Notes under the pieces: model-generated | What the model saw: the letters and a program-made list of their open reading frames with translations, nothing else | The model's database searches: none | Told to the model about the DNA's origin: nothing | Source: Lachnospiraceae bacterium | GTDB lineage: Bacteria; Bacillota; Clostridia; TANB77; CAG-508 | Length of the DNA: 64,000 nt | Reading direction: 5' to 3' | Assembly: GCA_963621995.1 (NCBI GenBank) | Contig: CAVFFZ010000004.1 | Coordinates: 16,876 to 80,875 of the forward strand | Part shown: piece after piece, positions 1-64,000 of the stretch | Layout of the letters: the number at the start of each line of letters is the position of its first letter | Numbering within the stretch: the first letter of the stretch is position 1 | Translations under genes and position numbers: made by a program

Positions 1-903
1 ACCTTGTGATACCGATTGACCTTCACTTACATTTAGGCTATTGCAGTGACCATATAAAGTTTGTATACCATTTCCGTGTGAAATCATAACATAGTTTCCA
101 TATCCACCGCTGTAACCATATTGAGCTACTGTAACTGTTCCTGCTGCTACTGCTTTTATTGGTGTGCCTTTATCTGCTCCTATATCTACTCCTTTATGAC
201 TTTTTCCCCACCTTGTTCCAAATCTTGATGTAACTGTACCTGAAACTGGGCTTATTAAAGATATTCCTAAGTTTACTTTTTGGCTTGATGTATTTACTCC
301 TGTTGCTGCCACTGCATAAGATGATGTTGTTACTTCTACTTTCTTTACGTATAAATCTGCAACACATGTTTCTACATCTGTAAACTCTTCTAGCTCTGTT
401 TCGTATTTTTCTACAATTGATAATTTGTCTTTATTATTACTATTTTTTTCTTTTAATTCATTTACTACTTCTTCTGCTTCTTCAAAAGTTGATACATAGG
501 CTTTTTCTTCTTCATCTACACTAATTGCATAATATTTATAGTATGGTTTTCCTTGTTCTATTACTTTGTTATATATTTCTTCGTCATTGAATGCTACATT
601 TCTTTTTAAGAAACAAAGTTTATATTCTGGTAACTCGTTTATTTCTACAAATGCAATGTTGTTACCGTTACCTTTTTCTATGTATTCATTTATTCTTTGT
701 TGTAGTTTGCTTTTGTTTTCACTATATCCAACGAACTCACCATTTAGAGTTACACTATATGTTGGTTTATAAATATATGTTATAGCTCCTACCATTAAAA
801 AAGCTGCAAGTGTTATTAATATAGTAAATTTTGCCCATGTACGTAAGTGTACAATAGTTTTCTTTATTCTACTAATTTTAAAACAACTCCTATCTTTTTT
901 CAT
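1..903 (-). CDS. M23/LytM family metallopeptidase (C-terminus runs off the window edge)
   Basis: Minus-strand ORF with ATG at 903 (absent from the track because it has no stop in the window). My translation gives an N-terminal TM segment and ...GTRWGKSHKGVDIGADKGTPIKAVAAGTV...GGYGNYVMISHGNGIQTLYGH, the M23 signature. Confidence 0.8.
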   Translation of the reverse strand, partial: MKKDRSCFKISRIKKTIVHLRTWAKFTILITLAAFLMVGAITYIYKPTYSVTLNGEFVGYSENKSKLQQRINEYIEKGNGNNIAFVEINELPEYKLCFLKRNVAFNDEEIYNKVIEQGKPYYKYYAISVDEEEKAYVSTFEEAEEVVNELKEKNSNNKDKLSIVEKYETELEEFTDVETCVADLYVKKVEVTTSSYAVAATGVNTSSQKVNLGISLISPVSGTVTSRFGTRWGKSHKGVDIGADKGTPIKAVAAGTVTVAQYGYSGGYGNYVMISHGNGIQTLYGHCNSLNVSEGQSVSQG

Positions 904-1042
904 AATTTAATATGTTATATTTTATATTATTTAGTACTTTTTAACAAATTTAATATAAGGTTATTTTTTACGTTTTTTACTATTTCCGTAGGATTATCTC
1001 TCTTTCTTTATAATATTCTCACTTTTACTCCGTACTCCATAG

Positions 1043-1085
1043 AATAAAGAGGCATAATTAATATTTTTAGACATTTTAAAAAGCC
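1043..1085 (-). promoter_or_regulatory. conserved intergenic motif, copy 1 of 2 (function unknown)
   Basis: AGAGGCATAATTAATATTTTTAGACATTTTAAAAA here versus AGAGCATAATTAATATTTTTAGGTATTTTAGAAAA at 32773-32815. In minus sense both follow a terminator hairpin and precede a cell-wall hydrolase gene. Confidence 0.35.
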
Positions 1086-1130
1086 ACAAAATATTATGCA
1101 ATATTTTGTGGTTTTTACTTAAGTATTTTA

Positions 1131-1373
1131 TTATTGTAATTCATTTTTCACATTTTGAATTTCATTCATACTCGCAGGTGTTGCTGGTTTATAATAACCT
1201 TTTATTTGTGCAACCTTGAATAGTTCATATTGGAAACTTTCATCATTATTACGAATTTGTTGAATTGTTTGTCTTAGCTGCATATTTTCTGTTTCTGTTA
1301 TAACTCCTTGATATGTTGTAAGGCTTGATTTTACCCCACCTAATATATCATTTACCATTGTTTTTTCGTCCAC
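1131..1373 (-). CDS. CotF-like spore coat protein
   Basis: Track ORF 1131..1394. Coat_F-like pattern (DILGGVKSSLTTYQGVITETEN..LRQTI...GYY). The likely start is the GTG at 1373, 9 nt after AAAGGAG. Confidence 0.65.
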   Translation of the reverse strand: MDEKTMVNDILGGVKSSLTTYQGVITETENMQLRQTIQQIRNNDESFQYELFKVAQIKGYYKPATPASMNEIQNVKNELQ

Positions 1374-1391
1374 TTTATTGTTCTCCTTTCC

Positions 1392-1414
1392 CAATTAGGA
1401 ACAGTTCCTAATTG
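1392..1414. promoter_or_regulatory. perfect 23-nt palindrome between the two coat genes
   Basis: CAATTAGGAAC-A-GTTCCTAATTG abuts the SD of the downstream coat gene. No U-run follows, so an operator or mRNA hairpin is more likely than a terminator. Confidence 0.3.
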
Positions 1415-1452
1415 CTACTTTTTTCACAATTTGTGACATTTCCTAAATCATT

Positions 1453-1641
1453 TTAATCATTTAAATATGACATTAATTTTTGTTTTGCATTTAAAGAGTC
1501 TTGTGCTGATTTTGTAAATATTTGCTTTATTTGTGGATCCACTGCTTGTGATGCGTATGTGTTTAGTTTTTGATATGTTGTCTCATTTGCTCCTATTAGA
1601 TGTCTTAAATTTTGTAATTCTACTTGTGATAAGTTTGCCAT
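1453..1641 (-). CDS. CotF-like spore coat protein (small)
   Basis: MANLSQVELQNLRHLIGANETTYQKL...DPQIKQIF. The ATG at 1641 is preceded by GGGAGGATAAAA; the longer track ORF start lacks an RBS. Confidence 0.6.
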   Translation of the reverse strand: MANLSQVELQNLRHLIGANETTYQKLNTYASQAVDPQIKQIFTKSAQDSLNAKQKLMSYLND

Positions 1642-1760
1642 TTTTATCCTCCCTTTCTTTTTATAGATATTTTTATTATTTACTTGTTTTTTATTTTTAT
1701 TCAATTTTTTTGCAATATAAAAGTCCTCCTTTAAGGAGAACTTTCTTATATTTATGTCTT

Positions 1761-4091
1761 TTAATTTATTATTTCTAAACCAGCATATTTTGCCATTAAA
1801 CGCTTATGTCCTGCTTTATCAAAGTTAATGTCTACTTTTGCGTCTTCTCCTTCTTGTTCTATAGAATTTATAGTTCCTTCACCAAATTTCTTATGGTATA
1901 CTCGCATTCCTGATTGATATTTTGAAATGTCTATATCTTGTTTTGGTTTGTTTAAAGAATTTAAGAAATTTTCTGCAGTTCTAAACGCAAAGCCAGAATT
2001 GTTATCCACTTTTTGTGCTTTAGGTGTGGATATGCTTCCTGCAGCATTGTATGTTCTTACATCTGTTTCATTAAATTTGTATGTTTTTACTTTTCCAGCA
2101 TAATTTGTTCCATATGCCCAGCCATAATTTGAATCTTCAAAGTTTTCTTCTCTATTTCCATTCATCTCACTATAGCCTTCTAGTAGCTCTTCTGGAATTT
2201 CTTTAACAAAACGAGAAATTGCATTGTAACTTGTTGAGCCAAATATTGTTCTGTGCTTAGCACATGTTAAGTATAAATATTGTTTTGCTCTTGTAATTCC
2301 TACATAGAACAAACGTCTCTCTTCTTCTAATTCTTTTGGCTCTCCTATTGATTTGTAACCTGGGAATATTCCCTCTTCCATTCCTACTAAGAAAACGACT
2401 GGGAATTCTAGTCCTTTTGCACTATGAAGTGTCATTAATGTAACACTTTCGTCTGTCTCTTGTAAGTTATCTACATCACTAGATAATGTAATACTTTCTA
2501 AGAATTCATTTAATGAATTTTCTGCATATTCTTCTTCAAATTCCATTGCTACTGTTAATAACTCGTCCAAATTTTGAATTCTGCTTTCTGCTTCTACTGT
2601 ATTTTCTAGTTCTAAAGCTTTTGTGTATCCACTTTTGTTTAATACCATTTTTATTAATTCTGATATTTGTGTTTCATCTTTCTTGCTCTTTAGGTCTTCT
2701 ATTAATTCTATGAATTCTCTTGAATTTACAAATACTCTGTTTAATCCGTACTCATCTGCATGTTTTATTACCTCATACATTGAGTTTCCTGTTTGGTAAC
2801 TAATTTCTTCAACATTGTCTAAACTTGTTTTTCCTATTCCACGTTTTGGCTCATTTATAATTCTTTTTAGAGATATATTATCTGATTGATTTGCAATTAA
2901 ACGTAAATATGCAATTGTATCTTTTATTTCTTTTCTTTCATAGAATTTTAGCCCACCTACTACTTTGTATGGTATATCTTCTCTTAATAAAATATCTTCT
3001 ATTGCTCTTGATTGTGAGTTCATTCTATATAGAATTGAGAAGTCTGAATATTTAAAATATTCCTCTGCTTTTAAGTGATTTATTTGTTCAACGATGTATC
3101 TTGCTTCGTCATATTCGTCATCGCCTTGATAAATTGCTGGTAACTTTCCTTCTTCATTTTCTGTCCATAGTTTTTTCTCATATTTTGTCTCATTATTTTT
3201 TATTACATAATTTGCTGCTTTTAAAATATTTCCTGTACAACGATAATTTTGCTCTAATTTAATTATTTTTGTTCCTGGAAAGTCTTTTTCAAAGTTTAAT
3301 ATGTTAGAAATATCTGCTCCACGGAAACTATATATTCCTTGGTCATTGTCTCCTACAACTGTAATGTTTCCATACTTTGAAGCCAAAATTGTTACTAATG
3401 TAAATTGAGCTTTGTTTGTATCTTGGTATTCATCTACTAATACATATTTGAATTTTTCTGTGTAGTAGTCTAGTACCTCTGGATTTTCTGTTAATATTTT
3501 TATTGTATAATTTATTATATCGTCAAAATCTATTGCATTATTTTCTTTTAAACGTTTTTGATATAGAGTATATATTTCTCCTATTTTTGCTTTTCTAAAG
3601 TCTGCCTGATATTTAACACAGTATTGCATAGGTTCTAACATTTCATTTTTTGCATTGCTTATTTCTGATAAAACACTTCTATCCGTAAACATTTTGTCGT
3701 CTATATTTAATGCTTTTAAACATTCTTTTACTAATGTTCTTTGATCTTGAGTGTCAAATATTAGAAATGATGAATCAAAACCTATTCTGTCTATATATTT
3801 TCTTAAAATACGCACACAAATAGAATGGAATGTTCCCATCCATATATCTTTTGCAACATCTCCAACTAAATTTTCTATTCTTTCTTTCATTTCGTTAGCT
3901 GCTTTATTTGTGAATGTTATTGCTAATATATTCCATGGCGCTATGTTTTTTTCAGCTATTAGGTATGCTATTTTGTGTGTTAATACTTTTGTTTTACCAC
4001 TTCCTGCTCCTGCTATTACCAAGCATGGTCCCTCAGTTTCTAGTACCGCTTCTTTTTGTTTATTATTTAATCCTTCTATTAACTCTTGCAT
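1761..4091 (-). CDS. pcrA: ATP-dependent DNA helicase PcrA/UvrD
   Basis: Track ORF 1761..4118. Walker A is AGAGSGKTKVLT and UvrD motifs run throughout. The internal ATG at 4091 has a GGAG RBS at 9 nt; the ATG at 4118 has none. Confidence 0.9.
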   Translation of the reverse strand: MQELIEGLNNKQKEAVLETEGPCLVIAGAGSGKTKVLTHKIAYLIAEKNIAPWNILAITFTNKAANEMKERIENLVGDVAKDIWMGTFHSICVRILRKYIDRIGFDSSFLIFDTQDQRTLVKECLKALNIDDKMFTDRSVLSEISNAKNEMLEPMQYCVKYQADFRKAKIGEIYTLYQKRLKENNAIDFDDIINYTIKILTENPEVLDYYTEKFKYVLVDEYQDTNKAQFTLVTILASKYGNITVVGDNDQGIYSFRGADISNILNFEKDFPGTKIIKLEQNYRCTGNILKAANYVIKNNETKYEKKLWTENEEGKLPAIYQGDDEYDEARYIVEQINHLKAEEYFKYSDFSILYRMNSQSRAIEDILLREDIPYKVVGGLKFYERKEIKDTIAYLRLIANQSDNISLKRIINEPKRGIGKTSLDNVEEISYQTGNSMYEVIKHADEYGLNRVFVNSREFIELIEDLKSKKDETQISELIKMVLNKSGYTKALELENTVEAESRIQNLDELLTVAMEFEEEYAENSLNEFLESITLSSDVDNLQETDESVTLMTLHSAKGLEFPVVFLVGMEEGIFPGYKSIGEPKELEEERRLFYVGITRAKQYLYLTCAKHRTIFGSTSYNAISRFVKEIPEELLEGYSEMNGNREENFEDSNYGWAYGTNYAGKVKTYKFNETDVRTYNAAGSISTPKAQKVDNNSGFAFRTAENFLNSLNKPKQDIDISKYQSGMRVYHKKFGEGTINSIEQEGEDAKVDINFDKAGHKRLMAKYAGLEIIN

Positions 4092-4111
4092 TTTTGTTTC
4101 TCCATTTCTTA

Positions 4112-4140
4112 TTGACATATTTAATATTTTTGTTTATAAT
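4112..4140 (+). promoter_or_regulatory. consensus sigma-A promoter, TTGACA-17 nt-TATAAT
   Basis: TTGACA at 4112-4117, a 17-nt spacer, TATAAT at 4135-4140. It points away from pcrA with no plus-strand ORF downstream. Confidence 0.6.
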
Positions 4141-4146
4141 ATATTT

Positions 4147-4230
4147 AGAAAATGAGAAACCACAAACGTGGTTGCCTAAGATATGTTTTAACAACACATT
4201 GCTCGGGAAAGCTAGATGTGTTGTTTTTTA
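4147..4230 (+). ncRNA. candidate ~85-nt small RNA (putative antitoxin, or antisense to the pcrA leader)
   Basis: Bounded by the consensus promoter and an intrinsic terminator (AACAACACAT...ATGTGTTGTT plus TTTT, 4190-4229). It contains the hairpin AACCAC-AAAC-GTGGTT and is convergent with the 39-aa ORF. Confidence 0.4.
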
Positions 4231-4234
4231 TTGG

Positions 4235-4354
4235 TTATTTGCTTTTGCTCAAAATAATAACTAATGCTATTATCAAGGCTATGGCAATGATAGTTATAAA
4301 TATTAAAGAATAAAATAATATGTATATTATGCTCACTAATACTAACTCTATCAT
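4235..4354 (-). CDS. 39-aa hydrophobic peptide (type I toxin-like)
   Basis: Below the track size cutoff. AAAGGAGGTGAGGCTT-ATG; translation MIELVLVSIIYILFYSLIFITIIAIALIIALVIILSKSK, a single TM segment with a Lys-rich tail. Confidence 0.5.
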   Translation of the reverse strand: MIELVLVSIIYILFYSLIFITIIAIALIIALVIILSKSK

Positions 4355-4460
4355 AAGCCTCACCTCCTTTAATTGGAGGCAACCACATCTGCTATTCTCA
4401 CTTTCTATGTTATTTAGTCTATACTATTTTTTATATATTGTCTAGCGAACACTTAAACTT

Positions 4461-4928
4461 TTATAAAAAATTTGTTTGTATTTTTTCAATTATTTTTATT
4501 AAACACTTTTCTATTTCTTCGGCACAATTTTGATATACATTCATGTCATATCCCCATGGATCTTTTATATCCATATCTTGTCCATTTTTATCTAATTCTG
4601 CATATTCCTTCATTGTAAATACTTTTTCTTTTACTTCCGGGTACATATATAATACACTTTGTTTATGAGATTCTGTAGCACATAAGATTATATCCATTTC
4701 TTTAATTCTAGATTTTCTTATATTTGTTGCTCTATGTCTTTCTATATTTACATCATAATATTTTGCCGCTTTCACAGCATTATAAGTTGCATAGTCACCA
4801 TCTTCAGCATATATTCCACATGAACATATGTCTAAATCTAAATTATTATCTTTTGCTAGTTTTTTCATCATTCCTTCTGCCATTGCACTTCTACATATGT
4901 TGCCTGTACATATAAACATTATTTTCAT
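4461..4928 (-). CDS. low-molecular-weight protein arginine/tyrosine phosphatase
   Basis: N-terminal CTGNICRS P-loop (CX5R-S) and about 155 aa, typical of the LMW-PTP/YwlE family. Confidence 0.85.
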   Translation of the reverse strand: MKIMFICTGNICRSAMAEGMMKKLAKDNNLDLDICSCGIYAEDGDYATYNAVKAAKYYDVNIERHRATNIRKSRIKEMDIILCATESHKQSVLYMYPEVKEKVFTMKEYAELDKNGQDMDIKDPWGYDMNVYQNCAEEIEKCLIKIIEKIQTNFL

Positions 4929-5145
4929 ATTTTGTCCCTCTTCTCAACCATTTTTATATTATTATAATTGTTATGCTAACTTTTGTCTATAATATATATA
5001 AGATTATTAAATTTCATACATTACAATGCCTTTTTATAATCTATAAATTGTATGCTCCAAAGATTAACCTTTTGGTATTTTAGTCGTTTGAGTCGAAAGC
5101 AAGTTACGAATAAAATATGCAGAGGCAACGTCCCCAAAAAGATAA

Positions 5146-5443
5146 TTAGAGTGACATTGCGAGCATTCCTAATAGGAATCCGGCTATGTTTCCTATTGCT
5201 GTCATTCTTCCGTGATATAAACTATTTGATTCTGGTATTAGTTCGCCTGATACTATGTATAGCATTGCTCCTGCCGCAAAACTTAAACACATTGCTATTA
5301 CTTCTTGTGATATTCCACCAAGTATTGCTCCAAAAAATGCTCCTATTCCTGTTGTTACTCCTGATAATATTACGTAGAAAATTACTTTTCCTTTTTTCAT
5401 TCCTCCGTTTTTCATGGGCACTGCCATACTTATTCCTTCTGGT
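5146..5443 (-). pseudogene. ZIP-family zinc transporter, 3' fragment (split by the island)
   Basis: ...PEG-ISMAVPMKNGG...GELIPES... continues exactly where the 5' fragment at 15817-16271 breaks (HDVPEG|ISMAVP). Confidence 0.85.
5435..5443. repeat. 9-bp shared core CCTTCTGGT (left junction)
   Basis: Identical 9-mer at 15817-15825, sitting at the two break points of the ZIP gene. Confidence 0.8.
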
Positions 5444-5502
5444 TGACATCAAAGTAGGCAGTTTCAATTTTTATTTTTGACTAATTTAATATTAAATTAG
5501 CC

Positions 5503-7059
5503 TTATATTTTTTCTTTTAGGTTATTTAATTGTTTAAAATTAAAATACAAATCTACTTGTTTATCTTGATGAATTTCAATTCTATTGATAATTACTTTCA
5601 TAATTTCTGATGTTGGCTCTTTTAATTCTAAAAATTCCTTAATCAACTTTTTTATGTTTTCATTATCATCTTGTTTTGAAGTATTCTGCATCTCTTTCAT
5701 TTGTACATATTCTCTTTCTTTTTGTTCTGCCTCATCTATTAATTTTTTATATAGCCTCTCATACATTGTTTCAGTTATTTTCCCATTTAATTTATCAACA
5801 TACATTTGATCTATATTATCATTTATAAGTTTTACTTCATTTTCTAACTTTTTTAGTATTTTCTCATAATTATATTTAGTCCTACTCTTTCTAATATTTA
5901 GTTCTATTTTTTCACTATCAATATCTTCAAATAATTTTTTTATATAATCTAACACCATTTCTTCTAAATTCTCATAACTAAATCCATGTGAGGTACAAAG
6001 ATTTATCTTTGAGTTTCTACGGTAATTATTACATACCATATAATAATGACCATTCTTTTTTCCTCTCACACCTATTTTATGATGACATTCATAACAAAAA
6101 AGTAATCCATCTAATAAAAATGTATTTTTCTTTTCATTTCTGTTGTAACTTTGGACTATCACCATTTTTTGTACCCTATCAAAAATTTTTTTATCTATTA
6201 TTGGTGGGTGTGTATTTTCTACAACATTCCATTGTTCCTTTGGATTTGGTCGAAGTTTTCTATTTTTATAGCTTATTCTGCTCCTTTTATTTTGTTCTGT
6301 TGTTCCTATATACACTTTATTTCTTAATATATTTTTTATCGTTTTATTTTCCCAAAATGAGTCTTTATTATATCTTGATTGATTAGCCGTAGGAATATTA
6401 TTTGTGTTTAAATAATCTCTTATGACGCCAACTTGATTTCCTGCCAATGCCATATTAAATATAGTCTTTACTATTTCAGCTTCTGTCTCACAAATTATTA
6501 GTTTGTTTTTATCTTTTGAGTCTTTCATATATCCTATTGCTGTTTTTCCCCCTACCCACTTTCCTTGTTTTTGCATAGTATGTAGAGCTGTCCTAATTTT
6601 TTTTGACAAGTCTTTAGAATACATATCATTTAATATTGATTTAAAAGGTGCAATATCATTGTTACCATTTGACGTTTCAAAAGTATCTATTCCATCTGTT
6701 ACAGAAACATATCTAACATTATTTTCAGGAAACCATTTTTCTATATATTCTCCTGTTTCTATGTAATCACGTCCTAAACGAGATAAGTCCTTTGTTACAA
6801 CCATATTAACTTTTCCTGAATTAATATCTCTAATCATTCGCTGAAAGCCTGGTCTATTAAAATTTGTTCCAGTGTAGCCTTGGTCAATATAAATGTCTAT
6901 TAGTTCATACTGCCATCCTAATTTTTGGACATATTCTGTTAATAATGTTCTTTGATTTTTTATGCTTTCGCTTTCATCATATCCTCTATCTACATCTTCT
7001 TTCGATAACCTTATATAAACTGCTACCTTGTACATTGTTTCTTCTATTTGTTCAAGCAC
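5503..7059 (-). CDS. large serine recombinase
   Basis: 518 aa. N-terminal resolvase domain (VAVYIRLSKED...SRLGRD), followed by a recombinase domain, Cys-rich zinc ribbon and coiled-coil tail. Confidence 0.9.
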   Translation of the reverse strand: MLEQIEETMYKVAVYIRLSKEDVDRGYDESESIKNQRTLLTEYVQKLGWQYELIDIYIDQGYTGTNFNRPGFQRMIRDINSGKVNMVVTKDLSRLGRDYIETGEYIEKWFPENNVRYVSVTDGIDTFETSNGNNDIAPFKSILNDMYSKDLSKKIRTALHTMQKQGKWVGGKTAIGYMKDSKDKNKLIICETEAEIVKTIFNMALAGNQVGVIRDYLNTNNIPTANQSRYNKDSFWENKTIKNILRNKVYIGTTEQNKRSRISYKNRKLRPNPKEQWNVVENTHPPIIDKKIFDRVQKMVIVQSYNRNEKKNTFLLDGLLFCYECHHKIGVRGKKNGHYYMVCNNYRRNSKINLCTSHGFSYENLEEMVLDYIKKLFEDIDSEKIELNIRKSRTKYNYEKILKKLENEVKLINDNIDQMYVDKLNGKITETMYERLYKKLIDEAEQKEREYVQMKEMQNTSKQDDNENIKKLIKEFLELKEPTSEIMKVIINRIEIHQDKQVDLYFNFKQLNNLKEKI

Positions 7060-7130
7060 TATTCCTCCTTCCTATACTTGATAAAAAACAATTGAATTCA
7101 GCTTAAATTATAACTGATTTTTTAGAAAAT

Positions 7131-7247
7131 TCACATGTTAAAATGATAATTTTTCTCTAATATATCAGTTAATAGACGTTCTATTAAGCTTTCTAATTCT
7201 TCACCCTTTTCATCAAAATACATATTAATTTTAAATGATTCGTTCAT
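7131..7247 (-). CDS. 38-aa small ORF upstream of the recombinase (hypothetical)
   Basis: GCAGGAGGCTAT-ATG; MNESFKINMYFDEKGEELESLIERLLTDILEKNYHFNM. No recognisable family. Confidence 0.3.
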   Translation of the reverse strand: MNESFKINMYFDEKGEELESLIERLLTDILEKNYHFNM

Positions 7248-7373
7248 ATAGCCTCCTGCTGTTTTTTTATTATTCATTTAAATTTATATGCCTAGAAATG
7301 TTTATTATTCTGGTTTTAAACATATAAACCTTGTAGAGGTAACTATTAATTCCTCTATTATATATAACATTAA

Positions 7374-8612
7374 CTAACTCAGGATTATTGCGAAAACTGT
7401 CGTCAGTTTTTATCCGACCGAGAAATTGAAGGAACCTGTCCTATTTGTGGTGGTCATGCCAAGGGCGATCAATGTGATGACTGCTTGGCGACTTTTGATG
7501 CAAATGAACTTACTAACAAAACCTGTAAATATTGTGGTTCTCCTGTATCAAAGCACAGCAATGTCCATCTTTATTGGAAATTATCCAAATATCAGCACCA
7601 AATCGCTGATTATGTGAGTTCTCATGAACATTTATGGAGATTTAGCGCAATAAATGAATCTCGTAAATATCTTGCTAACTCTGGTTTGATGGACAGAGCA
7701 ATTACCCGTCAGCTCGATTGGGGTATCGATGTACCGGTTAAAGGATTTGATGACAAAAAAATCTATGTATGGATTGAACCTGTTTTGGGATATATCTCTG
7801 CTGGAAAAAAATATTGTGAAGAACATGGTCTGAATTGGGAAGACTTTTATAAAGATTCCTCTTCTTTGGATACATATTATGTTCATGGCAAGGATAATAT
7901 TCCTTTCCATACAATCATTTTCCCGGCGTTGTTAATTGCTTTAAACGAGAATTACCAGCTACCTAACCACATTGTATCTTCTCAGTTTCTCAACATTGAT
8001 GATGAGAAAATTTCCAAGAGCAAAGGCAATGGTATTACTGTCAAAGATTTGTTAAACACATATTCTTCTGATAGTATTCGCTATTGTTTGACTTACCAGT
8101 CCCCTGAATTGAAGGATACCAACTTTATACCTGAAATTCTCGAACAACTGCATAACAAAATTCTTGTTGGCGAGTATGGTAACTTTGTAAATCGCAACTT
8201 GGCTTTTCTTGTAAAAAAGTTCAAGGGTATTATTCCTGTCGGTACTGTTAACCCTGATGTAATTTCTACTATTCAGGAAACATATTTCAAAGTGGGCGCT
8301 CTCATTGAAAATGCTGAATTAAAAAATGCTATTCAGGAAATCCAGCAACTTGTTAAATATGCTAACAAGTATTATGATGAAAAACAACCTTGGATTCAAG
8401 TTAAACAGGATATTTTCGCATTTAACGATACCACCGCTACTTGTATCGCCTTGATTGTTAACATTGCAAATCTCTATGAACCTTTTATTCCTGATTCTTC
8501 TAACATAATTTACAATTTCTTTGGAATTTCTAAACCTAATTGGGAATATATTTCAGTTGAACCCGGAGCAACATTAAACAATGTTTCAATTCTCTTCACC
8601 AGAATTGACTGA
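7374..8612 (+). pseudogene. 5'-truncated methionyl-tRNA synthetase relic
   Basis: The open frame starts right after a TAA at 7371. It encodes DYCENCRQF...CPICG...CKYCG...KISKSKGN..., colinear with residues about 145 to the end of the intact MetRS at 13663-15288. The HIGH-motif N-terminus is missing. Confidence 0.8.
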
Positions 8613-8634
8613 CTTTTCAGCTCCTAAAGAAAAT

Positions 8635-8668
8635 AGAGGAGGAAAGCTATAATTAGCTTTTCTCCTCT
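8635..8668. terminator. bidirectional hairpin between the MetRS relic and the GNAT gene
   Basis: AGAGGAGGAAAGCT-loop-AGCTTTTCTCCTCT lies between two convergent genes. Confidence 0.5.
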
Positions 8669-8771
8669 TTCTATATTCCTATAATTTTAATTTCTAATTT
8701 TTTAACATTTCAGCCAATATACCATTGCCTTCAATTATTTTTCTACAAAATATCTCTTTATATACATTCTC

Positions 8772-9350
8772 TTACTTAAAATACTCATCCTTTAAAATAG
8801 AATAATATTTTATATCTATAAATTTGTTTTTTAAAAATTCTTTCTTCCTTAGAGTTCCCTCATATATAAGTCCATTTTTTTGCATTACCCTTTCAGAAGC
8901 TACATTCATTGAATCAAGCCTTGTTTCAATTCTCGTTAAATTCATTTCAGTAAATCCAAACTTGACTATTTCTTTTAAAGCTTCTGTCATTATTCCTTTA
9001 TTCCAATACTTTTTGTTAAGTACATAACCAATTTCAGCAGAAAAATTTTTTCTATCATATTGCACAAAATCAATGCTTCCAATCAGCTTAGAATTTTCCT
9101 TCCATTCAATTCCCCATGGTGCAATTTCATTTTTAGAATACTTTAGTAATACATTCTCAATATAATCTACAGCCATATCTATACTTTTATACGTATTCCA
9201 TGACAAGAATTGTGTAACCTCATTATCACTTGCATATTCATATAAATCATCAATATCACTTTTAGTAAATTTTCTAAGAATAAATCTTTTAGTTTCTATT
9301 TTGGGCAAATTAAAATTTTTTTCTTGTTTTAACATATCCACATAAACCAT
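8772..9350 (-). CDS. GNAT N-acetyltransferase (RimJ/RimL-like)
   Basis: 192 aa. TKRFILRKFTKSD...WNKGIMTEALKEIVKFGF is the typical RimJ/L-type acetyltransferase pattern. Confidence 0.75.
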   Translation of the reverse strand: MVYVDMLKQEKNFNLPKIETKRFILRKFTKSDIDDLYEYASDNEVTQFLSWNTYKSIDMAVDYIENVLLKYSKNEIAPWGIEWKENSKLIGSIDFVQYDRKNFSAEIGYVLNKKYWNKGIMTEALKEIVKFGFTEMNLTRIETRLDSMNVASERVMQKNGLIYEGTLRKKEFLKNKFIDIKYYSILKDEYFK

Positions 9351-9366
9351 CTTTTCACATATATTT

Positions 9367-10392
9367 CTAATTAAATAAATAATCTTTAATATGATTTTCT
9401 ACATTTGTATGTTCAATTAATTTTTGTAAGGTTGGCTGTTCTCCAATCATATCTACACCATTGAATATAGTATCTGTGTAAAATTCTCCTATAGAATTCG
9501 CAAAAATAACCCCCTTTGCACGAAAATCAACTTGATTCCTATAAACTCTTATTAACATTTCATTTTCTAATTCTTTATTTAATTCTTTTTCAAGTTTTTC
9601 TAATTTTTCATCAGAAACCTTTATTTCATCAAAAAAGTCCTTACATCTTTCTGAATAGTTCACAGGATAAAGTTGCCATTTTTCTATTTTATATTTACGT
9701 AAATATCTTCCAATTTCAATTATTGAGTCATAGTTTATTTTTGTAACCACCGTATGTACACTAACCCTTACATTGTTTTGCTTAAGTAATTCAATGTTTC
9801 TTTTTATTTTATTAATCTGATTTTCATCATAAGGTCTAACTTTATTTGAAATATCATTATCCATACTATCTATTGTTATTCTAACTGTAGTATTACTATT
9901 TTTTATCTTATCAATATATTTTTCTAAATTAGAAGTTGTACCATTTGTATCTATAACAATAGCACATTTACCATCTAATATGTCAATTATAGAACCAATT
10001 TCAGGACATAGTGTTGGCTCTCCTCCAGTTAATCCCACTGTTAGTGGTGATAATGTCAATATATGCTTTGCGGTTTCTTTTAGGAGTTCTCCATTTAATT
10101 TTGCAGGATTCATCTTATTATTAGCACAACAATAAATACAATCTAAATTGCATACATCTGAAACTAACCAATTTATTCTAAATGGATATTTAACTTTTAC
10201 ATTGGGTGAAATTGCATTTTTATTTTCTTCTAAAAATTTTTCAAATTTATTTTTTTCTAATTTTTCATTTTTTGAAAAATATTCTTTTAATTCAACTCCT
10301 TCATAAAATTTATAAATATTCTTTACTATATCATAAACTGTTATACCATTTAATTCTTCTCTTATAAATAATTCTTTATCAATATTATACAT
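9367..10392 (-). CDS. radical SAM enzyme
   Basis: CNLDCIYC (CX3CX2C) and GGEPTL motifs. There is no C-terminal SPASM cysteine cluster. Confidence 0.8.
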   Translation of the reverse strand: MYNIDKELFIREELNGITVYDIVKNIYKFYEGVELKEYFSKNEKLEKNKFEKFLEENKNAISPNVKVKYPFRINWLVSDVCNLDCIYCCANNKMNPAKLNGELLKETAKHILTLSPLTVGLTGGEPTLCPEIGSIIDILDGKCAIVIDTNGTTSNLEKYIDKIKNSNTTVRITIDSMDNDISNKVRPYDENQINKIKRNIELLKQNNVRVSVHTVVTKINYDSIIEIGRYLRKYKIEKWQLYPVNYSERCKDFFDEIKVSDEKLEKLEKELNKELENEMLIRVYRNQVDFRAKGVIFANSIGEFYTDTIFNGVDMIGEQPTLQKLIEHTNVENHIKDYLFN

Positions 10393-10406
10393 ATATATTC
10401 CCCTTT

Positions 10407-12083
10407 CTATTTTGTTTTATTTTCCATATACAAATTAATATACTTAACCAAATTACTAAACTCGCTTCTTTTTCCTGCTGATACTCTTATACATTCTCCT
10501 AAAAAATTAGGATATGATTTTTTTATATTTCTAATTATAATTCCATTTGTTTGAAGATACTCCGTTAAGTCATTAACATCAATCAAGTCATCAAATCTTA
10601 TTAAAATAAATCCTGTGTTTACATTTATTATTTCTTTTATATATTTTGAATTTAAATTTGAAATAAGATATGTAAAATTTTTCTGGATTTTATTTATTAA
10701 TTTTATATCATTAAATCTATTAAAATAATTTATCACAAATAATTCAGAAAATATATTAATAGAAAACAATATTCTAATTTTATTAATTTCTTTTGCATTA
10801 ACTTCGTTTGTAATAATAAAGCCACACCTTAAACCTGGCACTCCAAAAAATTTAGACACTGATGTAATAACTGATAAATTAATATTATTTATTGTTTCAT
10901 TAATTAATGTTCTTTCAGAATAGTCAGCATTAAATACAAGTTCTGTTTCATCTATTACAAAATGACAATTTTTATTTTTTCTAATAATTTTCAACAAATT
11001 TTCTCTATTTAAAGTATCTAATGTTGGATTATTAGGATTACATATAAATATCATATCTACATTTTTACTTAATTCATTAATTTTATCATATTCATAATAT
11101 CTATTATCTTTCAATGACATTTTTATAATGTCACAATTATTTCTTTTACATGCGCTTTCATATCCCCAAAAAGTTGGAGTAAAAACTCCAACTTTTTTTA
11201 TATTAAGTATTCTTAATAGATAATCAAATGCTTCTGTAGAACCATTAGTTACAATTGTAGTTTCTATTGGCACATTCAATTTATCTGATATTACTCTATT
11301 TACTTTATTTGATGTTGCAGAGGGATAAGTTTTTAATAAATTCACATTCGAGGCTAATTTAAATCTCATTTTTTTGTCAGGTAAATACGGATTTAAATTA
11401 TTACATAAAATTATTGTTTTTCTCTTTTTTTTATATCTATTTAATGCCTTCTTTATTTGTTTTATTAAATGCTTTTCCTTTTCAATACTATTGTTTTTAT
11501 ATCCCAAGAACATCTCACCTTCATTTCCAGTATTAGCATCGCAATAAAGGTTTCTTAGTATATTTTCTGGTGATAGATCATTTAAACTTGCATATTCAAT
11601 AATTGTATTAAGTATAAGATTCCAAGCTTTCTCTTCATATTTTTTAACAACTTTTTTGCAATTAATTGATATGTGTTTTGTTGTAAGTATATTTAATATT
11701 AGTCTTTTTCTCATTTCTTCTGATGTAAGAAATTCTTCTGTTTTCACAATTGGATTAATTGAAACTATACCTCTATTTACAAAGGGATTATCAATAATTG
11801 CGTCTTTTATATCTTGATACGATAATATTAATTTGTTTTCGTAAGGGACTTCTTTGTCAATTTTTAAATTATTTTCATGATGAAACTCTATAACTTTTTT
11901 AGTTATTTTTTCTTTATCTTCAGCACAAATATTATCACAAATGATGCATACATCCAAATCGCTTGAATTAGTATCTAAAATATTTGAACCATATATTATT
12001 ATTCCAAAATCCAGTTTTGGAAATTCATTATACATTTCAGTCTTAAATTTTAGGCATAAACTATTCACTTTATTTTCCTCCAT
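10407..12083 (-). CDS. nucleotidyltransferase / class I-II aminotransferase fusion protein
   Basis: N-terminus YGS...SSDLDVCII (Pol-beta NTase motif). C-terminal half has FICNPNNPT and SVSKFFGVPGLRCG (HisC/CobD-like PLP lysine region). Confidence 0.7.
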   Translation of the reverse strand: MEENKVNSLCLKFKTEMYNEFPKLDFGIIIYGSNILDTNSSDLDVCIICDNICAEDKEKITKKVIEFHHENNLKIDKEVPYENKLILSYQDIKDAIIDNPFVNRGIVSINPIVKTEEFLTSEEMRKRLILNILTTKHISINCKKVVKKYEEKAWNLILNTIIEYASLNDLSPENILRNLYCDANTGNEGEMFLGYKNNSIEKEKHLIKQIKKALNRYKKKRKTIILCNNLNPYLPDKKMRFKLASNVNLLKTYPSATSNKVNRVISDKLNVPIETTIVTNGSTEAFDYLLRILNIKKVGVFTPTFWGYESACKRNNCDIIKMSLKDNRYYEYDKINELSKNVDMIFICNPNNPTLDTLNRENLLKIIRKNKNCHFVIDETELVFNADYSERTLINETINNINLSVITSVSKFFGVPGLRCGFIITNEVNAKEINKIRILFSINIFSELFVINYFNRFNDIKLINKIQKNFTYLISNLNSKYIKEIINVNTGFILIRFDDLIDVNDLTEYLQTNGIIIRNIKKSYPNFLGECIRVSAGKRSEFSNLVKYINLYMENKTK

Positions 12084-13574
12084 CTAGTTCATTTTATTTA
12101 CAATTTCTTCTGCTTTTTTTCTGACATATGAAAGCATTTTTGTTATATCATTTTTCTGTATATTATCATTTCCTGACATATATCTTAATGGATAAACAAT
12201 TGTATCTTTTTTCAAAACGCCTAAATTATCTGGTATTGAAAATTGATGCAAATAATATATTTCTTCATTATCCATAACTTCTTTTATCTGCTTGTTTATA
12301 TTATTAAGTTCATCAATATTATATTTAATATCGTTTTTATTACCAACATACATAAATATAACTGAATTTATATTAATATCATTTAGCAGAACAAAATCAT
12401 TTGATTTGTTTATCTCATCTCCTAAAAAAATCGCCATTTCATGTCTTCGTTCTATTATATTTCCTATCTCTTTTATGCCTAAATTTTTCAATACAAACCA
12501 TGCTTTTAGAGATATCCAACTTTTCGAGCCTATAAATGGTGTGACTTGTCCAAATGCATATGGTTCTTGCATTATTAAATCAGATGTTGATGATATCATT
12601 TTTATCTTTTCTGGATCATTTATTAATAATGCACTTAATGTATATGGTATCATTAATACTTTATGAGGATCTGTTGAAATACTATCAAATAACTCTAATC
12701 CTTTTATCTTATTTTTTAATTTTTCACTAAAAGCAAGTGAAAATCCATGACATGCATCAGCATGTAACCAGATATTTTTATCTTCGCTTTTAACGACTTC
12801 GTAAACCCCTTGTAAATCTTCAATTGACATAGTTCTGCTGTCTCCTACATAGGCAACAACACACATTATTTTCCCCTTATTATCCTTTATTGTTTCTTTT
12901 AATTTTTCCAAGTCATATTTGAAATTATTTGTTTGAACTTCTATAATATTATTTCCACATCCTAACCACATACAACTACTTCTAATACTATAATGTCCTA
13001 TTCCCTTCGGAATAATTACCTTATAATCACTTGGATTTGTTACTCCTTTGCTCATTGTATTTTTTCTGTGGTTTTCTCTTGCTAAAAGCATAGCTGTTGC
13101 ATTACTTCCAGTACCTCCATATGTAATAATCCCTCCAACATCATATATATTTTTAATTGATTTAATATTATAACCTACTAATTCTCTTAGCCATTTAATT
13201 ACAGCTATCTCCATAAATGTTGCAATAGGTGCACAAAAACTTGAATTTATTAAGTTTTGTTGAAGTAAATCAGTGAAAATTGCACCGCTTAATCCTGCTA
13301 TTGAATTTCCTGCATCAGGAAATCCCATAAAATTAATGGTAGAAAAGTTTGAGCAATATGGTAAAATTTCTTCTTTGAATTTTTCTAGTAACTTATCTAA
13401 TTCAACACCTTTTATTGGTGTTTCCAAAAGCTCTTGCATTTGCTCCTCTGCAAATTTATTTTGAGCAAAGTTTTCTTGACACTTAAAATCTATTCCTATA
13501 TCTATTACTTTTTTTAGTTCTTCCTTTACTTCATCTTTATTTTTATTATTAAGTATATTATTCACCTCAAACAC
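12084..13574 (-). CDS. group II PLP-dependent amino-acid decarboxylase
   Basis: 496 aa. GGTGSNATA, HADACHG and STDPHK (PLP lysine) motifs. GTG start; abuts the next gene with no gap. Confidence 0.8.
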   Translation of the reverse strand: MFEVNNILNNKNKDEVKEELKKVIDIGIDFKCQENFAQNKFAEEQMQELLETPIKGVELDKLLEKFKEEILPYCSNFSTINFMGFPDAGNSIAGLSGAIFTDLLQQNLINSSFCAPIATFMEIAVIKWLRELVGYNIKSIKNIYDVGGIITYGGTGSNATAMLLARENHRKNTMSKGVTNPSDYKVIIPKGIGHYSIRSSCMWLGCGNNIIEVQTNNFKYDLEKLKETIKDNKGKIMCVVAYVGDSRTMSIEDLQGVYEVVKSEDKNIWLHADACHGFSLAFSEKLKNKIKGLELFDSISTDPHKVLMIPYTLSALLINDPEKIKMISSTSDLIMQEPYAFGQVTPFIGSKSWISLKAWFVLKNLGIKEIGNIIERRHEMAIFLGDEINKSNDFVLLNDININSVIFMYVGNKNDIKYNIDELNNINKQIKEVMDNEEIYYLHQFSIPDNLGVLKKDTIVYPLRYMSGNDNIQKNDITKMLSYVRKKAEEIVNKMN

Positions 13575-13662
13575 AATCTTTCTTTTTCATATATATAAAT
13601 AAAAGTAAAATTAGCTTTTATTTATACTATTTTACTTTTATTATTACCTATTTTTATTAATA

Positions 13663-15288
13663 TCAAATTCTCTCGAAAAGTATTTCTATATTGTCAAGGG
13701 ATATTTTTTCTTTTATTTGTATTTGATTCCATGATGGTTTTTCAATTTTTAAATATTCCCTTAATTTATTAGATGTTTGTGGCATTATTGGTTCAAGCAA
13801 ATTAGATAAATTAGCAATTACATTAGCACAAGTATAAATAGTATTATTAAATTCTTCCATATTTTCTTTCTTCTGTATCCATGGTTTTCTTTCATCATAA
13901 TACTTATTTCCTATCTCAATTAATTCAACTATTTTATTACATGCTTTTTTAAATTCCAGATTTTCTATATATTCAGAAACTATTTTATAAGTTTCCTCAA
14001 TTTTTTCAATCATCTGTTTATCCATAACACCTAAAGGAATTTCATCTAAGCCTTTAAATTTTAAAGTCCTATTTACAAAATTTCCAAATTTGTTGACCAA
14101 ATCAGAATTATGGACATTAACATAATTTTCTATTGTGAAATCCACATCTTTATTTTCTGGTCCATAAGCTATCATATAATATCTTAAAGAATCTACATCA
14201 TATTCTTCTACCATTTGTTGTATTGTTATACTATTTCCTTTACTTTTTGATATTTTTTCAGAATTTATATTCAAGTATTGTGTTGCAACCATTACATCTG
14301 GTAAATGAAATTTTTCTTCCATAGCCAACAATAATGATGGTAAGATTATAGTATGAAATGTTATATTATCTTTTCCATGACACATATACATTTTAATATT
14401 ATTATCTTCTTTCCAAAACTCTTCCCAATTTAAGCCTTTCTCTTCACAAATTTTTTGTGTTGCAGTAACATATCCTAATACAGCATCAATCCATACATAC
14501 ATTTTTTTATCTTCAAAACCTTCAATTGGAATATCAACACCCCAAGATAAGTCTCTTGTTACTGCTCTATCTTTCAACCCTTCTTTTAAATATTTTTCAG
14601 TTTCATTTATTGATGCAATTCGCCAATTTTTTCGGTTTTTTTTGGCATATTGTTCTATCTGATTTTGAAATTTTGATAATGCAATATATAAATGGATATT
14701 TTCTTTTTGTATAGTTTTATTTCCACATTCTCTACAAGTTGCTCCTATTAAATCATCTTCATTAGGGACATATCCACAATCACATTGATCTCCTTTTGTA
14801 ATTAACCCACAATTAGGACAAACTAATTCCAATTCTCTATCAGATTCAAATTTATCACAATGTTCACAATATGGTTGCATGTTCTTTTTAGGATAAATAT
14901 ACTTATTTTTGTACATTTTTAAAAACATTTCTTCTACATGTTTCTTATGATAATCATCGCAAGTTTTTGTATATATATCATAAGAAAAATTCATTTTTTC
15001 AAAAATATCTTTAAATTCATTATGATACTTTTCTGCAATATTTTTTGGCTCTATTTTCTCACGTTTAGCTCTTTCCGTAATAGGTGTTCCATGACAATCT
15101 GTTCCGGAAACATATAGTACATTATCATTTAATAACTCATGATATCTTTTTAGGAAATCTCCCGAAATTAATGCTGCTAGATGTCCTAGATGTAAAGAGC
15201 TATTTGCATAAGGCCAGGCCCCACCAATCAATACATTTCTTTTATTTTTCGTTTCACTTTCTTTAAAATAACATACCTCATTATCCAA
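13663..15288 (-). CDS. metG: methionyl-tRNA synthetase, short form without a C-terminal tRNA-binding domain
   Basis: HIGH motif (SLHLGH), KMSKS motif (KISKS), and CxxC knuckles (CEHCDK/CPNCG, CDCG/CRECG). The probable start is the TTG at 15288, 7 nt after GGGGGAGGG; the track ORF extends to 15306. Confidence 0.9.
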   Translation of the reverse strand: MDNEVCYFKESETKNKRNVLIGGAWPYANSSLHLGHLAALISGDFLKRYHELLNDNVLYVSGTDCHGTPITERAKREKIEPKNIAEKYHNEFKDIFEKMNFSYDIYTKTCDDYHKKHVEEMFLKMYKNKYIYPKKNMQPYCEHCDKFESDRELELVCPNCGLITKGDQCDCGYVPNEDDLIGATCRECGNKTIQKENIHLYIALSKFQNQIEQYAKKNRKNWRIASINETEKYLKEGLKDRAVTRDLSWGVDIPIEGFEDKKMYVWIDAVLGYVTATQKICEEKGLNWEEFWKEDNNIKMYMCHGKDNITFHTIILPSLLLAMEEKFHLPDVMVATQYLNINSEKISKSKGNSITIQQMVEEYDVDSLRYYMIAYGPENKDVDFTIENYVNVHNSDLVNKFGNFVNRTLKFKGLDEIPLGVMDKQMIEKIEETYKIVSEYIENLEFKKACNKIVELIEIGNKYYDERKPWIQKKENMEEFNNTIYTCANVIANLSNLLEPIMPQTSNKLREYLKIEKPSWNQIQIKEKISLDNIEILFERI

Positions 15289-15318
15289 TAAAAATCCCTC
15301 CCCCATTAAAATATGTTT

Positions 15319-15347
15319 ATAATATCATATTAATAGTATTTTGTCAA
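15319..15347 (-). promoter_or_regulatory. sigma-A promoter, TTGACA-17 nt-TATTAT, for the island MetRS
   Basis: Minus sense: TTGACA (15347-15342), a 17-nt spacer, TATTAT (15324-15319), about 20 nt upstream of the SD. Confidence 0.55.
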
Positions 15348-15688
15348 TTTTTTCCTGCCACTTTTTCAATTTAAATATTTTAGTTAGTTACTATTTACAC
15401 CTTTAAAATAATTTGCTAAAAACCATAGTATATATAATTTTTTTATTTAATAAATTATTATATTTTTTCTCTTAAAAATACTTTAACTTCATGTCTCTAT
15501 AGTTCTATTGTTTTTTAAACTCTCCTTTATCTTATCATCCTTGTAAATATCTCAATAAGTTTATCATAAATTGCCCATTTAAGGCAAGAATGCCCTATCT
15601 CTCAATAGTACCTCCCTACCTCAACATGCAAAAGTTGGAGATAGAAACTCTATAAATGCTTAAATATCTGTATTTACTCATTTTTAAA

Positions 15689-15739
15689 AGTGGGGAATTT
15701 TTTTCAAGATAAAATCTTTCAAAATTCCCTACTTTTTTG
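15689..15739. terminator. bidirectional intrinsic terminator inside the right end of the island
   Basis: AGTGGGGAATTTT-loop-AAAATTCCCTACT with T/A runs on both sides. It would stop read-through from the truncated ZIP gene. Confidence 0.6.
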
Positions 15740-15812
15740 TACTGTAAATTCATAAAAAATTTGAATTCAAATCATTTTATCTAGCATATTTAACTTGCTG
15801 TCTACTTTGTAA

Positions 15813-16271
15813 TCAACCTTCTGGTACGTCATGCAGGCATATTGCAATTGCCAGTGAATAACCTAATGTTATTGATGCTCCAAAGCCAGATCCTATTGCT
15901 AAGCCTTCCGGAAAATTATGAAGTGCTAAACCTATACTTACTATTATTCCCGTTTTTAATAAATTGCTTGTTGTATTTGTATTCATTTTATTTGTATTAA
16001 ACTTTTTTTGTACTAATACGTCACATATTATCATTATTATTATTCCTGCAATAATTCCCATAAGTACACTGAAAATGTTTGATATTTCCATTGCTTCTGG
16101 TATTAAATCAAAGCATATTATTGCTAACATTAGTCCTGAGGCAAATGCTAAAATAAAACTTAAAAATTTATTTGACTTTCTTTTGAAACATACTCCTATT
16201 ATTCCTCCTATTGTTGTTCCAAATGTCCCAAAAAATAAGCCTATTAATGTTGTTTTTAATATTTCATTCAA
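15813..16271 (-). pseudogene. ZIP-family zinc transporter, 5' fragment (split by the island)
   Basis: TM-rich sequence with HNFPEGLAIG and ...LHDVPEG, then a TGA supplied by the first bases of the island (GGT-TGA). Confidence 0.85.
15817..15825. repeat. 9-bp shared core CCTTCTGGT (right junction)
   Basis: Identical to 5435-5443. Confidence 0.8.
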
Positions 16272-16334
16272 ATTAAAACACTCCTTAAAATTAAACTTTT
16301 TATTAGTTTATTTTTAAGAAGTGTGATTTATTCG

Positions 16335-17396
16335 TTATTCTTCTTCACCTTTTAATTTTTCTGCTCTGTCTGCTGCTATTAAGTTATCTATCATTTCGTC
16401 TAAATTTCCATTTAAAAAATCTTCAAATTGATATACATTCATTCCTATTCTGTGGTCTGTTATACGTCCTTGTGGATAGTTATATGTACGTATTTTTTCA
16501 CTTCTGTCTCCACTACCTACTTGACTTTTTCTTTCATTTGCTATTTGACTATCTCTTTTTTGTTTTTCTATTTCATATAGTCTAGAACGAAGTAATCTCA
16601 TTGCATATTCTCTATTTTGTACTTGTGAACGTTCTGTTTGGCATTCTGCAACAACTCCTGTTGGAACGTGAATTAATCTTACTGCTGATGATGTTTTGTT
16701 TACGTGTTGTCCTCCAGCACCAGATGCTCTATAAACTTCCATTTTTATATCTGCTGGGTTTATATCTATTTCTACATCTGCTACTTCAGGAAGTACTGCT
16801 ACTGTTGCAGTTGAAGTATGTATTCTACCACTACTTTCTGTATCTGGCACACGTTGTACACGATGTACTCCACTTTCAAATTTCAGTCTACTATATGCTC
16901 CTTTTCCTGTAATCATAAAAGATATTTCTTTATATCCTCCAAGACCTGTTTCATTTTCATTTACTACTTCTAGTTTCCAGTGTTTTTTCTCTGCATACAT
17001 AGAATACATTCTAAATAGTGTTCCTGCAAATAGTGCTGCTTCTTCTCCACCAGCACCTCCACGTATTTCGCATATAACGTTTTTATCATCATCTGGATCT
17101 TTTGGAATTAAAAGTATTTTTAATTCTTCTTCTATTTTTGGCATAGCTTCTTTATTTGCAAGCATTTCTTCTTCAGCTAAATCTTTCATTTCTGGGTCAT
17201 TCATCATTTCTTTTGCTTCTTCATATGCTTGTTTTGCTTTTTTATATTCTCTGTATTTTTGTACTATTGGTTCTAATTCTGCATGTTCTTTCATATATTC
17301 GCGCCATTCGTTTGTTCTTGAAATTACTTCTGGATCGCTTATTTTTGTTGTTAATTCTTCATAACGTTTTTCTACCGTCTCTAATTTATCAAACAT
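16335..17396 (-). CDS. prfA: peptide chain release factor 1
   Basis: [11 protein letters not shown] (GGQ) and an RF1-type body, 353 aa. Confidence 0.9.
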
Positions 17397-17463
17397 AAAT
17401 ATTCTCCTTTAAATTATATATTCTTTGGTATTATACTACATTTTATTACTTTATTCAATAGGG

Positions 17464-17486
17464 AAACCGCTGTTTAGCGGTTTTTC
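17464..17486. terminator. hairpin AAACCGCTGTTTAGCGGTTT plus T-run
   Basis: Lies between the yhaN-like gene and prfA. Confidence 0.45.
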
Positions 17487-17536
17487 AATTTCAATATAAT
17501 TATATTTTTATTCATTTACTTTTAATTAAAATAACA

Positions 17537-19477
17537 TTACAAATTTATTAAATTATATTTAATATTTTCTTTGTCCAGAATTTCTATTTCTCTATTAGTA
17601 CATGTAAGTATTATTATCTGGTTATTTTCATATTCTTTGCTTATATATGTAAGAATATTTTTTAGTCTTTCTTCATCATAATATGCAAATGCTTCGTCTA
17701 AAATTATTGGCATGCTTTCTTCTGAAAGCTCTTTTATTGCTCCAAATCTTAATGATAAATATAGTTGCTCTATTGTTCCTACACTTAGCTTTTCAACTGA
17801 AATGTATTCTCCATTTTGTTTTTCTACTATTATACCTTCTTCATCATTTATTTTTACTTTTTTGTATTTACCATTAGATATTTTTTCTATGTTTTTAGAT
17901 AAGTTTTCTGTAAATTTTGGAGTAACATTTTCTTTCATTTTGGTATATGCTATTTCTAAAACTTCTTTTGCAAGTTCAATTGCAGTATTTTGCTTATTAA
18001 GAATTGTTTCTTTCTCATTTAGTTCTTGTAATTGTTCTTCCATATTTGCCAATCTTTCAAGTTTTGGCATTATATTGTTTTTGTCTAGTTCTAGTGAATG
18101 TAGTTCTAATTTATTTTTATTTAGTTCTTCTTGCATGTTTTCTATTTTGTATGAAATATCAAATTCTGTATTTCCTAATTGATATTCTTCTTTTAATTTA
18201 TTTAATTTTTCTTGTATATTAGTTTTAATTTCTTGTTTTTGTTTTTCTATTTCTGCAATTTTTTCTTCTTTAGATCTATTTAGCATTTCTATTTGTGCTT
18301 GCATTTTGTCCATTTCGTTTTTAGCTAATTGTAATCTTTCTCTTATTTTTATTTGTTGTTCGCTTTCTTCTTTTGGGGATTCATTATCTTTCTTTTTATT
18401 TATTAAAAGTTCTCTTAATGTTATAAGACTTACTACTCCTATTGCAAATGCCATTACTGATACTAAAGTATTTTTTATAAATATAATTCCTATAATAATT
18501 GATATTACAAATAAAATGACTGCTCCGATTTTTCTTAACCTGGTTGTTTGCTTATTCTCTTTTTCTTGTTTTTCTGCTTTTTCATTTATAATGTTCGTTA
18601 TCTCTTTGTATTTTGTTTCTATTCCATCTTTTTCTGCTCTTATATTTTCTATTTTTTCTTCATATGTTTTTACTAAATCCTGATTTAATACTAATTTTTG
18701 TTCTTCGAGTTTTTTATCTTCATATATTTTATTTACTTGTTTTAGTACTTCTATTTTTTTTTCGTTTTCTTGTATTTTTATCTCTAAATTGTTTTTATTT
18801 TCTTCTATTGTATACCTTTCCTCTTTATATTCTTCTAGTTCTCCAATTTCATCTTGAAGATTAAATTGCTCTTCCTTAACAATGTTCATTGGTCTTCCCG
18901 TTGTCCTTAATGTTCCTATTTCCTCTATTTGCCTTTTATTTAATTTTTCTAATGCCTTTTTGTATGAAACATTATCTTCTCCTGTACCTGCGAAGTTTGC
19001 TAATTTTTGGACTAATATATTTTGTTCTTGTTTTTCTAATTTTACTTCTGTTTGACAAGATACAAATGTAGATAAAAATGTTTCTTCTTCTATTTTTGTT
19101 TGCTCTACAAAAAATTTACTTCCATTTGTTTTGTCTATTGTAAACTCTTTTGAGATGTCTTCTCCCACCTCATTGTATATTTTAGGATTCTTTTTGTTAA
19201 AATCTCTAAATACTTCATATTTTTTCCCATCATCTAATGTATATGTTATTTTTCCAGAAAACTCTTCCGTATTCCATGGTTTGTACCTATCGTAATCCGA
19301 AAATTCTTTTCCCCTTTTATTTCTGGATATTCCATAAAACATATCCACAATAAATTTAAGAAATGTGGATTTTCCACTTTCATTATTGCCTTTTATTATG
19401 TTTATATTTTCGCTTAAATCTATTTGTTTGTTTTCTAGATTTCCAAAAGCATTTATTTGAGTATTTTTTATTTTCAA
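17537..19477 (-). CDS. SbcC/YhaN-like AAA ATPase with coiled coil and internal TM segments
   Basis: N-terminal GNNESGKST P-loop, a long coiled coil, and a C-terminal signature and Walker B region (PIILDEAF). Confidence 0.75.
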   Translation of the reverse strand: MKIKNTQINAFGNLENKQIDLSENINIIKGNNESGKSTFLKFIVDMFYGISRNKRGKEFSDYDRYKPWNTEEFSGKITYTLDDGKKYEVFRDFNKKNPKIYNEVGEDISKEFTIDKTNGSKFFVEQTKIEEETFLSTFVSCQTEVKLEKQEQNILVQKLANFAGTGEDNVSYKKALEKLNKRQIEEIGTLRTTGRPMNIVKEEQFNLQDEIGELEEYKEERYTIEENKNNLEIKIQENEKKIEVLKQVNKIYEDKKLEEQKLVLNQDLVKTYEEKIENIRAEKDGIETKYKEITNIINEKAEKQEKENKQTTRLRKIGAVILFVISIIIGIIFIKNTLVSVMAFAIGVVSLITLRELLINKKKDNESPKEESEQQIKIRERLQLAKNEMDKMQAQIEMLNRSKEEKIAEIEKQKQEIKTNIQEKLNKLKEEYQLGNTEFDISYKIENMQEELNKNKLELHSLELDKNNIMPKLERLANMEEQLQELNEKETILNKQNTAIELAKEVLEIAYTKMKENVTPKFTENLSKNIEKISNGKYKKVKINDEEGIIVEKQNGEYISVEKLSVGTIEQLYLSLRFGAIKELSEESMPIILDEAFAYYDEERLKNILTYISKEYENNQIIILTCTNREIEILDKENIKYNLINL

Positions 19478-19492
19478 AATATCACCTCTTGT

Positions 19493-20563
19493 TTATGATA
19501 AAGAATTAATTCCTATTTCTATAGCTTTTTCTATAGTTCCTTTATCTATATTTTCATCTTTTAATTTTTCCAACATTTCTTTAGCAAATATTCCTTTTAA
19601 TGTGCTATCATTTGCTATTTCTTCTAAATTATAGCTAATCCTTGTTTTATCTTTAATTTTTATAATATTTTCAATTTCTATTAACTTATAAAGTTTATAA
19701 ACATTTATTTCAAAATTTCTATTTCCTATTAATATAATTTTGTATAAATTATTCTGCTCTAATTCTAATTCATTTATTTTTTCCGCTAGTTCTTCTATTG
19801 TTTGAATCTCACTAATATTTAATTCTTGTTCCTTAAATTCTTTCTCGTCTAATGTAATGAATTCTAGATTTAAATTTCCTTTTTCTAAATTTCCTACTAC
19901 CATTCCGTGTTTTCCTAATTCGTCAAAACCTAGGGAAATAGTAGAACCAGGATATACTATATTGTTTTTTTCTTCCACATTCTTTTTATGAATATGGCCT
20001 ATTGCAACATAGTCAAAACCTATTTTTTGTAATTTTTTTGAAGATAAATTGTTATATTCTTTTTCTAATTTATCACTTCCATCTAAATTGCAGTGTGTTA
20101 ATAATATGTTTATTTTTTCTCTGTTTTCTAATTTGATGTTTTCTATGTTTGAGTTATTACAATAAAAATCTTCAAACCCATATCCATATAAAATGAAGTC
20201 TTCGTTTTCCACTTTTTCTACATTTGCTGTGAATATTTTTACATTTTCATTCCAATTATATTTTGCATAATATGAGTTCTTTAAGTATGGGTCGTGATTA
20301 CCTGGAGCAATATAAATTTTAGTATTTGGTATCTGTTTAAAGCAATCATTTATAAAACTTATTGTGCTTTCTCTTATGTATTCATTATCATATAAATCCC
20401 CTGCTATAAATAAGTAAGGAATACTATTTTCTTTTATATATTCTATCATCTTTTTGAATGCTTTTCTTTGATCCAACCTCCTTGTTTCTCCTAAGTCTCT
20501 TCTATTGCTAAGCATTTTAAATGGCGTATCAAAATGCATATCTGCTATATGTACAAACTTCAT
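19493..20563 (-). CDS. SbcD/YhaO-like metallophosphoesterase nuclease
   Basis: HIADMHFD, GDLYD, GNHD and GHIH motifs. The ATG at 20563 follows GGAGGAGAATTAT. Confidence 0.8.
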   Translation of the reverse strand: MKFVHIADMHFDTPFKMLSNRRDLGETRRLDQRKAFKKMIEYIKENSIPYLFIAGDLYDNEYIRESTISFINDCFKQIPNTKIYIAPGNHDPYLKNSYYAKYNWNENVKIFTANVEKVENEDFILYGYGFEDFYCNNSNIENIKLENREKINILLTHCNLDGSDKLEKEYNNLSSKKLQKIGFDYVAIGHIHKKNVEEKNNIVYPGSTISLGFDELGKHGMVVGNLEKGNLNLEFITLDEKEFKEQELNISEIQTIEELAEKINELELEQNNLYKIILIGNRNFEINVYKLYKLIEIENIIKIKDKTRISYNLEEIANDSTLKGIFAKEMLEKLKDENIDKGTIEKAIEIGINSLS

Positions 20564-20720
20564 ATAATTCTCCTCCACAATTTCTTTGCTCATTATATCT
20601 ATTAATAATAAAAATGTCAATATATTTTGAACGTTTGTTTTGTCGTTTCTAATGTTTAAATGCTTTTATTTTAATATTTTAAACTTGCTCAAGTAATAAT
20701 CTAGCTTTTAACAACTATCA

Positions 20721-20745
20721 AAAAAATCCGCTATAGCGGATTTTT
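20721..20745. terminator. hairpin AAATCCGC-TATA-GCGGATTT
   Basis: Immediately downstream of the coupling-protein gene. Confidence 0.5.
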
Positions 20746-20755
20746 GCTCTTGATT

Positions 20756-22874
20756 TTATTCTTCCATTGGCCCAAATAATTCATCAAATTTTGCTTCTAA
20801 TTCCTTTTGTATATCCTCTGTAAATAGTTGAGGTTTTTTCTCTTTTTTTTCTTCATCACCTTGTGGTAATGTAGAACTATCAAAATCTTTAAAATCAAAC
20901 AAGTCTGAAAGTGTTTCTTGCTTTTTAGGCATTCTTTCTATTTCTATACTTTTTTGTTTTGTTGGAGTCTCATCTATTTCTATGTTATGTAAAATATCTG
21001 ATTTCCCTTCTTTTACACTTTCTTGTATATTTGAAATTTCATTTGGTATATTTTTTTCTTTTTCGTCAATATCTTCAAATAAGTCATCTAATGATTCTAC
21101 TTTTAAATTTTCTACTGCTTTTTTATCTGTTTCTGGGACATATGGATTATATGGATTGTATTTTCTCCATTCTCCCCTTACTCCAGCATCAAAATGATTA
21201 TGGTCTAATTTGTTTTCCTCTAATTCTTTGCACATTTTTTGATGTGCAAAATAATAGTATTTCTTTGCTTTTACTGGTTTTATTCCTTTTTCAAAAATTA
21301 TACATAAGTCATTGTCCATTCTACGAAGTTCATCCGGTGTCATTAATGGTCTTCCTAACATTTGTTCAGAATCGCTGAACCCTTGTTTATGTGCGTGTTT
21401 GTCACGATTTGTTGATTTGCTTTGTCTAAATATTGTTTTTTCTCCCAACGCTTTAGAGAAATATTCTACTGTTTTGTATGAGTTACTTCCTAAAAACACG
21501 TGTGTATCGCAGTTACCAATTATTGTTTCATAGCTTTTTTCGTATATTGCTTCTAATTGATCTAAGTTTTGTAAAATAACACTAAATTGAATTCCTCTAC
21601 TTCTTGATGTTGATATTTTTTTGTCGAAGTCTGGTATTCTACCAATATTGGCAAACTCATCTAGTATAAAGTATACTGGCATTTGAAGTTTGCCCCCATT
21701 TAAGTCTGCATAATTGTATAATTGTTGTATCATTTGAGAGAAGAATATTGTAAGTAAAAAGTCATATGCTGTGTGTGTATCTGATGATATAACATATACA
21801 GCTGTTTTCTTTTTTCCTATATCTTCAAAATTTATTGTATCTGTTGATGTTACTTCTGCTATATCTTTTGAATCAAATTTTCCTAGTTTTGATTGTAATG
21901 AACTTAAAATTGATCCATAAGTTTTTTCTGGTGCTATTTCTATTGATTTGTAATACATTCTTGCTGGATGATCATAAGGTAATTGATTTATTAATTCTGT
22001 AAGTAAGTTACTTCCACCATTTGTGTTTGCTGCTCTTACTAATTCAGAACAACTTGCTAAGTTTTGCTCTTCTTCTGGTCTTGTAGCAATTAGGTAATAA
22101 ATTAATGCTTTTAATAGTATTTCAGCCATGTCCTCCCAATATGGATCTGATTTACTTTCTGAAGCTTGACCTTTTACTACAGTGTTTGCTATTACATCTA
22201 CATCTAACTCACTAGCTACGTGCATTAATGGGTTGTACCCATCACTATTTACTGGATTTACTAAGTTTAATACTTTTATTTCATAGCCATGTTCTTTTAA
22301 GTATCCTGCTGTATCATCATATAATTCACCCTTTGGATCTGTAAATACATATGAACCAAGCATTTGATATGCATTTGGTTTTGAATATGATGCAGATTTA
22401 CCAGATCCAGATCCGTCCAACTATAAGTGTATTTATGTTTCCACGCTTATCTACTGGTAAATAGTTATCTTCCGCCAATATAATTCCTTTATTTTTGCTT
22501 AATATTCTATATTGCTCACCATGTTCACTCCAATCACTAGAACCATGTTCCATATCGTGATATTCACCCTTTGGTTTTGATTTTACAAAACCTATAATAG
22601 AACATATTATAAACAAAATTGTATAATTCATTAAGCAACTTCCAAATGTACTTATGTATTCTGCTGAAAACATTCTTGTTATACTTGAAAAACTTCTAAT
22701 TGCAGGTATTAGCCTATTTACAAAAGTGTCAAGTACAAATACACCTGTTCTTGAAGCATCTTCAATTGCTTCCGCTATAGGCGAAACAAGTACTATAGCT
22801 AAAAATACCCATAGTACTCCTATAATAATTAAAATTTTTTTACTTTGTTTTAATGTTCTTTTAAACTTTTCCAT
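20756..22874 (-). pseudogene. VirD4/TraG-type type IV coupling protein, frameshifted in the Walker A box
   Basis: Two track ORFs (22398..22874 and 20756..22420). The N-part ends LIVG-RIWIW* and the C-part starts DGSGSGKS. Removing one base at 22415 restores LIVGGSGSGKS. Confidence 0.8.
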
Positions 22875-22904
22875 GGCTTTCCACCTTTTCTTTAGTATGA
22901 ATTT

Positions 22905-23156
22905 CTATCTTTCATCTTCTTTTAATAATGTTGATTTTGTTCTTCTTGTTTTTCTATTTTCTAATATTTTTTCTCTTTGTTCTTTGCTAAAATTCATTTC
23001 ATCCATGCTACATGTTACTGCTTTTATTTCCATTGTCTGTTCTAAAAAACTATCTTTTTTCTTTGCTTCTGTTACTTGTATTCCTTTTTCATTTTCTTTT
23101 CCAAATGATATACATACTACATCATAATTTTTTGAATCTCCACTTGTTTGACTCAT
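22905..23156 (-). CDS. hypothetical protein (conjugative-element context)
   Basis: 83 aa with a GGAGG RBS, directly upstream of the coupling-protein gene. Confidence 0.5.
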   Translation of the reverse strand: MSQTSGDSKNYDVVCISFGKENEKGIQVTEAKKKDSFLEQTMEIKAVTCSMDEMNFSKEQREKILENRKTRRTKSTLLKEDER

Positions 23157-23173
23157 TATTAAACATCCTCCTC

Positions 23174-23689
23174 TTAGTCTTTCTTATCTCGTATTTCAAA
23201 AGCGAAATAAGATTTATATGGTTTTAATTTGCATTTACCTTTTACTTCATTTGTTTTCTCATCCATATATAGTACTGGTTTAATTTCTTCTGTTGTTTCT
23301 GGGTCTATAATTGATATTGGTCTCTTTAAATTTGGTGTATATCTAAATTCTTTATATTCTTCTTTATCTGAATATAATGTATCAAACTTGATTGGCATAG
23401 GTTTTTTAGAAATTTTTACTTTATCATCTTCTAAAACTCCTGTATTAACAACTACTTTTTCTTTTCCAAATGATAGGAATAGTAACTGTTCTTCACGATC
23501 TGGCTCATCTATGAAGAATGTTTTTCTTTTTAAATCTCCTTTTATTTCTTCAGTAGATACTAATCTTTCTACTGTGTATTTAGGATATTCTTGTAAATAC
23601 TCTTTCGCTGTTTTGTTTATTCTATATGTTACTGTATTTACTCCTGCTGGATCTGTTATACTAAAGTGTTTTCCTTGTATACTTTCCAT
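23174..23689 (-). CDS. hypothetical protein (conjugative-element context)
   Basis: The ATG at 23689 follows AAAGGGGTG; MESIQGKHFSITDPAG.... No family recognised. Confidence 0.5.
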   Translation of the reverse strand: MESIQGKHFSITDPAGVNTVTYRINKTAKEYLQEYPKYTVERLVSTEEIKGDLKRKTFFIDEPDREEQLLFLSFGKEKVVVNTGVLEDDKVKISKKPMPIKFDTLYSDKEEYKEFRYTPNLKRPISIIDPETTEEIKPVLYMDEKTNEVKGKCKLKPYKSYFAFEIRDKKD

Positions 23690-23833
23690 GTTACACCCCT
23701 TTCTATGAACCAATTTTCCACAGTTTTTCTTTAGTTTGACAACTATACATAATTGTACAACTAAATACATAAAATGTCAATATTTGGCAAAGATACTTTA
23801 TTTTAATATTCTTTTGTATCTTCAACTTTGTAA

Positions 23834-24727
23834 TTATGATATTATTGTTTTGTTTCTTGGTTCAAACTTTGATATATTTTTTAATTTTTCATAAATTTCT
23901 ACTTCTTCTTCTGATGGATTTTTAGGTACCACTATTTTTACTTGTGCTATTAAATCTCCTCTTCCGCCTTTTCCGTCTTTGTAACCTTTTGCTGGTATTT
24001 TTATTTTTTCTCCACTCACTACTCCTTGTGGTACATATATTTTGCTTTCTCCATCTATTGTTTCTATTTGTGCCTTTGTTCCTAAAACTGCTTCCCAAGG
24101 CGTAAGCAATAAATCTGTATATATATCATATCCATGTAATTTGTAAATATTACTGTCTTCTATATTTACTTTTATGAATAGGTCTCCGTTTTTGCCACCA
24201 TTTTGTCCTTGTTTTCCTTGACCTATTAGGCGTATTTTTTCACCATTTCTTATTCCTGCTGGTATTTTTACATCAAATGTTGTCATTTTCCCATTTACTG
24301 TACGTAGAGATATTTTTTTATTTGTTCCATAAAATGCTTGTTTAATTCCTACATCAATTTGTGTTTCTACATTGTCGCCTTTGACAGGGACTTTGGTTTT
24401 TGCTGTTTTTATTTTTTCTACTTTATTTATTCCAAATAATAAACTCCATAAGTCTGTTCTTGTTTCTCTTTCTTCTCTGTCTTTTTGTTTATCAATTTTC
24501 TTTCCCACATTAGAATACCAAATTCTATCATATTTTCTTTTTGATGCATTATTAGACAACACTCTATATGCTTCGTTTATGTCTTTAAATCTTTCTTCTG
24601 CTTCTTTTCCATCATTTACATCTGGATGATATTTTTTTGCTTGATTGTGAAAAGCTGTTTTTATTTCGTCTATATTTACTTTATTGTTTTCTAACCCTAA
24701 TATTTTATAATAATCTTTGAAAATCAT
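23834..24727 (-). CDS. J-domain protein (CbpA-like: DnaJ N- and C-terminal domains, no zinc finger)
   Basis: DYYKILGL...YHPD J-domain and a DnaJ_C-like beta-rich C-terminal region, 297 aa. Confidence 0.75.
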   Translation of the reverse strand: MIFKDYYKILGLENNKVNIDEIKTAFHNQAKKYHPDVNDGKEAEERFKDINEAYRVLSNNASKRKYDRIWYSNVGKKIDKQKDREERETRTDLWSLLFGINKVEKIKTAKTKVPVKGDNVETQIDVGIKQAFYGTNKKISLRTVNGKMTTFDVKIPAGIRNGEKIRLIGQGKQGQNGGKNGDLFIKVNIEDSNIYKLHGYDIYTDLLLTPWEAVLGTKAQIETIDGESKIYVPQGVVSGEKIKIPAKGYKDGKGGRGDLIAQVKIVVPKNPSEEEVEIYEKLKNISKFEPRNKTIIS

Positions 24728-24933
24728 TTAACATCCTCCCATTATCAATGGTGGATTTATTATATCAAGTTTAGTCTATTTTTTCAATAGTTTCTCTTGT
24801 AAATTTTAGGGAATTCAAAATTTAATTAAACCTATTGACGTAATAAAAATTTATTAGTAAAATTATAAAAAGCACTCCTTATTGACATTTTATGTGTCTA
24901 AAAGGAGTGTTCTTTTTGAATTAATTTTAATAT

Positions 24934-25986
24934 TTACTTTTCCATTGCTAATGCTATTATATTATCTAATAAATCTGAATATTTTATTCCTACTGCTTCA
25001 AATAACTTTGGATACATGCTAATTGCAGTAAATCCCGGTAATGTATTTATTTCGTTAATTATTATCTTATTTGTTCCTTTTTCTACAAAGAAATCTACTC
25101 TTGAAAGTCCTGAACCACTTACTGCCTTAAATGCTTTTATTGCTTGTTTTCTAATCTCTTTAGATATATTTTCTTCAATATTTGCAGGAATTATTGTTCT
25201 TGATTCGCTATTTTTATATTTTGAATCAAAGCTATAAAATTCTTCTGCAGATAAAACTTCTCCTACGCATGATACTACAACATCTTCGTTTCCTAGTACT
25301 GCGCATTCTATTTCTCTTCCTATTATTCCTTGTTCTACCAATATTTTGTTATCATATTTACCTGCATAAACTATTGCTTCTTCTAGTTCCTTTTTATTTT
25401 TTACTTTTCGTATTCCTACAGAAGACCCTGAATTAGAGGGTTTTACAAACATTGGATATTCTAACTTTTCTTCTGTTTTTTTACTTACTTCTTCTAATGT
25501 ACAAATACTTTCTTCAAAATTTTCTTCTATATATCTAAATTTTTCTTTATCTTTTCTTATATATACATATTTTGCTTGGTTTAATCCTGCTTTTTCAAAT
25601 ATTATTTTTGCATAAACTTTATCCATGCAAACACTTGAAGCTAATACTTTGCATCCAACATATGGAACTTTTAAAAGTTCAAATAAACCTTGTATTGTTC
25701 CGTCTTCTCCATATAATCCATGAAGTACTGGGAAAATGCAATCCATTTGTTTTAAATAGTTCATTGGATCATCAAGCTTTTCTATTTCGTCTAATTTATC
25801 TCCAACTTCTATTGTTCCTATTTCTTCTATTTTTTTAGTGTATTTATACCATTTTCCTTCTTCATCTATGTATATTGGATATATGTCATATTTATCTTGT
25901 TTTAAATTTTTAATAATGGATGTTCCTGAAACAATTGATACATCATGTTCAGTAGACATTCCTCCAAATATAACTGCTAATTTCAT
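24934..25986 (-). CDS. ddl: D-alanine--D-alanine ligase
   Basis: 350 aa. GGMSTEHDVS, VLHGLYGEDGTIQG, and an ATP-grasp C-terminal EINTLPGFT. Confidence 0.9.
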   Translation of the reverse strand: MKLAVIFGGMSTEHDVSIVSGTSIIKNLKQDKYDIYPIYIDEEGKWYKYTKKIEEIGTIEVGDKLDEIEKLDDPMNYLKQMDCIFPVLHGLYGEDGTIQGLFELLKVPYVGCKVLASSVCMDKVYAKIIFEKAGLNQAKYVYIRKDKEKFRYIEENFEESICTLEEVSKKTEEKLEYPMFVKPSNSGSSVGIRKVKNKKELEEAIVYAGKYDNKILVEQGIIGREIECAVLGNEDVVVSCVGEVLSAEEFYSFDSKYKNSESRTIIPANIEENISKEIRKQAIKAFKAVSGSGLSRVDFFVEKGTNKIIINEINTLPGFTAISMYPKLFEAVGIKYSDLLDNIIALAMEK

Positions 25987-26061
25987 ACTTTTACCTCCAT
26001 ATTAATTTTTTCTAATTAACATTGTCTAAAACTGAGAATCTGTTACAATCAAGGATTGTCC

Positions 26062-27456
26062 CTAATTATGAATTTTTTCTATTATTTCTCCAAATTTCAT
26101 TCCATTTGATGCTTTAAATAGAATGCAATCATTTTCTTTTTTTATTTTATTTAATATATCTGTCGCTTCTTCGTTTGATTCACATTCTATTACATTTTCT
26201 TTGTTCATTTCTGTTTTAGCTATATTTGCAATATATTCTGCTTCTTTGCCTACTACTATTAATATATCAATTTTATTTTTTATTACTTCTTTTCCTACTT
26301 TTTCATGTAATTCTTTAGAATATTCACCTAATTCTAGCATATCTCCTAATACTGCTATTTTTCTTTTGTTTTCTATTTTTCCTAAATACTCTAAAGCTGC
26401 TTTCATAGAATCATAATTTGCATTATAACAATCATTTATAATTGTTATATTTTCTTCTATTTTTGTGATGTCCATTCTTTTTTTAGTTAATTCAAACCTT
26501 TCTATTCCATTTTTTATTTTTTCTATTGGTATTTCAAAAATACTTCCTACTGCGATTGCACATAAACTATTTAGTACAAAGTGATTTCCTCCTACGGGAA
26601 CATGTATTTTTGTATTTGTACCTTTTAATATATATGTGCTTCCATCTTCTTTTGATTCAATATTTTCTGCTGAAAAATCGCTTTTGTTTTCTATTCCATA
26701 TGTAACTATTTTGTATTTTTCTTTATTCTCTAAATACCATTTATGTAATAAATCATTATCATTATTTATAACTATTGTTCCGTCTTTTTCCATTCCTTCT
26801 AATATTTCTAGTTTTGCTTTTAATATATTCTCTCTTGATCCTAAATTACCAATATGTGCAGTTCCTATATTGGTAATTACACAAACTGTTGGTTTTGCAA
26901 TTTTAGTTAGCGTACTTATTTCACCAAAATGATTCATTCCCATTTCAATAGTTAATGCTTCTTCATTTTTTAATCTGAATATTGTAAGTGGCACACCAAT
27001 ATGGTTATTGTAATTGCCTTCTGTTTTCAATGTGTTGAATTTTTGATTCATTACATTTGCAACTATATCTTTTGTGCTTGTTTTTCCTACGCTACCCGTA
27101 ATTGCTACTACAGGTATATTATACATGGTTCTTTTGTATGTTGCTATTTGTTGTATTGCTTTTATTGTATCTTCTACTATAATAATGAATTTGTCTTTAT
27201 ATTTTTCTTTTTGTTCTTCAGTTATTTGAATATCTTGCAAAATTGCACCTTTAGCTCCTTTTGCAAATGCTTCTTCATAATAGATACTACCATTAATAGT
27301 TTCTCCCTGAATTCCTAAATAGGTATCTCCTTCCTTTGTTTTTCTTGAATCTTTCTCAAAATTTTGACAAAGATATTTCTCATTTCCTATTACTAACTTT
27401 CCATTTGTAACATTTAAAATTTCCCTTACACTTATTTTATGGTCTTCTTTTTCCAT
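26062..27456 (-). CDS. murF: UDP-MurNAc-tripeptide--D-Ala-D-Ala ligase
   Basis: GSVGKTSTK P-loop and Mur ligase architecture, located upstream of ddl. Confidence 0.85.
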   Translation of the reverse strand: MEKEDHKISVREILNVTNGKLVIGNEKYLCQNFEKDSRKTKEGDTYLGIQGETINGSIYYEEAFAKGAKGAILQDIQITEEQKEKYKDKFIIIVEDTIKAIQQIATYKRTMYNIPVVAITGSVGKTSTKDIVANVMNQKFNTLKTEGNYNNHIGVPLTIFRLKNEEALTIEMGMNHFGEISTLTKIAKPTVCVITNIGTAHIGNLGSRENILKAKLEILEGMEKDGTIVINNDNDLLHKWYLENKEKYKIVTYGIENKSDFSAENIESKEDGSTYILKGTNTKIHVPVGGNHFVLNSLCAIAVGSIFEIPIEKIKNGIERFELTKKRMDITKIEENITIINDCYNANYDSMKAALEYLGKIENKRKIAVLGDMLELGEYSKELHEKVGKEVIKNKIDILIVVGKEAEYIANIAKTEMNKENVIECESNEEATDILNKIKKENDCILFKASNGMKFGEIIEKIHN

Positions 27457-27571
27457 AATTTTCTTTTCCTCCGTTTATATTTTTATGTTTAGGAGATTAA
27501 ATATATTTATATTTTAATCTTTTATATTATATGTCAATTGTTTTTTATTTGCAATATGAAAATGACGTAAA

Positions 27572-27621
27572 GGAAGCGTTGCCTTTTGGTTAATCTTTCA
27601 TGCTCCAAAAGGCGACGTCCC
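27572..27621. terminator. long GC-rich hairpin downstream of ypeB
   Basis: GCGTTGCCTTTTGG-loop-CCAAAAGGCGACG (11/12 bp). It belongs to the GGGACGT..CCTTTTGG motif family also seen at 5052-5135 and 29065-29100. Confidence 0.4.
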
Positions 27622-27631
27622 TAATTGGATA

Positions 27632-29035
27632 TTACATTGTTAAAGTTCCGTTTGGTGTATTTTTTATTACTAATATATCTTCTTCTGCTCCTGTTTCTGC
27701 ATTTATATATACTAAAAATTCTGTACCATCTACTTTTCCTTTAAACTCCCAACAGAATATTTCTGTTTTAAATTCTGTTGGAATCATTGCCATTCCTTCA
27801 CTTTCTATTTGTAAACTTTTGTTTAAATTCTCTTTTGCTTTTTCTTTAGTTATTTTAGCTACAGGTATATTTCTTTCATAGTGTGAATTTAAATATCCTG
27901 TTGTTTCTATTCCTAGTATTTCGCCATTATCTAATGCAACTTTTACTTTTATTAAGTCTGGATACACTACAACATCCCCATTTGTGCTTTTTTGATTGTA
28001 TGCATAATTTATTGTAACTACTCCATTTTGTTTTAAATAATATGTTTCTTTCATGTTTGGAAATCCCTTACTATTTAAGAAATCTTTTCCTATTTCATCT
28101 GCTCTTTCTTGTGATATACTTTCAGCTTCCACATTTCTATTGTAATTCATAAATATTATATGTCCACCTTTTTTGCTTACAGATACTGTTATTATCTCAT
28201 TTTTATCATTTTTTGTTTTTATGCTAAAATCATATGAAGGTATATCTATGTCTTCTGACACTCCATTTGAATTTATTTCTCCTATTTTATCATTCCCTAT
28301 AAAATCAGTTGCTATTTTCTTTGCTTCTTCTTCACTTATTTCTTCCCCTGTTAGCCCTTTTTTCTCTACTGATGTCATATGTTCTGAAAATGCACCATCA
28401 TATATTAAACCTGAATATTCATGAAAGTTTTCCTCCAAATTACTAAAACTATCTTTGGAAATATTACTTACCTGTGTTAAAAGCACACTACTTCCTTTAT
28501 TGGTTAGTTCTCCCCACTTTATTCTTCCATCATTTATATCTGCTGATAGTTGATTAAGTGTGTTTTCTAATTCTACACTGTATGTGTGCAATTCTTTTAA
28601 ATTGCTGAAATCGTCATCTGTCAAATCTTGATTATTTATATTTTTTCTTGATAGTGAAAAGCTATAATCACTTACTTGGTTTAAAAATTTTGATGTGTTT
28701 GCAAGTTCTTGTGAACCCATTGGAAGTCTTGCTAAGTAACTTTGTGCTAAATTTGCTTCTCTCCACACATGTGTTAAAGTTTCTGCTCCGTGTTCTGGAG
28801 TACTAGATATTAATGATTTTGCTAAATATGTTTCTACATTTTCCACATAACTAACTAATTCAAAAAATGCCATATTATAATTATTTTCTGTTGTTTGCCT
28901 AAATTGTCTTTCTCTTTTGTAAGTATAAAGCCCTAAAACTGCTATAATAGTAATTAATGTTACTACTAAACTTAGCATATGTCTATCTTTTAAACGATTT
29001 TTCCAATCGTATAATTTTGATTTTATTTTTCCCAT
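27632..29035 (-). CDS. ypeB: germination protein YpeB
   Basis: N-terminal TM segment, YpeB-type N-domain (YNMAFFELV...VWREANLAQSYLARLP), PepSY-like C-terminal repeats, downstream of the sleB-like gene. Confidence 0.8.
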   Translation of the reverse strand: MGKIKSKLYDWKNRLKDRHMLSLVVTLITIIAVLGLYTYKRERQFRQTTENNYNMAFFELVSYVENVETYLAKSLISSTPEHGAETLTHVWREANLAQSYLARLPMGSQELANTSKFLNQVSDYSFSLSRKNINNQDLTDDDFSNLKELHTYSVELENTLNQLSADINDGRIKWGELTNKGSSVLLTQVSNISKDSFSNLEENFHEYSGLIYDGAFSEHMTSVEKKGLTGEEISEEEAKKIATDFIGNDKIGEINSNGVSEDIDIPSYDFSIKTKNDKNEIITVSVSKKGGHIIFMNYNRNVEAESISQERADEIGKDFLNSKGFPNMKETYYLKQNGVVTINYAYNQKSTNGDVVVYPDLIKVKVALDNGEILGIETTGYLNSHYERNIPVAKITKEKAKENLNKSLQIESEGMAMIPTEFKTEIFCWEFKGKVDGTEFLVYINAETGAEEDILVIKNTPNGTLTM

Positions 29036-29109
29036 TCTTCTCTTCTCCTTTATTAATTAATATACCAAAAGGGACAGATCAACCAAAAGGAAACGTCCCC
29101 ATAAGTAAT

Positions 29110-29583
29110 TTATTTGCAAAATCTGTGTTTTCCTATTGTTTTTATTAGTGGTCTTGACCATATCCATTTGTTTGTGGCAGTTGCTGGATTAAAATAATAT
29201 ATTGCTCCCCCTGTTGGATCCCAACCATTTAGTGCATCTTGTGCTGCTTTTAACACTGTTGAACCTTCTGCTATTGGGTGATTTATTTGTCCGTCTGAAA
29301 CGGCTGTAAATGCACCACTTTGATATATTACTCCTGCTATTGTGTTAGGAAAATTTGGATCTTTTACTCTGTTTAAAATTACTGCACCAACTGCAACTTG
29401 TCCCTCATACGGTTCTCCTCTTGCCTCTCCATTTATTGCTCTTGCTATTAATTGGACATTTGATGTTGAGCCTGCATTTGCCGCATATACTTCTGTTTGA
29501 TTATTTTTAGGTAAATTAAAAATTGCTATTACTCCTATTAACAAAATCATTATAATTAATAATATTTTGCATATTTTTTTCAC
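29110..29583 (-). CDS. sleB: SleB/CwlJ-family spore cortex-lytic cell-wall hydrolase
   Basis: Signal peptide plus INGEARGEPYEGQVAVGAVILNRV (Hydrolase_2). GTG start after AAAGGAG. Confidence 0.75.
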   Translation of the reverse strand: MKKICKILLIIMILLIGVIAIFNLPKNNQTEVYAANAGSTSNVQLIARAINGEARGEPYEGQVAVGAVILNRVKDPNFPNTIAGVIYQSGAFTAVSDGQINHPIAEGSTVLKAAQDALNGWDPTGGAIYYFNPATATNKWIWSRPLIKTIGKHRFCK

Positions 29584-29817
29584 TTTATTTCTCCTTTTAA
29601 TTTATAAGTATTTCATTTATATTTTGTATGTTTTTTTATGTTTTATTCTTTTTTTATTTATTTTTGTTATTTTTTATGGTAAAATTAAAAAAAACATTTT
29701 ACGATTGAAAGAGCTAAGCTCTTTTTATACAACAGGAAAAATGACCTTCCTATTGTATAGAAAAACTTTCATGACTACATGTACCTTTTATTTAAGCAAG
29801 AAAGGATTGAAGTTTTT

Positions 29818-30948
29818 ATGAAGAAAATTTTAATTTTTTACGCATCTTATGGAGGAGGACATCTATCTGCTGCAAAATCTATTAAACAATATATTGATGA
29901 AAATTACACTGATGTTCAAACTGAACTAATTGATTGTGTTAAATATATTAATAAAGCTTTAGACAAAGTAACTACTGCTGCTTATAGAGAAATGGCAAAA
30001 AAAGCACCCTGGGCTTGGGAAAAAGTTTATTATAAATCTCAAAATGGACTTTTATCTAAAGTAAGCACTTCTTCTAACAAAATTATGGCTGTAAAAATAG
30101 CTAAGTTATTCCGTGAATTTAACCCAGACATTGTAATTTCCACTCATCCATTTGGTTCACAAATGACTAGTTATTTAAAACAAAAAGGAAAAACTAATTG
30201 TTTGCTTGCAACTATTATGACTGATTTTGCACCACATGAACAATGGCTTATTGGAAATAAATTTGTAGATTTTTATTTTGTATCAAATTCTTCTATGAAA
30301 GATAAAATGGTTCAAGATTCTATTGATGGGAATAAAATTTTTGTTACAGGAATTCCTATTTCTAATAGATTTTTACAAACTTATAATAAAAAGGAAGTTT
30401 GCAATTTATTTGAATTAGATGCAAATAAAAAAATTGTTCTATTTTTTGCTGGCGGGGAATATGGACTTGGTAAAGATAAAACCGTAGCAATTTTAGATTG
30501 TTTGTCTGATTTTAATGATATTCAAGTTATTGCAATTGCTGGTAAAAATGAAAAAATGAAAAAAGAATTTGAGGAAATAGTTGCTAAAAAGCATAAGGAA
30601 TCTACTATTAAGGTTCTTCCTTTTACAGATAAAGTTCCTGAACTTATGTCTATTTCTAATTTAGTTATAACTAAGCCTGGTGGATTAACTACAAGTGAAA
30701 GTTTAGCTTCGTCTCTTCCTTTTATTATAATTAACCCTATTCCTGGTCAAGAAGAAGAAAATGCTGCATTTTTAGAAGATTCTGGTTGTGCTGTTTGGTT
30801 AAAAAAACATGATAATCCAAAGGATGTTTTAGAAAGAGTTTTGTTTAATGATGATGTTTTATCTAAAATGAAAGAAAATTCTATTAAGCTTTCTAAAAGA
30901 AATTCAACTGAAGATATTTGTACTACTATACTTTCTAAAAATATATAA
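29818..30948 (+). CDS. GT28 (MGDG synthase/UgtP-like) glycosyltransferase
   Basis: MKKILIFYASYGGGHLSAAKSI... and a C-terminal ITKPGGLTTSE. ATG at 29818. Confidence 0.75.
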   Translation: MKKILIFYASYGGGHLSAAKSIKQYIDENYTDVQTELIDCVKYINKALDKVTTAAYREMAKKAPWAWEKVYYKSQNGLLSKVSTSSNKIMAVKIAKLFREFNPDIVISTHPFGSQMTSYLKQKGKTNCLLATIMTDFAPHEQWLIGNKFVDFYFVSNSSMKDKMVQDSIDGNKIFVTGIPISNRFLQTYNKKEVCNLFELDANKKIVLFFAGGEYGLGKDKTVAILDCLSDFNDIQVIAIAGKNEKMKKEFEEIVAKKHKESTIKVLPFTDKVPELMSISNLVITKPGGLTTSESLASSLPFIIINPIPGQEEENAAFLEDSGCAVWLKKHDNPKDVLERVLFNDDVLSKMKENSIKLSKRNSTEDICTTILSKNI

Positions 30949-31032
30949 CTTTTTTAGTTAAAATATTTAGTATTGAAATTATCTTTTGAAGTAATATTAA
31001 TTAAAATGAATATGTTTAAAGGAGGGAAAAAA

Positions 31033-31323
31033 ATGACAAGTAAAGAAAGAGCTTACTTAAGAGGTCTTGCAAATACTATAGATTCTATTTTTCAAGTAGG
31101 AAAAGGTGGTATTTCTGATGTTTTAATAGAACAATTAAATAATGCAATTGAAGCAAGAGAATTAATTAAAATTACTGTTTTAGAAACTGCTCCAGGAAAT
31201 GCTAAAGAGTTAGCAAATGAAATTGCTGAAAGTACAAATTCTGAAGTAGTACAAACAGTTGGAAATAAAATTACTTTATTTAGGCAAAAGAAAAAAAATA
31301 GTAAAATAGTATTTCCTGGATAA
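31033..31323 (+). CDS. yhbY: YhbY-family (CRM domain) RNA-binding protein
   Basis: LTSKERAYLRGLANTIDSIFQVGKGGIS...; the ATG at 31033 follows GGAGGG. Confidence 0.8.
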   Translation: MTSKERAYLRGLANTIDSIFQVGKGGISDVLIEQLNNAIEARELIKITVLETAPGNAKELANEIAESTNSEVVQTVGNKITLFRQKKKNSKIVFPG

Positions 31324-31469
31324 GAATTTTAAATTTTAGGGATGTGCTTAAAAATTTAATTTTTGTTTTATTGCTTATATTATTTTTAATTTTTTAATTT
31401 TAATAAGCACTTTTTTAAAAAGTAAATTTTTAAGTCTGTTCCTAAAATTTACTTTTTTTGCTATTTTTG

Positions 31470-31498
31470 TTGACAAGTTTTAAAAAAAGTGCTATTAT
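31470..31498 (+). promoter_or_regulatory. sigma-A promoter, TTGACA-17 nt-TATTAT, for tRNA-Arg
   Basis: About 20 nt upstream of the tRNA 5' end. Confidence 0.55.
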
Positions 31499-31518
31499 AA
31501 TTACTGCAGTTAGCAAAT

Positions 31519-31595
31519 GGTTCAGTAGCTCAGCTGGATAGAGCAACGGATTTCTAATCCGTGGGTCGGGGGTTCGAATCCCTCCTGGATCACCA
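31519..31595 (+). tRNA. tRNA-Arg (anticodon UCU)
   Basis: Hand-folded cloverleaf, 77 nt: acceptor GGTTCAG/CTGGATC, anticodon arm ACGGA-TTTCTAA-TCCGT, T arm GGGGG-TTCGAAT-CCCTC, encoded CCA. Confidence 0.85.
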
Positions 31596-31600
31596 TAGCA

Positions 31601-31648
31601 AAAAATCGCTAAAAGTTAGTATTTAAACTACTTTAGCGATTTTTTATT
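31601..31648. terminator. bidirectional terminator
   Basis: AAAAATCGCTAAAAG-loop-CTTTAGCGATTTTT lies between the tRNA and the convergent amidase gene. Confidence 0.6.
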
Positions 31649-31653
31649 TTAAA

Positions 31654-32400
31654 CTATTTTAATTTTCTATTTACTATACTTTGAATGGCATTGTAGTCAT
31701 ATCCCTCTGCAAGTAGTTTTTGCTTTCTTGCTGGGTTGTTCCCCCATTTACCTGCAATTACTTCGTTTGCTATTTCTTCGTTTGATTTTCTATTTGAGCT
31801 TGTTTTCTTCCCTAGTAAAATTTCATTTACCTTCGCTTGCACTTCATTGTATAGCTCTCCTAAAGCTTGTTTTCTTTCTGCACCAACACCATATTTCCCA
31901 GCAATTACTTCATTTGCCAAGTCTACTATTGATTTTGTTGTTTGTGGTATTTCTTTATTTTCACCCGCATTTTTTATTTCTTCTAATGGAAAGTTATCTC
32001 CTGGGCAACTAGTTGAAATAGTATCACTATGGTTTTGTACTTTGGTAATATTATATTTTTCTTTTAAATATGCCACTAATTCTTTCATAGCATTTTTTTG
32101 TTCTTTTGACATTGTTTCATTATTAAAATTACCTTCTGCACATATTCCTATACTATCATTATTGGCACCATATGCATGTGCCCCTATCATTTCTTCTGGA
32201 CGACCTCTATAAATTGAGCCATCTTTTCTTACATAAAAATGATAGCCTATACCTGCCCATTTATTTGTATTTTTATGATAATTGTGTATTACTTCTACGC
32301 TTTGTAATGCACTTACTCCAGTATGATGTAATATAATTCTATTGGTTACATCTCTCTTCGATAAAGACATAAATTCTAAGTTTGTCTCTATTATATTCAT
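31654..32400 (-). CDS. N-acetylmuramoyl-L-alanine amidase (Amidase_2/PGRP) with two Cpl-7-type wall-binding repeats; endolysin-like
   Basis: N-terminal IILHHTG...GYHFYV...SCPG, then two repeats of ANEVIAGK(Y/W)G.G..RKQ.L....Y..VQ..VN. Confidence 0.8.
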   Translation of the reverse strand: MNIIETNLEFMSLSKRDVTNRIILHHTGVSALQSVEVIHNYHKNTNKWAGIGYHFYVRKDGSIYRGRPEEMIGAHAYGANNDSIGICAEGNFNNETMSKEQKNAMKELVAYLKEKYNITKVQNHSDTISTSCPGDNFPLEEIKNAGENKEIPQTTKSIVDLANEVIAGKYGVGAERKQALGELYNEVQAKVNEILLGKKTSSNRKSNEEIANEVIAGKWGNNPARKQKLLAEGYDYNAIQSIVNRKLK

Positions 32401-32607
32401 TTATTTATCCTCACTTTCATTATTTTTTTCTTTCTTTCTTGTAAAGAAATAGGTAATTACAGCTCCATAAGAAGTGCTAAATAGCATTAAAAGTTCTTTA
32501 TTTATTTCTATATTGCTAAACATTGATACTACTAATGATACTGTCATTACTAATGTTACTATACTTTTTACATCTATCAGTTTTATCAATTTTTCTTTCA
32601 TACTCAT
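32401..32607 (-). CDS. holin-like small membrane protein
   Basis: 68 aa with two hydrophobic segments and a charged tail (KKEKNNESEDK). Its stop abuts the amidase ATG (TAA-ATG). Confidence 0.6.
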   Translation of the reverse strand: MSMKEKLIKLIDVKSIVTLVMTVSLVVSMFSNIEINKELLMLFSTSYGAVITYFFTRKKEKNNESEDK

Positions 32608-32772
32608 TCCCTCCTACTCTTATAGTAAATAGAAAGCCAAGTGTTGGCTCTCTTGTTAATATTCTTCTTGTATGGTCTTAAATTTTTTTAGTTTTCCTAC
32701 TTTATTATATGAAATATAAATATATTATGTACCAATAAATACATTTATTTTATCTTTGAATATTTTTTATAT

Positions 32773-32815
32773 GACCAAAAGAGCATAATTAATATTTTTA
32801 GGTATTTTAGAAAAC
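32773..32815 (-). promoter_or_regulatory. conserved intergenic motif, copy 2 of 2
   Basis: See 1043-1085. It lies between the aminopeptidase terminator and the holin gene. Confidence 0.35.
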
Positions 32816-32877
32816 TTTCCTAAAATATAAAAACACCTACCTTTCGATAAGTGTTCCTTCTTTCATATTTTTTATTT

Positions 32878-34293
32878 TTAATTCTCCCAAAAAGCTTTGT
32901 ATGCTCTATGAGCTTCATATATATCAAATTTGCTTGTTACTTCATATGGTGCATGCATTGAAAGTACTGGTACCCCTGCATCTATTACATCTACACCTTT
33001 ATTAGCTAAAATGTAAGCAATTGTGCCACCACCACCAATGTCTATTCTTCCTAATTCTGCAAATTCATATGCTACATCTTCTTTTTCAAATATGTTTCTT
33101 ATCATAGCTACAAATTCTGCATTTGCATCTGAAGCACCAGATTTTCCTCTTGCACCAGTATATTTATTAAGTCCTATTCCTTTTCCTAAATAACCTGAGT
33201 TGTTTTTTTCATAAGCTGATGCATATATTGGGTCATATGCTGCATCTACATCTGCAGATAACATTTTTGAATTGCAAAATACTTTGTCTAATAAGTTTGG
33301 TCTATTTATTCCTAATTTATTTAATATTTCTGAAACAAATGTATCAAATACATTAGATTCCATTCCTGTATTTCCCATGCTTCCTATTTCTTCTTTATCG
33401 GAAATAATACATACTGCTGTTGTTTTTGGATTTTCTAAATTTAATAATGCTGTTAATGAAGTATATACACATACTTTATCGTCTTGACCATATGCTGCAA
33501 CCATGCTGCTATCAAATCCCATGCTTCTCGCACGAAATGCTGGTACTATTTCTAATTCTGAACTTACAAAATCCATTTCTGTAATTCCATACTTTTGGTT
33601 TAAAATATTCATTATATTTAATTTTACAGCATCTGCACCTTTTTCTCCTTCAAATGGAATACTTCCTATTAAAAGATCTAAATCTTCTCCTTTAATTCCT
33701 TCTTTTAATTTTCTTTCCATTTGTTCAGAGGCTAAATGTGGTAATAAATCTGTAATTGTAAAAATAGGGTCTAATTCATCTTCACCAATTTTTACTTCAA
33801 TTTTTTCTCCACTTGGTTTTACTATAACTCCATGAATTGCAAGAGGTATAGTTGTCCATTGATATTTTTTTATTCCTCCATAATAATGTGTTTTTAAATA
33901 TGCTAATCCTGTATCTTCATATAATGGATTTGGTTTTAAGTCTAATCTTGGTGAATCTGCATGGCTACCTATAATATTCATTCCATTTTCTATAGAATTT
34001 TGGCCAATTATTGCTAGGTACATACTTTTATCTCTATTTATATAATATACTTTATCTCCTGCTTTTAAATTTTCAAATTCACATATATTTTTAAATCCTT
34101 TTTTTTCTGCCAATTCTTTTGAACTTTTTACAATTTCTCTTTCAGTTTTTGAGTTATTCAAAAAATTCATATAATCTGTACAATATGAAAAAATTTCTTC
34201 TTTCTTTTTACTTTCTATTCCTTCCCACCCTGTATTCGTTTTGCGAAATAGTTTTTCCTTTAAACTCTCTGTTTCTGTCAATTCTTTTAACAT
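32878..34293 (-). CDS. M18-family aminopeptidase
   Basis: GSHADSPRLDLKP, DKEEIGS and SMHAPYE motifs. Start chosen at the third ATG (RBS spacing); the track ORF runs to 34302. Confidence 0.8.
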   Translation of the reverse strand: MLKELTETESLKEKLFRKTNTGWEGIESKKKEEIFSYCTDYMNFLNNSKTEREIVKSSKELAEKKGFKNICEFENLKAGDKVYYINRDKSMYLAIIGQNSIENGMNIIGSHADSPRLDLKPNPLYEDTGLAYLKTHYYGGIKKYQWTTIPLAIHGVIVKPSGEKIEVKIGEDELDPIFTITDLLPHLASEQMERKLKEGIKGEDLDLLIGSIPFEGEKGADAVKLNIMNILNQKYGITEMDFVSSELEIVPAFRARSMGFDSSMVAAYGQDDKVCVYTSLTALLNLENPKTTAVCIISDKEEIGSMGNTGMESNVFDTFVSEILNKLGINRPNLLDKVFCNSKMLSADVDAAYDPIYASAYEKNNSGYLGKGIGLNKYTGARGKSGASDANAEFVAMIRNIFEKEDVAYEFAELGRIDIGGGGTIAYILANKGVDVIDAGVPVLSMHAPYEVTSKFDIYEAHRAYKAFWEN

Positions 34294-34571
34294 TTTCATC
34301 ATCCTTTCTTTTGTTTTTTCAATTATATCATTGCTATTTATTTTTTTCTACCTTTTTTTAATATCTCCTTTTTAATATTTCCAACTTTTATTAAATTATT
34401 ATAAGTTTAAGAATACATAAATTTTTTTTAAATATAATGTAACAAGATCTTTACAAATTAATCTTTTTAGTATTTAATATTATAAGGATTTTTGTATTTT
34501 TTTGTAAAAATTTGAAGTTTATTATAACAAAAGGAGGAAAAGTTAGTTTAAAAACTGACTTACTATATATT

Positions 34572-36495
34572 ATGGGAAAAAGTAAGAAAAATTCAAACAA
34601 GCCTAAAAAGCAAGTTAATACAGAGACTGTAAGTGATATTCTTTTAGAGGATAAAAACAATATTAGTGATGCTGCTACCAATGCCATGAAAAATGTAGAT
34701 AGTGTTGTTTATGCTGATAATTTAGTAGAACCTTCTAAATCTTCTAAGAGTATTAGAAAACTTGATATAGAAGAAAAAGAAAAAATTGAAAATGTAGATC
34801 TAAAAGATGATGATACAGAAAAGTTAGATTCAGTAGATGAAATAGTATGCGATGTTCCTAGCGGAAATGCTAACAACCCAACTTCTAATGAAAACGCTTT
34901 AATTGAAAATAGTAATACGGGTAAAGAATATAAAGTTGCACATAAAAAGAATTCTTATAAAACTGCTATTATCCTTTCTATAGCTTTTATAATTATAGTT
35001 TTTTTATTTTTGCTATCTTCAACTATTTTTGCTTTAATAGCAGCAAATAAATCAACTATTATTAATGGAGTTAGCATTAAAGATATTGATGTTTCTAACC
35101 TAACTAAGGAACAGGCTTTAGAAAAAATTTCAAATGAATTTAGTAAAAAGTCTGCTCAAACTATTACTTTAAAACATAATGATTTTGAACAAACTATTTT
35201 ACTTGAACAGTTAGAAGTTACGTTTTCTTTAAATGATGCCATTAATATAGCTTATGGTAAAGGTCGTTCACGGAAATATTTTTGAAAATAATTACGAAAT
35301 TTTAATATCTTTATTATCAGGTATTAAAATTAATCCGGGTTTTTCTTATAGTGAAGAAACTTTGGATTCTTTAATTAATGAGATGGAAACTAATTTTGAA
35401 GATAGACTAATAGAGCCAAGTTATTATATAGAAGAAAATAATTTAATTTTGTCCAAAGGAAAAAATGGAGTTGTTATAAATAAAGAAAAATTGCAATCTG
35501 AAATTATGTATTTGCTTAATAATTTAGACTGTAACAATACCGTTATAGATATTCCTGTTGAAGAAAAAGTTGCAAGTACATTAGATTTAAATAAAATTCA
35601 TGAAGAAATAAGTAAAGAACCTCAAGATGCTTATTATACAACAAATCCTTATGTTGTATATCCTCAAGTTGATGGCATAGATTTTGCTGTAACTATGGAA
35701 GAAGCTACAGATATATTTAATAATTGCGAAGATTCATGTAGCATTCCTTTAGAAGTAATTTCTCCAAATGTAACCACTAACGATATTGGGACAGAAGCTT
35801 TTCCAGATTTATTAGGTTCATACTCTACAACATATAGTACTAAAAATACTAACAGAAGCACAAATATAAAATTAGCCTCTGAGAAAGTAAATGGCACTGT
35901 AATTATGCCTGGTGAAGTTTTTTCTTATAATACAACAGTTGGTAAAAGAACTGCTGCCGCTGGTTTCAAAAGTGCTGCTGTATATGTAGGTGGGGAAGTT
36001 ACTACAGGAATTGGTGGTGGAATTTGCCAGGTATCTTCTACTTTATATAATGCTGTTTTACTTGCTAATTTAGAAATTGTAGAAAGATATAATCATGGAT
36101 TTAACCCTGGATATGTGCCAGCTGGTAGGGATGCTACTGTTTCTTGGGGTGGTCCTGATTTTAAATTTAAAAATAACAGAACTTATCCTGTAAAAATTAT
36201 ATGTTCTGGAACAGGCGGAACAATTAACTTTAAAATTTTCGGATTGCTTGAAGAAAATGAGTGTGAAGTAGAAATTGAATCATATATAACAAGCTATATT
36301 TCTTATAAGACTATAAATAAGGAGGACTCTAGTTTGGCTAAGGGTCAAACTAAAGTATTACAAAGCGGTTCTAATGGGTGCAAGGCTGTAGCTTATCGAA
36401 TATTAAAACAAAATGGTGAAGTAGTTTCAAAAACTCTTCTTTCTCAAGACACTTATAATCCTCACAACAAAATAGTTGCTGTAGGAACAAAATAA
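34572..36495 (+). pseudogene. VanW-domain protein, single-base frameshift
   Basis: Track ORFs 34512..35285 and 35254..36495. ...AYGKGRS|GNIFENNYE... is restored by deleting the C at 35271. The C-terminal half has VanW-type GGGICQVSSTLYNA. Confidence 0.75.
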
Positions 36496-36501
36496 ATTTT
36501 A

Positions 36502-36553
36502 TAAAAAAAGCCTTAGCTTCGCTATGGCTTCTTTTGGTGTACCCGGAGGGATT
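36502..36553. repeat. 52-bp direct repeat, copy 1 (displaced tRNA-Arg 3' end plus terminator)
   Basis: TAAAAAAAGCCTTAGCTTCGCTATGGCTTCTTTTGGTGTACCCGGAGGGATT, identical to 36669-36720. Confidence 0.85.
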
Positions 36554-36668
36554 GCGACGAGCCGTGTCAGAAAAATAGTCCACTGGACTATTTTTACCTT
36601 CGTTTCGGCTGGCTCCTGACCAGCTCGAAACTCGGCAACTTCCTTTTCGAATCCCTCTTTTTGCACAT
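36554..36668. other. 115-bp GC-rich structured insert between the tRNA-end repeats
   Basis: Contains hairpins GTTTCGAGCTGG/CCAGCCGAAAC and AAAATAGTCC/GGACTATTTT. Its right end carries an inverted copy of the tRNA T-arm (TTCGAATCCCTC). Confidence 0.5.
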
Positions 36669-36778
<110 letters not shown>

Positions 36779-36796
36779 AATTAAAGTTCATTTAAA

Positions 36797-36825
36797 ATAA
36801 TAGCACATTCTATAAAAAAAGTCAA
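36797..36825 (-). promoter_or_regulatory. sigma-A promoter, TTGACT-17 nt-TATTAT, for tRNA-Arg(ACG)
   Basis: Minus sense, about 18 nt upstream of the tRNA 5' end. Confidence 0.5.
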
Positions 36826-36987
36826 TTGTAGTAACTATATTTTTACATCTTTTGAATAACTATATTTTTTACTACAACTGCCTTTCTTTTTTACTATATT
36901 AATTTTATATTTTGTACTCTATAACTATTTCTTTTATAATTATTTATAACATTTAATTGTAATTTTATCCGTTTACATTGCAACTCT

Positions 36988-37344
36988 TTACTCTATTGCT
37001 TGTTTTATGTGATTTATATTCACTTTTCCATTTTTCATATACACTTCTATTACATCTATTCTAATATAATGTTTTTCATATTTTTTAATATATATGTAAT
37101 ATTTTATTGCACGCAACAGATGTTTCTGTTTATTTTCATTTACCGCTTCTGAAGCAAATCCATATTTTTTATTTGTTCTAGTTTTTACTTCTATAAAAAC
37201 TATTTCGTTTTTGTCTTCTGCAATAATGTCTATTTCGCCTTGCTGACAATTAAAATTTCTATCTAATATTTTATAACCTTGTTCTTCTAAATACTTACTT
37301 GCTATTTCTTCTCCACTTCTTCCAGTTTCTTGTTTATAATACAC
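36988..37344 (-). CDS. yraN: YraN-family (UPF0102) endonuclease
   Basis: GRSGEEIASKYLEEQGYKILDRNF...GEIDIIA...FIEVKTR. Confidence 0.8.
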   Translation of the reverse strand: MYYKQETGRSGEEIASKYLEEQGYKILDRNFNCQQGEIDIIAEDKNEIVFIEVKTRTNKKYGFASEAVNENKQKHLLRAIKYYIYIKKYEKHYIRIDVIEVYMKNGKVNINHIKQAIE

Positions 37345-37458
37345 TTACCATTCACTTCTTCCTATTGTTATTCCAAGTCTAATTGTATTTTTTCTTTTCT
37401 TGCCTACTTGTTTGAATTTTGTTGCACTTATATTTATGTCATAACAAAACTTTTTAAT

Positions 37459-38334
37459 TTAGTCCTTTATTTGTATAACATTTCCTGGTAACATTTCTAT
37501 TAATCCTTCTAATTCCATTAAAGTTATTTTTTGGTTTATTTGTACTATAGTCTGATTCATGCTTCTTGCTAACTCATTTGTTTCTATTTTTCCTTCTTCT
37601 AATTTTTCGTAAATTTCTTTATATTCGTCTGGTATTTTTAACTCTGTTTTTTTATTTTCTTTTGTCCCTTTTCCCACATTTTCTCCTATTTGTGTTAATA
37701 TCTCATTTGGATTTGTGACTAATATTGCTCCTTCTTTTATTAAGTTATTAGTTCCCACGCCTGTTGTTACTCCTATTTGATTTGGTAAGCAAAAAACTTT
37801 TTTGTTTTGCTCAAATGCATATTTTGCAGTAACTCCACTTCCGCTTCTATATCTTGCCTCAATAACTAAAACTCCTTCTGAAAGAGCAGAAATTATTCTA
37901 TTTCTAAAAGGCACTTCTTTTAAATTTATATCTGTTTCTGGAGAATATTGACTAATTACACATCCACCTTCTTCTATTATTTCATTAAATAATTCTTCAT
38001 TTTCTTTTGGGTAAATATGGTTAAATCCACATCCTAAAACTGCTATTGTTTTTCCTTTTTCTTGTTTAGAATTTTGGTGTGCAATAGTATCTATTCCTTT
38101 AGCTAAACCACTTATTATTGTTATTCCTTTTTTTGATATTTCTCTTGCAAATTTTGCAGCATAATATTCTCCATATGTTGTGCTTATTCTTGATCCCACT
38201 ATTGCAATGGATTTATTATTTAATAATTCTATATTTCCTACCGCATATATTTTATTAGGTCTATCTTTTATTTTTAACAACCTTTCAGGATAAAGTTTAT
38301 CTGTTTCTTTTATTTCATATATCTTATTTATCAT
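37459..38334 (-). CDS. dprA: DNA-processing protein DprA
   Basis: IAIVGSRISTTYG...GLAKGIDTIAH...VIEARYRSGS; 291 aa. Confidence 0.85.
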   Translation of the reverse strand: MINKIYEIKETDKLYPERLLKIKDRPNKIYAVGNIELLNNKSIAIVGSRISTTYGEYYAAKFAREISKKGITIISGLAKGIDTIAHQNSKQEKGKTIAVLGCGFNHIYPKENEELFNEIIEEGGCVISQYSPETDINLKEVPFRNRIISALSEGVLVIEARYRSGSGVTAKYAFEQNKKVFCLPNQIGVTTGVGTNNLIKEGAILVTNPNEILTQIGENVGKGTKENKKTELKIPDEYKEIYEKLEEGKIETNELARSMNQTIVQINQKITLMELEGLIEMLPGNVIQIKD

Positions 38335-38363
38335 TTATTACCTCCATGTATAACTAAACATTT

Positions 38364-39900
38364 TTAATTTTTCCAATATTTTTTATCTAAATTTCTATAT
38401 TGAATTGCTTCTGTAATGTGAGTTATTTCTATATTTTCTTTTTCTTCTAAATCTGCTATTGTTCTAGCAACTTTTAAAATTCTGTTATGTGCTCTTGCAC
38501 TTAAGCCTAATGTTTCAAAAGCTTTCTTTAAAATTTGTTTTTCTTTTTCTCCTAATTTACAATATTTTTCTATTAAAGTTGGTGTTAATTGTGAATTAGA
38601 ATATATTTCTGAATTTTTATATCTACTTTGTTGAATCTTTCTTGCTCTATCTACTCTTTCTTTTATTTTTGCAGATGTTTCTATTTTTTCATTTCCCTGT
38701 AATTTTTCATATTTTACAGGTGTTACCTCTACTTGTATATCTATTCTATCTAAAAGAGGCCCACTTATTTTCCCCATATATTTTTGTATTGCTTGCGGTG
38801 TGCATGTACATTCTTTTTCTTTTGATCCATAAAAACCACAAGGGCATGGATTCATTGAAGCAACAAGCATAAAATTACATGGGTAGCTAAGAGTAGCATT
38901 TATTCTACTTATTGTAACTACTCTATCTTCTAAAGGTCCTCTAAGCACCTCTAATGTATTTTTATTAAATTCTGGTAATTCATCTAAAAACAAAACTCCA
39001 TTGTGTGCTAAACTTATTTCCCCCGGCTTTGGTATTTTCCCTCCACCCACAAGTGATGCTGGTGAAATTGTATGATGTGGTGCTCTATATGGTCTTACTG
39101 TTATGAGTGGCGTATTTTTTGAAAGTACACCTGCCACACTATGTATTTTAGTTGTTTCCAATGCTTCTTCAAAACTCAAACTAGGTAAAATTGATGGAAT
39201 TCTTCTTGCCATCATTGTTTTTCCGTGAACCTGGTGTTCCTATTAAAAGGCAATTGTGTCCACCTGCTGCTGCAACTTCTAATGCTCTTTTTATATTTTC
39301 TTGTCCTTTTACTTCTGAAAAATCCAATAATGTTTCAAATTGTTTTTCAAATATTTTATTTATTTCTATTTTTTGTGTAGGAATTTCTTTTTTAGAATTT
39401 AAATAATTTATGACCTGATTTAAATTTTTTGCACCTAATATTTCTATTCCTTCTACAACTGCCGCTTCTTTTGCATTTTGCAAAGGAATTATAATTTTTG
39501 TTATGCCAAGCCTTTTAGCTTCTATACACATCGGTAAAATTCCTGTTACCGAATTTAGGTTTCCATCAAGTGATAATTCACCTACAAAAGCAATGTCATT
39601 CATTTTTTCCTTATTTACTTCACCTAAACTTGCAAGTATTCCTACAGCTATAGGCAAATCAAAAAATGAACCTTCTTTTTTAGTATCTGCTGGTGCTAAA
39701 TTTACTAATATTTTTCTGCTTTGAAGTTCATAACCTGAATTCCTAATTGCAGTTTTTACTCTTTCCTTTGCTTCTTTTATACTTGTATCTGGAAGTCCTA
39801 CTATTTCAAATCCAGGCATGCCTGAAGAAATGTCTACTTGCACAGAAACTAAATATCCATCTAGCCCTGTTAATGACATACTTTTTACTATTGATAACAT
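38364..39900 (-). pseudogene. comM: ComM/YifB Mg-chelatase-like ATPase, single-base frameshift in Walker A
   Basis: Track ORFs 39181..40011 and 38364..39215. [11 protein letters not shown] versus [11 protein letters not shown]; deleting the base at 39225 restores [19 protein letters not shown]. Confidence 0.85.
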
Positions 39901-40091
39901 ATTTCCTTCTTTCTTTTTGGGTTTTATTTTAGAATTAATTTTTATTTGAATAAAAAATTGTTTTAAATAAATTTTCTTATTTATATCATAATTTATTTTG
40001 TTTGTAAACATAAAGCCGATAATTTTTTAAAGAAATTATCGACTCTATTTTATGTTTTCCGACTTTTTTATTTAATTATATTTATAAAATT

Positions 40092-42290
40092 TCATTTTTT
40101 TAATCTTAACGCATTTAGTGTTACTGTTAAACTGCTTATTACCATTGCTAAACTTGCCCACATTGGATTTATTGAAATTCCTATTGGTTTTAGTATTCCT
40201 ATTGCTATTGGTATCATTAAAATATTATAGAAAAATGCCCAGAATAAATTTTGTTTTATATTTTTTATTGTTCTTTTGCTTATTTCTATTAATTTTAATA
40301 TTGAATTTAAGTCATTTTTTGTTAATATTACGTCTGCTGAATCCATTGCTATGTCTGTTCCACTTTTTACACTTACTCCTATATTTGCTTTTGTTATAGC
40401 TAAACTATCATTTATTCCGTCTCCACACATCATTACCATTTTTTTCTCTTGTTGTAAATTTTCTATTATTTCAGCTTTTTGAACTGGTAACACGTTTGAT
40501 ATTACTTTTGTAATTCCTAGCTTGCTTGCTATTTTCCCTGCTGTTTGGTTATTATCTCCTGTAAGCATAATTGTTTGCATATTTTTATTATTTATTTTTT
40601 CTATTACTTCTTTTGCATTTTCTCTTAATATATCATTTACCCCAATTAAAGCAATAATTTTCTTATTTTTAATTACATAAATTATGCTATTCCCATCTGA
40701 TGTTAATTTATTTTCATCTTCTATATGTTCATTTTGAATATTATATTTTTCTACAATTTTTCTGTTTCCTAATATTATTTCGTCATTTTCTATTTTTCCT
40801 ATAATTCCATATCCTGCAATATTCTCAAATGTTTTTACTTCTATTTTTTCTTGTTTTTTAGTTTCCATATAGTCTGTAAAAGCTTTTCCTATAGGATGTG
40901 TTGATTTTTCTTCTATACTACCAACTATTTGTATTAATTGGTCATTATTTAATTCACTATAATTATATATTTCGGAAATCTTTAATTTTCCGTAAGTTAA
41001 AGTTCCTGTTTTGTCAAATACTATAGTGTTTGTTTTTGAGGCATTTTCTAATACTTCACTTTTCTTTACTAATATTCCATTATTTACGCATACTCCCTCG
41101 CTTACTACTATTGCAAGTGGTGTTGCTAAACCTAAACTGCATGGGCATGCAACTACTAATATAGTAACAAATGTGCTTATTGCTACTGATATATTATATC
41201 CTAATATTAAATATATTATAAAAGTTATTATTGCTATTAAAATAACTACTGGCACAAAATATCCTGAAATTTTATCTGCTATTTTTGCTATTGGAGCTTT
41301 GGTATTACTTGCTTCTATTACTAATCTTACTATTTCTGATATTGTTGATTCTTTTCCAATTTTTTCTGCCTTATATTTTATAAACCCATCATAATTTAGA
41401 CTTCCTGCAATTACTTTTTCTCCTATTTCTCTATTTACTGGCTTGCTTTCCCCTGTTATAAAAGATTCATCTAAATGCGCTTTTCCTTCTATTATTTCTC
41501 CATCTACTGCTATTTTTTCCCCTGGTTTTGCAATTAAAATATTACCTTTTTTAATTTCATCTAGCGTTACTTGCTTTGGCTTGCCATCTATTTCAAGAGT
41601 TGCCATGCTTGGTGTTATTTCTACTAATTTTTTTATGGCTTCTCTTGTTTTGTCTTTGCTAATTCCATCTATATATCTTCCTAATTTTATAAAATAAATT
41701 ATAATTGCTGCAGATTCGAAATATAAATTCATTACAAAATGATTATTCCCATTAAATATTTCGTACATTCCATATACACTGTAAGCCAAACTACTTAATA
41801 CTCCAATTGTAACTAATGTATCCATATTTGGAATTAAATGTATTAAATTTTTAAAGCCATTTTTTAAAATATCATACCCATACATTAAAAAAGTAATTGT
41901 TAATATAAATAATGTTATTGCATAATTTATTGGATTATTATAAGGATTTAATAAATTAATTGTTGATAAATTTATCATATGCCCCATTGAAATATACATC
42001 AATATAATTGCTAAAATGGTAAATACAATAAATTTTATTTTTTCTGTTTTATTTTTATTTTCTATTTTGAATTCCTTAAATATTCCTGTACTTTTAAAGC
42101 CTGCCTGTTTTACATATTTTTCAATTTTTTCTTGATTTAATATATTTTCGTCATAATAGATTGTAGCATTTGCCATTACTAAATTTACTCTAGCCTCTAT
42201 TATTCCGTTTTGCTTGTTTAAATATTTTTCTAATCCATTTGAACAAGCACTACAAGTCATTCCTTCTATACCTAAAATAATATTTTTCAT
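40092..42290 (-). CDS. copA: copper-translocating P1B-type ATPase
   Basis: GMTCSAC metal-binding domain, CPC (ACPCSLGLATP), DKTGT, GDGINDS. Confidence 0.9.
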   Translation of the reverse strand: MKNIILGIEGMTCSACSNGLEKYLNKQNGIIEARVNLVMANATIYYDENILNQEKIEKYVKQAGFKSTGIFKEFKIENKNKTEKIKFIVFTILAIILMYISMGHMINLSTINLLNPYNNPINYAITLFILTITFLMYGYDILKNGFKNLIHLIPNMDTLVTIGVLSSLAYSVYGMYEIFNGNNHFVMNLYFESAAIIIYFIKLGRYIDGISKDKTREAIKKLVEITPSMATLEIDGKPKQVTLDEIKKGNILIAKPGEKIAVDGEIIEGKAHLDESFITGESKPVNREIGEKVIAGSLNYDGFIKYKAEKIGKESTISEIVRLVIEASNTKAPIAKIADKISGYFVPVVILIAIITFIIYLILGYNISVAISTFVTILVVACPCSLGLATPLAIVVSEGVCVNNGILVKKSEVLENASKTNTIVFDKTGTLTYGKLKISEIYNYSELNNDQLIQIVGSIEEKSTHPIGKAFTDYMETKKQEKIEVKTFENIAGYGIIGKIENDEIILGNRKIVEKYNIQNEHIEDENKLTSDGNSIIYVIKNKKIIALIGVNDILRENAKEVIEKINNKNMQTIMLTGDNNQTAGKIASKLGITKVISNVLPVQKAEIIENLQQEKKMVMMCGDGINDSLAITKANIGVSVKSGTDIAMDSADVILTKNDLNSILKLIEISKRTIKNIKQNLFWAFFYNILMIPIAIGILKPIGISINPMWASLAMVISSLTVTLNALRLKK

Positions 42291-42340
42291 TTTATTATTC
42301 CTTCCGCATTTTGTTCTTTGGTATACTTGCTTAAAAATTA

Positions 42341-42547
42341 TTATTCTTTTACTTCAAAACCTAATTCGTCAATTCTTTCTTTTATTTCATTTATGTCTGC
42401 TTCATCTTCCATTTTTATTATTACTTTATTATTTTCGTGATTTGCTGTTACTTCCTTAACATTTTTAATTTCTTTCAAAGAGTTTTCCACTCTTTTTTCA
42501 CAACCTGTGCAAACCATTCCTTCTACATTTAAAATAATTTCTTTCAT
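42341..42547 (-). CDS. copZ: copper chaperone CopZ
   Basis: 68 aa, GMVCTGC HMA motif, upstream of copA. Confidence 0.85.
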   Translation of the reverse strand: MKEIILNVEGMVCTGCEKRVENSLKEIKNVKEVTANHENNKVIIKMEDEADINEIKERIDELGFEVKE

Positions 42548-42720
42548 TTTTAAACTCTCCCTTCTTTATTTATTAAATTTTTTAAATAAACTTATTAATT
42601 TTTCCATTTTTTTTCATATTATATACTCTTTATGGTATTTTGTAAATATAGGGGTATACTTTCAACTTTTGCTATAAATTCCGAATAATTTTAACTTGAC
42701 TGAGCAATTCCTTTATTTTA

Positions 42721-42749
42721 TTGACTTTTTGGCATTTTTAATATATAAT
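42721..42749 (+). promoter_or_regulatory. sigma-A promoter, TTGACT-17 nt-TATAAT
   Basis: About 40 nt upstream of the AAA-M41 gene start. Confidence 0.55.
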
Positions 42750-42787
42750 ATAAATATATTTTGTTTTAATTTAAAGGAGGCGATTTT

Positions 42788-44728
42788 ATGAAGTTAAACA
42801 TTACATCTCAAAAACTGATAAACGAAATGAAACGGATAATGCAAGAACAGGCAAGAACTAGTTGCAATGTGCAAACATTAATTAATTCTCTGTTTGACAT
42901 TCGTGATACTGAAAATGATTTTGCGAATTTATTTTACATTTATTTTGAAAGAAAATTAAAAATTAAAATTGATGTTATAGATTCTGCAATTCTTCAACTC
43001 AATAATGAAACAGAAATTGGCGTAACTAGTACAAAGTTTGTGTTTGAGACTTGCGAAGGTAATACCATAGATATTGAAATTGACGAAGAACTTGAAAAAG
43101 TCATTTATTCTGTAAATAATATTCTTATAGAAAATGAAAAAAAATACGTCATCCCAGATTATTTTGTGGTAGCACTTTTTGAATCAGAATCTCAAACAAT
43201 GCGTAGGTTTTTGAAGAAAATTAATGCTAATTATATGGAGGCAAAAGCATTCTTCAAAAGAGAAAAAATTTTTGGTTATGAAATTGTACCATATGAACTT
43301 AGTTCTTTTGTATGGTACAGGAACCCCGATTACAAAGGAATAGATTGTGATATTGTAGGGAGGGAAGAAGAAATCAAAGCAATTTATCGTATCATGTTAA
43401 AATCCAGCAAGCGGAATGTTATTATCTATGGCGACGCAGGTGTAGGTAAAACTGCTGTTGGAGAAAAGTTTATTTATGAAATAGCAAATGGATTGTGTCC
43501 CTTGAGATTTGCTAATTTCAAAGTTCTTGAGATGAGTGTAAGACACTTCATACTCAATTGCGAAAATTCAAGACAAGCTAATGAAAAGATGAATTCACTT
43601 TTGGATTTTTTAAGTAAGCAAAAAGATGATATTGTTTTGCTTATTGATGAAATTCAGACAATACTTGGTAAAGGTGGATTTTTTGATTCAAAAAAACTTG
43701 ACTTGTCAGCAACTTTAAAACCAATTCTGGCACGAAGCGATTTAAGAATTATTGGAATAACAACATCAATTGATTATTACAATAATTTTTTGTCAGATGA
43801 AACACTTTCCAGAAGATTTGAAGGAGTAGAAATCAAAGTTCCCAAATATAGTGAAATCTTTGACCTAATTATTCCAAGAGTAAAAAGAATAGAAGCCAAA
43901 AAAGGAATATCAATTTCCAATGAAGCTATTAATCAATGTATTTGGTATGCCGCGTGTTTTGAATACAATAAGTCAAACCCAGATAAGAGTATTGATGTTG
44001 TTGATAGAGCAATGGCAAATGCTGAATTGGAAGGCAGAAATTATGTTATGAAAGATGACATTGTAAATGTTTTCAGAATTTCATTTGAAAAATGGAATAA
44101 TATGGATGAAAATGTTAGACTTTCAACAGCATATCATGAAGCTGGGCATTATGTTATATCACGAATCATTAGCCGTAAAGTATATGAGGTCCTTGCAGTA
44201 TCAATATATCCAACAGATGAGTACAACGGTGTTAATGTATTCGAGTATAATGATGAAGCTACCCCTATAACAAACAGAAAATTCTTTTTGGATAATATGG
44301 CTGCCGATTTAGGAGGAAGAGCAGCAGAAGAGCTTGTGTTTAATGATGTCACTAGCGCAGCAACCATTGATTTGTTTAATGCAACAGAAATTGCCAAGAC
44401 TATGACTATGGAATATGGCTTTTGTGGAAAAATTGGCAAGAATAGGTACTATGCTGATTCAGACATGAAAATCGGTAGTGGTGAAAATGCAGATAAAATA
44501 AGCGAAGAAATAAATAATATAATAGATGAAGCTTATGAGCTAGCTAAGGAATATCTGGTAAACAACAGAGATTACCTTGACGCGATTGCAAATGCATTGG
44601 TAACACATAAGATTCTTATGAAAGAAGAACTAGACCTAATATGGGAACATGTTTCTAAAAAAAGAAGTGCATATAAGAAAGGTAAAAAAGTTGTGAAACG
44701 CATAAAAATAATGAAAATATTTAAATAA
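42788..44728 (+). CDS. soluble ClpA/B-like (Clp_N plus D1 AAA+) ATPase fused to an FtsH-type M41 metalloprotease domain
   Basis: IVGREEEIKAIYRIMLKSSKRNVIIYGDAGVGKTA, LLIDEIQ, LSRRFEGVEI (Clp D1), then TAYHEAGHYV...DLGGRAAEELVF (M41 HEXXH). No TM segment seen. Confidence 0.75.
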   Translation: MKLNITSQKLINEMKRIMQEQARTSCNVQTLINSLFDIRDTENDFANLFYIYFERKLKIKIDVIDSAILQLNNETEIGVTSTKFVFETCEGNTIDIEIDEELEKVIYSVNNILIENEKKYVIPDYFVVALFESESQTMRRFLKKINANYMEAKAFFKREKIFGYEIVPYELSSFVWYRNPDYKGIDCDIVGREEEIKAIYRIMLKSSKRNVIIYGDAGVGKTAVGEKFIYEIANGLCPLRFANFKVLEMSVRHFILNCENSRQANEKMNSLLDFLSKQKDDIVLLIDEIQTILGKGGFFDSKKLDLSATLKPILARSDLRIIGITTSIDYYNNFLSDETLSRRFEGVEIKVPKYSEIFDLIIPRVKRIEAKKGISISNEAINQCIWYAACFEYNKSNPDKSIDVVDRAMANAELEGRNYVMKDDIVNVFRISFEKWNNMDENVRLSTAYHEAGHYVISRIISRKVYEVLAVSIYPTDEYNGVNVFEYNDEATPITNRKFFLDNMAADLGGRAAEELVFNDVTSAATIDLFNATEIAKTMTMEYGFCGKIGKNRYYADSDMKIGSGENADKISEEINNIIDEAYELAKEYLVNNRDYLDAIANALVTHKILMKEELDLIWEHVSKKRSAYKKGKKVVKRIKIMKIFK

Positions 44729-44754
44729 ATTTTTCATTTATATCGTCAAAAATA

Positions 44755-44789
44755 AAAAGGATCAAACTACAATAGTTTGGTCCTTTTTC
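44755..44789 (+). terminator. intrinsic terminator after the AAA-M41 gene
   Basis: AAAAAGGATCAAACTA-loop-TAGTTTGGTCCTTTTT. Confidence 0.6.
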
Positions 44790-44862
44790 TCTATTAATTT
44801 CTGTAATTTTCACTTTTACGCAATATATGTATGAAAAATTGAAATTTAAGAAAATTATATTT

Positions 44863-44882
44863 ATAAGCATTGCAATGCTTAT
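44863..44882. promoter_or_regulatory. perfect 20-bp palindrome overlapping a -35 box (candidate operator)
   Basis: ATAAGCATTGCAATGCTTAT. TTGCAA (44870-44875), 18 nt, TGgTATAAT (-10 at 44894-44899). Confidence 0.5.
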
Positions 44883-44979
44883 GTAAATTATGGTATAATA
44901 ATAGAGTGTAAAGCAAACTTATATGAAACTTTAACAGTATGTTTAAAAATAAATATATATCATTTAAGGAAGGATAATT

Positions 44980-45270
44980 ATGGACGAATTTATTGTTATT
45001 AAAGTAATGAATAAGGCTACTTTGAGAGTATTGAAAAACCAAAATAAAGATTATTCAAAAAATGAAAAAATCTGTAGTCTTTTAGAGGATGAATCTTTTT
45101 TTTATAAAGTAACAAAAGAAGCTTCATTAGCGGTATTAAATCAAGTTGGAGTGAATACAGAAATGCTTGATATAACATACAAAAAATTAGTAAATAAAAT
45201 AAATTTTGATAAATTAGTTAATCAAGGTAAAATTGATATAAATGATGAAAATTTAGTTGTTAAATTTTAA
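44980..45270 (+). CDS. hypothetical 96-aa protein (first gene of the operon)
   Basis: AAGGAAGGATAATT-ATG. No family recognised. Confidence 0.5.
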   Translation: MDEFIVIKVMNKATLRVLKNQNKDYSKNEKICSLLEDESFFYKVTKEASLAVLNQVGVNTEMLDITYKKLVNKINFDKLVNQGKIDINDENLVVKF

Positions 45271-45293
45271 TTAAAGGAGAAATATTTTTCAAA

Positions 45294-46310
45294 ATGAGTA
45301 ACGAATATATAAAAAAATTTTATGAAGAAGCTTGTACGAATTTAGATGGTGAATATAAAATTGTAGTAGAAGCCGATAGAGACATTGAGGAAGAATGGAT
45401 TGAGCATGATGTTATAGATTGGCAAATAGAAGATTGTATGAAAAGTTTAGTGGAAGAGCTTTCCAAAAATACATTATTAACTTTTGAAGAAAAAGTTTTA
45501 AAATTATACGAATTTATATGTTTACATTATGTATATGATGTAAATGTATTATATTTTTTTAGAACAGATACAACAGATCCAGAAAATATTAAACATATTG
45601 CATGTGATTGGTATGGACGTATTATAAAACAAGATTGGTATTTAAAAAGACAAAATCATAATAGAAGAATATGTTATGAGTTCTCTAGATTTTATGCTAA
45701 AGCAATTAATACTTTGATTGACAATAAAAACGATTTAGAAGCAGTTATATTAGGAGATAGAGAAAATAATCATTATGTTGTCGGACTAACAGGAAAAGAT
45801 TATAGTATTATATTAGATCAAGATGATTTTAATCAAATAAAAGATTTAACAAGAGTTAAATTAGGTTTAACAATCAAAGGTATACATATATTTAGAGATG
45901 ATTCAGGAAAATTTACAAAAATACTTGAAAATTATAATAATAATAAATTAGATGAAGTAAAAGAAATTTCTGATGCGAGAAAAAAATACTTAGAAAATAA
46001 TGATATTATTGCATACATAAATGTAATTATTGATGTAATGAGAAAAAACAACATTGATGCTCAAGGTTGTTTTGAATATGTTAGAATTACAATAGAAAAA
46101 TTAGGAATGGATTTTCAAAAAATCTGGAAAGAAGATATTTCTGCAGATGAAAAAAGATATGAAAGATGTTTATACTTTAATGTAGATGATAAAAATTATT
46201 TATTAGATAGTATTGAAAAAAAATTGAAAGAAGTAACTGAGGCAGATTTAAGAGGTAGTGAATTTGTTTTTAGTCCAGAAGAAAACGAATATAAATATTA
46301 TGGTGGTTAA
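45294..46310 (+). CDS. transglutaminase-fold (Cys-His-Asp) protein, paralog 1
   Basis: EEKVLKLYEFICLHYVYD..., RRICYEFSRFYAKAI (Cys), NHYVVGLTG (His), ILDQDDF (Asp). Order and spacing match the transglutaminase-like core. Confidence 0.55.
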   Translation: MSNEYIKKFYEEACTNLDGEYKIVVEADRDIEEEWIEHDVIDWQIEDCMKSLVEELSKNTLLTFEEKVLKLYEFICLHYVYDVNVLYFFRTDTTDPENIKHIACDWYGRIIKQDWYLKRQNHNRRICYEFSRFYAKAINTLIDNKNDLEAVILGDRENNHYVVGLTGKDYSIILDQDDFNQIKDLTRVKLGLTIKGIHIFRDDSGKFTKILENYNNNKLDEVKEISDARKKYLENNDIIAYINVIIDVMRKNNIDAQGCFEYVRITIEKLGMDFQKIWKEDISADEKRYERCLYFNVDDKNYLLDSIEKKLKEVTEADLRGSEFVFSPEENEYKYYGG

Positions 46311-46325
46311 AAGGAGATATATTAT

Positions 46326-47462
46326 ATGAATCTAACAAAAATCAGTCAATTAAGTAATTTAATTAGTAGAGATTTAAAAAGAAAGGTTACAATAATGCTT
46401 GATCCTTCTGAAAATTATCGTATGGTTGGTAATTCAAATGAAGTTTTGTTAAGCACTGATCCAGTTGAATGGGAAATTCCTTTAAAATATGTTAAAAAGA
46501 TTGATGAGTTATGTAGTAACCCTGAGTTAAGCACTGAAGAAAAAATAGTAAGAATATATGAGGATTTATGTGAAGATTATACATATGATGATAATGTTTT
46601 ATCATATATTACTAAAAATGATGATGATACATTTTCTTTAACAGACTATTATGGTAGAAACACAAGTAAAGAATGGAGAAAAGAACGAAATAAACACAAT
46701 AAAAGAAATTGTTTTGAAATGTCTAGAATTCTTGCAAAATCTGTTAAAAAAATAACAAATAACGATGAAAAACCTTATGATTATAATGTATGTGTTATTT
46801 GGGATGAGGCGGTTACTCATTATTTAGTTGGACTAACTGGTAGTGATTATTTTGCAACACTTGATTTGGATGATTTTAATCAAATAAAGGATTTAACAAG
46901 GCAAAAAGCAAATCTTACCTTAGAAGGAATAAAAATATATGAAGACCCTAATAATCGTTTAACTAATGTAGTTAATGAACATAATTGTGGTAGAAAATCA
47001 AGTGCATTAGATGCAATAGAATGTAGAATAGATCAAAAAGAAAATATAGAGCCTAATTATAAATCATTAATTGAATATAATGATCTTGAATTTATAAAAG
47101 AAACAATAGATATTTTAAAGAATGAACTGAAAATTGACTCACAAGGTATTTATGAATATATAAAAGAAATTGTAGATACAAAATTTGGACCAAGAACTAG
47201 AAAAAAAGTTTGGACAGAAGTACCAAGCAAACCAGGTATTGGTAAAATATATACTCGTGGACTTGTACTACAAATATATGGTAAATCTTATTTAATAGAT
47301 GTTACAAGTAAAACATCAGATGATATGATGCGTCAGGTTACAAAAGAGGAGCTGAATTCTCCAAACGGACCAATTCCATATAATAAATTGCAACGTAATT
47401 GGGATACAGATCCTTTTGATGGTCGTGCTGGTAAAGAATATTATGATGAAGAGGAGAGATAA
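46326..47462 (+). CDS. transglutaminase-fold (Cys-His-Asp) protein, paralog 2
   Basis: EEKIVRIYEDLCEDYTYD..., KRNCFEMSRILAKSV, THYLVGLTG, LDLDDFNQIKDLTR. Clearly paralogous to 45294..46310. Confidence 0.55.
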   Translation: MNLTKISQLSNLISRDLKRKVTIMLDPSENYRMVGNSNEVLLSTDPVEWEIPLKYVKKIDELCSNPELSTEEKIVRIYEDLCEDYTYDDNVLSYITKNDDDTFSLTDYYGRNTSKEWRKERNKHNKRNCFEMSRILAKSVKKITNNDEKPYDYNVCVIWDEAVTHYLVGLTGSDYFATLDLDDFNQIKDLTRQKANLTLEGIKIYEDPNNRLTNVVNEHNCGRKSSALDAIECRIDQKENIEPNYKSLIEYNDLEFIKETIDILKNELKIDSQGIYEYIKEIVDTKFGPRTRKKVWTEVPSKPGIGKIYTRGLVLQIYGKSYLIDVTSKTSDDMMRQVTKEELNSPNGPIPYNKLQRNWDTDPFDGRAGKEYYDEEER

Positions 47463-47467
47463 TAAAA

Positions 47468-48082
47468 ATGAAAAAAAAAGTTATTGTGGTTATTGCTACA
47501 GAATCAAAAGATAAAATATCAGGAATCCAAGAAGCTTTTAATGAATTCTTTCCAGATAAGGATTATGGTGTAAAATATTATTATGGTAAAACACAATCTG
47601 ACGTTTCTGATCAACCATTTGGTGATGAAACATATTTGGGGGCTTATAATAGAATTAATAATATTAAGGCTAAATACGATTCAATATTAAAAGATAAAGA
47701 CGCTGATTATTATGTTAGCTGTGAAGCAGGTATAGATGACACAAATAAAGCAATGGTAGCTGGTAAATTAGAAACAATGTATGCTAGTGAACAAATTTCT
47801 TGTATATTAAATACTCAAACAGGTGAATATTCTTATGGCAAAAGTAGTTCGTGGATGATTCCTGCTGAAGATATAAAAAAAATTAAAGAATCTGATTTAG
47901 ATCAATATTTAAGAGGTTTAGAGTACACAGGATTACATGATGTGGGAAATGGCAATTATATTTCCAGAAGTATAGCTGTAAAACAATCTATGGAATCAGC
48001 AATAGCAACAAGTTTGTTTTTAGAAAGAAAACAAAAAATAGAAGAACGTAAAAATGCAAATGACATTGATGAAAAGCAATAA
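47468..48082 (+). CDS. YjjX-family (DUF84) non-canonical NTP phosphatase (ITPase/XTPase-like)
   Basis: VVIATESKDKISGIQEAF..., SDVSDQPFGDETYLGAYNR, YYVSCEAG, as in inosine/xanthosine triphosphatases. Confidence 0.6.
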   Translation: MKKKVIVVIATESKDKISGIQEAFNEFFPDKDYGVKYYYGKTQSDVSDQPFGDETYLGAYNRINNIKAKYDSILKDKDADYYVSCEAGIDDTNKAMVAGKLETMYASEQISCILNTQTGEYSYGKSSSWMIPAEDIKKIKESDLDQYLRGLEYTGLHDVGNGNYISRSIAVKQSMESAIATSLFLERKQKIEERKNANDIDEKQ

Positions 48083-48089
48083 TTTTTAA

Positions 48090-48312
48090 TGTTTGAACAT
48101 GTTATATATAATAATAAGTGATTTTTATTATCAATTTTATGTTGTAATGCACCTTGAATGATTTGATAAATTATATTATTCATATTCAATGTTCTTTGAC
48201 CTGTATTTGTTTTTGTAGTATTTCCTATAATTGCTTTGCCATTATTATCTTTTGTTTGAGTTCTTCTAATATAGATTTTTATGTTTTCTTGTGATTCATA
48301 TTAAAAATAGTA
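48090..48312 (-). pseudogene. relic of a tyrosine integrase gene (internal fragment fused to its own upstream region)
   Basis: 48100-48287 aligns with 50160-50341 of the integrase at 49810-51203. 48283-48312 aligns with the xis-int spacer at 51292-51320. The junction lies in the shared heptamer GTTTTCT. Confidence 0.7.
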
Positions 48313-48453
48313 ATTTTTTGTTGAAAAAATAAAAATTTGTAATATAATAATATAGACATTAAATGCTGTCTAGTCTTTGTCTGCGACTAGATGGTATTTT
48401 TTCGTTTTTAAGAGAAAATACCAACAACTTTTTAATGAAAGGAGGAGGTATAG

Positions 48454-48930
48454 ATGCCTAAAACAAAGTTTCAAAACCTTATATTTACCTTAATGACTGC
48501 TGTTTTAATGGCTTATTGTATGATTGCTTATAGTGTAGCAATAAATTCATCAGCTGGATTAATAAATCAAACATTTTTAATAGCATTAAAGGAATTTCCA
48601 ATAGAAGGAATTATTGTATTTTTATTAGCATATTTTGTTGCGAGTCCAATTGCTAAAAAACTAGCTTTTAGAATAGTAAATCCTAAAGAAGATAATAAAA
48701 TGTTTATCATTTTATCAATTCAAACATTTACTGTTTTAACAATGGTAGGGTTAATGAGTATATATGCCTTATTTGCACAACATTTAATAAATAGTAATAT
48801 TGTGTGTAATTATATAGTTTTGTATTGTAAAAACTTTATAATGGCTTTCCCTTTGCAAATATTTTTTGTTGGACCGTTAGTAAGAAATATTTTTAGAATT
48901 ATATTTAAGAAACAATTACAATCATTATAA
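48454..48930 (+). CDS. DUF2798-like membrane protein
   Basis: 158 aa, four hydrophobic segments, GGAGGAGG RBS. Family assignment is from memory. Confidence 0.5.
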   Translation: MPKTKFQNLIFTLMTAVLMAYCMIAYSVAINSSAGLINQTFLIALKEFPIEGIIVFLLAYFVASPIAKKLAFRIVNPKEDNKMFIILSIQTFTVLTMVGLMSIYALFAQHLINSNIVCNYIVLYCKNFIMAFPLQIFFVGPLVRNIFRIIFKKQLQSL

Positions 48931-49427
48931 CAACAACTTACAATTTTTATTTGTATCTGATTTTCTAACCTCTGGACAATTGAAAAACGGACTTCCAGAA
49001 GTTTGATTTTCAGACTTCACATTTATAAATTCTTCTCTTATTTCTGATATAGTTTTTCCTACATAAATTCTATTAGGTTTATTATTTCCTTGTCTTTTTT
49101 CTCTAATTAAATTAGCTTTATTTAGTTGTTCAAAGGCAGAACTAATAGCAGACTTACCAACATGTAATTTTGTTTCTAAATCCATTCTCGTAAAAATCAC
49201 ATACATATTTTCTTCTTCATCATAGTAATTTTTTTTCCTTTAGGAATATTATTTGCCAATTCATTATTATAGGTAAGTGATAATCTATCACATAATAGAG
49301 AATATAGTAGAATTGCTGTAGGAGATAAATCTTTATAAATCTCATTATTGCAAAGTTCTTTGTTTACTCGAAAAAATTCAACTTTTCGATAATCTTCTTT
49401 AATTTTATGTGGTACAAAAGTTAACAT
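48925..49427 (-). pseudogene. RepA_N-type replication initiator, frameshifted in a homopolymer
   Basis: Track ORFs 49197..49427 and 48925..49206. LLYSLLCDRLSL... and ...FTRMDLE...AFEQLNKANLIREKRQGNNKPNRIYVG parallel the intact copy at 56735-57640. The break is in the T8 run at 49231-49238. Confidence 0.7.
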
Positions 49428-49464
49428 TGAAATTTCTCCTAAACCAGATGGGATAAGAGATTGC

Positions 49465-49552
49465 TATTCTTGAAATTTTCTTGAAATTTTTTTGAGATAA
49501 AAAATAATTCTTGAAATTTATTTTTGAAATTTTTTCGGTATTTTCAAGAATT
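49465..49552. repeat. iteron-like repeats (TTCTTGAAAT), three direct, one partial, one inverted
   Basis: Immediately upstream of the rep gene. The same TTCTTGAAA core is repeated at 57697-57751. Confidence 0.6.
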
Positions 49553-49809
49553 TTATAGAATTGGATAAAATTAAAGACACATGCTATAATCTTACAGACA
49601 TGTGCCTTTACATATTTTAGACTTTTTTAGAATTTTCTGAGATTCTTTGAAAAATCTCTTTAATTGGTCGAGGCGAGGTACTCTCGACAATTGCTATTTT
49701 TCTTTATTTATCACGTAATTTAAAGTCTTGTATTTTTACTTTGAAACATTTCCTTGAAACTTTAGTAAAATCAATTCTAATAAAGGTTCAAGGCTTTTCT
49801 TTGGGGTTT

Positions 49810-51203
49810 TTAAGCATATTCATAATTGTAAGCTGAATCTACATAAAATATTTCTTTATCTATTAAATAATCTTCAACATTCTTATTTTCTGCCTTTTCA
49901 AATTCAACATCTACGTCAACATAGTATTTCATTGTGACAGTAATATCAGTATGCCCCAATATCTTCTTAAGAACTGCTGGAGCAATTTTAGCTTCTGCAC
50001 ATCTAGTTGCAAATGTTCCCCTTAACATGTGAGTATGAATATCAGTCTTTTTTACGACTTGTCCTTTTGTATTTTCTTCTTCGTAAATTCCAATATCCAA
50101 ATCTAATGCAATTCTTTTTAAGCTACTATTTATAGAGTTTTCTACATACATTGTTCTATCTTCTTTACAAAATAATAAATGTTCTTTATTATCAATCTTG
50201 TTTTCTAAAGCACCTTGAATAATTTGATAGATTATATTATTCATATTCAAAATTCTTTGACCTGTATTTGTTTTTGTAGTATTTCCTATAATTGCTTTGC
50301 CATTATTATCTTTTTTTGAGTTCTTCTAATATAGATTTTTCTGTTTTCTAAATCTATATCTTTATCATAATCTAAAACTAAAGCTTCTCCTATTCTCATT
50401 CCTGTACTCAATAATAGTAACAAGATATATTTGTGTCGACATTCCTTATAACTTGCATTATTCAAATAATCAACCAATTTCTTTTGTTCATCAACTGTTA
50501 GTGAAACTCTATGATGACTTTTATATTCACTTTTTGACTTTTCAACTCTATTATAGCCTTCCATAAAATTATCTGTTATGATATTTTCATATTTTGCTTG
50601 TCCAAATTCCATACATAATAACTCATAGTTTTGTTTTATAGTGCTTTTAGAATAATTTTTCAAACTCTCTAAATATTTAACAACTTCATCTCTTGTAACT
50701 TTGGAAATAGGTTTATTGGTAAATTTCTCTTTAGCTAGTTTCTTTATTGTATCTGATTTTCTTTTGTGTGTTGCCTTAATTATCTTACCTAATTTATAAT
50801 CTTCTTCAATTTTGCCTTTTACAAGATCAATTATTGTTTTATTACTTTTAGTAATTATTCTAAATTCTTGATTTTCTTCCATTTCAATTTGAAATGACAA
50901 TGCCTTATTAAATGCTTCTTTTTCATTCTTACCTACAAATGTTTTAGTTGTTCTTTTTCCTGTAATTGTATCCCTTCCTGTTGTTACTATTGCTTTCGGT
51001 GTTATAGAAAAATAGAAAGAATCACATTCTACATTGTTATCAATCACTTTTCCATTTTCAAATTTTGTTATTTGTCTATATTTACATTTATCTTTCATTT
51101 TACAGTGATTACAAATCTCTTTGCTAGATAAACCTTTATCTTTTGAATTTCTGATTGTTTTTGTTAAATAAGTTCCTACAGTAATTCCTTTTACTTTATT
51201 CAT
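49810..51203 (-). pseudogene. tyrosine recombinase/integrase, frameshifted in a homopolymer
   Basis: Track ORFs 50286..51203 and 49810..50250, colinear with the intact integrase at 58033-59340. The T7 run at 50311-50317 is one base shorter than the equivalent TTTTGTTT in the relic at 48250-48257. Confidence 0.8.
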
Positions 51204-51375
51204 TTTTCGCTTTCCTTTCTTGTTAAATTTAAGGAAAACTCTTGATATATTTTGATTTTTTGTGTATAATTATTTTAATACTATAGCAAGAGTTTTCTTG
51301 TGATTCATATTAAAAATAATAGTTTGAAGGTTTAAATGTCGCATATTTAAATCTTCTTTTTTATCTCTTGTAATC

Positions 51376-51570
51376 TTATTCATTTACTTCACTTAAAACT
51401 CTACGTGTACTCACGTATTCATTAAATGAACTTACAGCAACTTTAAATGATTTTCCTACTTTGATACAAGGAAAATCAGAACGATGGAATAAGTCTAAAC
51501 ATGTTTTATTTCCTATTCCTAATATTCTTCTTACATCTGATGTAGTATAAAATTTAATTTCGTTTTCCAT
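51376..51570 (-). CDS. xis: excisionase-family HTH DNA-binding protein
   Basis: MENEIKFYTTSDVRRILGIGNKTCLDLFHRSDFPCIKVGKSFKV...; the ATG at 51570 follows AAAGGAG. Paralog of 59487..59684. Confidence 0.7.
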   Translation of the reverse strand: MENEIKFYTTSDVRRILGIGNKTCLDLFHRSDFPCIKVGKSFKVAVSSFNEYVSTRRVLSEVNE

Positions 51571-51938
51571 AAGTTTTTTCTCCTTTCGTACTTTATTTAC
51601 GATGATATTTTCTTTGCCCCTCATCATCTGGGAATTATTAGATGGTAATTTACATTACTCCACTGGAATTTAACCACTCCGACTCTGTCCGAGTTGCACC
51701 CTATACGATGAGTTAAGGCTATGCAAGTGTCTCATTATGTTGTATCTAACAACTGAAATATTCAATTTTCAATGTCCTATCTAAAGAATTTAGGGAAATT
51801 CTATTGACTTTTCAAAGTAATTATTGTAATCTATATATATCAACAAGTAATTACTTGGCTTTATCAAAGTATAACGTAAGCTTTATAATTTGTCAAGCGA
51901 TTACAATAAAATTTTTAAATATTTTTTAGGAGTGGAAA

Positions 51939-52796
51939 ATGAAAGCTAATTTTTATATAGAAAATCAACGTTTTTGTCTTGCATTTGACAGATATGTAAT
52001 TGAAGAAATAAACGGAAAAAGATATGTTTTACCAGAAAAAGGAGCTAAAAGTCATGCTTCAACATTTTCTGATTGGATAGATAGATATTTAATAGATATT
52101 TTAAATATTGGGAAAAAAGTATATTACAAAGAGAAAATTGAAGACATAGAAATTTTAGACTATGTGCGAAACTATGGTTTATTTGGATTTATGGCTGATT
52201 TCCCAGTTAATAGATATTATGTTTTAGATGATATTGTAGCTTTAAGAGATTATAATTTAATAGAATATGAAGATCATATAACAAATATGAATTTAGAAGA
52301 ATACCTAAATTTCTTTATGCCAAAACTAAACGATAATCAAATTAAAGAACTTATTGAAAAATGTAGAAATGATATATCTCCTAGAATTATGGAAAAATAT
52401 CTTACACCAGAACTAAATGAATTTTTAATTTTTTCTAAAAACTATGGAGAACCTGTTGATATGATTTTGCAATATGCAAAAATTCTATATGAACATCTTG
52501 TTCACTTTGTAGAAGAACGTCACTTAATGAATTACTCTCCACTTATAGCAATAAATAATCTTTATATTAATATAGATAGCTTACACAATAATGAAATAGG
52601 TTTAGTTTATGGTTATTTAAAACAAGCAATAGATTTGAATTTCTTAGTGAATTTATCACAAGATACTATTATGCTTAAGATTTGTAAATTCTGTCATAAA
52701 GCTTTTATACCAAAAAACTCAAAGGCAGAATATGATACACCACAGTGCAAGAATAAGGCAAATGTGTATAACTTTAGAAAAAGAGCTCAAGAATAA
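51939..52796 (+). CDS. hypothetical protein with a C-terminal Cys cluster (paralog family of 59862..60965)
   Basis: Divergent from xis. C-terminal CKFCHKAFIPKNSKAEYDTPQCKNK resembles CQYCNRYFIPKIRQDEIYCD...SCREK in the other copy. Confidence 0.55.
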   Translation: MKANFYIENQRFCLAFDRYVIEEINGKRYVLPEKGAKSHASTFSDWIDRYLIDILNIGKKVYYKEKIEDIEILDYVRNYGLFGFMADFPVNRYYVLDDIVALRDYNLIEYEDHITNMNLEEYLNFFMPKLNDNQIKELIEKCRNDISPRIMEKYLTPELNEFLIFSKNYGEPVDMILQYAKILYEHLVHFVEERHLMNYSPLIAINNLYINIDSLHNNEIGLVYGYLKQAIDLNFLVNLSQDTIMLKICKFCHKAFIPKNSKAEYDTPQCKNKANVYNFRKRAQE

Positions 52797-52870
52797 TGAG
52801 TGAATAATATATTTTTAATTGTTATATTAACAAAGAATTACTTAAATAGATTATTAAAAGGAGAATTTTG

Positions 52871-53456
52871 ATGAAAAGTAGTAAAGAAAAATATTATAAT
52901 ATTACAAAAAATGCAAAGCCACATTTAAATGTACTTAATTTTATAAATCTTAATGTGTCACCGGGAAAAGCTGTCGACTTAGGATGTGGTGCAGGAAGAG
53001 ACACTATAGAGTTACTAAAAAATAATTGGAATGTTTTATCCATAGATAAAGAAGATACAGAATCTATTATAAGAGAACAGCTTAACCAAAAAGAATCAGA
53101 GAATTTTAAGTTTAAAAAATGTTTTTTTGGTGAAATGAATTTGCCTAAAGTAAATTTAATTGTTGCAAATTTTAGCCTACCTTTTTCAAAAAAAGAGTTT
53201 TTTAGTGATATATGGAAAAATATAACTAATTCTCTTTCAGATGAACGGGTATTTTGTTGGAAATTTTTTTGGAAAAAAAGATACATGGGCAGAAACAAAA
53301 GAAAATCTAATATTTTTAACAGAACAAGAAGTCAAAGCTCTTTTTAGTGATTTTGAATTAATTCAATTCAATGAAATAGAAAAAGATGCAATAATAGCTT
53401 CTGGTGAAAAAAAACATTGGCACATATATGATGTTATTGCACAGAAAAAAATCTAA
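52871..53456 (+). pseudogene. class I SAM-dependent methyltransferase, single-base frameshift
   Basis: VDLGCGAGRDTIELL motif. Track ORFs 52868..53347 and 53241..53456 are joined by deleting the C at 53246 (SLSDE|GYFVGNFFGKKDTW). Confidence 0.7.
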
Positions 53457-53473
53457 TATTTTTAAGGAAAATA

Positions 53474-53502
53474 TTGACAAATTAGAATAAATAGCATATA
53501 AT
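53474..53502 (+). promoter_or_regulatory. consensus sigma-A promoter, TTGACA-17 nt-TATAAT, for the RiPP operon
   Basis: TTGACA 53474-53479, TATAAT 53497-53502. It is followed by the leader hairpin CATAAAAGT...ACTTTTATG plus TTTTT (53509-53568). Confidence 0.6.
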
Positions 53503-53605
53503 TGTTAACATAAAAGTTGTTGAATTAATATCGGATAGCTAATATCTGATGACGACTTTTATGTTTTTAGTAACTGTAGGAATATGCTAGAAAGGAGGTT
53601 TCCCA

Positions 53606-53800
53606 ATGAAAACTACAAAAAAAACTGGCATCGCGAAAACTAACTTTTGGACGAATGGAAGTAGTTATGCTTCTAGACGTTCAGCTCAGAGCTTTTTGAA
53701 TCCACAGCCGAAAACAAAAGTCACAGCAAATAGTGAATGTGAAAGTGGTTGCAATAACTCTTGTGGCACAGCTTGTGCTTCTGGATGCACCGATTTCTAA
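53606..53800 (+). CDS. Cys-rich RiPP precursor peptide (64 aa)
   Basis: GGAGG RBS. The C-terminal core ECESGCNNSCGTACASGCTDF has five Cys at exact 4-residue spacing. It sits directly upstream of a radical SAM/SPASM gene. Confidence 0.7.
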   Translation: MKTTKKTGIAKTNFWTNGSSYASRRSAQSFLNPQPKTKVTANSECESGCNNSCGTACASGCTDF

Positions 53801-53820
53801 TTTACATTTGCAAAACACAA

Positions 53821-53851
53821 AGGAGGAATATTAATTTATTAGTATTCCTCC
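53821..53851 (+). terminator. intergenic hairpin between precursor and maturase (partial terminator/attenuator)
   Basis: GGAGGAATA-12 nt-TATTCCTCC followed by a T-rich tract. Confidence 0.4.
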
Positions 53852-53879
53852 ACCTTTATTTTATAGGAGGTTTAAACTT

Positions 53880-54896
53880 ATGACAAAAAATTATTTTGCT
53901 ATGCAATGGCATATTACCGATAAATGTGATCAACGGTGTAAACATTGCTACATTTTTGCAGGCGAAGACAAATTATATTCACCAGAGTTTGATTTGCCAA
54001 TTCTAAAAGAAATCTTTTTTGATTTTTTGGCTACGTGCAAAAAAATGGACAAAAGACCGAGTATTTCTGTGACTGGTGGAGACCCTTTGTTGCATAAAGA
54101 TGTATGGAGTTTACTAGCTCTTTTTAAAGAGTATAATGTTCCTTTTGCAATTTTAGGTAATCCTTTCCACTTAAATGAGAATGTAGCAAAACAGCTAAAG
54201 GAATTAGGTTGTACTACTTATCAGATGTCTTTAGATGGTCTTAAAGAGACACATGATTTTATTAGAAAACCTGGTTCATTTGATGCAACTTTAAATAAAA
54301 TTCATGTTTTAAATGAAGTTGGAATTAAGTCAGCTATTGCTACAACTGTTTCAAAAACCAATATTGATGAAATACCTCAGCTTGTAAAAGTTGCAGTAGA
54401 TTATCAAGCAAAATCTTTTGGATTTTCAAGATACTGCCCAAATGAAAAAGATAGAGATAACCTTGTATCTCCTTCTGAATACAAAGCCTTCTTGGAAAAG
54501 ATGTGGGAACAGTTTATTATCCTTCAAAATAAAGGAACAGCCTTTATATTAAAAGACCATTTATGGAAACTGTTTCTGTATGAAAAAGGATTGTTCAAAA
54601 TTGAAGATGATTCTGAACTTATTATGGATGGATGCCATTGCGGCATTTCTCATATTACAGTTTTAGCAAACGGAACTGTTTATGCATGTAGAAGGTGTGA
54701 AAGCCCTATCGGTAAAGTTCCAGAAGAATCTTTGTATGATATCTTCTTTGGAGATAAAATGGAATCATATCGCAATTTTGAGGGCTTTGAAGCTTGTTCT
54801 AAATGCGAATTATTACGATTTTGCAGAGGTTGTCCTTCGGTAGCTAAATGTGCAACTGGAAATTTTTATGCAAAAGATCCTCAGTGTTGGAAATAA
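53880..54896 (+). CDS. radical SAM/SPASM-domain peptide maturase
   Basis: CDQRCKHC (CX3CX2C), GGDPLL, and a C-terminal Cys cluster CHCG...ACRRC...CSKCELLRFCRGCPS (SPASM-like). Confidence 0.8.
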   Translation: MTKNYFAMQWHITDKCDQRCKHCYIFAGEDKLYSPEFDLPILKEIFFDFLATCKKMDKRPSISVTGGDPLLHKDVWSLLALFKEYNVPFAILGNPFHLNENVAKQLKELGCTTYQMSLDGLKETHDFIRKPGSFDATLNKIHVLNEVGIKSAIATTVSKTNIDEIPQLVKVAVDYQAKSFGFSRYCPNEKDRDNLVSPSEYKAFLEKMWEQFIILQNKGTAFILKDHLWKLFLYEKGLFKIEDDSELIMDGCHCGISHITVLANGTVYACRRCESPIGKVPEESLYDIFFGDKMESYRNFEGFEACSKCELLRFCRGCPSVAKCATGNFYAKDPQCWK

Positions 54897-54918
54897 AACA
54901 AAATAATTTTGAATAAAG

Positions 54919-54951
54919 GTCGATAGCACAAAACTGTACTATCGACTTTTT
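54919..54951. terminator. terminator GTCGATAG-loop-CTATCGAC plus TTTTT
   Basis: Lies between the convergent maturase gene and the 110-aa ORF. Confidence 0.55.
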
Positions 54952-54956
54952 CTATC

Positions 54957-55289
54957 TTATATAATTCCTATTCTTTTAAAATAATAATAAGCATCCATTC
55001 CACCTTTGAAATATAATTCTTCGTCAGTCATAATTTGCATTTTTTCTTGTAGCTCTATTGCGTTATAAAGTAAACCACATTCAATAGGTGTCAATCCTGT
55101 TTCTACTTTATCTCCAAATAAAATATTTTGTAACTTTTCATTACTGTCTAAAATCTTTGTATATTCTTTTTGCAAATTTTTAAACTCACTATTATTTTTT
55201 TGTAAGTATATTCTTACTCCATCTAAATGTTCCATAAATTCATCTTTACAATCTTCGTAAAAAGTGGTAAATCTTTTTATATTTTCCAT
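54957..55289 (-). CDS. hypothetical 110-aa protein downstream of the relaxase
   Basis: ORF with an AAAGGA RBS, 15 nt after the mobV stop. Confidence 0.45.
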   Translation of the reverse strand: MENIKRFTTFYEDCKDEFMEHLDGVRIYLQKNNSEFKNLQKEYTKILDSNEKLQNILFGDKVETGLTPIECGLLYNAIELQEKMQIMTDEELYFKGGMDAYYYFKRIGII

Positions 55290-55304
55290 ATTATCAAATC
55301 CTTT

Positions 55305-56529
55305 CTAATATTCAATATCAAAATCGTTATTTTTCTTCTTAAATTCGTTTCTATCAAGTTGTTTTTCAAAATTAAAGTCAGTATATGTTTCTCTCTCAAA
55401 ATCTCGTACAAGCTCATCCTCAGATGGATATGAAAATTTATGACAAAGCCATTTGATAAATTTTTTTAAAGTTGTTTTAAACTTATCTATTATCTTATTT
55501 AATTGCTTATTTTCTTGCTTTAATTTATGAATTTCTTTTTTATATTCATGTTCCATATTATAGGCTTTACTTTCAAATTTCAATTCTAGTTCTTTTTCCT
55601 TATGTTCCAATTCTTCTTTCAATAAACTATTAGAGAGCCTTAAATTTACGTTTTTCTCTGTCATATTTATATAATCTTCTTTGAAATTTTCTGCAAAATC
55701 TACAGTATTTACTTGTTTTGACAGTTCTTTATTTAAAGTTAAATTTTCTTTGTGAAGTTTTAAAATTAATTCATCTTTTGGCTTTATAATTTTTTCAAAT
55801 ATCTTTTCATCTCTATTAAGCATTACTTTTTTTATATCGCTTATCTGGGGAGTTTCTGGCAATTCTAAAGTTATATTTTCCAATACCTTTTTAGTATTTT
55901 CAAAATTAGTTATTTGCTTGTAATTTTGTATGGTTTCGTTTTTTCTTTTGGTTTCTTCAGCAGGTAATCCTCTTTGCAAGTCAAAACCTTTGCTTGTTAT
56001 ATATTCATAAAAAGCATTTTGCAAATTTCTATAACTATTTCTGCCTTTCCAAAAATCTCTACAACATACTTTATCAATTTCTTTTCCATCTTTATCTTTT
56101 GTATGAATTACTGGAATATAAATCAAATGCATATGTGGTGTAGTTTCATCAAAATGCACTACTGCTGAAATTATATTTTTTTCTCCAAGATTTTTGTAAT
56201 TACAAATAAACTTGTAGCTTTCTTCAAAATATCTTTTAGTTTCTTCCAGTCCTATTGTATCAAAAAATTCTTTATCTGATGTAAATACCATTTCACACAT
56301 TATTATGCTATTACTTCTAATTTGACCTTGCAAAGCATATTTTTCCCTTAGTCTATCAAATTCTTTTGTGTAACTTAATTCATTTTTCTTAAAGTAATAA
56401 TTCAAGTGCGATTTACTAATATCTATTTCCTTATTTGAATGACTTTTTGCTTTTCTATCATTATGAACACATATTCCGATTAGCTTGGCTCCTCGTTAAT
56501 TTCTCATTTCTTACTATAGCATAACTCAT
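55305..56529 (-). pseudogene. MobV (Mob_Pre) family relaxase, single-base frameshift near the N-terminus
   Basis: HFDETTPHMHLIYIP (HxDExxPHxH). The true N-terminus MSYAIVRNEKL... (ATG at 56529) is out of frame with ...GAKLIGICVHNDRK... and is restored by deleting the base at 56495. Confidence 0.75.
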
Positions 56530-56565
56530 TGCTCCGAAGTCCTTTCTTGCTCGAAACAAATTTAT

Positions 56566-56585
56566 TTGTCTAACACACTAGACAA
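56566..56585 (-). other. candidate oriT hairpin
   Basis: Minus sense TTGTCTA-GTGTGT-TAGACAA: an inverted repeat with a GTGTG loop, just upstream of the MobV gene, as in MobV-family oriT sites. Confidence 0.4.
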
Positions 56586-56734
56586 GTTTTTCAAACTTAT
56601 CCGTGTGCTCTGCGAGGCTTTCCTAAAAATGCTTTAACATTTTTAGGCTATAAATTATAATGAACTTATCATTATAATTTATAGTGAAATTGCCCATATA
56701 AAGTAGAGCTGGCAATTTCATATCATAGCTATGC

Positions 56735-57640
56735 TTACGTAGTTACAGCTTCGTTATTATAAGCAAAGTTAGTATAGAGAAAATCAAGTGAGCCATCTTC
56801 ATAGTTCCTTCCTTTATAAGAAACTTTATTTTCTTCTTTCTTTGAGATAGAAATATTTGTATTCCCTAAATTGTTATATAAGCAAATCATTAAATAACTT
56901 TTAGAATTTTGTATATTAGGTATATTCTTCAATATATCTAATAACTGTATTAAATTTTCTTTTACTATAAGCTTTAACTTATCTAATATTTTATAGTGAT
57001 TAATTGTTATATTCCCAACTTTTAAAGTATCTTTATAATATAAACTATCAATAACATCTTCTAAAATAGTTTTTTCTTCTTGTGAAAAGTCCTCTAGTTT
57101 GCATTTATCTTTTATTTCTTTTAAATAAAACTCATCATCACTATTAGGATTGATAGAATCAGTATTGATTATATTAGTTTTGATATTATTAGTATTGATT
57201 CCTCGTAAATTCTTCGATTCTAAATTCGTAATATTTTCGTTTCCAGAATCGTAATTTTTACGAATCAAGAAACGTAGATTTTCCGTTTCTTCATGTTGTA
57301 TTTTCCCAACATATATTAAATTAGGCTTTCCTAATCCTTGTCTTTTCTCTTGAACAAGTCCTACATCATTTAATTGTTTAAATGCTTTTGTAGCAGTCTT
57401 ATCAGATAAATTTAATTTTTCTTGTACTTCTTCTCTTGTAAAAATTAAATATATATTTCTTTCATCATCTATCCAATGATTTTTTTGAGATAGAGATAAT
57501 CTATCTAGTAAAAAAGCATATAATATTTTACTATCAGAATTTAGTTTATCTTTATATAAAGAACTTACAAACAGTTCTTGTGGTATTTTATAATATGAAT
57601 TTTCTAAATATTCATTATCTTTATAAGGTTTAAATTCCAT
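56735..57640 (-). CDS. RepA_N-family replication initiator
   Basis: YYKIPQELF...ILYAFLLDRLSLS...IFTREEVQEKLNLSDKTATKAFKQLNDVGLVQEKRQGLGKPNLIYVG. Confidence 0.75.
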   Translation of the reverse strand: MEFKPYKDNEYLENSYYKIPQELFVSSLYKDKLNSDSKILYAFLLDRLSLSQKNHWIDDERNIYLIFTREEVQEKLNLSDKTATKAFKQLNDVGLVQEKRQGLGKPNLIYVGKIQHEETENLRFLIRKNYDSGNENITNLESKNLRGINTNNIKTNIINTDSINPNSDDEFYLKEIKDKCKLEDFSQEEKTILEDVIDSLYYKDTLKVGNITINHYKILDKLKLIVKENLIQLLDILKNIPNIQNSKSYLMICLYNNLGNTNISISKKEENKVSYKGRNYEDGSLDFLYTNFAYNNEAVTT

Positions 57641-57696
57641 AAAAAAAGTTCTCCTTTCTGTTTATTCGAAGAACTTTAAAATTACTTGATATTTTT

Positions 57697-57751
57697 TTCT
57701 TGAAACATTCTTGAAACATTGTAAATATTTTCTTGAAACTTTTTCTTGAAG
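57697..57751. repeat. iteron-like repeats (TTCTTGAAAC), four copies
   Basis: Directly upstream of the rep gene. Confidence 0.6.
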
Positions 57752-58032
57752 AAAATATGCACATTTTATAGAATTTTTCCGAACTCAAAAAAATTATGCT
57801 ATTCTTCATTTTTATTGAAAAATAGCATAATTTATAACTTTTGAATTTTTATAAATTCTCTTAAATTCCCTTGAAAAAGGGCAAAATATGGTCGAGGTGG
57901 TAGCTTTTTCAAACTACCCCAAACCTTTTATTTATCAATGTTTTATGATACTTTTGGTATTTTAAAACATTTTTTTAAAACCCTTATTTTAGTATTAATC
58001 TAAAATTCAAATGTTTAATTTTAAATGTTCTT

Positions 58033-59340
58033 TTATGCTCTTTCTCTCTTTAAATAATCTATTACTTTTTGAGTTTCTTTTTGTTTATAATAATTGTAAA
58101 TATCGCCATAAGTATTTATTGTAGTTTCAATATTGGCATGTCCCATTAATTTTTGCAATACGGGCAAGTCTACTCCTGCCTCAATACATCTAGTTGCAAA
58201 AGTATGTCTTAACATATGGGTATTTACTGGTTTTGTTATTCCTGCATTTTTGCATATTCGCTTAAATGCCGAATTTATTGTATTATCTACATATAATTTT
58301 TTATTTGCTTGGCAAAATAGAACTTTATTTTTGTTTTCTATTTTGTTATTTAATGAATCTATTATAATATCTTCTGTAAGTTCATTTATTTCTATATTTC
58401 TTTTCCCACTTTTAGTTTTAGTTGGACCAATAATAGTATTTTTATTTCTATCTTTTGTTAAAGTTTTTGTAACTTTAATCGTTTTATTATCTAAATCAAT
58501 ATCTTCATTGTAATTCAATGCTAGTACTTCGCCGATTCTCATTCCTGTATATAAACACAAAAGAATAATGTTTTTATAATTTGATGAATGACTTTCTAAA
58601 TAGTCTTCTAATTGATTTTGTTCTGTTATTGTTAAAGCAACTACATCTTTATCTTCCTTTAAACTTTTAGGCTTCTCAATACGATCAATGCCTTCAAATA
58701 AATTTTTTACTAAATATAATTTATAATTTGCATATTCATAAACATATTTAAGCATTCTATAATCTTTTTTTATAGTAGAATTTGACTTTACTCTTTCTTC
58801 TTGTAAAAAGTCTTCAATTTGTTTTTTAGTTACTTTTTCTATTGGAATATTAGCAAATTTATGCTTTTTTATTCTTTCTAATGTTGACATATTAGTATTG
58901 TAAGCATTTGCTTTCGTTTTTCCCATTCTATATTTTGAATCTTCAATTTCTTTTGCTAAAATTGCTATTGTTTTTTCTGTTTTTTTCAATTCAATAGAAC
59001 AACCAGACCTTTTCATTTCTAATTTGTATTTATACATTTTATCTAATGCTTCTTCTTGTGTTTTAGCAGTAAATGTCTTTCTAATTACTTCTCCTGTTTC
59101 TATATCTTTTCCTATTGTTAAAGTTGCTTTATGTTGTTCATTAATATAGAACTTATCGCATTTATCAGCATTTTTACATTTTCTACATTTATCACAATTA
59201 TTCATTGATTTTTTGTTTTTTCTATTTTGACAAACAGATCTATCTTTGCATTTCTTACATATAGGACACATAGATAATTCAGAGTTCTTTTTTTCTGTTT
59301 TTATTATATATGTTCCGACTGTATAACCTTTATTACTCAT
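58033..59340 (-). CDS. int: tyrosine recombinase/integrase with a Cys-rich N-terminal region
   Basis: 435 aa. TGMRIGE, HMLRHTFATR, LMGHANIETTINTYGDIY (R-H-R-Y set). N-terminal CPICKKCKDRSVC...CDKCRKCKNADKC. Confidence 0.85.
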   Translation of the reverse strand: MSNKGYTVGTYIIKTEKKNSELSMCPICKKCKDRSVCQNRKNKKSMNNCDKCRKCKNADKCDKFYINEQHKATLTIGKDIETGEVIRKTFTAKTQEEALDKMYKYKLEMKRSGCSIELKKTEKTIAILAKEIEDSKYRMGKTKANAYNTNMSTLERIKKHKFANIPIEKVTKKQIEDFLQEERVKSNSTIKKDYRMLKYVYEYANYKLYLVKNLFEGIDRIEKPKSLKEDKDVVALTITEQNQLEDYLESHSSNYKNIILLCLYTGMRIGEVLALNYNEDIDLDNKTIKVTKTLTKDRNKNTIIGPTKTKSGKRNIEINELTEDIIIDSLNNKIENKNKVLFCQANKKLYVDNTINSAFKRICKNAGITKPVNTHMLRHTFATRCIEAGVDLPVLQKLMGHANIETTINTYGDIYNYYKQKETQKVIDYLKRERA

Positions 59341-59486
59341 AATATTTCCTCCATTTCTTAAATTTTTTGAGGAAATACCTTGCTCAATTTTTAAATTGGT
59401 AGTATAATTATTTTACAAATATATCGAACAGGGTATTTCCTGTTTACTAGAAGATTTAATGTGCTAGATTAAGTCTTCTTTCTTTT

Positions 59487-59684
59487 TTATTCTACCATAA
59501 TTCTTTTATGGCTTAAAAATTCATTTAAACAATCCGCTTTTATCCAAAACTTTCTGCCTATTTTTATACTTGGAAAATCTTCTTGATGAAATAATTGCAA
59601 ACACTTTTGTTTTCCAATATGCAATAATTTGCATACATCATCTGTTGAGTATAGTTTAATGTCGATTTCTTCTAATTTCTGCAT
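59487..59684 (-). CDS. xis: excisionase-family HTH DNA-binding protein
   Basis: MQKLEEIDIKLYSTDDVCKLLHIGKQKCLQLFHQEDFPSIKIGRKFWI...; the ATG at 59684 follows AAAGGAGGT. Confidence 0.7.
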   Translation of the reverse strand: MQKLEEIDIKLYSTDDVCKLLHIGKQKCLQLFHQEDFPSIKIGRKFWIKADCLNEFLSHKRIMVE

Positions 59685-59861
59685 ATTTTTACCTCCTTTC
59701 CTTGACAATACTTACTTAATATAGTATAACTATATTGTGAGAGATTTGTCAAAACTATTTAAAATTGTAAATTGATTATATAATCATATTTTATATTTGT
59801 CAACATATTTGTAAAAATATTTTGAAATATTTCACATTTTGTTTTTAGGGGGATTAAAAAG

Positions 59862-60965
59862 ATGCAAAAATTACCTCAATATTCTTTTAATGAAGGATTT
59901 TATATATGGTTTGATATAAACTCTAAGGAGGAGTATTATTCAACCCCATTATATATGTATAAAACCGATTTTAATGATGATTTATCTAATTATAAAAGGG
60001 TAATTATACAAGAAAAAGACTTTTATAAAAAAAAGCCAAGCAAAAAAAATTTTGCTCCAAAACATCCTGCAACTATTCTTTATCCTTTTGCTGAACAATT
60101 TGGAAGACTTTTAATAAATTTATTAAATGCAGACTTTTCAAACTTTGATAAAGCATATAATACATTTTTCTATTTGTATGGATTTGAATTATTAAAAGAA
60201 TATATACCAGATAAGGAATTAATAAATACATATAAGTCTGAAGAAGAATTAACAAAAATAATGAAAAGAGTATATGAAGATAGTTATGGATATTTATCAG
60301 ATATGCAATATAATTTTAGAAAATGTGTAGATTTTGTATATAATTTAAATGGAAATGAAGAACTAAAAAATAGCAAACCAAGTTCAAAATTTATTGCATC
60401 TTTAGTAACACATCATAATGATGTATATTCATATTCAAGTGATATAGAAGTTATTTTAGATACATATTCGGATAAATATTTAAAATATGGTAATCAACCA
60501 TTAAATAAACTAACAGAAGAACTGGATCAAGACGATTCTTTTATACCAATGACTAATGTTTATACAAGTGAAAAATTAAGTAATATTGTTTTTGTTGTAT
60601 TAGAACAATTTGTAAAAAATTCTAGTTTACCAATAAAACAATGTCAGTATTGCAATAGATATTTTATTCCAAAAATTAGACAGGATGAAATATATTGTGA
60701 TTTGCCAAATGAAGATGGAAAGAGTTGTAGAGAAAAAGGTGCAAAACAAACATATAAACAAAATTTAGAAAAGATTCCAGCTTTACTTGAATATAGAAAG
60801 GCATATCAAAAAAAGTTTATGGAAGTTGCTAGAAGTGATAATAATAAACAATTAAAAAAGGATTTTGATAGTTGGAAGAAAATTGCACAAGGTAAGATAA
60901 AGGATTATAAACAAGGTAAAGTTACAGAAGAAGAATTGTATAAGTGGATGATAGAAAACAAATAA
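59862..60965 (+). CDS. hypothetical protein with a C-terminal Cys cluster (paralog family of 51939..52796)
   Basis: Divergent from xis, in the same position as 51939..52796 in the neighbouring module. Confidence 0.55.
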   Translation: MQKLPQYSFNEGFYIWFDINSKEEYYSTPLYMYKTDFNDDLSNYKRVIIQEKDFYKKKPSKKNFAPKHPATILYPFAEQFGRLLINLLNADFSNFDKAYNTFFYLYGFELLKEYIPDKELINTYKSEEELTKIMKRVYEDSYGYLSDMQYNFRKCVDFVYNLNGNEELKNSKPSSKFIASLVTHHNDVYSYSSDIEVILDTYSDKYLKYGNQPLNKLTEELDQDDSFIPMTNVYTSEKLSNIVFVVLEQFVKNSSLPIKQCQYCNRYFIPKIRQDEIYCDLPNEDGKSCREKGAKQTYKQNLEKIPALLEYRKAYQKKFMEVARSDNNKQLKKDFDSWKKIAQGKIKDYKQGKVTEEELYKWMIENK

Positions 60966-60986
60966 CCACATATATGGAGGCAATAT

Positions 60987-61901
60987 ATGGAACAATATAA
61001 TAGTGAATTTTCAGAGGCAATTAAAAACATAAATAAAATTTGCGAACCAGCAAGACAAGCTGTACAATATGCATCTGAATATATGAAGAAAATTAGTGAA
61101 CAGGTAAGGAAGGTTTTTGAACAATATGATTTTTCAAAAATGTATCAAAATTTACTTATTCCCATGCAACAATTTGCACAAGAAATTGAAAGAATAAAAA
61201 ATGATCCTGATAGTTTATTAAACTATATGTCATACGTTAAAAATTTATCAAACTATTTTTGGGCAATGCCATATAGTATTGATACATCTGAATTAAAAGC
61301 AATTTTTGAAAATGTAAAAACGGAAAAAGAATTTGATAATTATATGACAAAATATTTTACAAATCAAAAATTACAGCAATTGTTTAAGGATATAAAATTA
61401 AAAATATCTCGAAAGCATATTACAATATTCAAACAAATTGAGAAAGCATTTTATAATAAACAATATTCTTTAATTAATAATGCTATAATTTCAATTATTG
61501 ATGATGAATTATCTTATTATAACTATAATAAAAAAGAAACTAAAAGAAAAGATATTTTATACCCAATAATAGAAGAATATAAAAAGAAAGATGTTTCTCA
61601 ATGCGATTGGCTAGATTTATTTTATTTAGAGATGTTAAATAACAATATCAATCTATTATTTGATAATGTTGACTTTAATAATATTAAAATTAGTAACAAT
61701 AAAGCTATTAGAAGGCATACAACTCAACATGGAAAGAAATACTCAAATAAAAAAATTGTGTCTATAATGCTTTTAAATACACTATATAATTTATTATACA
61801 TAAAAGAAGATTTAAAAGTTTATAAGCAAAGATTAAAAGTAAAAAAAGAAAAAGATGGAAGTACACATTATATTTTAGTAACAAAAACAAAAAGTAGGTG
61901 A
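60987..61901 (+). CDS. hypothetical 304-aa protein
   Basis: GGAGG RBS. Overlaps the next gene by 4 nt. Confidence 0.5.
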   Translation: MEQYNSEFSEAIKNINKICEPARQAVQYASEYMKKISEQVRKVFEQYDFSKMYQNLLIPMQQFAQEIERIKNDPDSLLNYMSYVKNLSNYFWAMPYSIDTSELKAIFENVKTEKEFDNYMTKYFTNQKLQQLFKDIKLKISRKHITIFKQIEKAFYNKQYSLINNAIISIIDDELSYYNYNKKETKRKDILYPIIEEYKKKDVSQCDWLDLFYLEMLNNNINLLFDNVDFNNIKISNNKAIRRHTTQHGKKYSNKKIVSIMLLNTLYNLLYIKEDLKVYKQRLKVKKEKDGSTHYILVTKTKSR

Positions 61902-62578
61902 TTAAGATAAAACGAAGACTTAATATATTTATAGATGAAAGTGGAGATTTTGGATTTGTAGACGGAAGTTCAGAATTATATGGAGTTTCTTTTACAATAC
62001 ATGAAAGTGATGATTCTATTTCAAATGACTTAGAATATCTAAATAATAGACTAAAAAAAGCAAAATATGATGGGATGATACATCTAGCAGATTTAGTAGC
62101 TAAGCGAGGGGACTATACTCACTTTAATTTGGAACAAAGAAAAAATATTTTTTGGTCTATATTTTACTTTTCAAAAAGAGTAAAAGTAAAAATACATACA
62201 GTTATAATTGATAAGAAATTTAAAAATAATAGAACTCAATTAAATAGAGAATTAGCATTAGAAATAAGCAAGTTTTTTAACTCTATAAGCGAATATATGA
62301 ATGAGTTTGAAAAAGTAGTTGTCTATTATGACAATGGACAAGAAGCATTAGGTGCTATTATAGATACTTTATTAATTACAAAAAATAATGTAGAACATAG
62401 AATTGAATTTGATCATAAGGAGAAAAGATTATTTCAAGTTTCTGATATGCTAACATTTGTAGATAAAATTGTATATAAACATAATCATAATATGCCATTA
62501 ACAAAAGCGGAAAAATATTTCTTTAGTGTAAAAGATATTTTAGGAATTATAAGACAATTAAAAAGCAAAAGATTATAA
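61898..62578 (+). CDS. DUF3800-like protein
   Basis: N-terminal LNIFIDESGDFG, typical of DUF3800. The GTG start overlaps the upstream stop. Confidence 0.55.
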   Translation: MIKIKRRLNIFIDESGDFGFVDGSSELYGVSFTIHESDDSISNDLEYLNNRLKKAKYDGMIHLADLVAKRGDYTHFNLEQRKNIFWSIFYFSKRVKVKIHTVIIDKKFKNNRTQLNRELALEISKFFNSISEYMNEFEKVVVYYDNGQEALGAIIDTLLITKNNVEHRIEFDHKEKRLFQVSDMLTFVDKIVYKHNHNMPLTKAEKYFFSVKDILGIIRQLKSKRL

Positions 62579-62580
62579 TA

Positions 62581-62607
62581 AAAAGCCATTCGTTTGAATG
62601 GCTTTTT
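62581..62607 (+). terminator. intrinsic terminator AAAAGCCATTC-loop-GAATGGCTTTT
   Basis: Directly after the DUF3800 gene. Confidence 0.65.
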
Positions 62608-62744
62608 GCGACGCTCAGCGTCTACGCGGGTTTGGTCCTTGTGAGACCAAAGTAAATAATATCTATCTACAATATATATTATTCATTTATCTAATAAGAT
62701 TATACACTAAATTTAAAAAAATGTACAGTGTTTTTTTAAAATTT

Positions 62745-62921
62745 TTAATCATTATCTTCTTTTAAGTTTTCTAAAGCAATTTTTACAGCTTCAACAACAA
62801 AGGCCGTAAAAGTGCAATCTTTACCTTTAATTGCATTTTCTACTTCTTCAATTATATTATTAGGAAATCTAATACATTTATTAGTTGTCGGTGGAACTGA
62901 TGGAATTTTAAATTTTTTCAT
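62745..62921 (-). CDS. 58-aa ribbon-helix-helix-like small protein
   Basis: Below the track cutoff. GAGGTGATTTATAG-ATG; MKKFKIPSVPPTTNKCIRFPNNIIEEVENAIKGKDCTFTAFVVEAVKIALENLKEDND (beta-strand then two helices, Arc/CopG-like). Confidence 0.5.
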   Translation of the reverse strand: MKKFKIPSVPPTTNKCIRFPNNIIEEVENAIKGKDCTFTAFVVEAVKIALENLKEDND

Positions 62922-63060
62922 CTATAAATCACCTCTGCAATACATTTATATATATATTATATGCAAAAATGTATTTTTTATCTGCATAGCAAGTGTATTG
63001 CAATTTAAAATAAAATATGATAAAATTTTCTAAAATAAAATGAAAGGAGTGATGTTTTTT

Positions 63061-63657
63061 ATGGAAAATACTAAAAAAAGTGGTTTTGCAACAGCAGGTC
63101 TAGTACTAGGAATAATTGGAATCTGTACATCATTTATTCCGATTATTAACAATTTATCTTTTTTTATGGGAATTATTGCTATTATATTTGGAGTTATAGC
63201 TCTTATAAAGAAAGCAGGTAAGGGAATGACTATTACAGCAATTATTTTGGGCATTTTAGCCATTACCATTACATTAAATACACAAAAAGCTGTATCAGAT
63301 TCATTAAATGAAGTTAGTTCTAATCTTGATAAAATGGCAGGAAATAGTACTGAAGAAATACTTGCTAATGATGTTGATGTTGTACTGGGCGATTTTGAAA
63401 TTAAGAATGGGACATACATAACCGATACTAAACTTACAGTTAAAGTGACTAATAAAACTGCTGAAAAAAAGTCATTTCAAATTCAAATTGAAGCAATTGA
63501 CAAAGATGGATCAAGATTAGCTTCTGACTATATTTATGCTAATAATTTAACTGCTGGACAAAGTCAGAATTTCGAAACATTTAACTATGTAGCTTCTGAT
63601 AAAATTTCTGAAATGAAAAATGCAACATTTAAAATTGTAGAAGTTTCAATGTATTAA
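63061..63657 (+). CDS. membrane protein (DUF4190-like N-terminus, beta-rich extracellular C-terminus)
   Basis: MENTKKSGFATAGLVLGIIGICTSFIP... with two or three TM segments. Start chosen at 63061. Confidence 0.6.
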   Translation: MENTKKSGFATAGLVLGIIGICTSFIPIINNLSFFMGIIAIIFGVIALIKKAGKGMTITAIILGILAITITLNTQKAVSDSLNEVSSNLDKMAGNSTEEILANDVDVVLGDFEIKNGTYITDTKLTVKVTNKTAEKKSFQIQIEAIDKDGSRLASDYIYANNLTAGQSQNFETFNYVASDKISEMKNATFKIVEVSMY

Positions 63658-63692
63658 ATATTAAAAAGCACTCGTGTATTTTAGAGTGCTTT

Positions 63693-64000
63693 TTAATAAT
63701 ATTCTAATTCATTCTCTTGTTTTTCTTTTTCAAATTTTTTTATATTTAGTTGTTTTTCAATATCAAAATTCATATATGTCTCTTTTTCAAAATCTCTTAT
63801 TAAGTCTTCTTCAGATGGTGCAGAAAACTTGTGGCATACCCAAGAGATAAACTTTTGAACTGTAATCTTAAACCTCTCAATAACTTTCTTTAAATAATTA
63901 TTTTCATTTTCTAACTTGTTTATAATTTTTTGATATTTATAGTCTATTTTATAAGTTTCGTGTTCATATTTATATTTTAATTCTTTTTCTTTGTTTGAAA
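63693..64000 (-). CDS. MobV-family relaxase, C-terminal part (gene continues beyond the window)
   Basis: The nucleotide and protein tail parallels the 3' end of the relaxase at 55305-56529 (...SEDE(L)(I/V)RDFE.(E/D)T(Y)...). Confidence 0.6.
   Translation of the reverse strand, partial: SNKEKELKYKYEHETYKIDYKYQKIINKLENENNYLKKVIERFKITVQKFISWVCHKFSAPSEEDLIRDFEKETYMNFDIEKQLNIKKFEKEKQENELEYY

Follow-up and report, generated by a model that had tools for sequence, protein, structure and literature searches.

A convergent membrane peptide gene and antisense RNA gene upstream of pcrA in uncultured gut Clostridia form a probable type I toxin–antitoxin-like cassette

Type I toxin–antitoxin systems are hard to detect by homology and are almost unknown beyond a few model organisms. 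Many of them are linked to mobile elements, and a multi-copy, patchy distribution is usual for these modules. The recognized signatures of type I toxin mRNAs are sequestration of the ribosome-binding site, terminator stem-loops, and 5′–3′ long-distance interactions (PMC8594479). The full-length toxin mRNAs of hok/sok (plasmid R1) and aapA1/IsoA1 (Helicobacter pylori) are kept in a locked state by 5′–3′ pairing and also sequester their ribosome-binding sites (PMC8594479, PMC6733600). The type I systems of Clostridioides difficile are convergent and overlapping with long complementarity, and their toxins have a hydrophobic N-terminus and a basic C terminus (PMC6563280, PMC5961336). Further points of comparison are the par/Fst family (PMC7472228) and the Bacillus subtilis systems, for one of which, SR4, an effect on translation has also been reported (PMC6563280).

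In this study, we analyzed a window of 64,000 nucleotides (the whole stretch of DNA considered, to which all positions refer) from a Lachnospiraceae bacterium. The intergenic region between a phosphatase gene and pcrA contains a cassette of ~300 bp (4112–4444), in which the gene for a 39-residue membrane peptide on the minus strand faces the gene for a small antisense RNA on the plus strand. The original prediction, made from the letters of this DNA, read the region as a type I toxin–antitoxin-like module; every element that it listed was located, and comparison with related genomes supports its main reading. The cassette is probably a chromosomal module of this kind, comprising a candidate toxin and a candidate antitoxin RNA and belonging to a family so far without description. 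The features of the locus are as follows.

1761–4094, minus strand: pcrA (Pfam UvrD/PcrA domains), downstream of the cassette and in the same orientation
4112–4140, plus strand: small RNA promoter, TTGACA-17-TATAAT, matching 12 of 12 consensus positions
4146–4177, minus strand: 3′ arm of the long-range helix, a perfect antisense match to the 5′ end of the small RNA
4147–4232, plus strand: predicted small antisense RNA of ~85 nt, candidate antitoxin (from the fold; ends predicted)
4158–4173, plus strand: 5′ hairpin of the small RNA (from the fold)
4190–4225, plus strand: terminator stem of the small RNA (from the fold)
4226–4231, plus strand: U run after the terminator stem (from the sequence)
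4235–4354, minus strand: 39-aa peptide gene, candidate toxin, stop codon included (from the ORF and the family alignment)
4275–4279, minus strand: GCCUU inside the ORF, predicted partner of GAGGU in the ribosome-binding site (RNAalifold, helix 4)
4363–4379, minus strand: ribosome-binding-site hairpin, with CCUCC (4379–4375), a 7-nt loop, and GGAGG (4367–4363) (read from the sequence)
4377–4407, minus strand: 5′ arm of the long-range helix, with nearly the same sequence and sense as the small RNA 5′ end
4416–4444, minus strand: peptide mRNA promoter, TAGACA-17-TAGACT, matching 9 of 12 consensus positions and weaker than the small RNA promoter

Judged from sequence, the nearest known architecture is that of the 3′-overlapping Bacillus systems, with a hok-like fold-back in addition. 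As in bsrG/SR4, bsrE/SR5, and txpA/RatA of B. subtilis, the two genes are convergent, the mRNA encoding a small hydrophobic peptide has a 3′ untranslated region complementary to the putative antitoxin and appears to sequester its own ribosome-binding site, and RNase-mediated decay is likely by analogy. The 3′ overlap had been predicted, and the small RNA (4147–4232) is indeed antisense to the region past the stop codon at 4235–4237. Unlike these systems, however, the cassette shows no RNA or toxin sequence relationship to bsrG/SR4 or txpA/RatA: a permissive Rfam scan of 3900–4700 yielded chance-level matches only, the best being BsrG (E = 1.6, 12.9 bits versus a gathering score of 55), and there was no Pfam or PDB match. 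The cassette family also differs in being chromosomal in uncultured Clostridia, with no prophage link seen, and we know of no Bacillus 3′-overlapping system in which an mRNA 5′–3′ helix is mimicked by the 5′ end of the antitoxin.

Such a helix is what the cassette has in common with hok/sok and aapA1/IsoA1, where its covariation-supported 29-bp helix would be the equivalent lock, by analogy of mechanism and not by homology. Sok and IsoA1 bind their mRNAs in the 5′ region, whereas the cassette RNA has the 3′ partner of the fold-back as its complement, and the peptide has no Hok_Gef match. In par of the Enterococcus faecalis plasmid pAD1 (Fst, RNA I–RNA II), direct repeats make the 5′ ends of the two transcripts complementary. 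The cassette resembles par in its small convergent transcripts, in a shared terminal hairpin that is bidirectional in many cassette copies, in a hydrophobic peptide of 33–40 aa, and in a ribosome-binding site closed by a 5′ stem. Its repeats, in contrast, are inverted, so that the mRNA and the small RNA share the sense of their 5′ ends, which rules out pairing between these ends, and no Fst match was found. Within the class Clostridia, the same convergent layout occurs in C. difficile CD2517.1–RCd8, CD2907.1–RCd9, and CD0956.2–RCd10 and in their prophage homologues. The toxins of these systems, which adjoin CRISPR arrays or lie in prophages, are 50–53 aa long with a lysine-rich tail, whereas the cassette peptides are 33–46 aa with at most 2–3 C-terminal polar residues, a separation that we draw from descriptions.

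At the sequence level, the locus thus combines a hydrophobic peptide of less than ~60 aa bearing one predicted transmembrane helix with a complementary non-coding RNA that has its own promoter and terminator, and an mRNA fold sequestering the ribosome-binding site is found in silico; these are three criteria by which type I systems are recognized. The candidate peptide has no match to known toxin families, and it is therefore called a toxin on account of the architecture and the behavior of the family.

The 39-aa ORF is present as predicted, with the ribosome-binding sequence AAAGGAGGTG located 7 nt upstream of the ATG. It encodes a single hydrophobic helix with a C-terminal SKSK; in the AlphaFold2 model the helix spans residues 2–38 (pLDDT 95.9), and the peptides of the family are composed of 26% Ile, 19% Leu, 9% Val, and 9% Ala. 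Conservation of this ORF had been named as a point on which the prediction could fail. On the substitution ratios, the peptide is conserved as a protein and under purifying selection, with a median dN/dS of 0.42 and dN smaller than dS in 96% of 3601 pairs. Pfam and NCBIfam searches with the peptide and its relatives gave no relevant match, and Pfam searches with 49 family members at E values up to 10 returned no Fst, Ldr, or other type I toxin family. A profile search of PDB sequences retrieved only SecG at noise level (E = 0.58), and the top score in the ESM Atlas (0.79, unnamed clusters) was under the informative level. When the 42-aa GTG-extended frame was used as the query of a word-indexed protein search, only 7 matches were obtained, 6 of which were unnamed; the remaining one, a JGI entry, carries the automatic name of an ABC transporter permease, which does not suit a 50-aa peptide. 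No paralogue of the peptide was found in its own genome.

The perfect plus-strand promoter of the original prediction was confirmed as the top site within 3000–5500, and each of its hexamers is at least 90% conserved among the 116 copies described below. The RNA from 4147 to 4232 has a folding energy of −21.5 kcal/mol (z = −2.7). Its expected intrinsic terminator takes the form of a long stem followed by a T run; the terminator and hairpin stems covary across the family, in which both promoters and the terminator are conserved. The statement that no ORF lies between promoter and terminator is not literally true, as a 53-aa plus-strand frame is found at 4152–4313. We rejected this frame as coding because it has no ribosome-binding site and because a 1-nt indel (AUGAGAA versus AUGGAGAA) shifts it among family members; the small RNA contains no conserved reading frame across the family. 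Pairing of the small RNA in trans with the ribosome-binding site of the toxin mRNA, as in the SprA1AS model, was likewise rejected, the conserved complementarity being at most 4 nt by inspection.

When copies are aligned, the peptide mRNA promoter coincides with the TTGxxx-17-TATAGT promoter of the others. The minus-strand RNA (266 nt) is predicted to fold at −88.6 kcal/mol, compared with −48.3 ± 4.4 kcal/mol for its shuffles (z = −9.1), none of 200 shuffles being as good. The two complementary 10-nt boxes that had been noticed in this mRNA are real, yet they are only the core of a 29-bp 5′/3′ helix, in which 13 + 16 pairs join 4407–4377 with 4177–4146. The CCUCC-7 nt-GGAGG anti-SD hairpin is also present, and its partners covary by subgroup, being GCCUCC/GGAGGU in one and ACCACU/GGUGGU in another. 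RNAalifold further pairs alignment columns 116–118 with 228–230 (GCCUU/GAGGU), forming helix 4, which is 96.8% paired; these columns are ~99% conserved, including the GCC alanine codon, despite a genome of 27% GC. Both parts of the predicted regulation, fold-back and sequestration of the ribosome-binding site, are kept by covariation across relatives. The modelled unpaired probability of the ribosome-binding-site core has a median of 0.11 in the full-length mRNA and of 0.02 when the 3′ part is masked, mimicking bound small RNA. The site is thus predicted to be closed in every modelled state, which counts against the type I reading.

The minus-strand hairpin was described as lacking a U-tail, and this holds for the first hairpin. 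It does not hold for a second one, an alternative fold of the 3′ arm in which a hairpin at 4173–4158 is followed by the U-rich tail UCUCAUUUUC and which was flagged as terminator-like. In several copies, the terminator is truly bidirectional and is followed by a U run on the mRNA side too; the mRNA of these copies could end before the 3′ arm, which would prevent the long-range helix there.

Since indels displace the columns of the 398-column alignment, RNAalifold recovered no more than 16 pairs on it, and we therefore tested a hand-built structure on the 115-sequence alignment with slid and shuffled controls. In the proposed structure, 93.5% of cells pair, compared with 40–48% when the partners are slid by 1–3 columns. 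Helices 1–3 are 91–97% paired with changes on both sides, and across the whole structure both-side changes occur in 25 of 41 pairs. The covariation score is 0.152 versus 0.087 ± 0.002, and 0 of 500 shuffles attained the score of the proposed structure. Duplexes formed by a copy's own 5′ and 3′ arms average −42 kcal/mol over 108 different arm pairs, versus −13 ± 3 kcal/mol for shuffled arms, and compensatory arm variants are exemplified by GUGCUACC/GGUAGCAC, GUUAGCC/GGCUAAC, and GUGUGUUGCC/GGCAACACAC. Among the non-Watson–Crick arm cells, G–U (402) exceeds A–C (48), which points to selection on the RNA in the mRNA sense and not on an inverted repeat in the DNA, although ~300 of the 402 G–U cells stem from three inherited positions, with an estimated ratio of ~2:1 when these are set aside. 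The criterion for choosing most loci was an exact 20-mer match within the 3′ arm, the conservation of which is therefore partly a selection artefact.

The search of related genomes for the peptide/RNA pair, proposed together with the original prediction, recovered 116 different full-length copies from more than 100 genomes of low-GC uncultured gut Clostridia. Recurrence of the whole layout in these copies shows it to be more than a chance arrangement. Under a strict test requiring both a ribosome-binding site and an ATG, at least 98 of the 116 have an intact ORF of 33–50 aa; of the 18 that remain, most are misses of the regular expression when judged by eye, and 3 are clearly broken. Matches were found in 23 of 24 same-genus genomes, often several per genome; the exact 20-nt core occurs in more than 118 genomic stretches, and a profile search yielded 211 protein clusters. 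Copy number ranges from 0 to several per genome, tandem arrays are present, and 21 internal copies consist of the RNA gene only. The family is thus multi-copy and patchy. It is common in a large uncultured lineage of low-GC gut Clostridia, no Pfam, NCBIfam, or Rfam model fits it, and both the peptide and the RNA merit family models in annotation.

The pcrA site itself is variable among relatives. One genome (G011) has kept the RNA gene at 99% identity and lost the ORF, and in two others (G019 and G024) only the two promoter flanks remain. These loci make up a decay series that runs from the intact cassette, through a form that has lost the ORF but still has the RNA gene, to a promoter-only scar, and it shows loss of the module and takeover of its promoter by the neighboring gene. 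As for mobile DNA, the exact 20-mer had 0 matches in IMG/VR viral contigs and blastn found no match among PLSDB plasmids; the absence from viral contigs and known plasmids counts against the type I reading.

The same data bear on the possibility that the peptide, a small membrane protein without toxicity, serves the physiology of the cell, for instance by modulating a transporter or sensor, and that the convergent RNA regulates it as an ordinary cis-antisense RNA. A peptide conserved as a protein but matching no toxin family would suit such a role, as would a chromosomal module absent from the viral contigs and plasmids searched, and RNA-regulated small membrane proteins are common in Gram-positive bacteria (PMC10730256). 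However, the variable copy number, the tandem arrays, the RNA-only copies, and an ORF that was lost repeatedly at one locus are better explained by a dispensable, selfish-like module than by a housekeeping factor, and the multiple layers of predicted translational silencing are of the kind seen for dangerous products. We consider this explanation unlikely.

The position of the cassette raises the question of its relation to pcrA, a gene that is essential in model Firmicutes. No promoter-like minus-strand site was found between 4095 and 4415, that is, none separates the cassette from pcrA, and cassette-less relatives retain the peptide mRNA promoter directly upstream of pcrA. Because the cassette lies within the pcrA leader, transcription of pcrA probably must cross it, and pcrA probably depends on read-through from the minus-strand promoter of the cassette; it is plausible, as the original prediction suggested as a secondary idea, that the peptide transcript continues into pcrA. 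One could regard the cassette as a cis-regulatory leader of the downstream gene, in which read-through of the hairpins into that gene is governed either by ribosomes translating the short ORF or by the bound antisense RNA. Of 95 copies, 46 are followed within 300 nt by the start of a same-orientation gene (21 have a convergent gene end), and several copies have a ribosome-binding site and ATG just past the −35 box of the small RNA promoter. On the other hand, 49 of the 95 copies have no such downstream gene, and purifying selection along the whole peptide together with the predicted membrane helix is unlike leader peptides. In addition, relatives drive pcrA from the same promoter without the cassette, which is thus not needed for pcrA expression. 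A leader function is accordingly quite improbable, and read-through into pcrA is better seen as a local side effect than as the function of the cassette.

Finally, the imperfect inverted repeat around the ORF (4146–4177 versus 4377–4407) and the multi-copy, intergenic distribution with presence or absence at the same site among relatives could suggest a miniature transposable element marked by a ~30-bp inverted repeat, with the ORF and the "RNA gene" incidental to it, but we give this hardly any credence because homology between copies runs ~35–40 nt past both arms and stops at the −35 boxes, so that the arms are not element termini, while the "empty" sites keep both promoter flanks as after an internal deletion and not as in a never-occupied target, the arm mismatches are biased to G–U on one strand, and the ORF is under purifying selection.

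If the cassette is a type I module, its operation may be envisaged as follows. The weak minus-strand promoter (4444–4416) would give rise to an mRNA of ~265 nt, extending roughly from 4410 to 4146 and encoding the 39-aa peptide with its single transmembrane helix, and the plus-strand promoter (4112–4140) would produce the ~85-nt RNA, a full complement of the 3′ untranslated region of this mRNA. At rest, the mRNA would be left untranslated by two locks, one formed by pairing of its first ~30 nt with its last ~30 nt and the other by closure of the ribosome-binding site through the upstream CCUCC and the intra-ORF GCCUU. Since the 5′ end of the small RNA is a near-copy of the mRNA 5′ end, the two would compete for one 3′ site. 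Binding of the small RNA would create a long perfect duplex, a presumable substrate for a double-strand-specific RNase as with RatA, SR4, and SR5 of B. subtilis, and would free the 5′ arm of the mRNA, which could then shut the ribosome-binding site even more. Loss of the small RNA would lead to synthesis of the candidate toxin peptide, which would damage the membrane.

These steps can be joined into one tentative reading, which we regard as possible but rather doubtful as a whole. By molecular mimicry of the mRNA 5′ end, the antitoxin would convert the mRNA from a stable conformation, in which the 5′–3′ helix closes it, to one that is shut at the ribosome-binding site and cleaved in the 3′ duplex; RNA-only copies could neutralize other toxin mRNAs, and the cassette would gate pcrA transcription. 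The proposed RNA mechanism is testable, as it unites the 3′ overlap of the Bacillus systems with the fold-back logic of hok in an antitoxin that hits the 3′ fold-back partner and mimics the mRNA 5′ end. The ~30-nt leader is nearly the same family-wide, and RNA-only copies could therefore act on toxin mRNAs of other copies or of incoming DNA. If the mimicry reading is true, such copies would constitute an RNA-level "anti-addiction" defence. The genome analyzed here contains two more copies without the peptide gene, one on contig 12 (30087–30168) and one on contig 11 (26361–26451).

A cassette of about 300 bp (window 4112–4444) between pcrA and a low-molecular-weight phosphatase gene carries a minus-strand gene for a 39-aa peptide and a convergent gene for a predicted small antisense RNA. 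Judged from sequence, a type I toxin-antitoxin-like module is its best-supported explanation, and one that we consider likely. All elements of the original prediction fall in this interval of the window (27% GC; source genome of 1.51 Mb in 54 contigs), which has the following features and neighbors.

1761–4094, minus strand: pcrA, with UvrD/PcrA domains.
4112–4140, plus strand: small-RNA promoter TTGACA-17-TATAAT, matching the consensus at 12/12 positions.
~4147 to ~4232, plus strand: predicted small RNA, with a 5' hairpin (4158–4173) and a terminator (4190–4225) plus T run.
4235–4354, minus strand: ORF of the 39-aa peptide, preceded by AAAGGAGGTG.
4363–4379: CCUCC-7 nt-GGAGG hairpin.
4461–4928, minus strand: low-molecular-weight phosphatase gene.
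5503–7059, minus strand: large serine recombinase gene, with Resolvase, Recombinase and zinc-ribbon domains.

The ORF, the consensus promoter and the CCUCC/GGAGG hairpin were present as predicted, and the putative small RNA folds as expected of a terminated transcript (−21.5 kcal/mol, z = −2.7); it has no family in Rfam. The claim that no ORF lies between promoter and terminator did not hold, because a plus-strand frame (4152–4313) crosses the predicted RNA. This frame was rejected as coding, since it lacks a ribosome-binding site and is thrown out of register by an indel among family members.

The peptide family has the consensus MIExxLLxIIYILFYxLIGxTIIAFALIIALVxILSKxK, and a divergent subgroup contains the motif NVAL and ends in W-x-x-K. 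The median dN/dS of 0.42, with dN < dS in 96% of 3601 pairs, indicates that this ORF is translated under constraint. Given the family alignment, AlphaFold2 predicted a single helix spanning residues 2–38 (pLDDT 95.9). Among 1.84 billion cluster representatives, 211 clusters matched the peptide profile at E ≤ 0.001, and the 150 listed are all short (36–165 aa, mostly <100 aa); Pfam, NCBIfam and PDB gave no family match to the peptide. A 46-aa variant (locus L021, 1539–1676) contains an in-frame 18-nt internal duplication, with IIAIAL occurring twice, which the helix length evidently tolerates.

In the mRNA sense, family members share one order of elements: a −35/−10 promoter (TTGxxx-17-TATAGT); the almost invariant leader UAGGAAAUGAGAAUAAGCAGAUGUGGUUUGCC; a segment pairing with the ribosome-binding site, followed by that site and the ORF; an A-rich stretch, then a hairpin and GGCAAACCACGUUUGUGGUUUCUCCAUUUCCUA; and lastly TATAAT and TTGACA in reverse-complement form. 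Consequently, the first ~30 nt of the small RNA and of the mRNA are almost identical, and the mRNA 3' end is thus complementary to its own 5' end. The 10-nt complementary boxes noticed originally are real and form the core of a 29-bp helix joining the ends of the minus-strand transcript (5' arm, 4377–4407; 3' arm, 4146–4177). The minus-strand RNA folded at −88.6 kcal/mol versus −48.3 ± 4.4 in shuffles (z = −9.1). The first minus-strand hairpin lacks a U-tail, as originally described; the description needs amending in that a second, terminator-like minus-strand hairpin (4173–4158) carries a U-rich tail.

Pairing between the 5' and 3' arms appears to be under selection, as supported by several comparisons. 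For 108 different arm pairs, duplexes of a copy's own arms had a mean of −42 kcal/mol, versus −13 ± 3 for shuffled arms. When a hand-specified structure (the long-range helix, the ribosome-binding-site/ORF pairing and the terminator) was imposed on a 115-sequence alignment, 93.5% of cells were paired versus 40–48% with partners slid by 1–3 columns, both sides had changed in 25 of the 41 pairs, and the covariation score of 0.152 (0.087 ± 0.002 shuffled) was reached by 0/500 shuffles. Compensatory arm variants included GUGCUACC/GGUAGCAC, GUGUGUUGCC/GGCAACACAC and GUUAGCC/GGCUAAC, along with matched U and A insertions. At the sequence level, the likeness of the two leaders is the same thing as pairing of the two mRNA ends, and the type of mismatch discriminates. 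Non-Watson-Crick arm cells comprised 402 G-U and 48 A-C, but because ~300 of the 402 are three inherited positions (the remainder stands at an estimated ~2:1), this argument is supportive, not decisive. These three positions are fixed (mRNA GCAGAU versus small-RNA ACAAAC); they abolish a local hairpin of the mRNA leader and keep wobble pairing to the 3' arm. Covariation and mismatch type together favor an intramolecular mRNA helix as the explanation of the leader common to both RNAs.

Two segments would pair with the ribosome-binding site: an upstream GCCUCC (in another subgroup, ACCACU with GGUGGU instead) and an ORF-internal GCCUU, which is ~99% conserved and includes a GCC codon, unusual at 27% GC. 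Partition-function folding, applied to all 115 mRNAs, predicted a mostly paired core for this site (median unpaired probability 0.11), and this value dropped to 0.02 when the 3' part was masked, mimicking bound small RNA.

The toxin-antitoxin-like interpretation draws on a conserved peptide gene, a conserved promoter-to-terminator RNA gene predicted to be antisense to the peptide gene's 3' untranslated region, a long-range helix and ribosome-binding-site sequestration that covariation backs, and a patchy, multi-copy and decaying spread. The peptide would be toxic; the small RNA would trigger mRNA decay via a long duplex, as in Bacillus 3'-overlapping systems, and the displaced 5' arm would close the ribosome-binding site further. 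The closest architecture is that of bsrG/SR4, bsrE/SR5 and txpA/RatA, which share the 3' overlap; the 5'-3' fold-back is shared with hok and aapA1, and such features are signatures of type I toxin mRNAs (PMC8594479). One rival account, less likely, is that the peptide is a benign membrane protein and the RNA its cis-antisense regulator. In par/Fst the 5' ends of the two RNAs are complementary, and the cassette differs because its two 5' ends are of the same sense. The described type I toxins of Clostridioides difficile are 50–53 aa long and carry lysine-rich tails (PMC6563280). The cassette is no sequence member of the bsrG/SR4, bsrE/SR5, txpA/RatA, hok, aapA1 or par/Fst families, and it appears to represent a new family that adds a twist in mechanism to a known class of systems.

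Another rival, considered unlikely, makes the cassette a leader for the downstream gene. On the minus strand of window 4095–4415, no promoter-like site precedes pcrA; only the cassette promoter (4444–4416) does, and the suggestion that the peptide transcript reads into pcrA fits this promoter-free interval. Expression of pcrA probably relies on transcripts that cross both hairpins and run against the small RNA's convergent consensus promoter, situated only 18 nt ahead of the pcrA start codon. Among 95 copies with enough flanking sequence (loci L010–L166), 46 had a same-orientation gene start ≤300 nt downstream (median ~45 nt past the small-RNA −35 box), 21 a convergent gene end and 28 neither; the copies are mutually related, so 46 versus 21 is not a clean statistic. 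These counts suggest frequent read-through into genes downstream of the cassette; serving such a gene, as proposed for pcrA, is not the general role of the family. At the pcrA site of congeneric genomes, G019 and G024 keep the minus-strand promoter and the small-RNA −35 box, the rest of the cassette being absent; in G011 the RNA gene persists with 99% identity, but window 4248–4383, which holds the ORF, is gone; and G013 and G006 show other deletions. These forms are most simply read as an ancestral cassette that underwent internal deletions repeatedly, although insertion may be an alternative origin.

Matches occurred in 23/24 genomes of the genus, often several in each. The exact 20-nt RNA core was found in >118 stretches of a species-representative genome collection, all from uncultured gut Clostridia (including 'Clostridium sp. 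CAG:245', 'CAG:780' and '28_17') of human, goat, rabbit and other hosts. A profile-search census of the fetched loci gave 116 different full-length cassettes, 21 internal RNA-gene-only copies, 13 5'-side-only remnants and 6 loci with a tandem array, a distribution that is multi-copy, patchy and decaying. By a strict test, at least 98 of the 116 full copies keep an intact 33–50 aa ORF behind GGAGGUG (the other 18 were mostly search-pattern misses by eye, with 3 clearly broken). A third rival account, considered very unlikely, is that the cassette is a miniature transposable element. The tandem arrays (L051, 4855–6210; L040, L050, L056, L101 and L152) hold 2–3 full cassettes per 1–1.5 kb, and adjoining cassettes belong to different peptide subgroups. 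Sampled loci were all 23–30% GC irrespective of the family name of the record. Five of them (L071, L118, L119, L126 and L127; 23–28% GC) carry the cassette under the titles Lachnospiraceae, Oscillospiraceae or Erysipelotrichaceae; these metagenome-assembled genomes are probably not reliably named at family level.

The source genome has the cassette once and the small-RNA gene alone in two further copies, as found by DNA search and in agreement with whole-genome nhmmer. Each has a consensus-like promoter, the CCACAAACGUGG 5' hairpin, UUGCC and a terminator, with no peptide gene.

Contig 12, 30087–30168 (locus L002, ~1471–1611), plus strand: RNA-only copy.
Contig 11, 26361–26451 (locus L003, ~1422–1568), minus strand: RNA-only copy.

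The family profile fits the contig 12 copy better than the cassette's own RNA (66 versus 50 bits).

Beyond the phosphatase gene, a plus-strand ORF (5052–5480) had no family match. A methionyl-tRNA synthetase ORF (7485–8612, plus strand), ~430 nt away from the start of the large serine recombinase gene, covers only positions 159–530 of the 530-position metG model, so that ~158 N-terminal residues are absent from that frame; metG may carry a frameshift, or an element bearing the recombinase may have interrupted or displaced it.

Follow-up and report, generated by a model that had tools for sequence, protein, structure and literature searches.

Several elements that split a gene and are moved by a large serine recombinase (LSR) are known from spore formers. 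The gin element of Bacillus cereus, located in gerE, relies on the LSR GirC and the 42-aa directionality factor GirX (PMC5595907), and skin (SpoIVCA; CD1231/CD1234 in C. difficile) and SPbeta (SprA/SprB) are likewise gene-intervening elements, in which a small factor under a mother-cell sigma factor confers directionality (PMC5025042, PMC5499854). Skin and SPbeta are prophage-derived and reside in sporulation genes. Among the clostridial LSR elements, Tn4451/Tn4453 (TnpX) and Tn5397 (TndX) excise as circles, have loose targets and exchange strands at a GA dinucleotide; TnpX is not known to require a separate directionality factor. The staphylococcal SCC elements, driven by Ccr recombinases, insert at the 3' end of rlmH, and the gene is not destroyed.

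The locus described here lies in a 64-kb stretch of DNA (the window) from an uncultured gut Clostridia bacterium, in which positions 5444-15825 (10,382 bp) very probably represent an integrated, non-viral mobile island moved by its own LSR. An earlier note had read this region as an LSR island in a ZIP gene, in which attL, attR and a dyad-symmetric attP can be recognised, and domain searches, empty sites and parallel islands now support this reading. The 9-mer CCTTCTGGT claimed to be shared by both junctions is found in the window, with both strands considered, only at 5435-5443 (coding strand ACCAGAAGG, that is, the codons for P-E-G) and at 15817-15825. The N-terminal part of the split gene, ZIP1, is the minus-strand ORF at 15813-16271 (152 aa), which ends ...LHDVPEG followed by a TGA contributed by the island end, and the C-terminal part (5146-5443, minus strand) runs from PEG-ISMAVPM... 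through the native stop. The residues PEG-IS-MAVPMKNGG lie in frame 5' of the ORF at 5146-5427, for which an in-frame ATG at 5427 provides a 93-aa reading frame. Joined across the 9-mer, the two parts indeed form a single ORF containing ...HDVPEGISMAVPM..., with an exact length of 247 aa, of which the C-half represents residues 150-247 (100% identity, tblastn). The rejoined protein matches Pfam Zip (E 1.4e-30; 107 bits vs a cut-off of 35.1) and aligns with ZIP proteins across the junction, and the split falls in the second HxxPEG motif as proposed; the exact protein is absent from a collection of 15 billion proteins. As long as the island interrupts it, ZIP1 is presumably not functional, and precise excision would restore the gene. 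The island resembles gin in being a small, non-viral, LSR-moved element with cargo in a spore-forming host. Like gin, it interrupts a reading frame, a 9-bp core is shared by the two junctions, and precise excision is predicted to rebuild the gene. In contrast to gin, however, the target is a metal importer and not a sporulation regulator, and in contrast to SCC the island cuts its target gene in the middle.

The island ends are imperfect inverted repeats, as had been noted: the LSR-side end GGTTGACATCAAAGTAGGCAG (5441-5461) agrees at 17 of 21 positions with the reverse-complemented cargo-side end CTGTCTACTTTGTAATCAACC (15798-15818); the latter carries the TGA (15813-15815) that terminates the N-half. 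Each repeat would form one arm of attP, and the circular joint deduced from them is the 46-bp dyad around TTCT described in the earlier note. About 50 family members retain the pattern CTGyCTAnnTT...CAA in the LSR-side arm, and the core CCAGAAGG, encoding P-E-G, is common to the junctions observed for five islands in four genomes: inverted-repeat ends accompany it here, in a second island of the same genome and in G019, G012 and G030. Insertion by a DDE-type transposase with a 9-bp target-site duplication, to which we attach practically no probability, would account for the direct repeat flanking the island; the island, however, encodes no transposase, and dozens of independent islands occupy exactly this site. 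Moreover, the two repeat copies in L086 and L088 differ at one base, as reciprocal exchange predicts: attL has CCAGAAGG and attR has CCAGAGGG, the attB base in these two cases being deduced, and in islands that target an ABC ATPase gene attB is TCAGAAGC and attR is CCAGAAGC. These asymmetries place strand exchange within core positions 2-5 and identify the repeat as identity between att sites, which already contradicts a target duplication. Anatomy and family comparison together suggest that the circular form carried the attP ctgcctactttgatgtcaa-CCAGAAGG-ttgattacaaagtagacag (coding strand), that its partner in recombination by the LSR was an attB on the codons for H-D-V-P-E-G-I-S-M of the ZIP gene, and that strand exchange took place inside the CAGA of the core without duplication. 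ZIP1 now consists of a 152-aa N-half with an island-derived stop and a promoterless C-half. The central GA of the core is consistent with the exchange point and is reminiscent of the GA exchange of the Tn4451/Tn5397 elements.

The LSR gene (5503-7059, minus strand; 518 aa) is intact, and 59 bp separate its end from the left junction, against 60 bp in the earlier note. Its product matches Pfam Resolvase (1.9e-24), Recombinase (3.4e-26) and Zn_ribbon_recom (1.3e-12) and contains the motifs YIRLS and SRLGRD; the closest solved structures are the N-terminal catalytic domain of TnpX (2mhc, E 5.7e-26) and SprA (9dxh, E 5.4e-24), from the recombinases of Tn4451 and SPbeta, respectively. The best NCBIfam matches are CcrC and CcrB, although at 107 and 101 bits these are far below the cut-off of 900. 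Like SCC, the element is LSR-driven, has variable cargo, lacks its own transfer genes and occupies one conserved chromosomal gene. It belongs to a large family in uncultured gut Clostridia, of which at least 80 species-level genomes carry such an LSR, and the islands measure 2.4-10.4 kb: among 80 LSR loci at 65-94% identity, 34 adjoin a ZIP1-type C-half, 13 a ZIP2-type C-half and 15-17 the C-terminus of an ABC ATPase. Here again unlike gin, near-identical LSRs use three natural targets, namely ZIP1 at HDxPEG, ZIP2 at HNIPEG and the ABC ATPase gene at HDI(S/P)EA, which have the core CCAGAAG in common; in the LSR tree the target classes are interleaved. The targets are long and specific (∼30 bp conserved) when compared with those of Tn4451 and Tn5397. 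While LSR-mediated integration into a coding sequence is shared with skin and SPbeta, the element described here carries no phage genes and resides in housekeeping-type genes. In its build, a conserved core module (promoter-like block, micro-gene, LSR and att arms) is combined with exchangeable cargo; for example, the island of G019 is 83% identical in DNA over the LSR region, and its cargo is unrelated. The second island of the host genome encodes an LSR 78% identical to the first and splits the paralogous ZIP2, the genome's only other importer of the ZIP type, at the first HNIPEG motif.

The flanks of the island are contiguous in 12 related species (L001-L012), which have an intact ZIP1 of 247 aa that is 80-98% identical; in L001, for example, the counterparts of window segments 3651-5451 and 15817-16336, which are 94-95% identical, directly adjoin each other and overlap by 15 bp. 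The closest intact alleles are 98-99% identical at the amino acid level, whereas their flanks are just 92-96% identical, and presence/absence polymorphism within a species is therefore not demonstrated. In sister species with 94-96% flank identity the site is either empty or occupied by a different island, which indicates that insertions are recent and recurrent. Of 16 complete ZIP1-type islands (2,442-9,043 bp), 12 yield an open ZIP frame when the gene halves are rejoined, and the other four have the CGG frameshift quirk of the lineage. One might nevertheless consider the island an immobile relic that integrated once and lost excision, with a dead ZIP gene that is dispensable in the gut habitat. 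The attP joint was found neither in JGI metagenome contigs nor in IMG/VR nor in 401 genomes of the order, the cargo includes a truncated gene (see below), and the same split N-half with the same LSR recurs on three contigs of a public collection. We consider this improbable, however, since (i) the reading frames of LSR and micro-gene are intact and the catalytic motifs present, (ii) both att arms are intact and fit the family consensus, (iii) the ZIP1 halves show neither stop nor frameshift, with dN/dS of 0.04-0.06 vs intact neighbours, and (iv) the sister-species sites attest to recent and recurrent insertion.

As in gin, a micro-protein gene is conserved beside the LSR within the element. 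The 38-aa product MNESFKINMYFDEKGEELESLIERLLTDILEKNYHFNM (7131-7247, minus strand; the mechanical ORF reaches 7277) has no Pfam match and is a candidate recombination directionality factor that would act in excision. Nearly all of the 80 related LSR genes are preceded by the micro-gene at a distance of 70-330 bp, as is the LSR gene of the second island; pN/pS is 0.40 (68 copies), with F5, K6 and N8 invariant. A promoter-like block, GAATAAT-N13-CATATAAA (7283-7310, minus strand), is located 35 nt upstream of the micro-gene, and across LSR subfamilies its hexamer-like ends and their spacing are conserved and the spacer is variable. The pattern has only 12 matches in the host genome, one of them 36 nt upstream of spoIIP, and a similar GATAAGT-N13-CATACGTT precedes spoIIID. 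We take the block to be sigma-E-like, judging from the B. subtilis consensus and these two genes, with a small chance of coincidence, and the micro-gene promoter may then depend on sporulation, as do the small factors of skin and SPbeta. In line with a possibility raised in the earlier note, the preferred reading, an LSR-moved island, could be refined such that in the manner of skin, SPbeta and gin a sigma-E-type or other cue yields micro-protein and LSR, for instance in the sporulating mother cell, and precise excision then rebuilds the ZIP importer and/or releases a circle. The host encodes Spo0A, SpoIVA, SpoVS, SpoIIP, SpoIID, SpoIIM and SpoIIID; GirX is a precedent for a micro-protein partner (PMC5595907) and the skin(Cd) factor for control by sigma-E (PMC5025042). 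Furthermore, both ZIP genes are split, the host assembly lacks both an intact ZIP gene and a zinc importer of the ZnuA type (ZnuA being absent also from 35 of 37 genomes of the genus), and the ZIP halves are undecayed. However, ZIP is not known as a sporulation gene, and the neighbours of ZIP1 are the housekeeping genes prfA, pcrA and that of an LMW phosphatase. Insertions in the ABC ATPase gene come from this LSR clade as well, such that similarity in sequence, and not function, seems to pick the target. Likewise, the promoter-like block is missing in the subfamily of the second island, recent insertion equally explains intact halves, and the searches named above revealed no excision product. 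We regard such a switch, sporulation-timed excision included, as possible but rather unlikely.

The cargo comprises a five-gene operon, which is led by a methionyl-tRNA synthetase (MetRS) gene and has a promoter of its own, and a second MetRS gene that is truncated. The strong sigma-70-like promoter (15319-15347, minus strand; TTGACA-17-TATTAT with TG, 11 of 12 matches) is the best of the region. The genes, all on the minus strand, encode (i) a complete extra MetRS of the archaeal/eukaryote-like type (13663-15306; 547 aa; Pfam tRNA-synt_1g 1.3e-124; TIGR00398 metG 470 bits vs a cut-off of 336), for which P. abyssi 1rqg and human MetRS are the nearest solved structures and which is just 26% identical to the other MetRS, encoded on C22, (ii) a group II PLP-dependent decarboxylase (12084-13574; 496 aa; Pyridoxal_deC 1.1e-43), (iii) a HisC/CobD-like PLP aminotransferase or decarboxylase fusion (10407-12083; 558 aa; Aminotran_1_2 4e-29, residues 224-549), whose N-terminal domain of ∼215 aa has only sub-threshold matches to Pol-beta nucleotidyltransferases (E 0.006 and 0.04), (iv) a viperin-like radical SAM enzyme (9367-10392; 341 aa; Radical_SAM 1e-18; PADLOC pVip models 3.1e-23; NCBIfam viperin model 71 bits, below the cut-off of 180), and (v) a RimL/RimJ-type GNAT acetyltransferase (8772-9350; 192 aa; Acetyltransf_3 9.7e-33) with RimL-like proteins and MccE (3r95, E 5.5e-7) among its solved relatives. 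The MetRS cassette also occurs on a tyrosine-integrase/Mob_Pre element (L101) and on a Tn4451-like element with LSR, TnpV, MobC and relaxase (L103). Together with the match of the LSR to TnpX, this might suggest a prophage, an integrative conjugative element or a Tn4451-type mobilisable transposon with its own transfer machinery. Yet Pfam and NCBIfam searches of the island ORFs revealed no capsid, tail, terminase, relaxase, TnpV or type IV secretion gene, TnpY, TnpZ and conjugation genes of the Tn4451/Tn5397 elements are likewise lacking in the island, and none of the matches listed for the LSR from 50,697 phage and 72,556 plasmid records exceeds 37% identity, all matches being below 60%, which makes such a transfer element very improbable. 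The second MetRS gene is a 5'-truncated remnant on the plus strand (7380-8612; ORF 7485-8612, 375 aa, with similarity on to ∼7380), in which tRNA-synt_1g covers positions 158-390 only and which shares 47-48% identity with the complete MetRS of the island. A terminator-like hairpin with a 15-bp stem (8635-8668) separates it from the convergent GNAT gene, and L103 has its full-length counterpart at the same place and on the same strand.

The 10,382-bp element at 5444–15825 (the 'island') is an integrative island borne by a large serine recombinase (LSR), as the earlier note had correctly read it, and adds a new family to a known kind of element. To that reading our analysis adds a second island in a paralogous gene, three integration targets, a mapped strand-exchange point, a micro-gene with a promoter block, and the finding that the genome holds no intact recognisable zinc importer.

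The anatomy of the interrupted gene, here named ZIP1, was confirmed in all details. The 9-mer CCTTCTGGT occurs exactly twice within the window, starting at 5435 and 15817; the minus-strand ORF at 15813–16271 ends in ...AICLHDVPEG, followed by a TGA located in island DNA; the frame leading into the minus-strand ORF at 5146–5427 reads PEGISMAVPMKNGG; and removal of 5444–15825 yields a single frame of 247 aa. Likewise, imperfect inverted repeats, matching at 17 of 21 arm positions, make up the two ends of the island; the inferred circular joint is a 46-bp dyad, and 59 bp separate the end of the recombinase gene from the junction. The ZIP1 site reads CATGACGTA-CCAGAAGG-AATAAGTATGGCAG, and the predicted products of excision are CATGACGTACCAGAAGGAATAAGTATGGCAGTG for the empty site (attB) and CTGCCTACTTTGATGTCAACCAGAAGGTTGATTACAAAGTAGACAG for the circular joint (attP). 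Matched to Pfam Zip (E-value 1.4e-30; 107 bits, cut-off 35.1), the rejoined protein contains both signature motifs (HNFPEG, residues 117–122, and HDVPEG, residues 147–152), and a score above the gathering threshold together with the HNxPEG/HDxPEG pair identifies its predicted sequence as a ZIP-family member. It does not qualify as ZupT itself, since it scores 145.3 bits with the ZupT equivalog model NF003243 of NCBIfam (cut-off 252).

When 60 related genomes were searched in six frames, many members of the genus proved to carry uninterrupted ZIP orthologues, five of which are 93–98% identical to the rejoined protein. In all 12 loci fetched, sequence corresponding to the left flank (up to ∼5443–5451) directly abuts that of the right flank (from 15817) in syntenic order, with identities of 67–96% across the aligned segments (89–96% in the five closest loci) and the gene order prfA, ZIP, low molecular weight (LMW) phosphatase gene and pcrA. 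The earlier note had named two findings that would speak against its reading, namely that no relative has contiguous ZIP halves or that the rejoined protein fails to align across the junction; instead, relatives do carry contiguous halves, and the alignment does run through the junction. The exact rejoined protein was absent from the protein collection on look-up, and the nearest intact alleles (P0059 and P0060) differ from it at 3–4 positions; since their flanks are just 92–96% identical to those of the window, they do not demonstrate a presence/absence polymorphism within a species. A contig end in the related genome G012, considered as a 9-nt read across an empty site, was dropped because the left ends of the relatives' islands start alike (aata.t.c) and nine nucleotides are indecisive.

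Both ZIP1 halves are free of defects, and their dN/dS relative to the nearest intact orthologues is 0.04–0.06 (dS 0.22–0.25), with 0.07–0.19 for pairs of intact genes. Such lack of decay fits either a recent insertion or continued selection; as a recent insertion explains the low values equally well, dN/dS was abandoned as a test of ZIP1 function. Median dN/dS was 0.22 for split–split pairs versus 0.10, a difference confounded by the larger divergence of the split–split pairs. At 5427–5443, native coding sequence (AGAAGGAATAAGT-ATG) resembles a ribosome-binding site and start codon for the C-terminal half, which follows the LSR gene in the same orientation after 59 bp, no terminator being predicted in between; a separate 93-aa product of this half is conceivable.

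Assignment of the 518-aa protein (5503–7059, minus strand) as a large serine recombinase is based on its predicted domains and on the att anatomy. It matches (i) Resolvase, PF00239 (1.9e-24, covering profile positions 1–145 of 145), (ii) Recombinase, PF07508 (3.4e-26), and (iii) the zinc ribbon PF13408 (1.3e-12); YIRLS and SRLGRD motifs are seen in its translation, and the closest solved structures are the catalytic domain of TnpX and SprA of SPbeta (SprA aligned over residues 12–495). The attP arms are kept in about 50 relatives. The alternative that a DDE-type transposase inserted the island and duplicated its target, with the flanking repeat as the trace, is excluded by the cores of the two junctions: loci L086 and L088 combine an attL core of CCAGAAGG with an attR core of CCAGAGGG, an asymmetry which identifies the 'repeat' as att identity and not as target duplication. 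When attL is modelled as B-left plus P-right and attR as P-left plus B-right, this asymmetry, taken together with the islands residing in an ABC ATPase gene (attB TCAGAAGC, attR CCAGAAGC), maps the predicted exchange point to within core positions 2–5 (CAGA). At the centre of the dyad lies the GA of this CAGA stretch, in keeping with the 2-bp staggered cut of LSRs.

Comparison of the LSR with phage (50,697) and plasmid (72,556) records gave at most 37% identity among the matches listed, with all matches below 60%, and the island ORFs include no phage, relaxase or conjugation genes. XisF and Ccr models match far below their cut-offs, so that the island does not qualify as an SCC element (CcrC 107, CcrB 101 and CcrA 67 bits against cut-offs of 900, 900 and 700); nor does it qualify as a Tn4451/Tn4453 element, as genes for TnpV, TnpY and the TnpZ (Mob)/oriT module are absent among its ORFs, whereas they are present on locus L103. 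Skin, SPbeta, gin and vfbin interrupt sporulation or mother-cell genes; the target here, a ZIP importer gene located between prfA and the LMW phosphatase gene, is not known to act in sporulation, and an ABC ATPase gene is a further target of this LSR clade. A literature search combining serine recombinases with ZupT or the ZIP family returned no paper. The G+C content of the island is uneven (0.21–0.35; flanks 0.27–0.30).

A tblastn search of the whole assembly revealed a second LSR (LSR2) outside the window, with residues 153–518 encoded at C15:3-1100 (78% identical to the window LSR) and the first 27 residues at the end of contig C26. On either side of LSR2 lies one half of a ZIP paralogue, ZIP2, which shares ∼35% identity with ZIP1. 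On C26 the junction reads ...ITIHNIPEG followed by tagatttcaaagtagacag..., and on C15 ...ctgcctattttcacatcaa followed by CCAGAAGG GATGGCAGTAGGT (PEGMAVGV...). Island 2 (C26:4046-15117 plus C15:1-1178) has the core CCAGAAGG and the arm type of the window island, but splits its gene at the first HNxPEG motif (HNIPEG). Adding the ∼375 bp of LSR2 that fall between the contigs to the two contig parts gives island 2 an estimated size of ∼12.6 kb; its cargo comprises a histidine phosphatase, two radical SAM enzymes, a methyltransferase, three nucleotide-kinase-like proteins, a pyrophosphatase-like protein and a UvrD/HelD-like helicase. When the whole assembly, which is rated 100% complete, was scanned with Pfam Zip, these four ZIP halves were the only matches, and no ZnuA-family protein was found in this assembly or in 35 of 37 genomes of the genus. 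Both recognisable zinc importers encoded in the assembled genome are interrupted, and zinc uptake must then either proceed via unrecognised routes or depend on excision. At least seven further LSR-like genes (on C39, C42, C24 (two), C1, C3 and C19; 23–42% identical to the window LSR) are present in the same genome, and those on C39 and C42 have a micro-ORF upstream similar to the one described below.

A scan of species-representative genomes identified at least 80 loci with LSRs of 65–94% identity, nearly all of them from metagenome-assembled genomes of uncultured gut Clostridia of human or animal origin (including Clostridium sp. CAG:571 and CAG:273), with a few records titled Bacilli, Lachnospiraceae or Bacteroidaceae. 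Directly downstream of the LSR lies a ZIP1-type C-terminal half in 34 loci, a ZIP2-type C-terminal half in 13, and the C-terminus of an ABC ATPase (PEA/ISMSDRV...) in 15–17; in the remaining loci this feature is unresolved or cut by a contig end. Complete ZIP1-type islands span 2,442–9,043 bp, compared with 10,382 bp in the window. Rejoining gives a clean open ZIP frame in 12 of 16 ZIP1-type islands, and the other four have single-base shifts at CGG (e.g., TCT-CGGT-GAG, read as S-G-E). Such CGG shifts were noted in genes otherwise intact, namely the ZIP C-terminal halves of L060, L064, L070, L096, L097, L099 and L100 and the LSR genes of L085–L089 and L095–L100, and the LSR matches of these lineages break at residue 205. 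The ZIP1 site is likewise interrupted in G012, G030 and G019; in the last of these genomes, 83% DNA identity extends from the ZIP1 C-terminal half over the LSR to cover most of the micro-gene, and the cargo beyond is unrelated.

In a FastTree phylogeny of 52 LSRs, one clade is confined to ZIP2 and one to ZIP1, while in a third, large clade the ZIP1, ZIP2 and ABC targets are interleaved among near-identical LSRs and require 17 label changes; the window LSR is sister to two ABC-inserted copies. This interleaving indicates that one type of LSR uses several natural sites. The ABC gene is the third target of the window LSR's close relatives, in 15–17 other genomes; the host's own copy (C5:35819-36577, a NitT/TauT-type ATPase carrying CATGATATTTCAGAAGCAATAAGTATGTCAG) is intact, its site reading CATGATATT-TCAGAAGC-AATAAGTATGTCAG. 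Judged by these sites, targets seem to be set by sequence resemblance rather than by gene function. Integrases of this family target DNA coding for an invariant protein motif (PEG), a site that cannot drift, with similar codon strings in unrelated genes becoming alternative landing sites. The family also offers many natural LSR/att sets, with a 46-bp attP, three attB classes, a candidate directionality factor of 38 aa and a minimal element of 2.4 kb, which could serve orthogonal genome integration and the study of how LSRs read their targets.

The cargo operon is preceded by a strong promoter (TTGACA-17-TGnTATTAT, 15347–15319) ahead of five co-directional genes. These encode a complete methionyl-tRNA synthetase (MetRS) of archaeal/eukaryote-like type (547 aa, sharing just 26% identity with the other such enzyme, encoded on C22), a group II PLP decarboxylase (496 aa), a fusion of a HisC/CobD-like PLP domain with an N-terminus weakly resembling Pol-beta nucleotidyltransferases (558 aa), a radical SAM enzyme (341 aa) and a RimL/MccE-like GNAT (192 aa). 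The radical SAM enzyme matches the pVip models of PADLOC (3e-23) and scores 71 bits with the NCBIfam equivalog model (cut-off 180); it is viperin-like, but not a confirmed prokaryotic viperin. With Rfam, neither a riboswitch nor a T-box was detected in the island, including the 510 bp that form the leader of its complete MetRS gene. A second, 5'-truncated MetRS gene (7380–8612) is convergent to the operon and abuts the core module; its truncation exactly at the boundary between cargo and core module suggests that cargo was captured or trimmed by recombination there. Related cassettes (fusion protein 69–90% identical) occur in a tyrosine-integrase/Mob_Pre element (L101 and L102) and in a Tn4451-like element (L103, with LSR, TnpV, MobC and relaxase) in which the second MetRS is full length, and a 40%-identical version with RelA/SpoT-like and methyltransferase genes lies beside spoIVA and spoVIF (L104), the fetched stretch of which holds no mobility genes. 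MetRS, PLP decarboxylase, aminotransferase fusion and radical SAM enzyme recur in these cassettes, and their constant pairing with a MetRS suggests a small-molecule pathway that a dedicated MetRS protects or serves. Occurrence of a MetRS-led operon on three types of mobile element in gut Clostridia bears the mark of a selected, transferable trait.

Almost every LSR of the family, LSR2 included, is preceded by a micro-gene, which in the window encodes 38 aa from a Met start at 7247 (MNESFKINMYFDEKGEELESLIERLLTDILEKNYHFNM). Its pN/pS of 0.40 over 68 copies, with F5, K6 and N8 invariant and F11, D12, E13, G15, E17 and E19 nearly so, marks the predicted micro-gene as a real gene, while its product has no match in Pfam. 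In position and size it is akin to GirX (42 aa), which serves the gin element as directionality factor (PMC5595907), and we propose by this analogy that the micro-protein may act as a directionality factor. At 7283–7310, 35 nt upstream of the micro-gene, lies a promoter-like block, GAATAAT-N13-CATATAAA, both ends and the spacing of which are kept across subfamilies while the spacer varies. The sigma-E consensus of B. subtilis is kmATATT-N14-CATACAhT, and the resemblance of the block to it may be taken as a hint. A pattern of the block's form has 12 matches in the genome, one of them 36 nt upstream of the SpoIIP gene (Pfam 4e-70), and GATAAGT-N13-CATACGTT is found upstream of a SpoIIID-like gene on C22; no clear match was seen upstream of spoIVA, spoIIM or spoIID. 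In the subfamily of the island-2 LSR the upstream region is different, with a long hairpin in place of the sigma-E-like block. Spo0A, SpoIVA, SpoVS, SpoIIP, SpoIID and SpoIIM are all encoded by the host. Expression of the LSR module linked to sporulation is, on these motifs, possible, yet we consider it rather less probable than its opposite.

It is tempting to speculate further that the ZIP islands are conditional switches on what are apparently the only zinc importers recognisable in the cell: in the mother cell of a sporulating host, the 38-aa directionality factor and the LSR would be driven by a sigma-E-type promoter, both islands would excise, ZIP1 and ZIP2 would be rebuilt (e.g., for metal loading in spore maturation), and cargo circles would be released from a cell about to lyse. 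Circumstantial support for a developmental switch is modest, and the full scenario appears improbable to us. Searched as a degenerate 45-nt pattern, the circular attP joint had no match in JGI metagenome contigs, in IMG/VR, in the 104 fetched loci or, with two mismatches allowed, in 401 genomes of the order, which is weak negative evidence since assemblies rarely keep circles. If the scenario were true, spread of the element would cost the germ line nothing, the directionality factor would be the smallest known, and the islands, with their several targets, would be the first gene-intervening elements to act beyond the sporulation regulon.

Three minor observations concern the surroundings of these features. 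The island-2 type hairpin of ∼40 nt (GGGTAGGTGTGTGATAG...CTACCC) is conserved upstream of the micro-gene at C26:14700-14850, with equivalents at L024, L027, L033, L081 and L093. Two SpoIIID-like matches, at C6:57574-57717 (model positions 34–81, at the very contig end) and C22:18885-19046 (positions 3–54), may represent two paralogues, or else a single gene interrupted by an insertion or by the end of a contig. Elsewhere in the window, Rfam detects a pemK cis-regulatory RNA (51.3 bits; 51660–51738) and two tRNA genes (31519–31592 and 36705–36778).

Follow-up and report, generated by a model that had tools for sequence, protein, structure and literature searches.

Why would a complete methionyl-tRNA synthetase (MetRS) gene travel with a small set of enzyme genes on a mobile element? 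In the window, by which we mean the whole 64,000-nt stretch of DNA analysed here, the initial annotation described such an arrangement and read it as a pathway for a MetRS-targeting antimetabolite, guarded by its own immunity gene. Comparative analysis places the locus in a widespread, undescribed cluster family matched to a tRNA synthetase.

The island and its five-gene cassette

The genes belong to an island of 10.4 kb (5444-15816) with a large serine recombinase, in a Clostridia genome from the human gut; its insertion has split a zupT gene. The features are as follows.

5146-5427: C-terminal half of the ZIP/ZupT transporter (PF02535 and ZupT model matches)
5435-5443: ACCAGAAGG, the recombination core at the junction nearer the recombinase, identified against the uninterrupted zupT site of L095
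5443-5461, minus strand: island-end inverted repeat CTGCCTACTTTGATGTCAA, adjoining the recombinase-side core
5503-7059, minus strand: integrase of the island, a CcrB/CcrC-like large serine recombinase of 518 aa (Resolvase, Recombinase and Zn_ribbon_recom domains)
7374-8612, plus strand: MetRS-B, a 5'-truncated second MetRS gene (PF09334 matched from profile position 158 onward)
8635-8668: strong palindromic terminator separating the GNAT gene from the MetRS-B fragment, which converge here
8772-9350, minus strand: RimJ/RimL/MccE-CTD-type GNAT acetyltransferase, 192 aa (PF13302, Acetyltransf_3, 114 bits)
9367-10392, minus strand: radical SAM enzyme, 341 aa, viperin/MoaA-like (CNLDCIYC; PF04055, 68 bits)
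10407-12083, minus strand: nucleotidyltransferase (NTase)-aminotransferase fusion, 558 aa (N-terminal minimal Pol-beta-type NTase, C-terminal HisC/CobD-like PLP enzyme)
12084-13574, minus strand: group II PLP-dependent amino-acid decarboxylase, 493-496 aa (PF00282, 150 bits)
13601-13639, minus strand: AT-rich hairpin, then a U-rich tract, between the MetRS and enzyme genes
13663-15288, minus strand: MetRS-A, 541 aa (ORF 13663-15306)
15296-15304, minus strand: Shine-Dalgarno sequence GGGGGAGGG, 5' of MetRS-A
15319-15324 and 15342-15347, minus strand: promoter upstream of MetRS-A, TATTAT and TTGACA respectively, with a 17-nt spacer
15798-15816: island-end inverted repeat TTGATTACAAAGTAGACAG, adjoining the second ACCAGAAGG core
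15813-16271, minus strand: N-terminal half of the interrupted ZIP/ZupT transporter (PF02535 and ZupT model matches)
15817-15825: second copy of the core ACCAGAAGG, at the far junction

In conspecific strains whose RF1 protein is identical, zupT is intact and the island missing; the uninterrupted gene (247 aa) is present in L095-L097. The cassette's MetRS is thus accessory, and these empty sites suggest a second, housekeeping metG in the source genome; the host's housekeeping MetRS may itself be of the short type-2 form. The same five-gene cassette is known from four different genomic contexts: the window's island, a tyrosine-integrase/Mob_Pre element, a serine-recombinase/relaxase element and plain chromosome. 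Together with the core and inverted repeats, these observations bear out the mobility proposed earlier: the island is a serine-recombinase integrative element carrying one member of a biosynthetic-cluster family as cargo.

ORF coordinates reproduced the gaps reported between the five minus-strand genes (88, 0, 14 and 16 nt), and all motifs quoted for them were present (SLHLGH, KISKS, STDPHK, NPNNPT, SVSKFFG, CNLDCIYC, and the CxxC knuckles CEHC, CPNC and CREC plus CDC). The promoter, Shine-Dalgarno sequence and TTG start (15286-15288) ascribed to the MetRS were likewise located, and gene calling done independently on the identical contig in public data yields the same 541 aa. TTGACA-17-TATTAT is the region's top promoter match (11/12, with an upstream TG). 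Taken as a class, promoter-like sites show no enrichment in DNA this AT-rich (78 observed versus 76 expected). The hairpin separating MetRS from the enzymes, again as described, folds with dG -12.8 kcal/mol (z = -3.0) and is a possible partial terminator. The terminator at 8635-8668 (15-pair stem with 6 G-C pairs, then a T tract) marks the operon's 3' end. T-box or S-box control is usual for housekeeping genes; our search for a T-box, an S-box or a tRNA gene found none, and MetRS-A lacks such control, agreeing with the earlier failure to find a T-box leader.

MetRS-A (PF09334, 416 bits; TIGR00398, 470 bits versus a cut-off of 336) is a complete short-form, type-2/archaeal-like enzyme without a C-terminal tRNA-binding domain, its nearest solved relatives being Pyrococcus abyssi MetRS (1rqg) and human cytoplasmic MetRS. 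It keeps the HIGH and KISKS motifs and the anticodon-site N..R and W residues and, judged from its sequence, looks fully functional. Inspection of the sequence for marks of inhibitor insensitivity revealed none; a Trp at the position of Escherichia coli Leu13 was rejected as such a mark, being a broad clade trait. A relative with 63% identity is apparently the ordinary housekeeping MetRS of another Clostridia MAG.

The MetRS-B fragment was overlooked in the first reading. It lacks the first ~130 residues, HIGH among them, and is therefore a pseudogene remnant. Its identity is 69-74% to L009_B and the L011 B fragment, and only 48% to MetRS-A. Full-length lineage-B copies exist in L009, L111, L112 and L134, and lineages A and B occur together on many elements.

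Against equivalog models for HisC, CobD and known decarboxylases, all cassette enzymes score below the cut-off. The decarboxylase has DABA decarboxylases, GADL1 and CSAD as nearest solved relatives. Gene 3 had been described as a Pol-beta NTase fused to a HisC/CobD-like aminotransferase, and the aminotransferase part holds (PLP Lys411, NPNNPT; PF00155, 102 bits; AlphaFold model with pLDDT 86, its C-domain reaching TM 0.88 to HisC 3ftb and 0.81 to CobD 1lc7). The N-domain (residues 1-~215), by contrast, is a putative NTase, as suggested by its invariant YGS...DLD...D76xE78 and GExxLGYK motifs, sub-threshold Pfam NTase matches in 5/5 members and non-significant fold matches to NTases, MNT antitoxins being nearest. 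The two parts are separate genes in L108 and L118-L125. For the radical SAM enzyme, a candidate nucleotide-modifying enzyme, the top matches are prokaryotic viperin models (NCBIfam, 71 bits versus a cut-off of 180; PADLOC pVip, 80.6 bits), with PDB matches to 9dfn, 7n7i and 6b4c. The GNAT, a candidate second detoxification enzyme, scores 59.7 against the RimL equivalog model (cut-off 184), and its PDB sequence matches include RimL (1s7k) and MccE (3r95), both at E ~1e-7.

A family of decarboxylase-nucleotidyltransferase clusters

All gene-3 relatives examined, down to 31% identity, had a MetRS in the cluster, in nine distinct architectures (the window, L001, L004, L005, L009, L010, L011, L101 and L108). 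A metagenome scan with the NTase domain returned 72 loci. Counting was confined to 20 of them, flanked by 3 kb or more on either side: 19 have a decarboxylase adjoining the NTase, 16 a MetRS and 15 an aminotransferase. Invariant across the family are a group II PLP decarboxylase and, with it, a minimal Pol-beta-type NTase; a complete aminoacyl-tRNA synthetase and a PLP enzyme of HisC/CobD-like type are usually added. The co-occurrence check suggested with the initial annotation, once run, showed the linkage of MetRS, decarboxylase and NTase to be kept across very divergent clusters; of the five-gene set, the decarboxylase-NTase core stood, whereas aminotransferase, radical SAM enzyme and GNAT proved variable, the last being missing from many related clusters.

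Gene order holds down to ~30% identity in clusters from different habitats, with translationally coupled genes and with fusions of three types: NTase-aminotransferase, decarboxylase-NTase and NTase-MetRS (L138, L149 and L152, with intact HIGH/KFSKS motifs in L149). The family occurs in Clostridia and many environmental bacteria, with a patchy, accessory and element-borne distribution; no relatives were found in viral contigs. Exporter and uptake (Trojan-horse) genes are absent from the window's cassette and most relatives.

The synthetase itself can be exchanged. L135 carries an ArgRS instead of the MetRS, between decarboxylase and NTase, in an otherwise unchanged layout (Rel-like, decarboxylase, NTase, viperin-like radical SAM, Acetyltransf_3 GNAT), and the gene next to the NTase in L160 is PheRS-like. 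The L135 decarboxylase is unusually diverged, being ~50% identical to the MetRS-type ones, which share 63-70%, whereas its NTase (38-44%) and Rel-like protein (69%) show the identity seen between MetRS-type clusters. By these sequence comparisons, the decarboxylase diverges in step with the synthetase swap.

Nucleotide-related accessory genes (viperin-like radical SAM, RelA/SpoT-like with TGS domains in sister clusters, NT5C, phosphoribosyltransferase-like, Nudix-like, type I nucleotide pyrophosphatase, carbamoyltransferase and MiaB-like methylthiotransferase) fit the amine-nucleotide conjugate guessed at earlier. Other accessory genes encode A-domain/PCP proteins, a glycosyltransferase and a methyltransferase; in L167, an ABC ATPase gene lies directly 3' of the MetRS, followed by two unannotated ORFs.

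Possible roles of the synthetase

We give roughly an even chance to an amino-acid-derived nucleotide-conjugate pathway aimed at the synthetase, with MetRS and probably the RimL/MccE-like GNAT providing self-protection. Starting from methionine or a closely related compound, the decarboxylase and the HisC/CobD-like domain would produce an amine or amino-alcohol-type moiety. The NTase would couple this to a nucleotide whose ribose the viperin-like radical SAM enzyme may already have modified. The product would be a non-hydrolysable methionyl-adenylate mimic that blocks MetRS; the promoter-proximal MetRS-A would keep the producer's tRNA-Met charged, as MetRS-B would originally have done, and the GNAT might acetylate free product. 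Of the earlier claim tying the MetRS to an antimetabolite pathway, the functional link stands strongly, given an accessory, mobile gene with conserved linkage, the swap and the nucleotide genes; we infer the chemistry, target and immunity role. If true, this would be a self-protected route, not described before, to a small molecule that blocks a synthetase. Against it count that a simple amine phosphoramidate would be a poor adenylate mimic, the sub-threshold NTase assignment, the lack of insensitivity marks in the MetRS sequence, the missing exporter and uptake genes, and the apparently housekeeping 63%-identical MetRS.

The NTase-MetRS fusions and paired A and B lineages suggest that MetRS could be a catalytic partner, instead of or besides a shield. 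It is conceivable, if rather unlikely, that the synthetase is a pathway component that supplies Met-tRNA or enzyme-bound Met-AMP for the decarboxylase, NTase and PLP enzyme to elaborate, or a substrate-recognition scaffold; the product would then be a methionine-containing nucleoside-type compound whose target need not be MetRS. Catalytic motifs are intact in the fusions, and NTase fusion elsewhere to aminotransferase or decarboxylase suggests a physical complex; since two MetRS lineages share an element, one could be biosynthetic and one protective; and the swap is accounted for equally well. Pathway-dedicated full-length synthetases have a precedent in valanimycin VlmL. However, why ~80% of clusters should keep a complete, dedicated copy is difficult to explain, because a housekeeping MetRS would normally supply Met-tRNA; the core lacks a conserved tRNA-dependent transferase (Fem/GNAT-fold, CDPS); the GNAT is missing from many clusters; and fusion of a protective to a biosynthetic domain also has a precedent, in MccE. 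The agrocin cluster, on the other hand, combines an aaRS-like enzyme with a LeuRS that is resistant (PMC8323819).

An improbable alternative is conflict, anti-phage defence or element addiction, in which a chain-terminating or signalling nucleotide is made, or tRNA acted on, by nucleotide-modifying enzymes, and the synthetase serves as sensor, decoy or back-up. The viperin-type matches, TGS-bearing RelA/SpoT-like enzymes, MNT-antitoxin folds and carriage on mobile elements are consistent with this, and exporter absence fits an intracellular product. Yet only the radical SAM enzyme matches PADLOC models, scoring far below the NCBIfam viperin cut-off, and the other four proteins match no such model; no relatives turned up in viral contigs, the accessory genes for A-domain/PCP proteins, carbamoyltransferase, glycosyltransferase and methyltransferase suggest biosynthesis, and small-molecule amino-acid chemistry is indicated by the two PLP amino-acid enzymes and by a synthetase swap matched to the amino acid.

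That the linkage means nothing, through a hitch-hiking type-2 MetRS acquired for drug or antibiotic resistance or a primary-metabolic module (methionine salvage, polyamine synthesis, cobamide-linker), is very improbable: acquired MetRS2 genes are known in Gram-positives and diaryldiamine MetRS1 inhibitors act poorly on type-2 enzymes (PMC7916415, PMC8165550), HisC/CobD-like enzymes and group II decarboxylases are common in primary metabolism and a close MetRS relative is housekeeping elsewhere, but the deep synteny with coupling and fusions, synthetase exchange in otherwise homologous clusters, patchy element-borne distribution with conspecific empty sites and sub-equivalog enzymes already largely refute it.

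Comparison with known systems

Resistant synthetase copies are known from the agrocin 84, albomycin and mupirocin clusters. As with their AgnB2 LeuRS, SerRS and IleRS, a complete extra synthetase is here co-inherited within a small mobile-element enzyme cluster, and the nucleotide-tailoring genes recall agrocin 84 and albomycin, whose products are nucleotide-type adenylate mimics. Those pathways share no enzyme with the present clusters, most of which, unlike them, lack an exporter, and the target here would be MetRS; we know of no natural MetRS inhibitor with a known cluster.

MccE-CTD and RimL acetylate aminoacyl-nucleotides. The product proposed here resembles microcin C (MccB/MccD/MccE) as an aminoacyl-adenylate mimic tailored with a PLP decarboxylase, and the window's GNAT matches MccE (3r95), whose RimL-type CTD, fused to a biosynthetic domain, detoxifies by acetylation. 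In contrast, the ThiF-like MccB and precursor peptide are absent here, the decarboxylase families differ, and microcin C protection consists of enzymes and a pump, with no spare synthetase.

Also comparable are the MetRS-containing actinobacterial agrocin-84-like clusters predicted to target MetRS (Travin, Severinov and Dubiley 2021, PMC8323819): there too, MetRS sits within a putative nucleotide-antibiotic cluster with a proposed immunity role, a prediction in both cases, and is usually not the genome's sole MetRS. What defines those actinobacterial clusters is the presence of AgnC1/AgnC0 homologues; the present family spans Clostridia and many environmental bacteria, is built around a minimal Pol-beta NTase and a group II decarboxylase, and has an optional HisC/CobD-like enzyme and ArgRS and PheRS variants. 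Finally, Streptococcus pneumoniae and Bacillus anthracis owe resistance to MetRS1 inhibitors to metS2, likewise a horizontally acquired, archaeal/eukaryote-like type-2 extra MetRS; unlike metS2, the MetRS described here is tied to a conserved enzyme set.

Gene content and mobile context of the MetRS-A cassette

The cassette comprises five minus-strand genes encoding a complete methionyl-tRNA synthetase (MetRS-A), a decarboxylase, a nucleotidyltransferase (NTase)–aminotransferase fusion (gene 3), a radical SAM enzyme (rSAM) and a GNAT. All five ORFs, the gaps of 88, 0, 14 and 16 nt between them and every quoted motif lay where the initial annotation had placed them, and profile searches backed the identities it had assigned to the MetRS, decarboxylase, aminotransferase part, rSAM and GNAT. 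The decarboxylase is a group II PLP enzyme (PF00282), the C-terminal two-thirds of the 558-aa gene 3 product are HisC/CobD-like (PF00155), and the GNAT is of the RimJ/RimL type (Acetyltransf_3), resembling RimL and MccE-CTD at family level only. The expression signals proposed for the operon likewise held up: its TTGACA-17-TATTAT promoter was the top match in the region, the GGGGGAGGG/TTG start of MetRS-A agreed with an independent 541-aa gene call, and the intergenic hairpin had a dG of -12.8 kcal/mol (z -3.0). The reported lack of a T-box leader was borne out, as searches for a T-box, an S-box, any riboswitch or a dedicated tRNA gene for the cassette found none. Given this lack of a dedicated tRNA, the idea of a pyrrolysine-like code expansion was dropped.

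Features of the island and its surroundings (window positions; strand where called)
5146-5427 and 15813-16271: halves of the split ZIP/ZupT gene
5444-15816: 10.4-kb island
5503-7059: large serine recombinase gene (Resolvase, Recombinase, zinc-ribbon recombinase)
7131-7247 (-): 38-aa ORF (MNESFKINMYFDEKGEELESLIERLLTDILEKNYHFNM) directly upstream of the recombinase, also called as a gene on an identical public contig
7374-8612 (+): 5'-truncated MetRS gene of a second lineage (MetRS-B)
8635-8668: strong palindromic terminator ending the operon
15319-15347: promoter
20756-22420 (-): TraG/VirD4-type coupling-protein gene (T4SS-DNA_transf, TrwB_AAD_bind)
31519-31592 (+) and 36705-36778 (-): tRNA genes
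51660-51738 (-): Rfam pemK cis-regulatory RNA match (51.3 bits; gathering score 34.8)

A 9-bp core, ACCAGAAGG, occurs at both island junctions, with inverted repeats immediately inside. In gut metagenome contigs encoding an identical RF1 protein (L095-L097), zupT is intact (247 aa) and the island is absent. The recombinase at one island end, the common core and the empty site elsewhere together characterize a large-serine-recombinase integrative element, and the island is accessory. Because RF1-identical strains do without it, the island MetRS would not be the species' sole MetRS, and these strains imply another metG in the host genome. They also have an extra ~3.6 kb between prfA and zupT, absent from the window (16272-16335), a second strain difference adjoining the island; this stretch (L095 11062-14627) encodes a 333-aa protein, an NrtR-like regulator, a Ham1-like NTPase and an FtsX fragment. 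The TraG/VirD4-type gene, present in island-plus and island-minus strains, may have been left behind by a conjugative element. A contig of NCBI MAG GCA_963656305.1 matches window positions 6335-27396 at 100% identity, and annotated rSAM relatives at no less than 90% identity occur in Clostridium sp. CAG:273 and in Clostridiales MAGs.

MetRS-B, overlooked in the initial annotation, lies between the recombinase and the cassette and is ~48% identical to MetRS-A. Its full-length orthologues stand downstream of the cassette and convergent to it in four other loci (L009, L111, L112, L134), from which we infer that the ancestral element had two MetRS genes.

MetRS-A itself scores 470 bits against the metG model TIGR00398 (cut-off 336) and 416 bits against PF09334. 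It retains SLHLGH (HIGH), KISKS (KMSKS) and the CxxC zinc-knuckle pairs, has Anticodon_3/Anticodon_1 domains whose anticodon-site N..R and W align with E. coli, and is a short form without the C-terminal tRNA-binding domain; the enzyme is complete and apparently functional. It belongs to type 2 (E. coli/archaeal/eukaryotic-like), with 506 bits for PRK00133 versus 320 for the Gram-positive type-1 model PRK12267, and its closest solved structures are those of P. abyssi (1rqg) and the human cytoplasmic enzyme (5gl7), S. aureus-type enzymes scoring far lower. Inspection of the methionine pocket revealed no diagnostic inhibitor-insensitivity substitution. A Trp at the E. coli Leu13 position (AWPYAN) was considered as a pocket-narrowing resistance signature and rejected as a broad clade trait: it is found in all gut-clade cluster MetRS, but also in 47 of the 120 nearest 50%-identity representatives, among them long forms of the housekeeping type, and some environmental cluster MetRS carry ALPY instead of AWPY. 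Pocket positions 256, 257, 260, 297 and 301 follow the archaeal/eukaryotic pattern and were discarded as uninformative resistance markers.

A relative 63% identical to MetRS-A stands alone between rplS and ftsY (L105-L107; L105 10001-11656; Clostridia MAG GCA_017511265.1) and is apparently the ordinary MetRS of its organism. The MetRS-A lineage therefore descends from a short MetRS of type 2, an ordinary enzyme in some Clostridia, so that an argument from 'type 2 vs type 1' may not apply to the window host. Another MetRS, 66% identical to MetRS-A, heads a different cassette (L182-L184; MetRS at L182 7001-8602) comprising a 465-aa class-I-synthetase-like protein, a 332-aa PP-loop ATPase (SGGKDS) and a MoaA-like rSAM, on a Tn4451-like element with serine recombinase, TnpW, Mob_Pre and TnpV. 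MetRS-led cassettes on mobile elements therefore seem to recur in gut Clostridia.

Linkage of the nucleotidyltransferase to decarboxylase and MetRS genes

Relatives of gene 3 are few (~30 clusters, 31-96% identity). All those examined adjoin a group II decarboxylase and have a MetRS in the cluster, across nine architectures. The remaining genes varied between clusters.

Gene content of comparison loci
L001: same five genes; tyrosine-integrase/Mob_Pre element
L009: same five genes; serine-recombinase/relaxase element
L101: same five genes; plain chromosome
L004: RelA/SpoT-like enzyme and methyltransferase
L108: RelA/SpoT-like enzyme and small rSAM
L005: A-domain/PCP, carbamoyltransferase, CAT-like and HAD/NT5C genes
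L010: glycosyltransferase-decarboxylase fusion, NT5C, phosphoribosyltransferase-like protein
L011: B12-rSAM, Nudix-like and HAD proteins

Scanning metagenomes with just the N-terminal domain of gene 3, we obtained 72 loci; the samples were from gut, rumen, groundwater, soil and marine sites. The loci were scored with HMMs of the cluster proteins, and counts were restricted to the 20 that are flanked by 3 kb or more on each side. A decarboxylase was present in 19 of these 20, a MetRS in 16 and an aminotransferase in 15; for a single-copy gene, the MetRS frequency is far beyond chance. A scan of viral contigs found no relatives, and a genome-collection scan with the full gene 3 alignment gave no orthologue among the matches listed, which were dominated by ordinary HisC/CobD proteins via CNPNNPT.

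The NTase is the hub of the system. In many loci it is a gene of its own; others have it joined to the aminotransferase (window type), the decarboxylase (L167 8393-10693) or the MetRS. The NTase-MetRS fusions come from groundwater and soil metagenomes: one ORF (L149 9914-12250) joins the NTase to a complete MetRS with HIGH and KFSKS intact, and two others (L138 8962-10341, L152 1741-3333) are cut by contig ends. Such fusions indicate enzymology yet to be described, whether or not the synthetase has a part in immunity. In L167, an ABC ATPase gene immediately follows the MetRS and precedes two unannotated ORFs; this may be an exporter. Two environmental loci (L163 1619-2875, L176 2551-3813) carry a gene for a MiaB-like methylthiotransferase (UPF0004 and Radical_SAM) between decarboxylase and NTase, a placement that hints that a methylthio group could be installed de novo.

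Synthetase exchange and the cluster enzymes

Four of the 20 well-flanked NTase loci lack a MetRS. In two loci, a different synthetase gene neighbours the NTase.

Loci with another synthetase
L135, 5243-12867: Rel-like, decarboxylase, ArgRS, NTase, viperin-like rSAM, Metallophos phosphoesterase, GNAT (in this order)
L160: PheRS-like single-chain gene adjoining the NTase

The L135 architecture is that of the window cassette: a complete ArgRS abuts decarboxylase and NTase on either side, the GNAT is again Acetyltransf_3, and the rSAM is 48% identical to its window counterpart; an ABC-F-type ATPase and an AMP-binding enzyme are encoded downstream. Besides its PheRS-like gene, L160 contains a 2-hydroxyacid dehydrogenase, an APH-type kinase, an FAD oxidoreductase and a highly divergent decarboxylase. 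Among MetRS-type clusters with NTase identities of 42-49%, the decarboxylases share 63-70% identity. The decarboxylase of L135 shares just 48-53% with these, yet the NTase (38-44%) and Rel-like protein (69%) of this locus show no greater divergence. Co-variation of the decarboxylase with the synthetase is expected if its substrate is the amino acid of the neighbouring synthetase or a close derivative. Two features expected of clusters with a self-resistance synthetase are present: co-inheritance (MetRS in 16/20 loci and all nine gene 3 architectures) and matched specificity (ArgRS and PheRS-like variants, with a decarboxylase that diverges upon the swap).

Structure prediction gave a confident model of the gene 3 product (pLDDT 86). 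The C-domain shares the fold of HisC and CobD (TM 0.81-0.88), with K411 and NPNNPT matching, and scores under both equivalog cut-offs (TIGR01141, 165 vs 277; TIGR01140, 148 vs 291); it is therefore neither a HisC nor a CobD equivalog. For the N-terminal domain, we took hG[GS]-x9-13-Dh[DE]h, a third carboxylate and a significant profile or fold match (PF01909 / PF18765) as defining a Pol-beta NTase. YGS..DLD..DxE is invariant in 18 sequences, the second half of the domain is helical, and all five divergent members gave NTP_transf_2, Polbeta or MTPAP Pfam matches, all sub-threshold (13-19 bits vs a cut-off of 21). Foldseek returned no significant match for this domain (best E-value 0.68); its top non-significant matches were almost all Pol-beta NTases, including antibiotic adenylyltransferases. 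The domain is probably a remote member of this superfamily. The best matches of the rSAM are prokaryotic viperins (NF038283, 71 bits vs a cut-off of 180, model positions 3-209 of 281); below the equivalog cut-off, it is viperin-like only.

Candidate functions and known systems

Taken together, the gene neighbourhoods establish a new and widespread cluster family in which a decarboxylase-NTase pair is matched to an aminoacyl-tRNA synthetase. The initial annotation had proposed that the four enzymes make an antimetabolite against which the MetRS confers immunity; comparative genomics supports this reading in part and makes it considerably stronger, but it is unproven. In the version that we prefer, and to which we give roughly an even chance, the cluster enzymes would make a nucleotide conjugate imitating an aminoacyl-adenylate, and the cluster synthetase would shield the producer from it. 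The main rival, which we consider rather unlikely, makes the synthetase a catalytic partner in the pathway; the NTase-MetRS fusions, the pairing of MetRS lineages A and B and the general lack of exporters speak for it. We favour the adenylate mimic with a protective synthetase because it unites the element-borne accessory distribution, the complete and seemingly functional synthetase and the synthetase swap, as well as the nucleotide-tailoring genes, the L167 ABC ATPase and the RimL/MccE-type acetyltransferase. The detailed chemistry is speculation, both for the nucleotide involved and for the type of link (amine phosphoramidate or amino-alcohol phosphoester).

More tentatively, and on the doubtful side, the clusters could form a modular, 'programmable' antimetabolite family, in which the decarboxylase determines the amino acid represented in an amine-nucleotide warhead, a minimal NTase builds it, and a matching spare synthetase (MetRS, ArgRS or PheRS, sometimes NTase-fused) protects. 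The gut MetRS version, on several kinds of mobile element, would then be an interbacterial weapon or an element-addiction module, and the selective force behind mobile type-2 MetRS. A role in defence or conflict appears improbable: the viperin-like rSAM is the only cassette protein matching a PADLOC model (pVip, 80.6 bits). Coincidental linkage or primary metabolism is largely excluded.

To our knowledge, no natural MetRS inhibitor has a known gene cluster. If the preferred reading is true, this would be the first such pathway, within a broad family minable by its matched synthetase (Met, Arg, Phe), and would provide one answer as to why horizontally acquired extra type-2 MetRS genes circulate in Gram-positive bacteria. 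Close relatives of the cassette proteins recur on many human-gut and other metagenome contigs, the rSAM cluster alone on hundreds. Diaryldiamine inhibitors of MetRS1 are under development against Clostridioides difficile. As they act poorly on type-2 enzymes (PMC7916415, PMC8165550), a cassette carrying a type-2 MetRS on integrative and mobilisable elements is a potential resistance reservoir.

Our literature searches turned up no description of this gene set, and the initial annotation knew of none; the nearest case is a set of agrocin-like clusters in Actinobacteria predicted to be guarded by a MetRS (PMC8323819). Microcin C employs a ThiF-like MccB and a short precursor peptide, whereas profile searches of the cassette proteins found no ThiF/MccB domain and small ORFs near the clusters, considered as precursor or leader peptides, were not conserved between loci. 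Agrocin 84, albomycin and microcin C provide precedents for an adenylate mimic paired with self-protection: self-protected synthetase-inhibitor clusters as such are already known, and it is the enzyme core of the present family that is undescribed.

What the first reader, a model, noticed from the sequence alone, without database searches (positions are those of the whole stretch)
42721..44728. Soluble Clp-D1 AAA+ ATPase fused to an FtsH-type M41 protease domain
One 646-aa ORF combines three parts.
- A Clp_N-like N-terminal region.
- A ClpA/B/C D1-type AAA+ module: IVGREEEI..., Walker A GDAGVGKTA, Walker B LLIDEIQ, and LSRRFEGVEI.
- A C-terminal M41 zinc-protease domain: TAYHEAGHYV and DLGGRAAEELVF, as in FtsH.
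It has no transmembrane segments and no D2 or middle domain. Canonical FtsH uses its own AAA module and is membrane anchored, while Clp ATPases normally partner with a separate ClpP. A cytosolic Clp-type unfoldase hard-wired to an M41 protease is therefore an unusual architecture.
The gene has a strong stand-alone promoter (TTGACT-17-TATAAT) and its own terminator. It sits next to the TGase/YjjX operon in an accessory region. ATPase-protease pairs are a recurring theme in phage-defence systems, but any link here is inference.
Basis: partly seen in the sequence, partly recalled or inferred. Interest (0 to 1): 0.65.

Follow-up and report, generated by a model that had tools for sequence, protein, structure and literature searches.

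The report
Soluble Clp-motor / FtsH-protease fusion gene
This is a real, intact gene for a membrane-free protein that joins a Clp-type recognition domain and one Clp-type ATPase motor to an FtsH-type zinc protease. It belongs to a sizeable protein family from uncultured gut Clostridia for which I found no published study, and here it is a horizontally acquired cargo gene with an altered substrate-gripping loop.

Summary
One 646-aa ORF (42788-44728; 42721 is the promoter's -35 box) encodes three parts:
- a divergent Clp_N domain;
- a single Clp/Hsp100 D1-type AAA+ module with intact Walker A, Walker B and arginine fingers;
- an FtsH-type M41 domain with HEAGH and the third-ligand Asp.

There is no TM segment, M-domain or D2. 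It is not an assembly chimera. Every full-length protein among the 120 best-listed relatives has the same layout with fixed Walker A-to-HExxH spacing, and an exhaustive search lists more than 100 clusters at 50% identity.

New points:
- The window's subfamily sits on a long branch inside the family. It has lost the pore-loop-1 tyrosine (AGTxYRG becomes NCENSRQ) and gained a lysine-rich amphipathic C-terminal tail.
- The gene is the first gene of a ~23.6-kb species-specific island at an integration hot spot next to copZA. Relatives lie beside the same integrase/RepA_N element type.
- The genus's usual chromosomal family member is missing from this genome.
- No partner gene is conserved, and no known defence model matches.

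The most likely function is a self-contained, FtsH-like hexameric ATP-dependent protease carried as accessory cargo. Substrates are unknown. Verdict: a new variant of a known kind, moderately interesting.

The parts
42721..42749 (+). Sigma-70-type promoter TTGACT-17-TATAAT
   Evidence: One search gives 11 of 12 matches. Similarity to relatives' loci (tblastx, translated) starts at 42729, so part of the promoter travels with the gene.
42774..42781 (+). Ribosome-binding site AAAGGAGG, 6 nt before the ATG
   Evidence: Read directly from the sequence.
42788..44728 (+). Coding sequence of the 646-aa Clp_N / Clp-D1 AAA+ / M41 fusion protein (P0001)
   Evidence: The AF2 model has mean pLDDT 85.5.
42788..43285 (+). 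Residues 1-166: divergent Clp_N-like double four-helix repeat with a beta-hairpin insert (residues 82-98)
   Evidence: hhalign against canonical Clp N-domains gives probability 89%, E 2e-6. The ClpB model aligns from residue 87.
43343..43837 (+). Residues 186-350: the D1-type AAA+ large subdomain. It holds Walker A 215-222, the non-aromatic pore-loop-1 255-268, Walker B 283-289, pore-loop-2 292-304 (GKGGFFDSKK), sensor-1 IGITT and Arg fingers R342/R343.
43838..44101 (+). Residues 351-438: the AAA lid (AAA_lid_9 type) and linker. Clp homology ends at about 413-427, where ClpB and ClpC would insert the M-domain. FtsH homology begins at about 406-412.
44102..44635 (+). Residues 439-616: M41 zinc-protease domain with H450-E451-x-x-H454 and third-ligand Asp528
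   Evidence: Pfam E 3.5e-33. The residues are invariant in alignment A1. Foldseek TM-score 0.57-0.67 (target-normalised) to FtsH and AFG3L2 chains.
44651..44725 (+). Residues 622-646: lysine-rich amphipathic C-terminal tail, specific to this subfamily. It is about 30 residues shorter here than in the 677-aa relatives.
   Evidence: 16-23 K+R in the last 60 residues, helical hydrophobic moment 0.72-0.93 except in one variant (P0008, 0.55) whose C-terminus differs; the tail is absent from the wider family.
44754..44788 (+). Intrinsic terminator hairpin followed by a U-run
   Evidence: dG -17.9 kcal/mol, z -6.7.
42674..64000 (.). Species-specific island whose first gene is the fusion gene. It runs past the window end to about C4:83183, roughly 23.6 kb in all. 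Synteny with the closest relatives (dprA-comM-copA-copZ) stops at 42673.
   Evidence: An integrase relic lies at 48110-48316.

Best explanation
The gene encodes a cytosolic, self-contained ATP-dependent zinc metalloprotease.

**Proposed mechanism (inferred from homology and a monomer model)**
- Six subunits form an FtsH-like double ring. A ring of Clp/Hsp100 D1-type AAA+ modules sits on a ring of M41 protease domains, with the active sites enclosed.
- The divergent Clp_N domains on top select substrates or adaptors.
- ATP binding and hydrolysis drive or gate passage of polypeptide into the M41 chamber. Walker A K221, Walker B D287/E288 and Arg fingers R342/R343 are all intact.
- In the chamber, HEAGH plus Asp528 cleave the polypeptide.

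**How this copy differs**
- Most of the family keeps the Clp pore-loop AGTxYRG. This subfamily has replaced it with a conserved non-aromatic motif (C-[EDN]-[ND]-S-x-x-ANE).
- It carries a Phe-Phe pair in pore-loop 2. Its grip on substrate must therefore differ, and it is probably weaker or restricted to loosely folded targets.
- A subfamily-specific cationic amphipathic tail may tether the enzyme to an anionic surface such as membrane or RNA.

**Genomic status (shown)**
- The copy is horizontally acquired cargo at an integration hot spot.
- It is an addition to a full canonical protease set (ClpP, Lon-like proteins, two FtsH, two Clp ATPases).
- The genus's usual family member is absent from this genome.

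Substrates are unknown.
For: **Architecture and catalytic residues**
- Walker A, DE, RRF, HExxH and the third-ligand Asp are invariant across 30 diverse members.
- Walker A and an HExxH motif are present in all full-length proteins listed, about 233-235 residues apart.

**Fold**
- The AF2 model has pLDDT 85.5.
- Its AAA+M41 part superposes on FtsH, AFG3L2 and YME1 chains over 470-490 columns (TM 0.57-0.67 normalised to the target). Its N+D1 part matches ClpC and Hsp104.

**Real family**
- 1593 hits at E<=1e-5. All full-length proteins among the best 120 listed (114 of 600-760 aa) share the AAA + M41 layout.
- The exhaustive search gives 209 hits at E<1e-30. At least 112 representatives carry Walker A and HExxH at the right spacing.

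**Derived state of this subfamily**
- It nests inside the pore-loop-bearing clade on a long branch.
- The substituted loop is conserved among members 51-95% identical to the window protein.

**Cargo status**
- Synteny with three relatives at 90-92% nt identity ends at 42673.
- Gene GC3 is 23% against 12-13% in neighbouring core genes.
- Relatives lie 3-4 kb from the same integrase/RepA_N/TnpV element type.
- An integrase relic follows the downstream operon.

**Genome background**
- Canonical proteases are present.
- The genus-core site is empty.
Against: - No biochemical or expression data exist. Read mapping was unavailable.
- Hexamer formation and ring stacking are inferred, not modelled.
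- The pore-loop-1 aromatic residue is needed for translocation in FtsH, ClpX and the Clp D2 rings (established knowledge). Its absence here leaves processive unfolding in doubt.
- Elsewhere in the family the motor has decayed outright while the protease motif stays. These are the ~530-575-aa forms with no DE, no Arg fingers and no pore loops. ATP-driven threading is therefore not obligatory for the family.
- No conserved neighbour points to a substrate.
Confidence: 0.68

Rival explanations
1. The protein is a nucleotide-gated, non-threading protease. In this subfamily the AAA+ ring no longer translocates substrate. It serves as an ATP-dependent assembly or gating scaffold, or as a sensor. The M41 ring then cleaves only peptides or intrinsically unfolded targets that diffuse in or are delivered by the Clp_N domain.
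For: - The pore-loop-1 Tyr is lost.
- Motor decay with the HExxH motif retained has happened repeatedly in the family. It includes the genus's own chromosomal copy (L156).
Against: - Walker B DE, sensor-1 and both Arg fingers are strictly kept in the subfamily. That argues for hydrolysis coupled to work.
- Pore-loop 2 carries conserved aromatic or hydrophobic residues (GGFFD, GGLFD, GNFFE) that could grip substrate.
Confidence: 0.22
2. The protein is a conflict-system effector, acting in anti-phage or abortive-infection defence, or in maintenance or competition of the element. As mobile-element cargo, the protease would destroy a phage, host or rival-element protein when triggered.
For: - It is the first gene of an island of tandem integrative mobilizable modules whose other cargo looks defence-like.
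- Relatives sit beside an R-M system (L097) and Fic (L099).
- Others sit beside CBASS-like SMODS/SLATT genes and a Schlafen-type helicase (L101).
- Further neighbours are DUF4435 with AAA_15 (L167) and DUF3800 with Mrr (L172).
- The distribution is patchy. Among 40 other sampled species of the genus the closest family member is only 37% identical to the window protein.
Against: - No PADLOC model matches.
- No conserved sensor or partner gene exists.
- Family members in other lineages are syntenic housekeeping-context genes, lying between FBA/SmpB and a beta-CASP RNase or next to recG.
- In the P0041/P0050 lineage the gene is fixed next to murA while the defence genes beyond it vary.
- No full-length relative is found in 50,697 phage or 72,556 plasmid records.
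Confidence: 0.13
3. The protein acts in metal-stress proteostasis. It would clear proteins damaged or mis-metallated during copper or zinc stress, working with adjacent efflux pumps.
For: - Here and in the 95% orthologue the gene is divergent from copZ-copA.
- A split Cation_efflux (CDF) gene is divergent upstream in three 67-76% relatives.
- copA, CsoR and CNNM lie nearby in a 37% relative.
- None of 102 canonical-Clp control loci had such neighbours.
Against: - None of 20 further family contexts has a copper- or CDF-type pump. One has a distant P-type ATPase about 7 kb away.
- L001, L002, L099, L101 and L170 have no such neighbour.
- In this window the adjacency arises because copZA flanks an integration hot spot. 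Relatives carry other inserts at the same point.
Confidence: 0.06
4. The gene is an assembly chimera or a decaying pseudogene made of clpC-like and ftsH-like fragments.
For: None was found.
Against: - The same single-ORF layout with constant spacing occurs in many independent assemblies from different studies.
- The frame is intact and the catalytic residues are invariant.
- The AF2 model is confident across the junction (pLDDT 83-93 for residues 420-460).
Confidence: 0.01

Closest known systems
FtsH / AFG3L2 / YME1 (MEROPS M41 AAA proteases; TIGR01241)
   Same: - A single AAA ring is fused in cis to an M41 domain with HExxH and an Asp third ligand.
- The overall AAA-plus-protease fold is the same (Foldseek TM 0.57-0.67 to 3kds, 6nyy, 6az0, 7tdo).
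- The M41 part is 34% identical to one of the genome's own FtsH genes.
- It probably works the same way, as a stacked hexamer with an enclosed chamber.
   Different: - It has no N-terminal TM helices or extracytoplasmic domain.
- The ATPase is Clp/Hsp100 D1-type with an AAA_lid_9 lid, not the classic-clade FtsH module. TIGR01241 matches only residues 435-615 and scores 110 bits against a cut-off of 600.
- The N-domain is Clp_N-like.
- There is no aromatic pore-1 loop, whereas FtsH has the MFVG motif.
Clp/Hsp100 unfoldases (ClpC, ClpA, ClpB/Hsp104, ClpE)
   Same: - A Clp_N-type N-domain followed by a D1 AAA+ module with the signature IVGREEEI, GxxGVGKT, LFIDEIH-like and RRF motifs.
- About 30% identity to ClpC, ClpB and Hsp104 D1.
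   Different: - There is only one ring: no D2, no M-domain and no ClpP-docking loop.
- The protease is fused in cis and is a metalloprotease rather than the serine protease ClpP.
- The D1 pore-loop Tyr is replaced.
- Scores are far below every equivalog cut-off (131 bits against 993 for ClpA).
The wider unnamed Clp-D1/M41 fusion family
   Same: The domain order and catalytic residues are the same, with 33-40% identity over residues ~166-620. The window protein is a member of this family.
   Different: - Most members keep AGTxYRG and lack the basic tail.
- Some are syntenic chromosomal genes.
- The window subfamily forms a single 50%-identity cluster (representative P0038). It sits on a long branch and is linked to mobile elements.
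Mobile protein-quality-control loci (LHR / TLPQC type) with ClpK/ClpG next to an ftsH xenologue
   Same: A Clp-type ATPase and an FtsH-type protease are carried together on mobile DNA. Plasmid hits show adjacent 'AAA family ATPase | ftsH' gene pairs.
   Different: - Those are two separate full-length genes: a two-ring ClpK/ClpG and a membrane FtsH.
- They occur in Proteobacteria within multi-gene heat-resistance loci.
- No sHsp or other such genes are found here.

Membership tests
FtsH (TIGR01241 / MEROPS M41 AAA protease) | M41 peptidase domain with HExxH and a downstream acidic third zinc ligand | tested here: met
   PF01434 matches at E 3.5e-33. H450, E451, H454 and D528 are invariant.
FtsH (TIGR01241 / MEROPS M41 AAA protease) | N-terminal membrane anchor (two TM helices) | tested here: not met
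   The maximum 19-residue hydropathy mean is 1.02, so there is no TM segment. The N-terminus is a Clp_N-like helical domain.
FtsH (TIGR01241 / MEROPS M41 AAA protease) | Classic-clade FtsH AAA module, and a whole-protein score above the curated cut-off | tested here: not met
   TIGR01241 aligns only to residues 435-615 and scores 109.7 bits against a cut-off of 600. The ATPase part matches Clp D1 models instead.
Clp/Hsp100 (ClpA, ClpB, ClpC equivalogs) | Clp_N domain plus a D1 AAA+ module with Walker A, Walker B and Arg fingers | tested here: met
Clp/Hsp100 (ClpA, ClpB, ClpC equivalogs) | Second AAA+ ring (D2), with a ClpP-docking loop or an M-domain | tested here: not met
   Clp homology ends at about residues 413-427 and an M41 domain follows. 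Scores are 131 bits against cut-offs of 993-1232.
Clp/Hsp100 (ClpA, ClpB, ClpC equivalogs) | D1 pore-loop-1 tyrosine (KYRGEFE) | tested here: not met
   The aligned segment reads NCENSRQANEK.
Unnamed Clp-D1/M41 fusion family | A single chain with a Clp D1 AAA, AAA_lid_9 lid and M41 domain, with about 233-235 residues between Walker A and HExxH | tested here: met
   The window protein nests within the family tree.
Known anti-phage defence systems (PADLOC-DB 2.0) | A match to a defence-protein model, with the system's partner genes nearby | tested here: not met
   The only hit is a marginal P-loop match to PtuA (E 0.001, 16.6 bits). No conserved partner gene exists.
Processive AAA+ unfoldase-protease (functional class) | Hexameric ring, ATP hydrolysis and substrate translocation | not testable with these tools
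   Only a monomer model could be made. The catalytic residues are intact, but the pore-1 aromatic residue is absent.

The most novel reading that the evidence does not exclude
The mobile-element-borne subfamily may be a new kind of single-gene conflict or targeting protease. It would be a Clp-D1/M41 machine re-tooled in three ways: a non-aromatic pore-1 loop, an aromatic pore-2 loop and a cationic amphipathic tail. These changes would let it dock on an anionic surface (membrane, ribosome or nucleic acid) and destroy a specific phage, host or rival-element protein. It would travel as a promoter-to-terminator cassette in the cargo slots of integrase/RepA_N elements.
Probability: 0.13. Interest if true: 0.8.

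Novelty: new variant of a known kind. Interest (0 to 1): 0.55.

Why it matters
Textbook bacterial ATP-dependent proteases come in a few fixed designs: ClpXP, ClpAP/CP, HslUV, Lon and FtsH. In these, Clp motors always work with a separate ClpP, and M41 proteases always hang on their own membrane-anchored FtsH motor.

This family shows that a Clp D1 motor with its Clp_N recognition domain can be wired in cis to an M41 chamber, free of the membrane.

The family also offers a natural series for asking what a pore loop, and ATP itself, contribute to an M41 protease:
- forms with a full pore loop;
- forms with an altered pore loop, as in this window;
- forms with a fully decayed motor.

The subfamily rides on mobile elements in uncultured gut Clostridia. 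It may therefore add an accessory proteolytic function, in stress tolerance or conflict, to small genomes.

Tried and rejected
- **Metal-efflux linkage.** copZA, CDF and CsoR neighbours occur in 3 of the first 7 contexts with wide flanks and in 0 of 102 control loci. The pattern did not hold in 20 further family contexts. Here it is explained by the integration hot spot. I kept it only as a low-odds rival.\n- **Conserved operon partner.** Downstream genes of the window, L097 and L099 show no BLASTP similarity. Clustering all ORFs from 28 loci found shared neighbours only through within-genus synteny.\n- **Genome-contig scan.** The scan with alignment A1 chose motifs shared with all Clp ATPases. 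It returned 78 canonical Clp loci and only 2 family members. The Clp loci were reused as controls.\n- **Class-wide profile search.** It mostly re-found canonical Clp genes.
Full report
**Observation**

The ORF runs from 42788 to 44728 on the + strand and encodes 646 aa. An AAAGGAGG ribosome-binding site precedes the ATG. The coordinate 42721 given in the finding is the -35 box of a TTGACT-17-TATAAT promoter (11 of 12 matches). A 16-bp hairpin followed by a U-run lies just after the stop codon, at 44754-44788 (dG -17.9 kcal/mol, z -6.7). The pattern scan missed it.

**Domains**

- Pfam finds Peptidase_M41 at residues 439-616 (E 3.5e-33), AAA at 211-333 and the Clp-type lid AAA_lid_9 at 367-418.
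- NCBIfam aligns residues 189-427 to the D1 halves of ClpA, ClpB and ClpV (E about 1e-38).
- The FtsH equivalog aligns only to residues 435-615. All scores are far below the curated cut-offs.
- PDB sequence hits split the same way. Hsp104, ClpC, ClpB and ClpA D1 cover 188-413, and FtsH protease domains cover about 412-622. No solved chain covers both halves.
- Clp homology stops where ClpB and ClpC would insert the M-domain, and FtsH homology begins in the last lid helix.
- The N-terminal 166 residues form a divergent Clp_N domain:
  - The ClpB model aligns from residue 87.
  - A profile of the subfamily's N-region aligns over residues 4-153 to a profile of 77 canonical Clp N-domains (probability 89%, E 2e-6).
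  - The AF2 model shows two four-helix repeats with a beta-hairpin insert.
- No stretch is hydrophobic enough for a TM helix.
- The AF2 model (pLDDT 85.5) matches ClpC and Hsp104 for N+D1. It matches FtsH, AFG3L2 and YME1 for AAA+M41 (TM 0.57-0.67 normalised to the target).

**Not a chimera: a family**

- A word-seeded search found 1593 relatives at E<=1e-5 among the 8000 candidates scored. All full-length proteins among the 120 best listed (114 of 600-760 aa) carry AAA + M41. Nearly all also have AAA_lid_9 on record.
- Each full-length protein has a Walker A motif and an HExxH motif about 233-235 residues apart.
- The exhaustive search of 1.8 billion representatives gave 209 hits at E<1e-30. 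At least 112 representatives at 50% identity show the fused layout.
- The only names on record are 'AAA family ATPase [Clostridia bacterium]'.
- Four literature searches found nothing on this architecture.
- Notes from earlier windows of this scan describe the same family elsewhere. I treat these as leads only.

**Anatomy of the family**

- Most members keep the Clp D1 pore-loop AGTxYRGxAE, Walker B DE and the RRF arginine fingers.
- Several lineages have lost DE, the arginine fingers and both pore loops while keeping HExxH. These include a ~530-575-aa form lacking the N-domain.
- The window's subfamily forms one 50%-identity cluster (representative P0038), and its members are 51-95% identical to the window protein. 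It sits inside the pore-loop-bearing clade on a long branch.
- The subfamily keeps Walker A, DE, sensor-1, RRF, HEAGH and Asp528. Pore-loop 1 is replaced by a conserved non-aromatic motif (LNCENSRQANEKM here).
- Pore-loop 2 is one residue longer and carries FF or LF.
- The subfamily has also gained a lysine-rich, strongly amphipathic C-terminal tail (16-23 K+R in the last 60 residues). The wider family lacks this tail. The window copy has about 30 fewer tail residues than its 677-aa relatives.

**Genomic setting**

- The genome is 1.51 Mb with 27% GC. It already has ClpP, Lon-like proteins, two FtsH and two two-ring Clp ATPases.
- Three relatives at 90-92% nt identity are collinear through dprA-comM-copA-copZ up to window position 42673. 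They then jump to sequence found at the end of contig C4 and the start of C25.
  - Two of them have about 350 bp at this point. The third has a different insert of about 6.4 kb.
  - About 23.6 kb, starting with this gene, is therefore a species-specific island at an integration hot spot.
- The island contains integrase fragments, RepA_N/TnpV and MobV modules. An integrase relic lies directly after the downstream four-gene operon.
- That operon is also absent from 40 other species of the genus.
- The gene's GC3 (23%) stands out from core neighbours (12-13%).
- Similarity to relatives' loci (tblastx, translated) covers only 42729-44665. The unit shared between contexts is the gene with part of its promoter.
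- Contexts of relatives:
  - Several sit 3-4 kb from the same integrase/RepA_N elements, next to R-M, Fic, DUF3800 or Mrr genes.
  - Others sit next to murA, flanking a variable defence island.
  - Others sit in unrelated chromosome regions.
- The genus's own family member is the decayed-motor form, found between FBA/SmpB and a beta-CASP RNase in 13 syntenic loci. It is missing from this genome, where the two flanking genes abut.
- In an even sample of 400 genomes of the class, only five others had a full AAA+M41 match. All five belong to one family of the same order.
- No full-length relative exists in the phage or plasmid collections.

**Interpretation**

The best-supported reading is a self-contained, FtsH-like hexameric ATP-dependent metalloprotease built from a Clp_N domain and a Clp D1 motor. 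The domain identities, the intact catalytic residues, the family and the cargo status are shown. The ring assembly, the threading mechanism and any role for the tail are inferred.

The missing pore-1 tyrosine is the main caveat. The enzyme may grip substrate through pore-loop 2, or it may act as a nucleotide-gated protease on loosely folded targets.

A defence or element-conflict role is suggested only by context. No PADLOC model matches and no partner gene is conserved.

A link to metal efflux looked striking at first but did not hold up. In this window it follows from where the island inserted.

**Verdict**

The architecture is real, intact and, as far as I could find, unpublished. It is a new variant of the AAA+ protease theme, not a new category. 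This window adds a derived, mobile subfamily with an altered pore loop and a basic tail.

Noticed in passing
window 42674-64000 and on to about C4:83183: There is an integration hot spot between copZ and the gene at the start of contig C25. G000 carries about 23.6 kb here. G020 and G026 carry about 350 bp, including a 150-bp remnant similar to window 57739-57899. G031 carries a different insert of about 6.4 kb.
   Followed up: partly
G000 C1:29830-32477; L156, L144 and 11 other loci: Many species of the genus have a family member between fructose-bisphosphate aldolase/SmpB and a beta-CASP RNase; most are ~540-570 aa. These short forms have a decayed ATPase (no DE, no Arg fingers, no pore loops) but an intact HExxH. 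This genome lacks it, and the flanking genes are adjacent.
   Followed up: partly
window 38364-40011 (-): The comM/yifB-type Mg-chelatase-like gene reads as two overlapping ORFs (283 aa and 276 aa). It looks frameshifted or split. The region is 92% identical to relatives, but I did not compare their reading frames.
   Followed up: no
L097, L105 and L172, about 6955-7834 (-): A Cation_efflux (CDF) gene lies directly upstream of the fusion gene. It is split into the same two ORFs (110 aa plus 152-156 aa) in three diverged relatives. This suggests a shared pseudogene, or a genuine two-part gene that travels with the fusion gene.
   Followed up: no
window 42607/42608: The closest relatives have about 266 extra bases in the copZ upstream region. 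A 95% orthologue context (L104) has a 352-aa ORF inserted between copZ and the fusion gene.
   Followed up: no
window 44980-48082: The downstream four-gene operon encodes a 96-aa protein, two paralogues (338 aa and 378 aa, 33% identical to each other) and a YjjX-type NTPase. It is absent from 40 other species of the genus. Pfam finds no transglutaminase domain in the paralogues.
   Followed up: partly
window 48110-48316: An integrase relic matches 50171-50349 (92%) and 51292-51325 (94%). It marks the end of a decayed element module whose cargo would include the fusion gene and the operon.
   Followed up: yes
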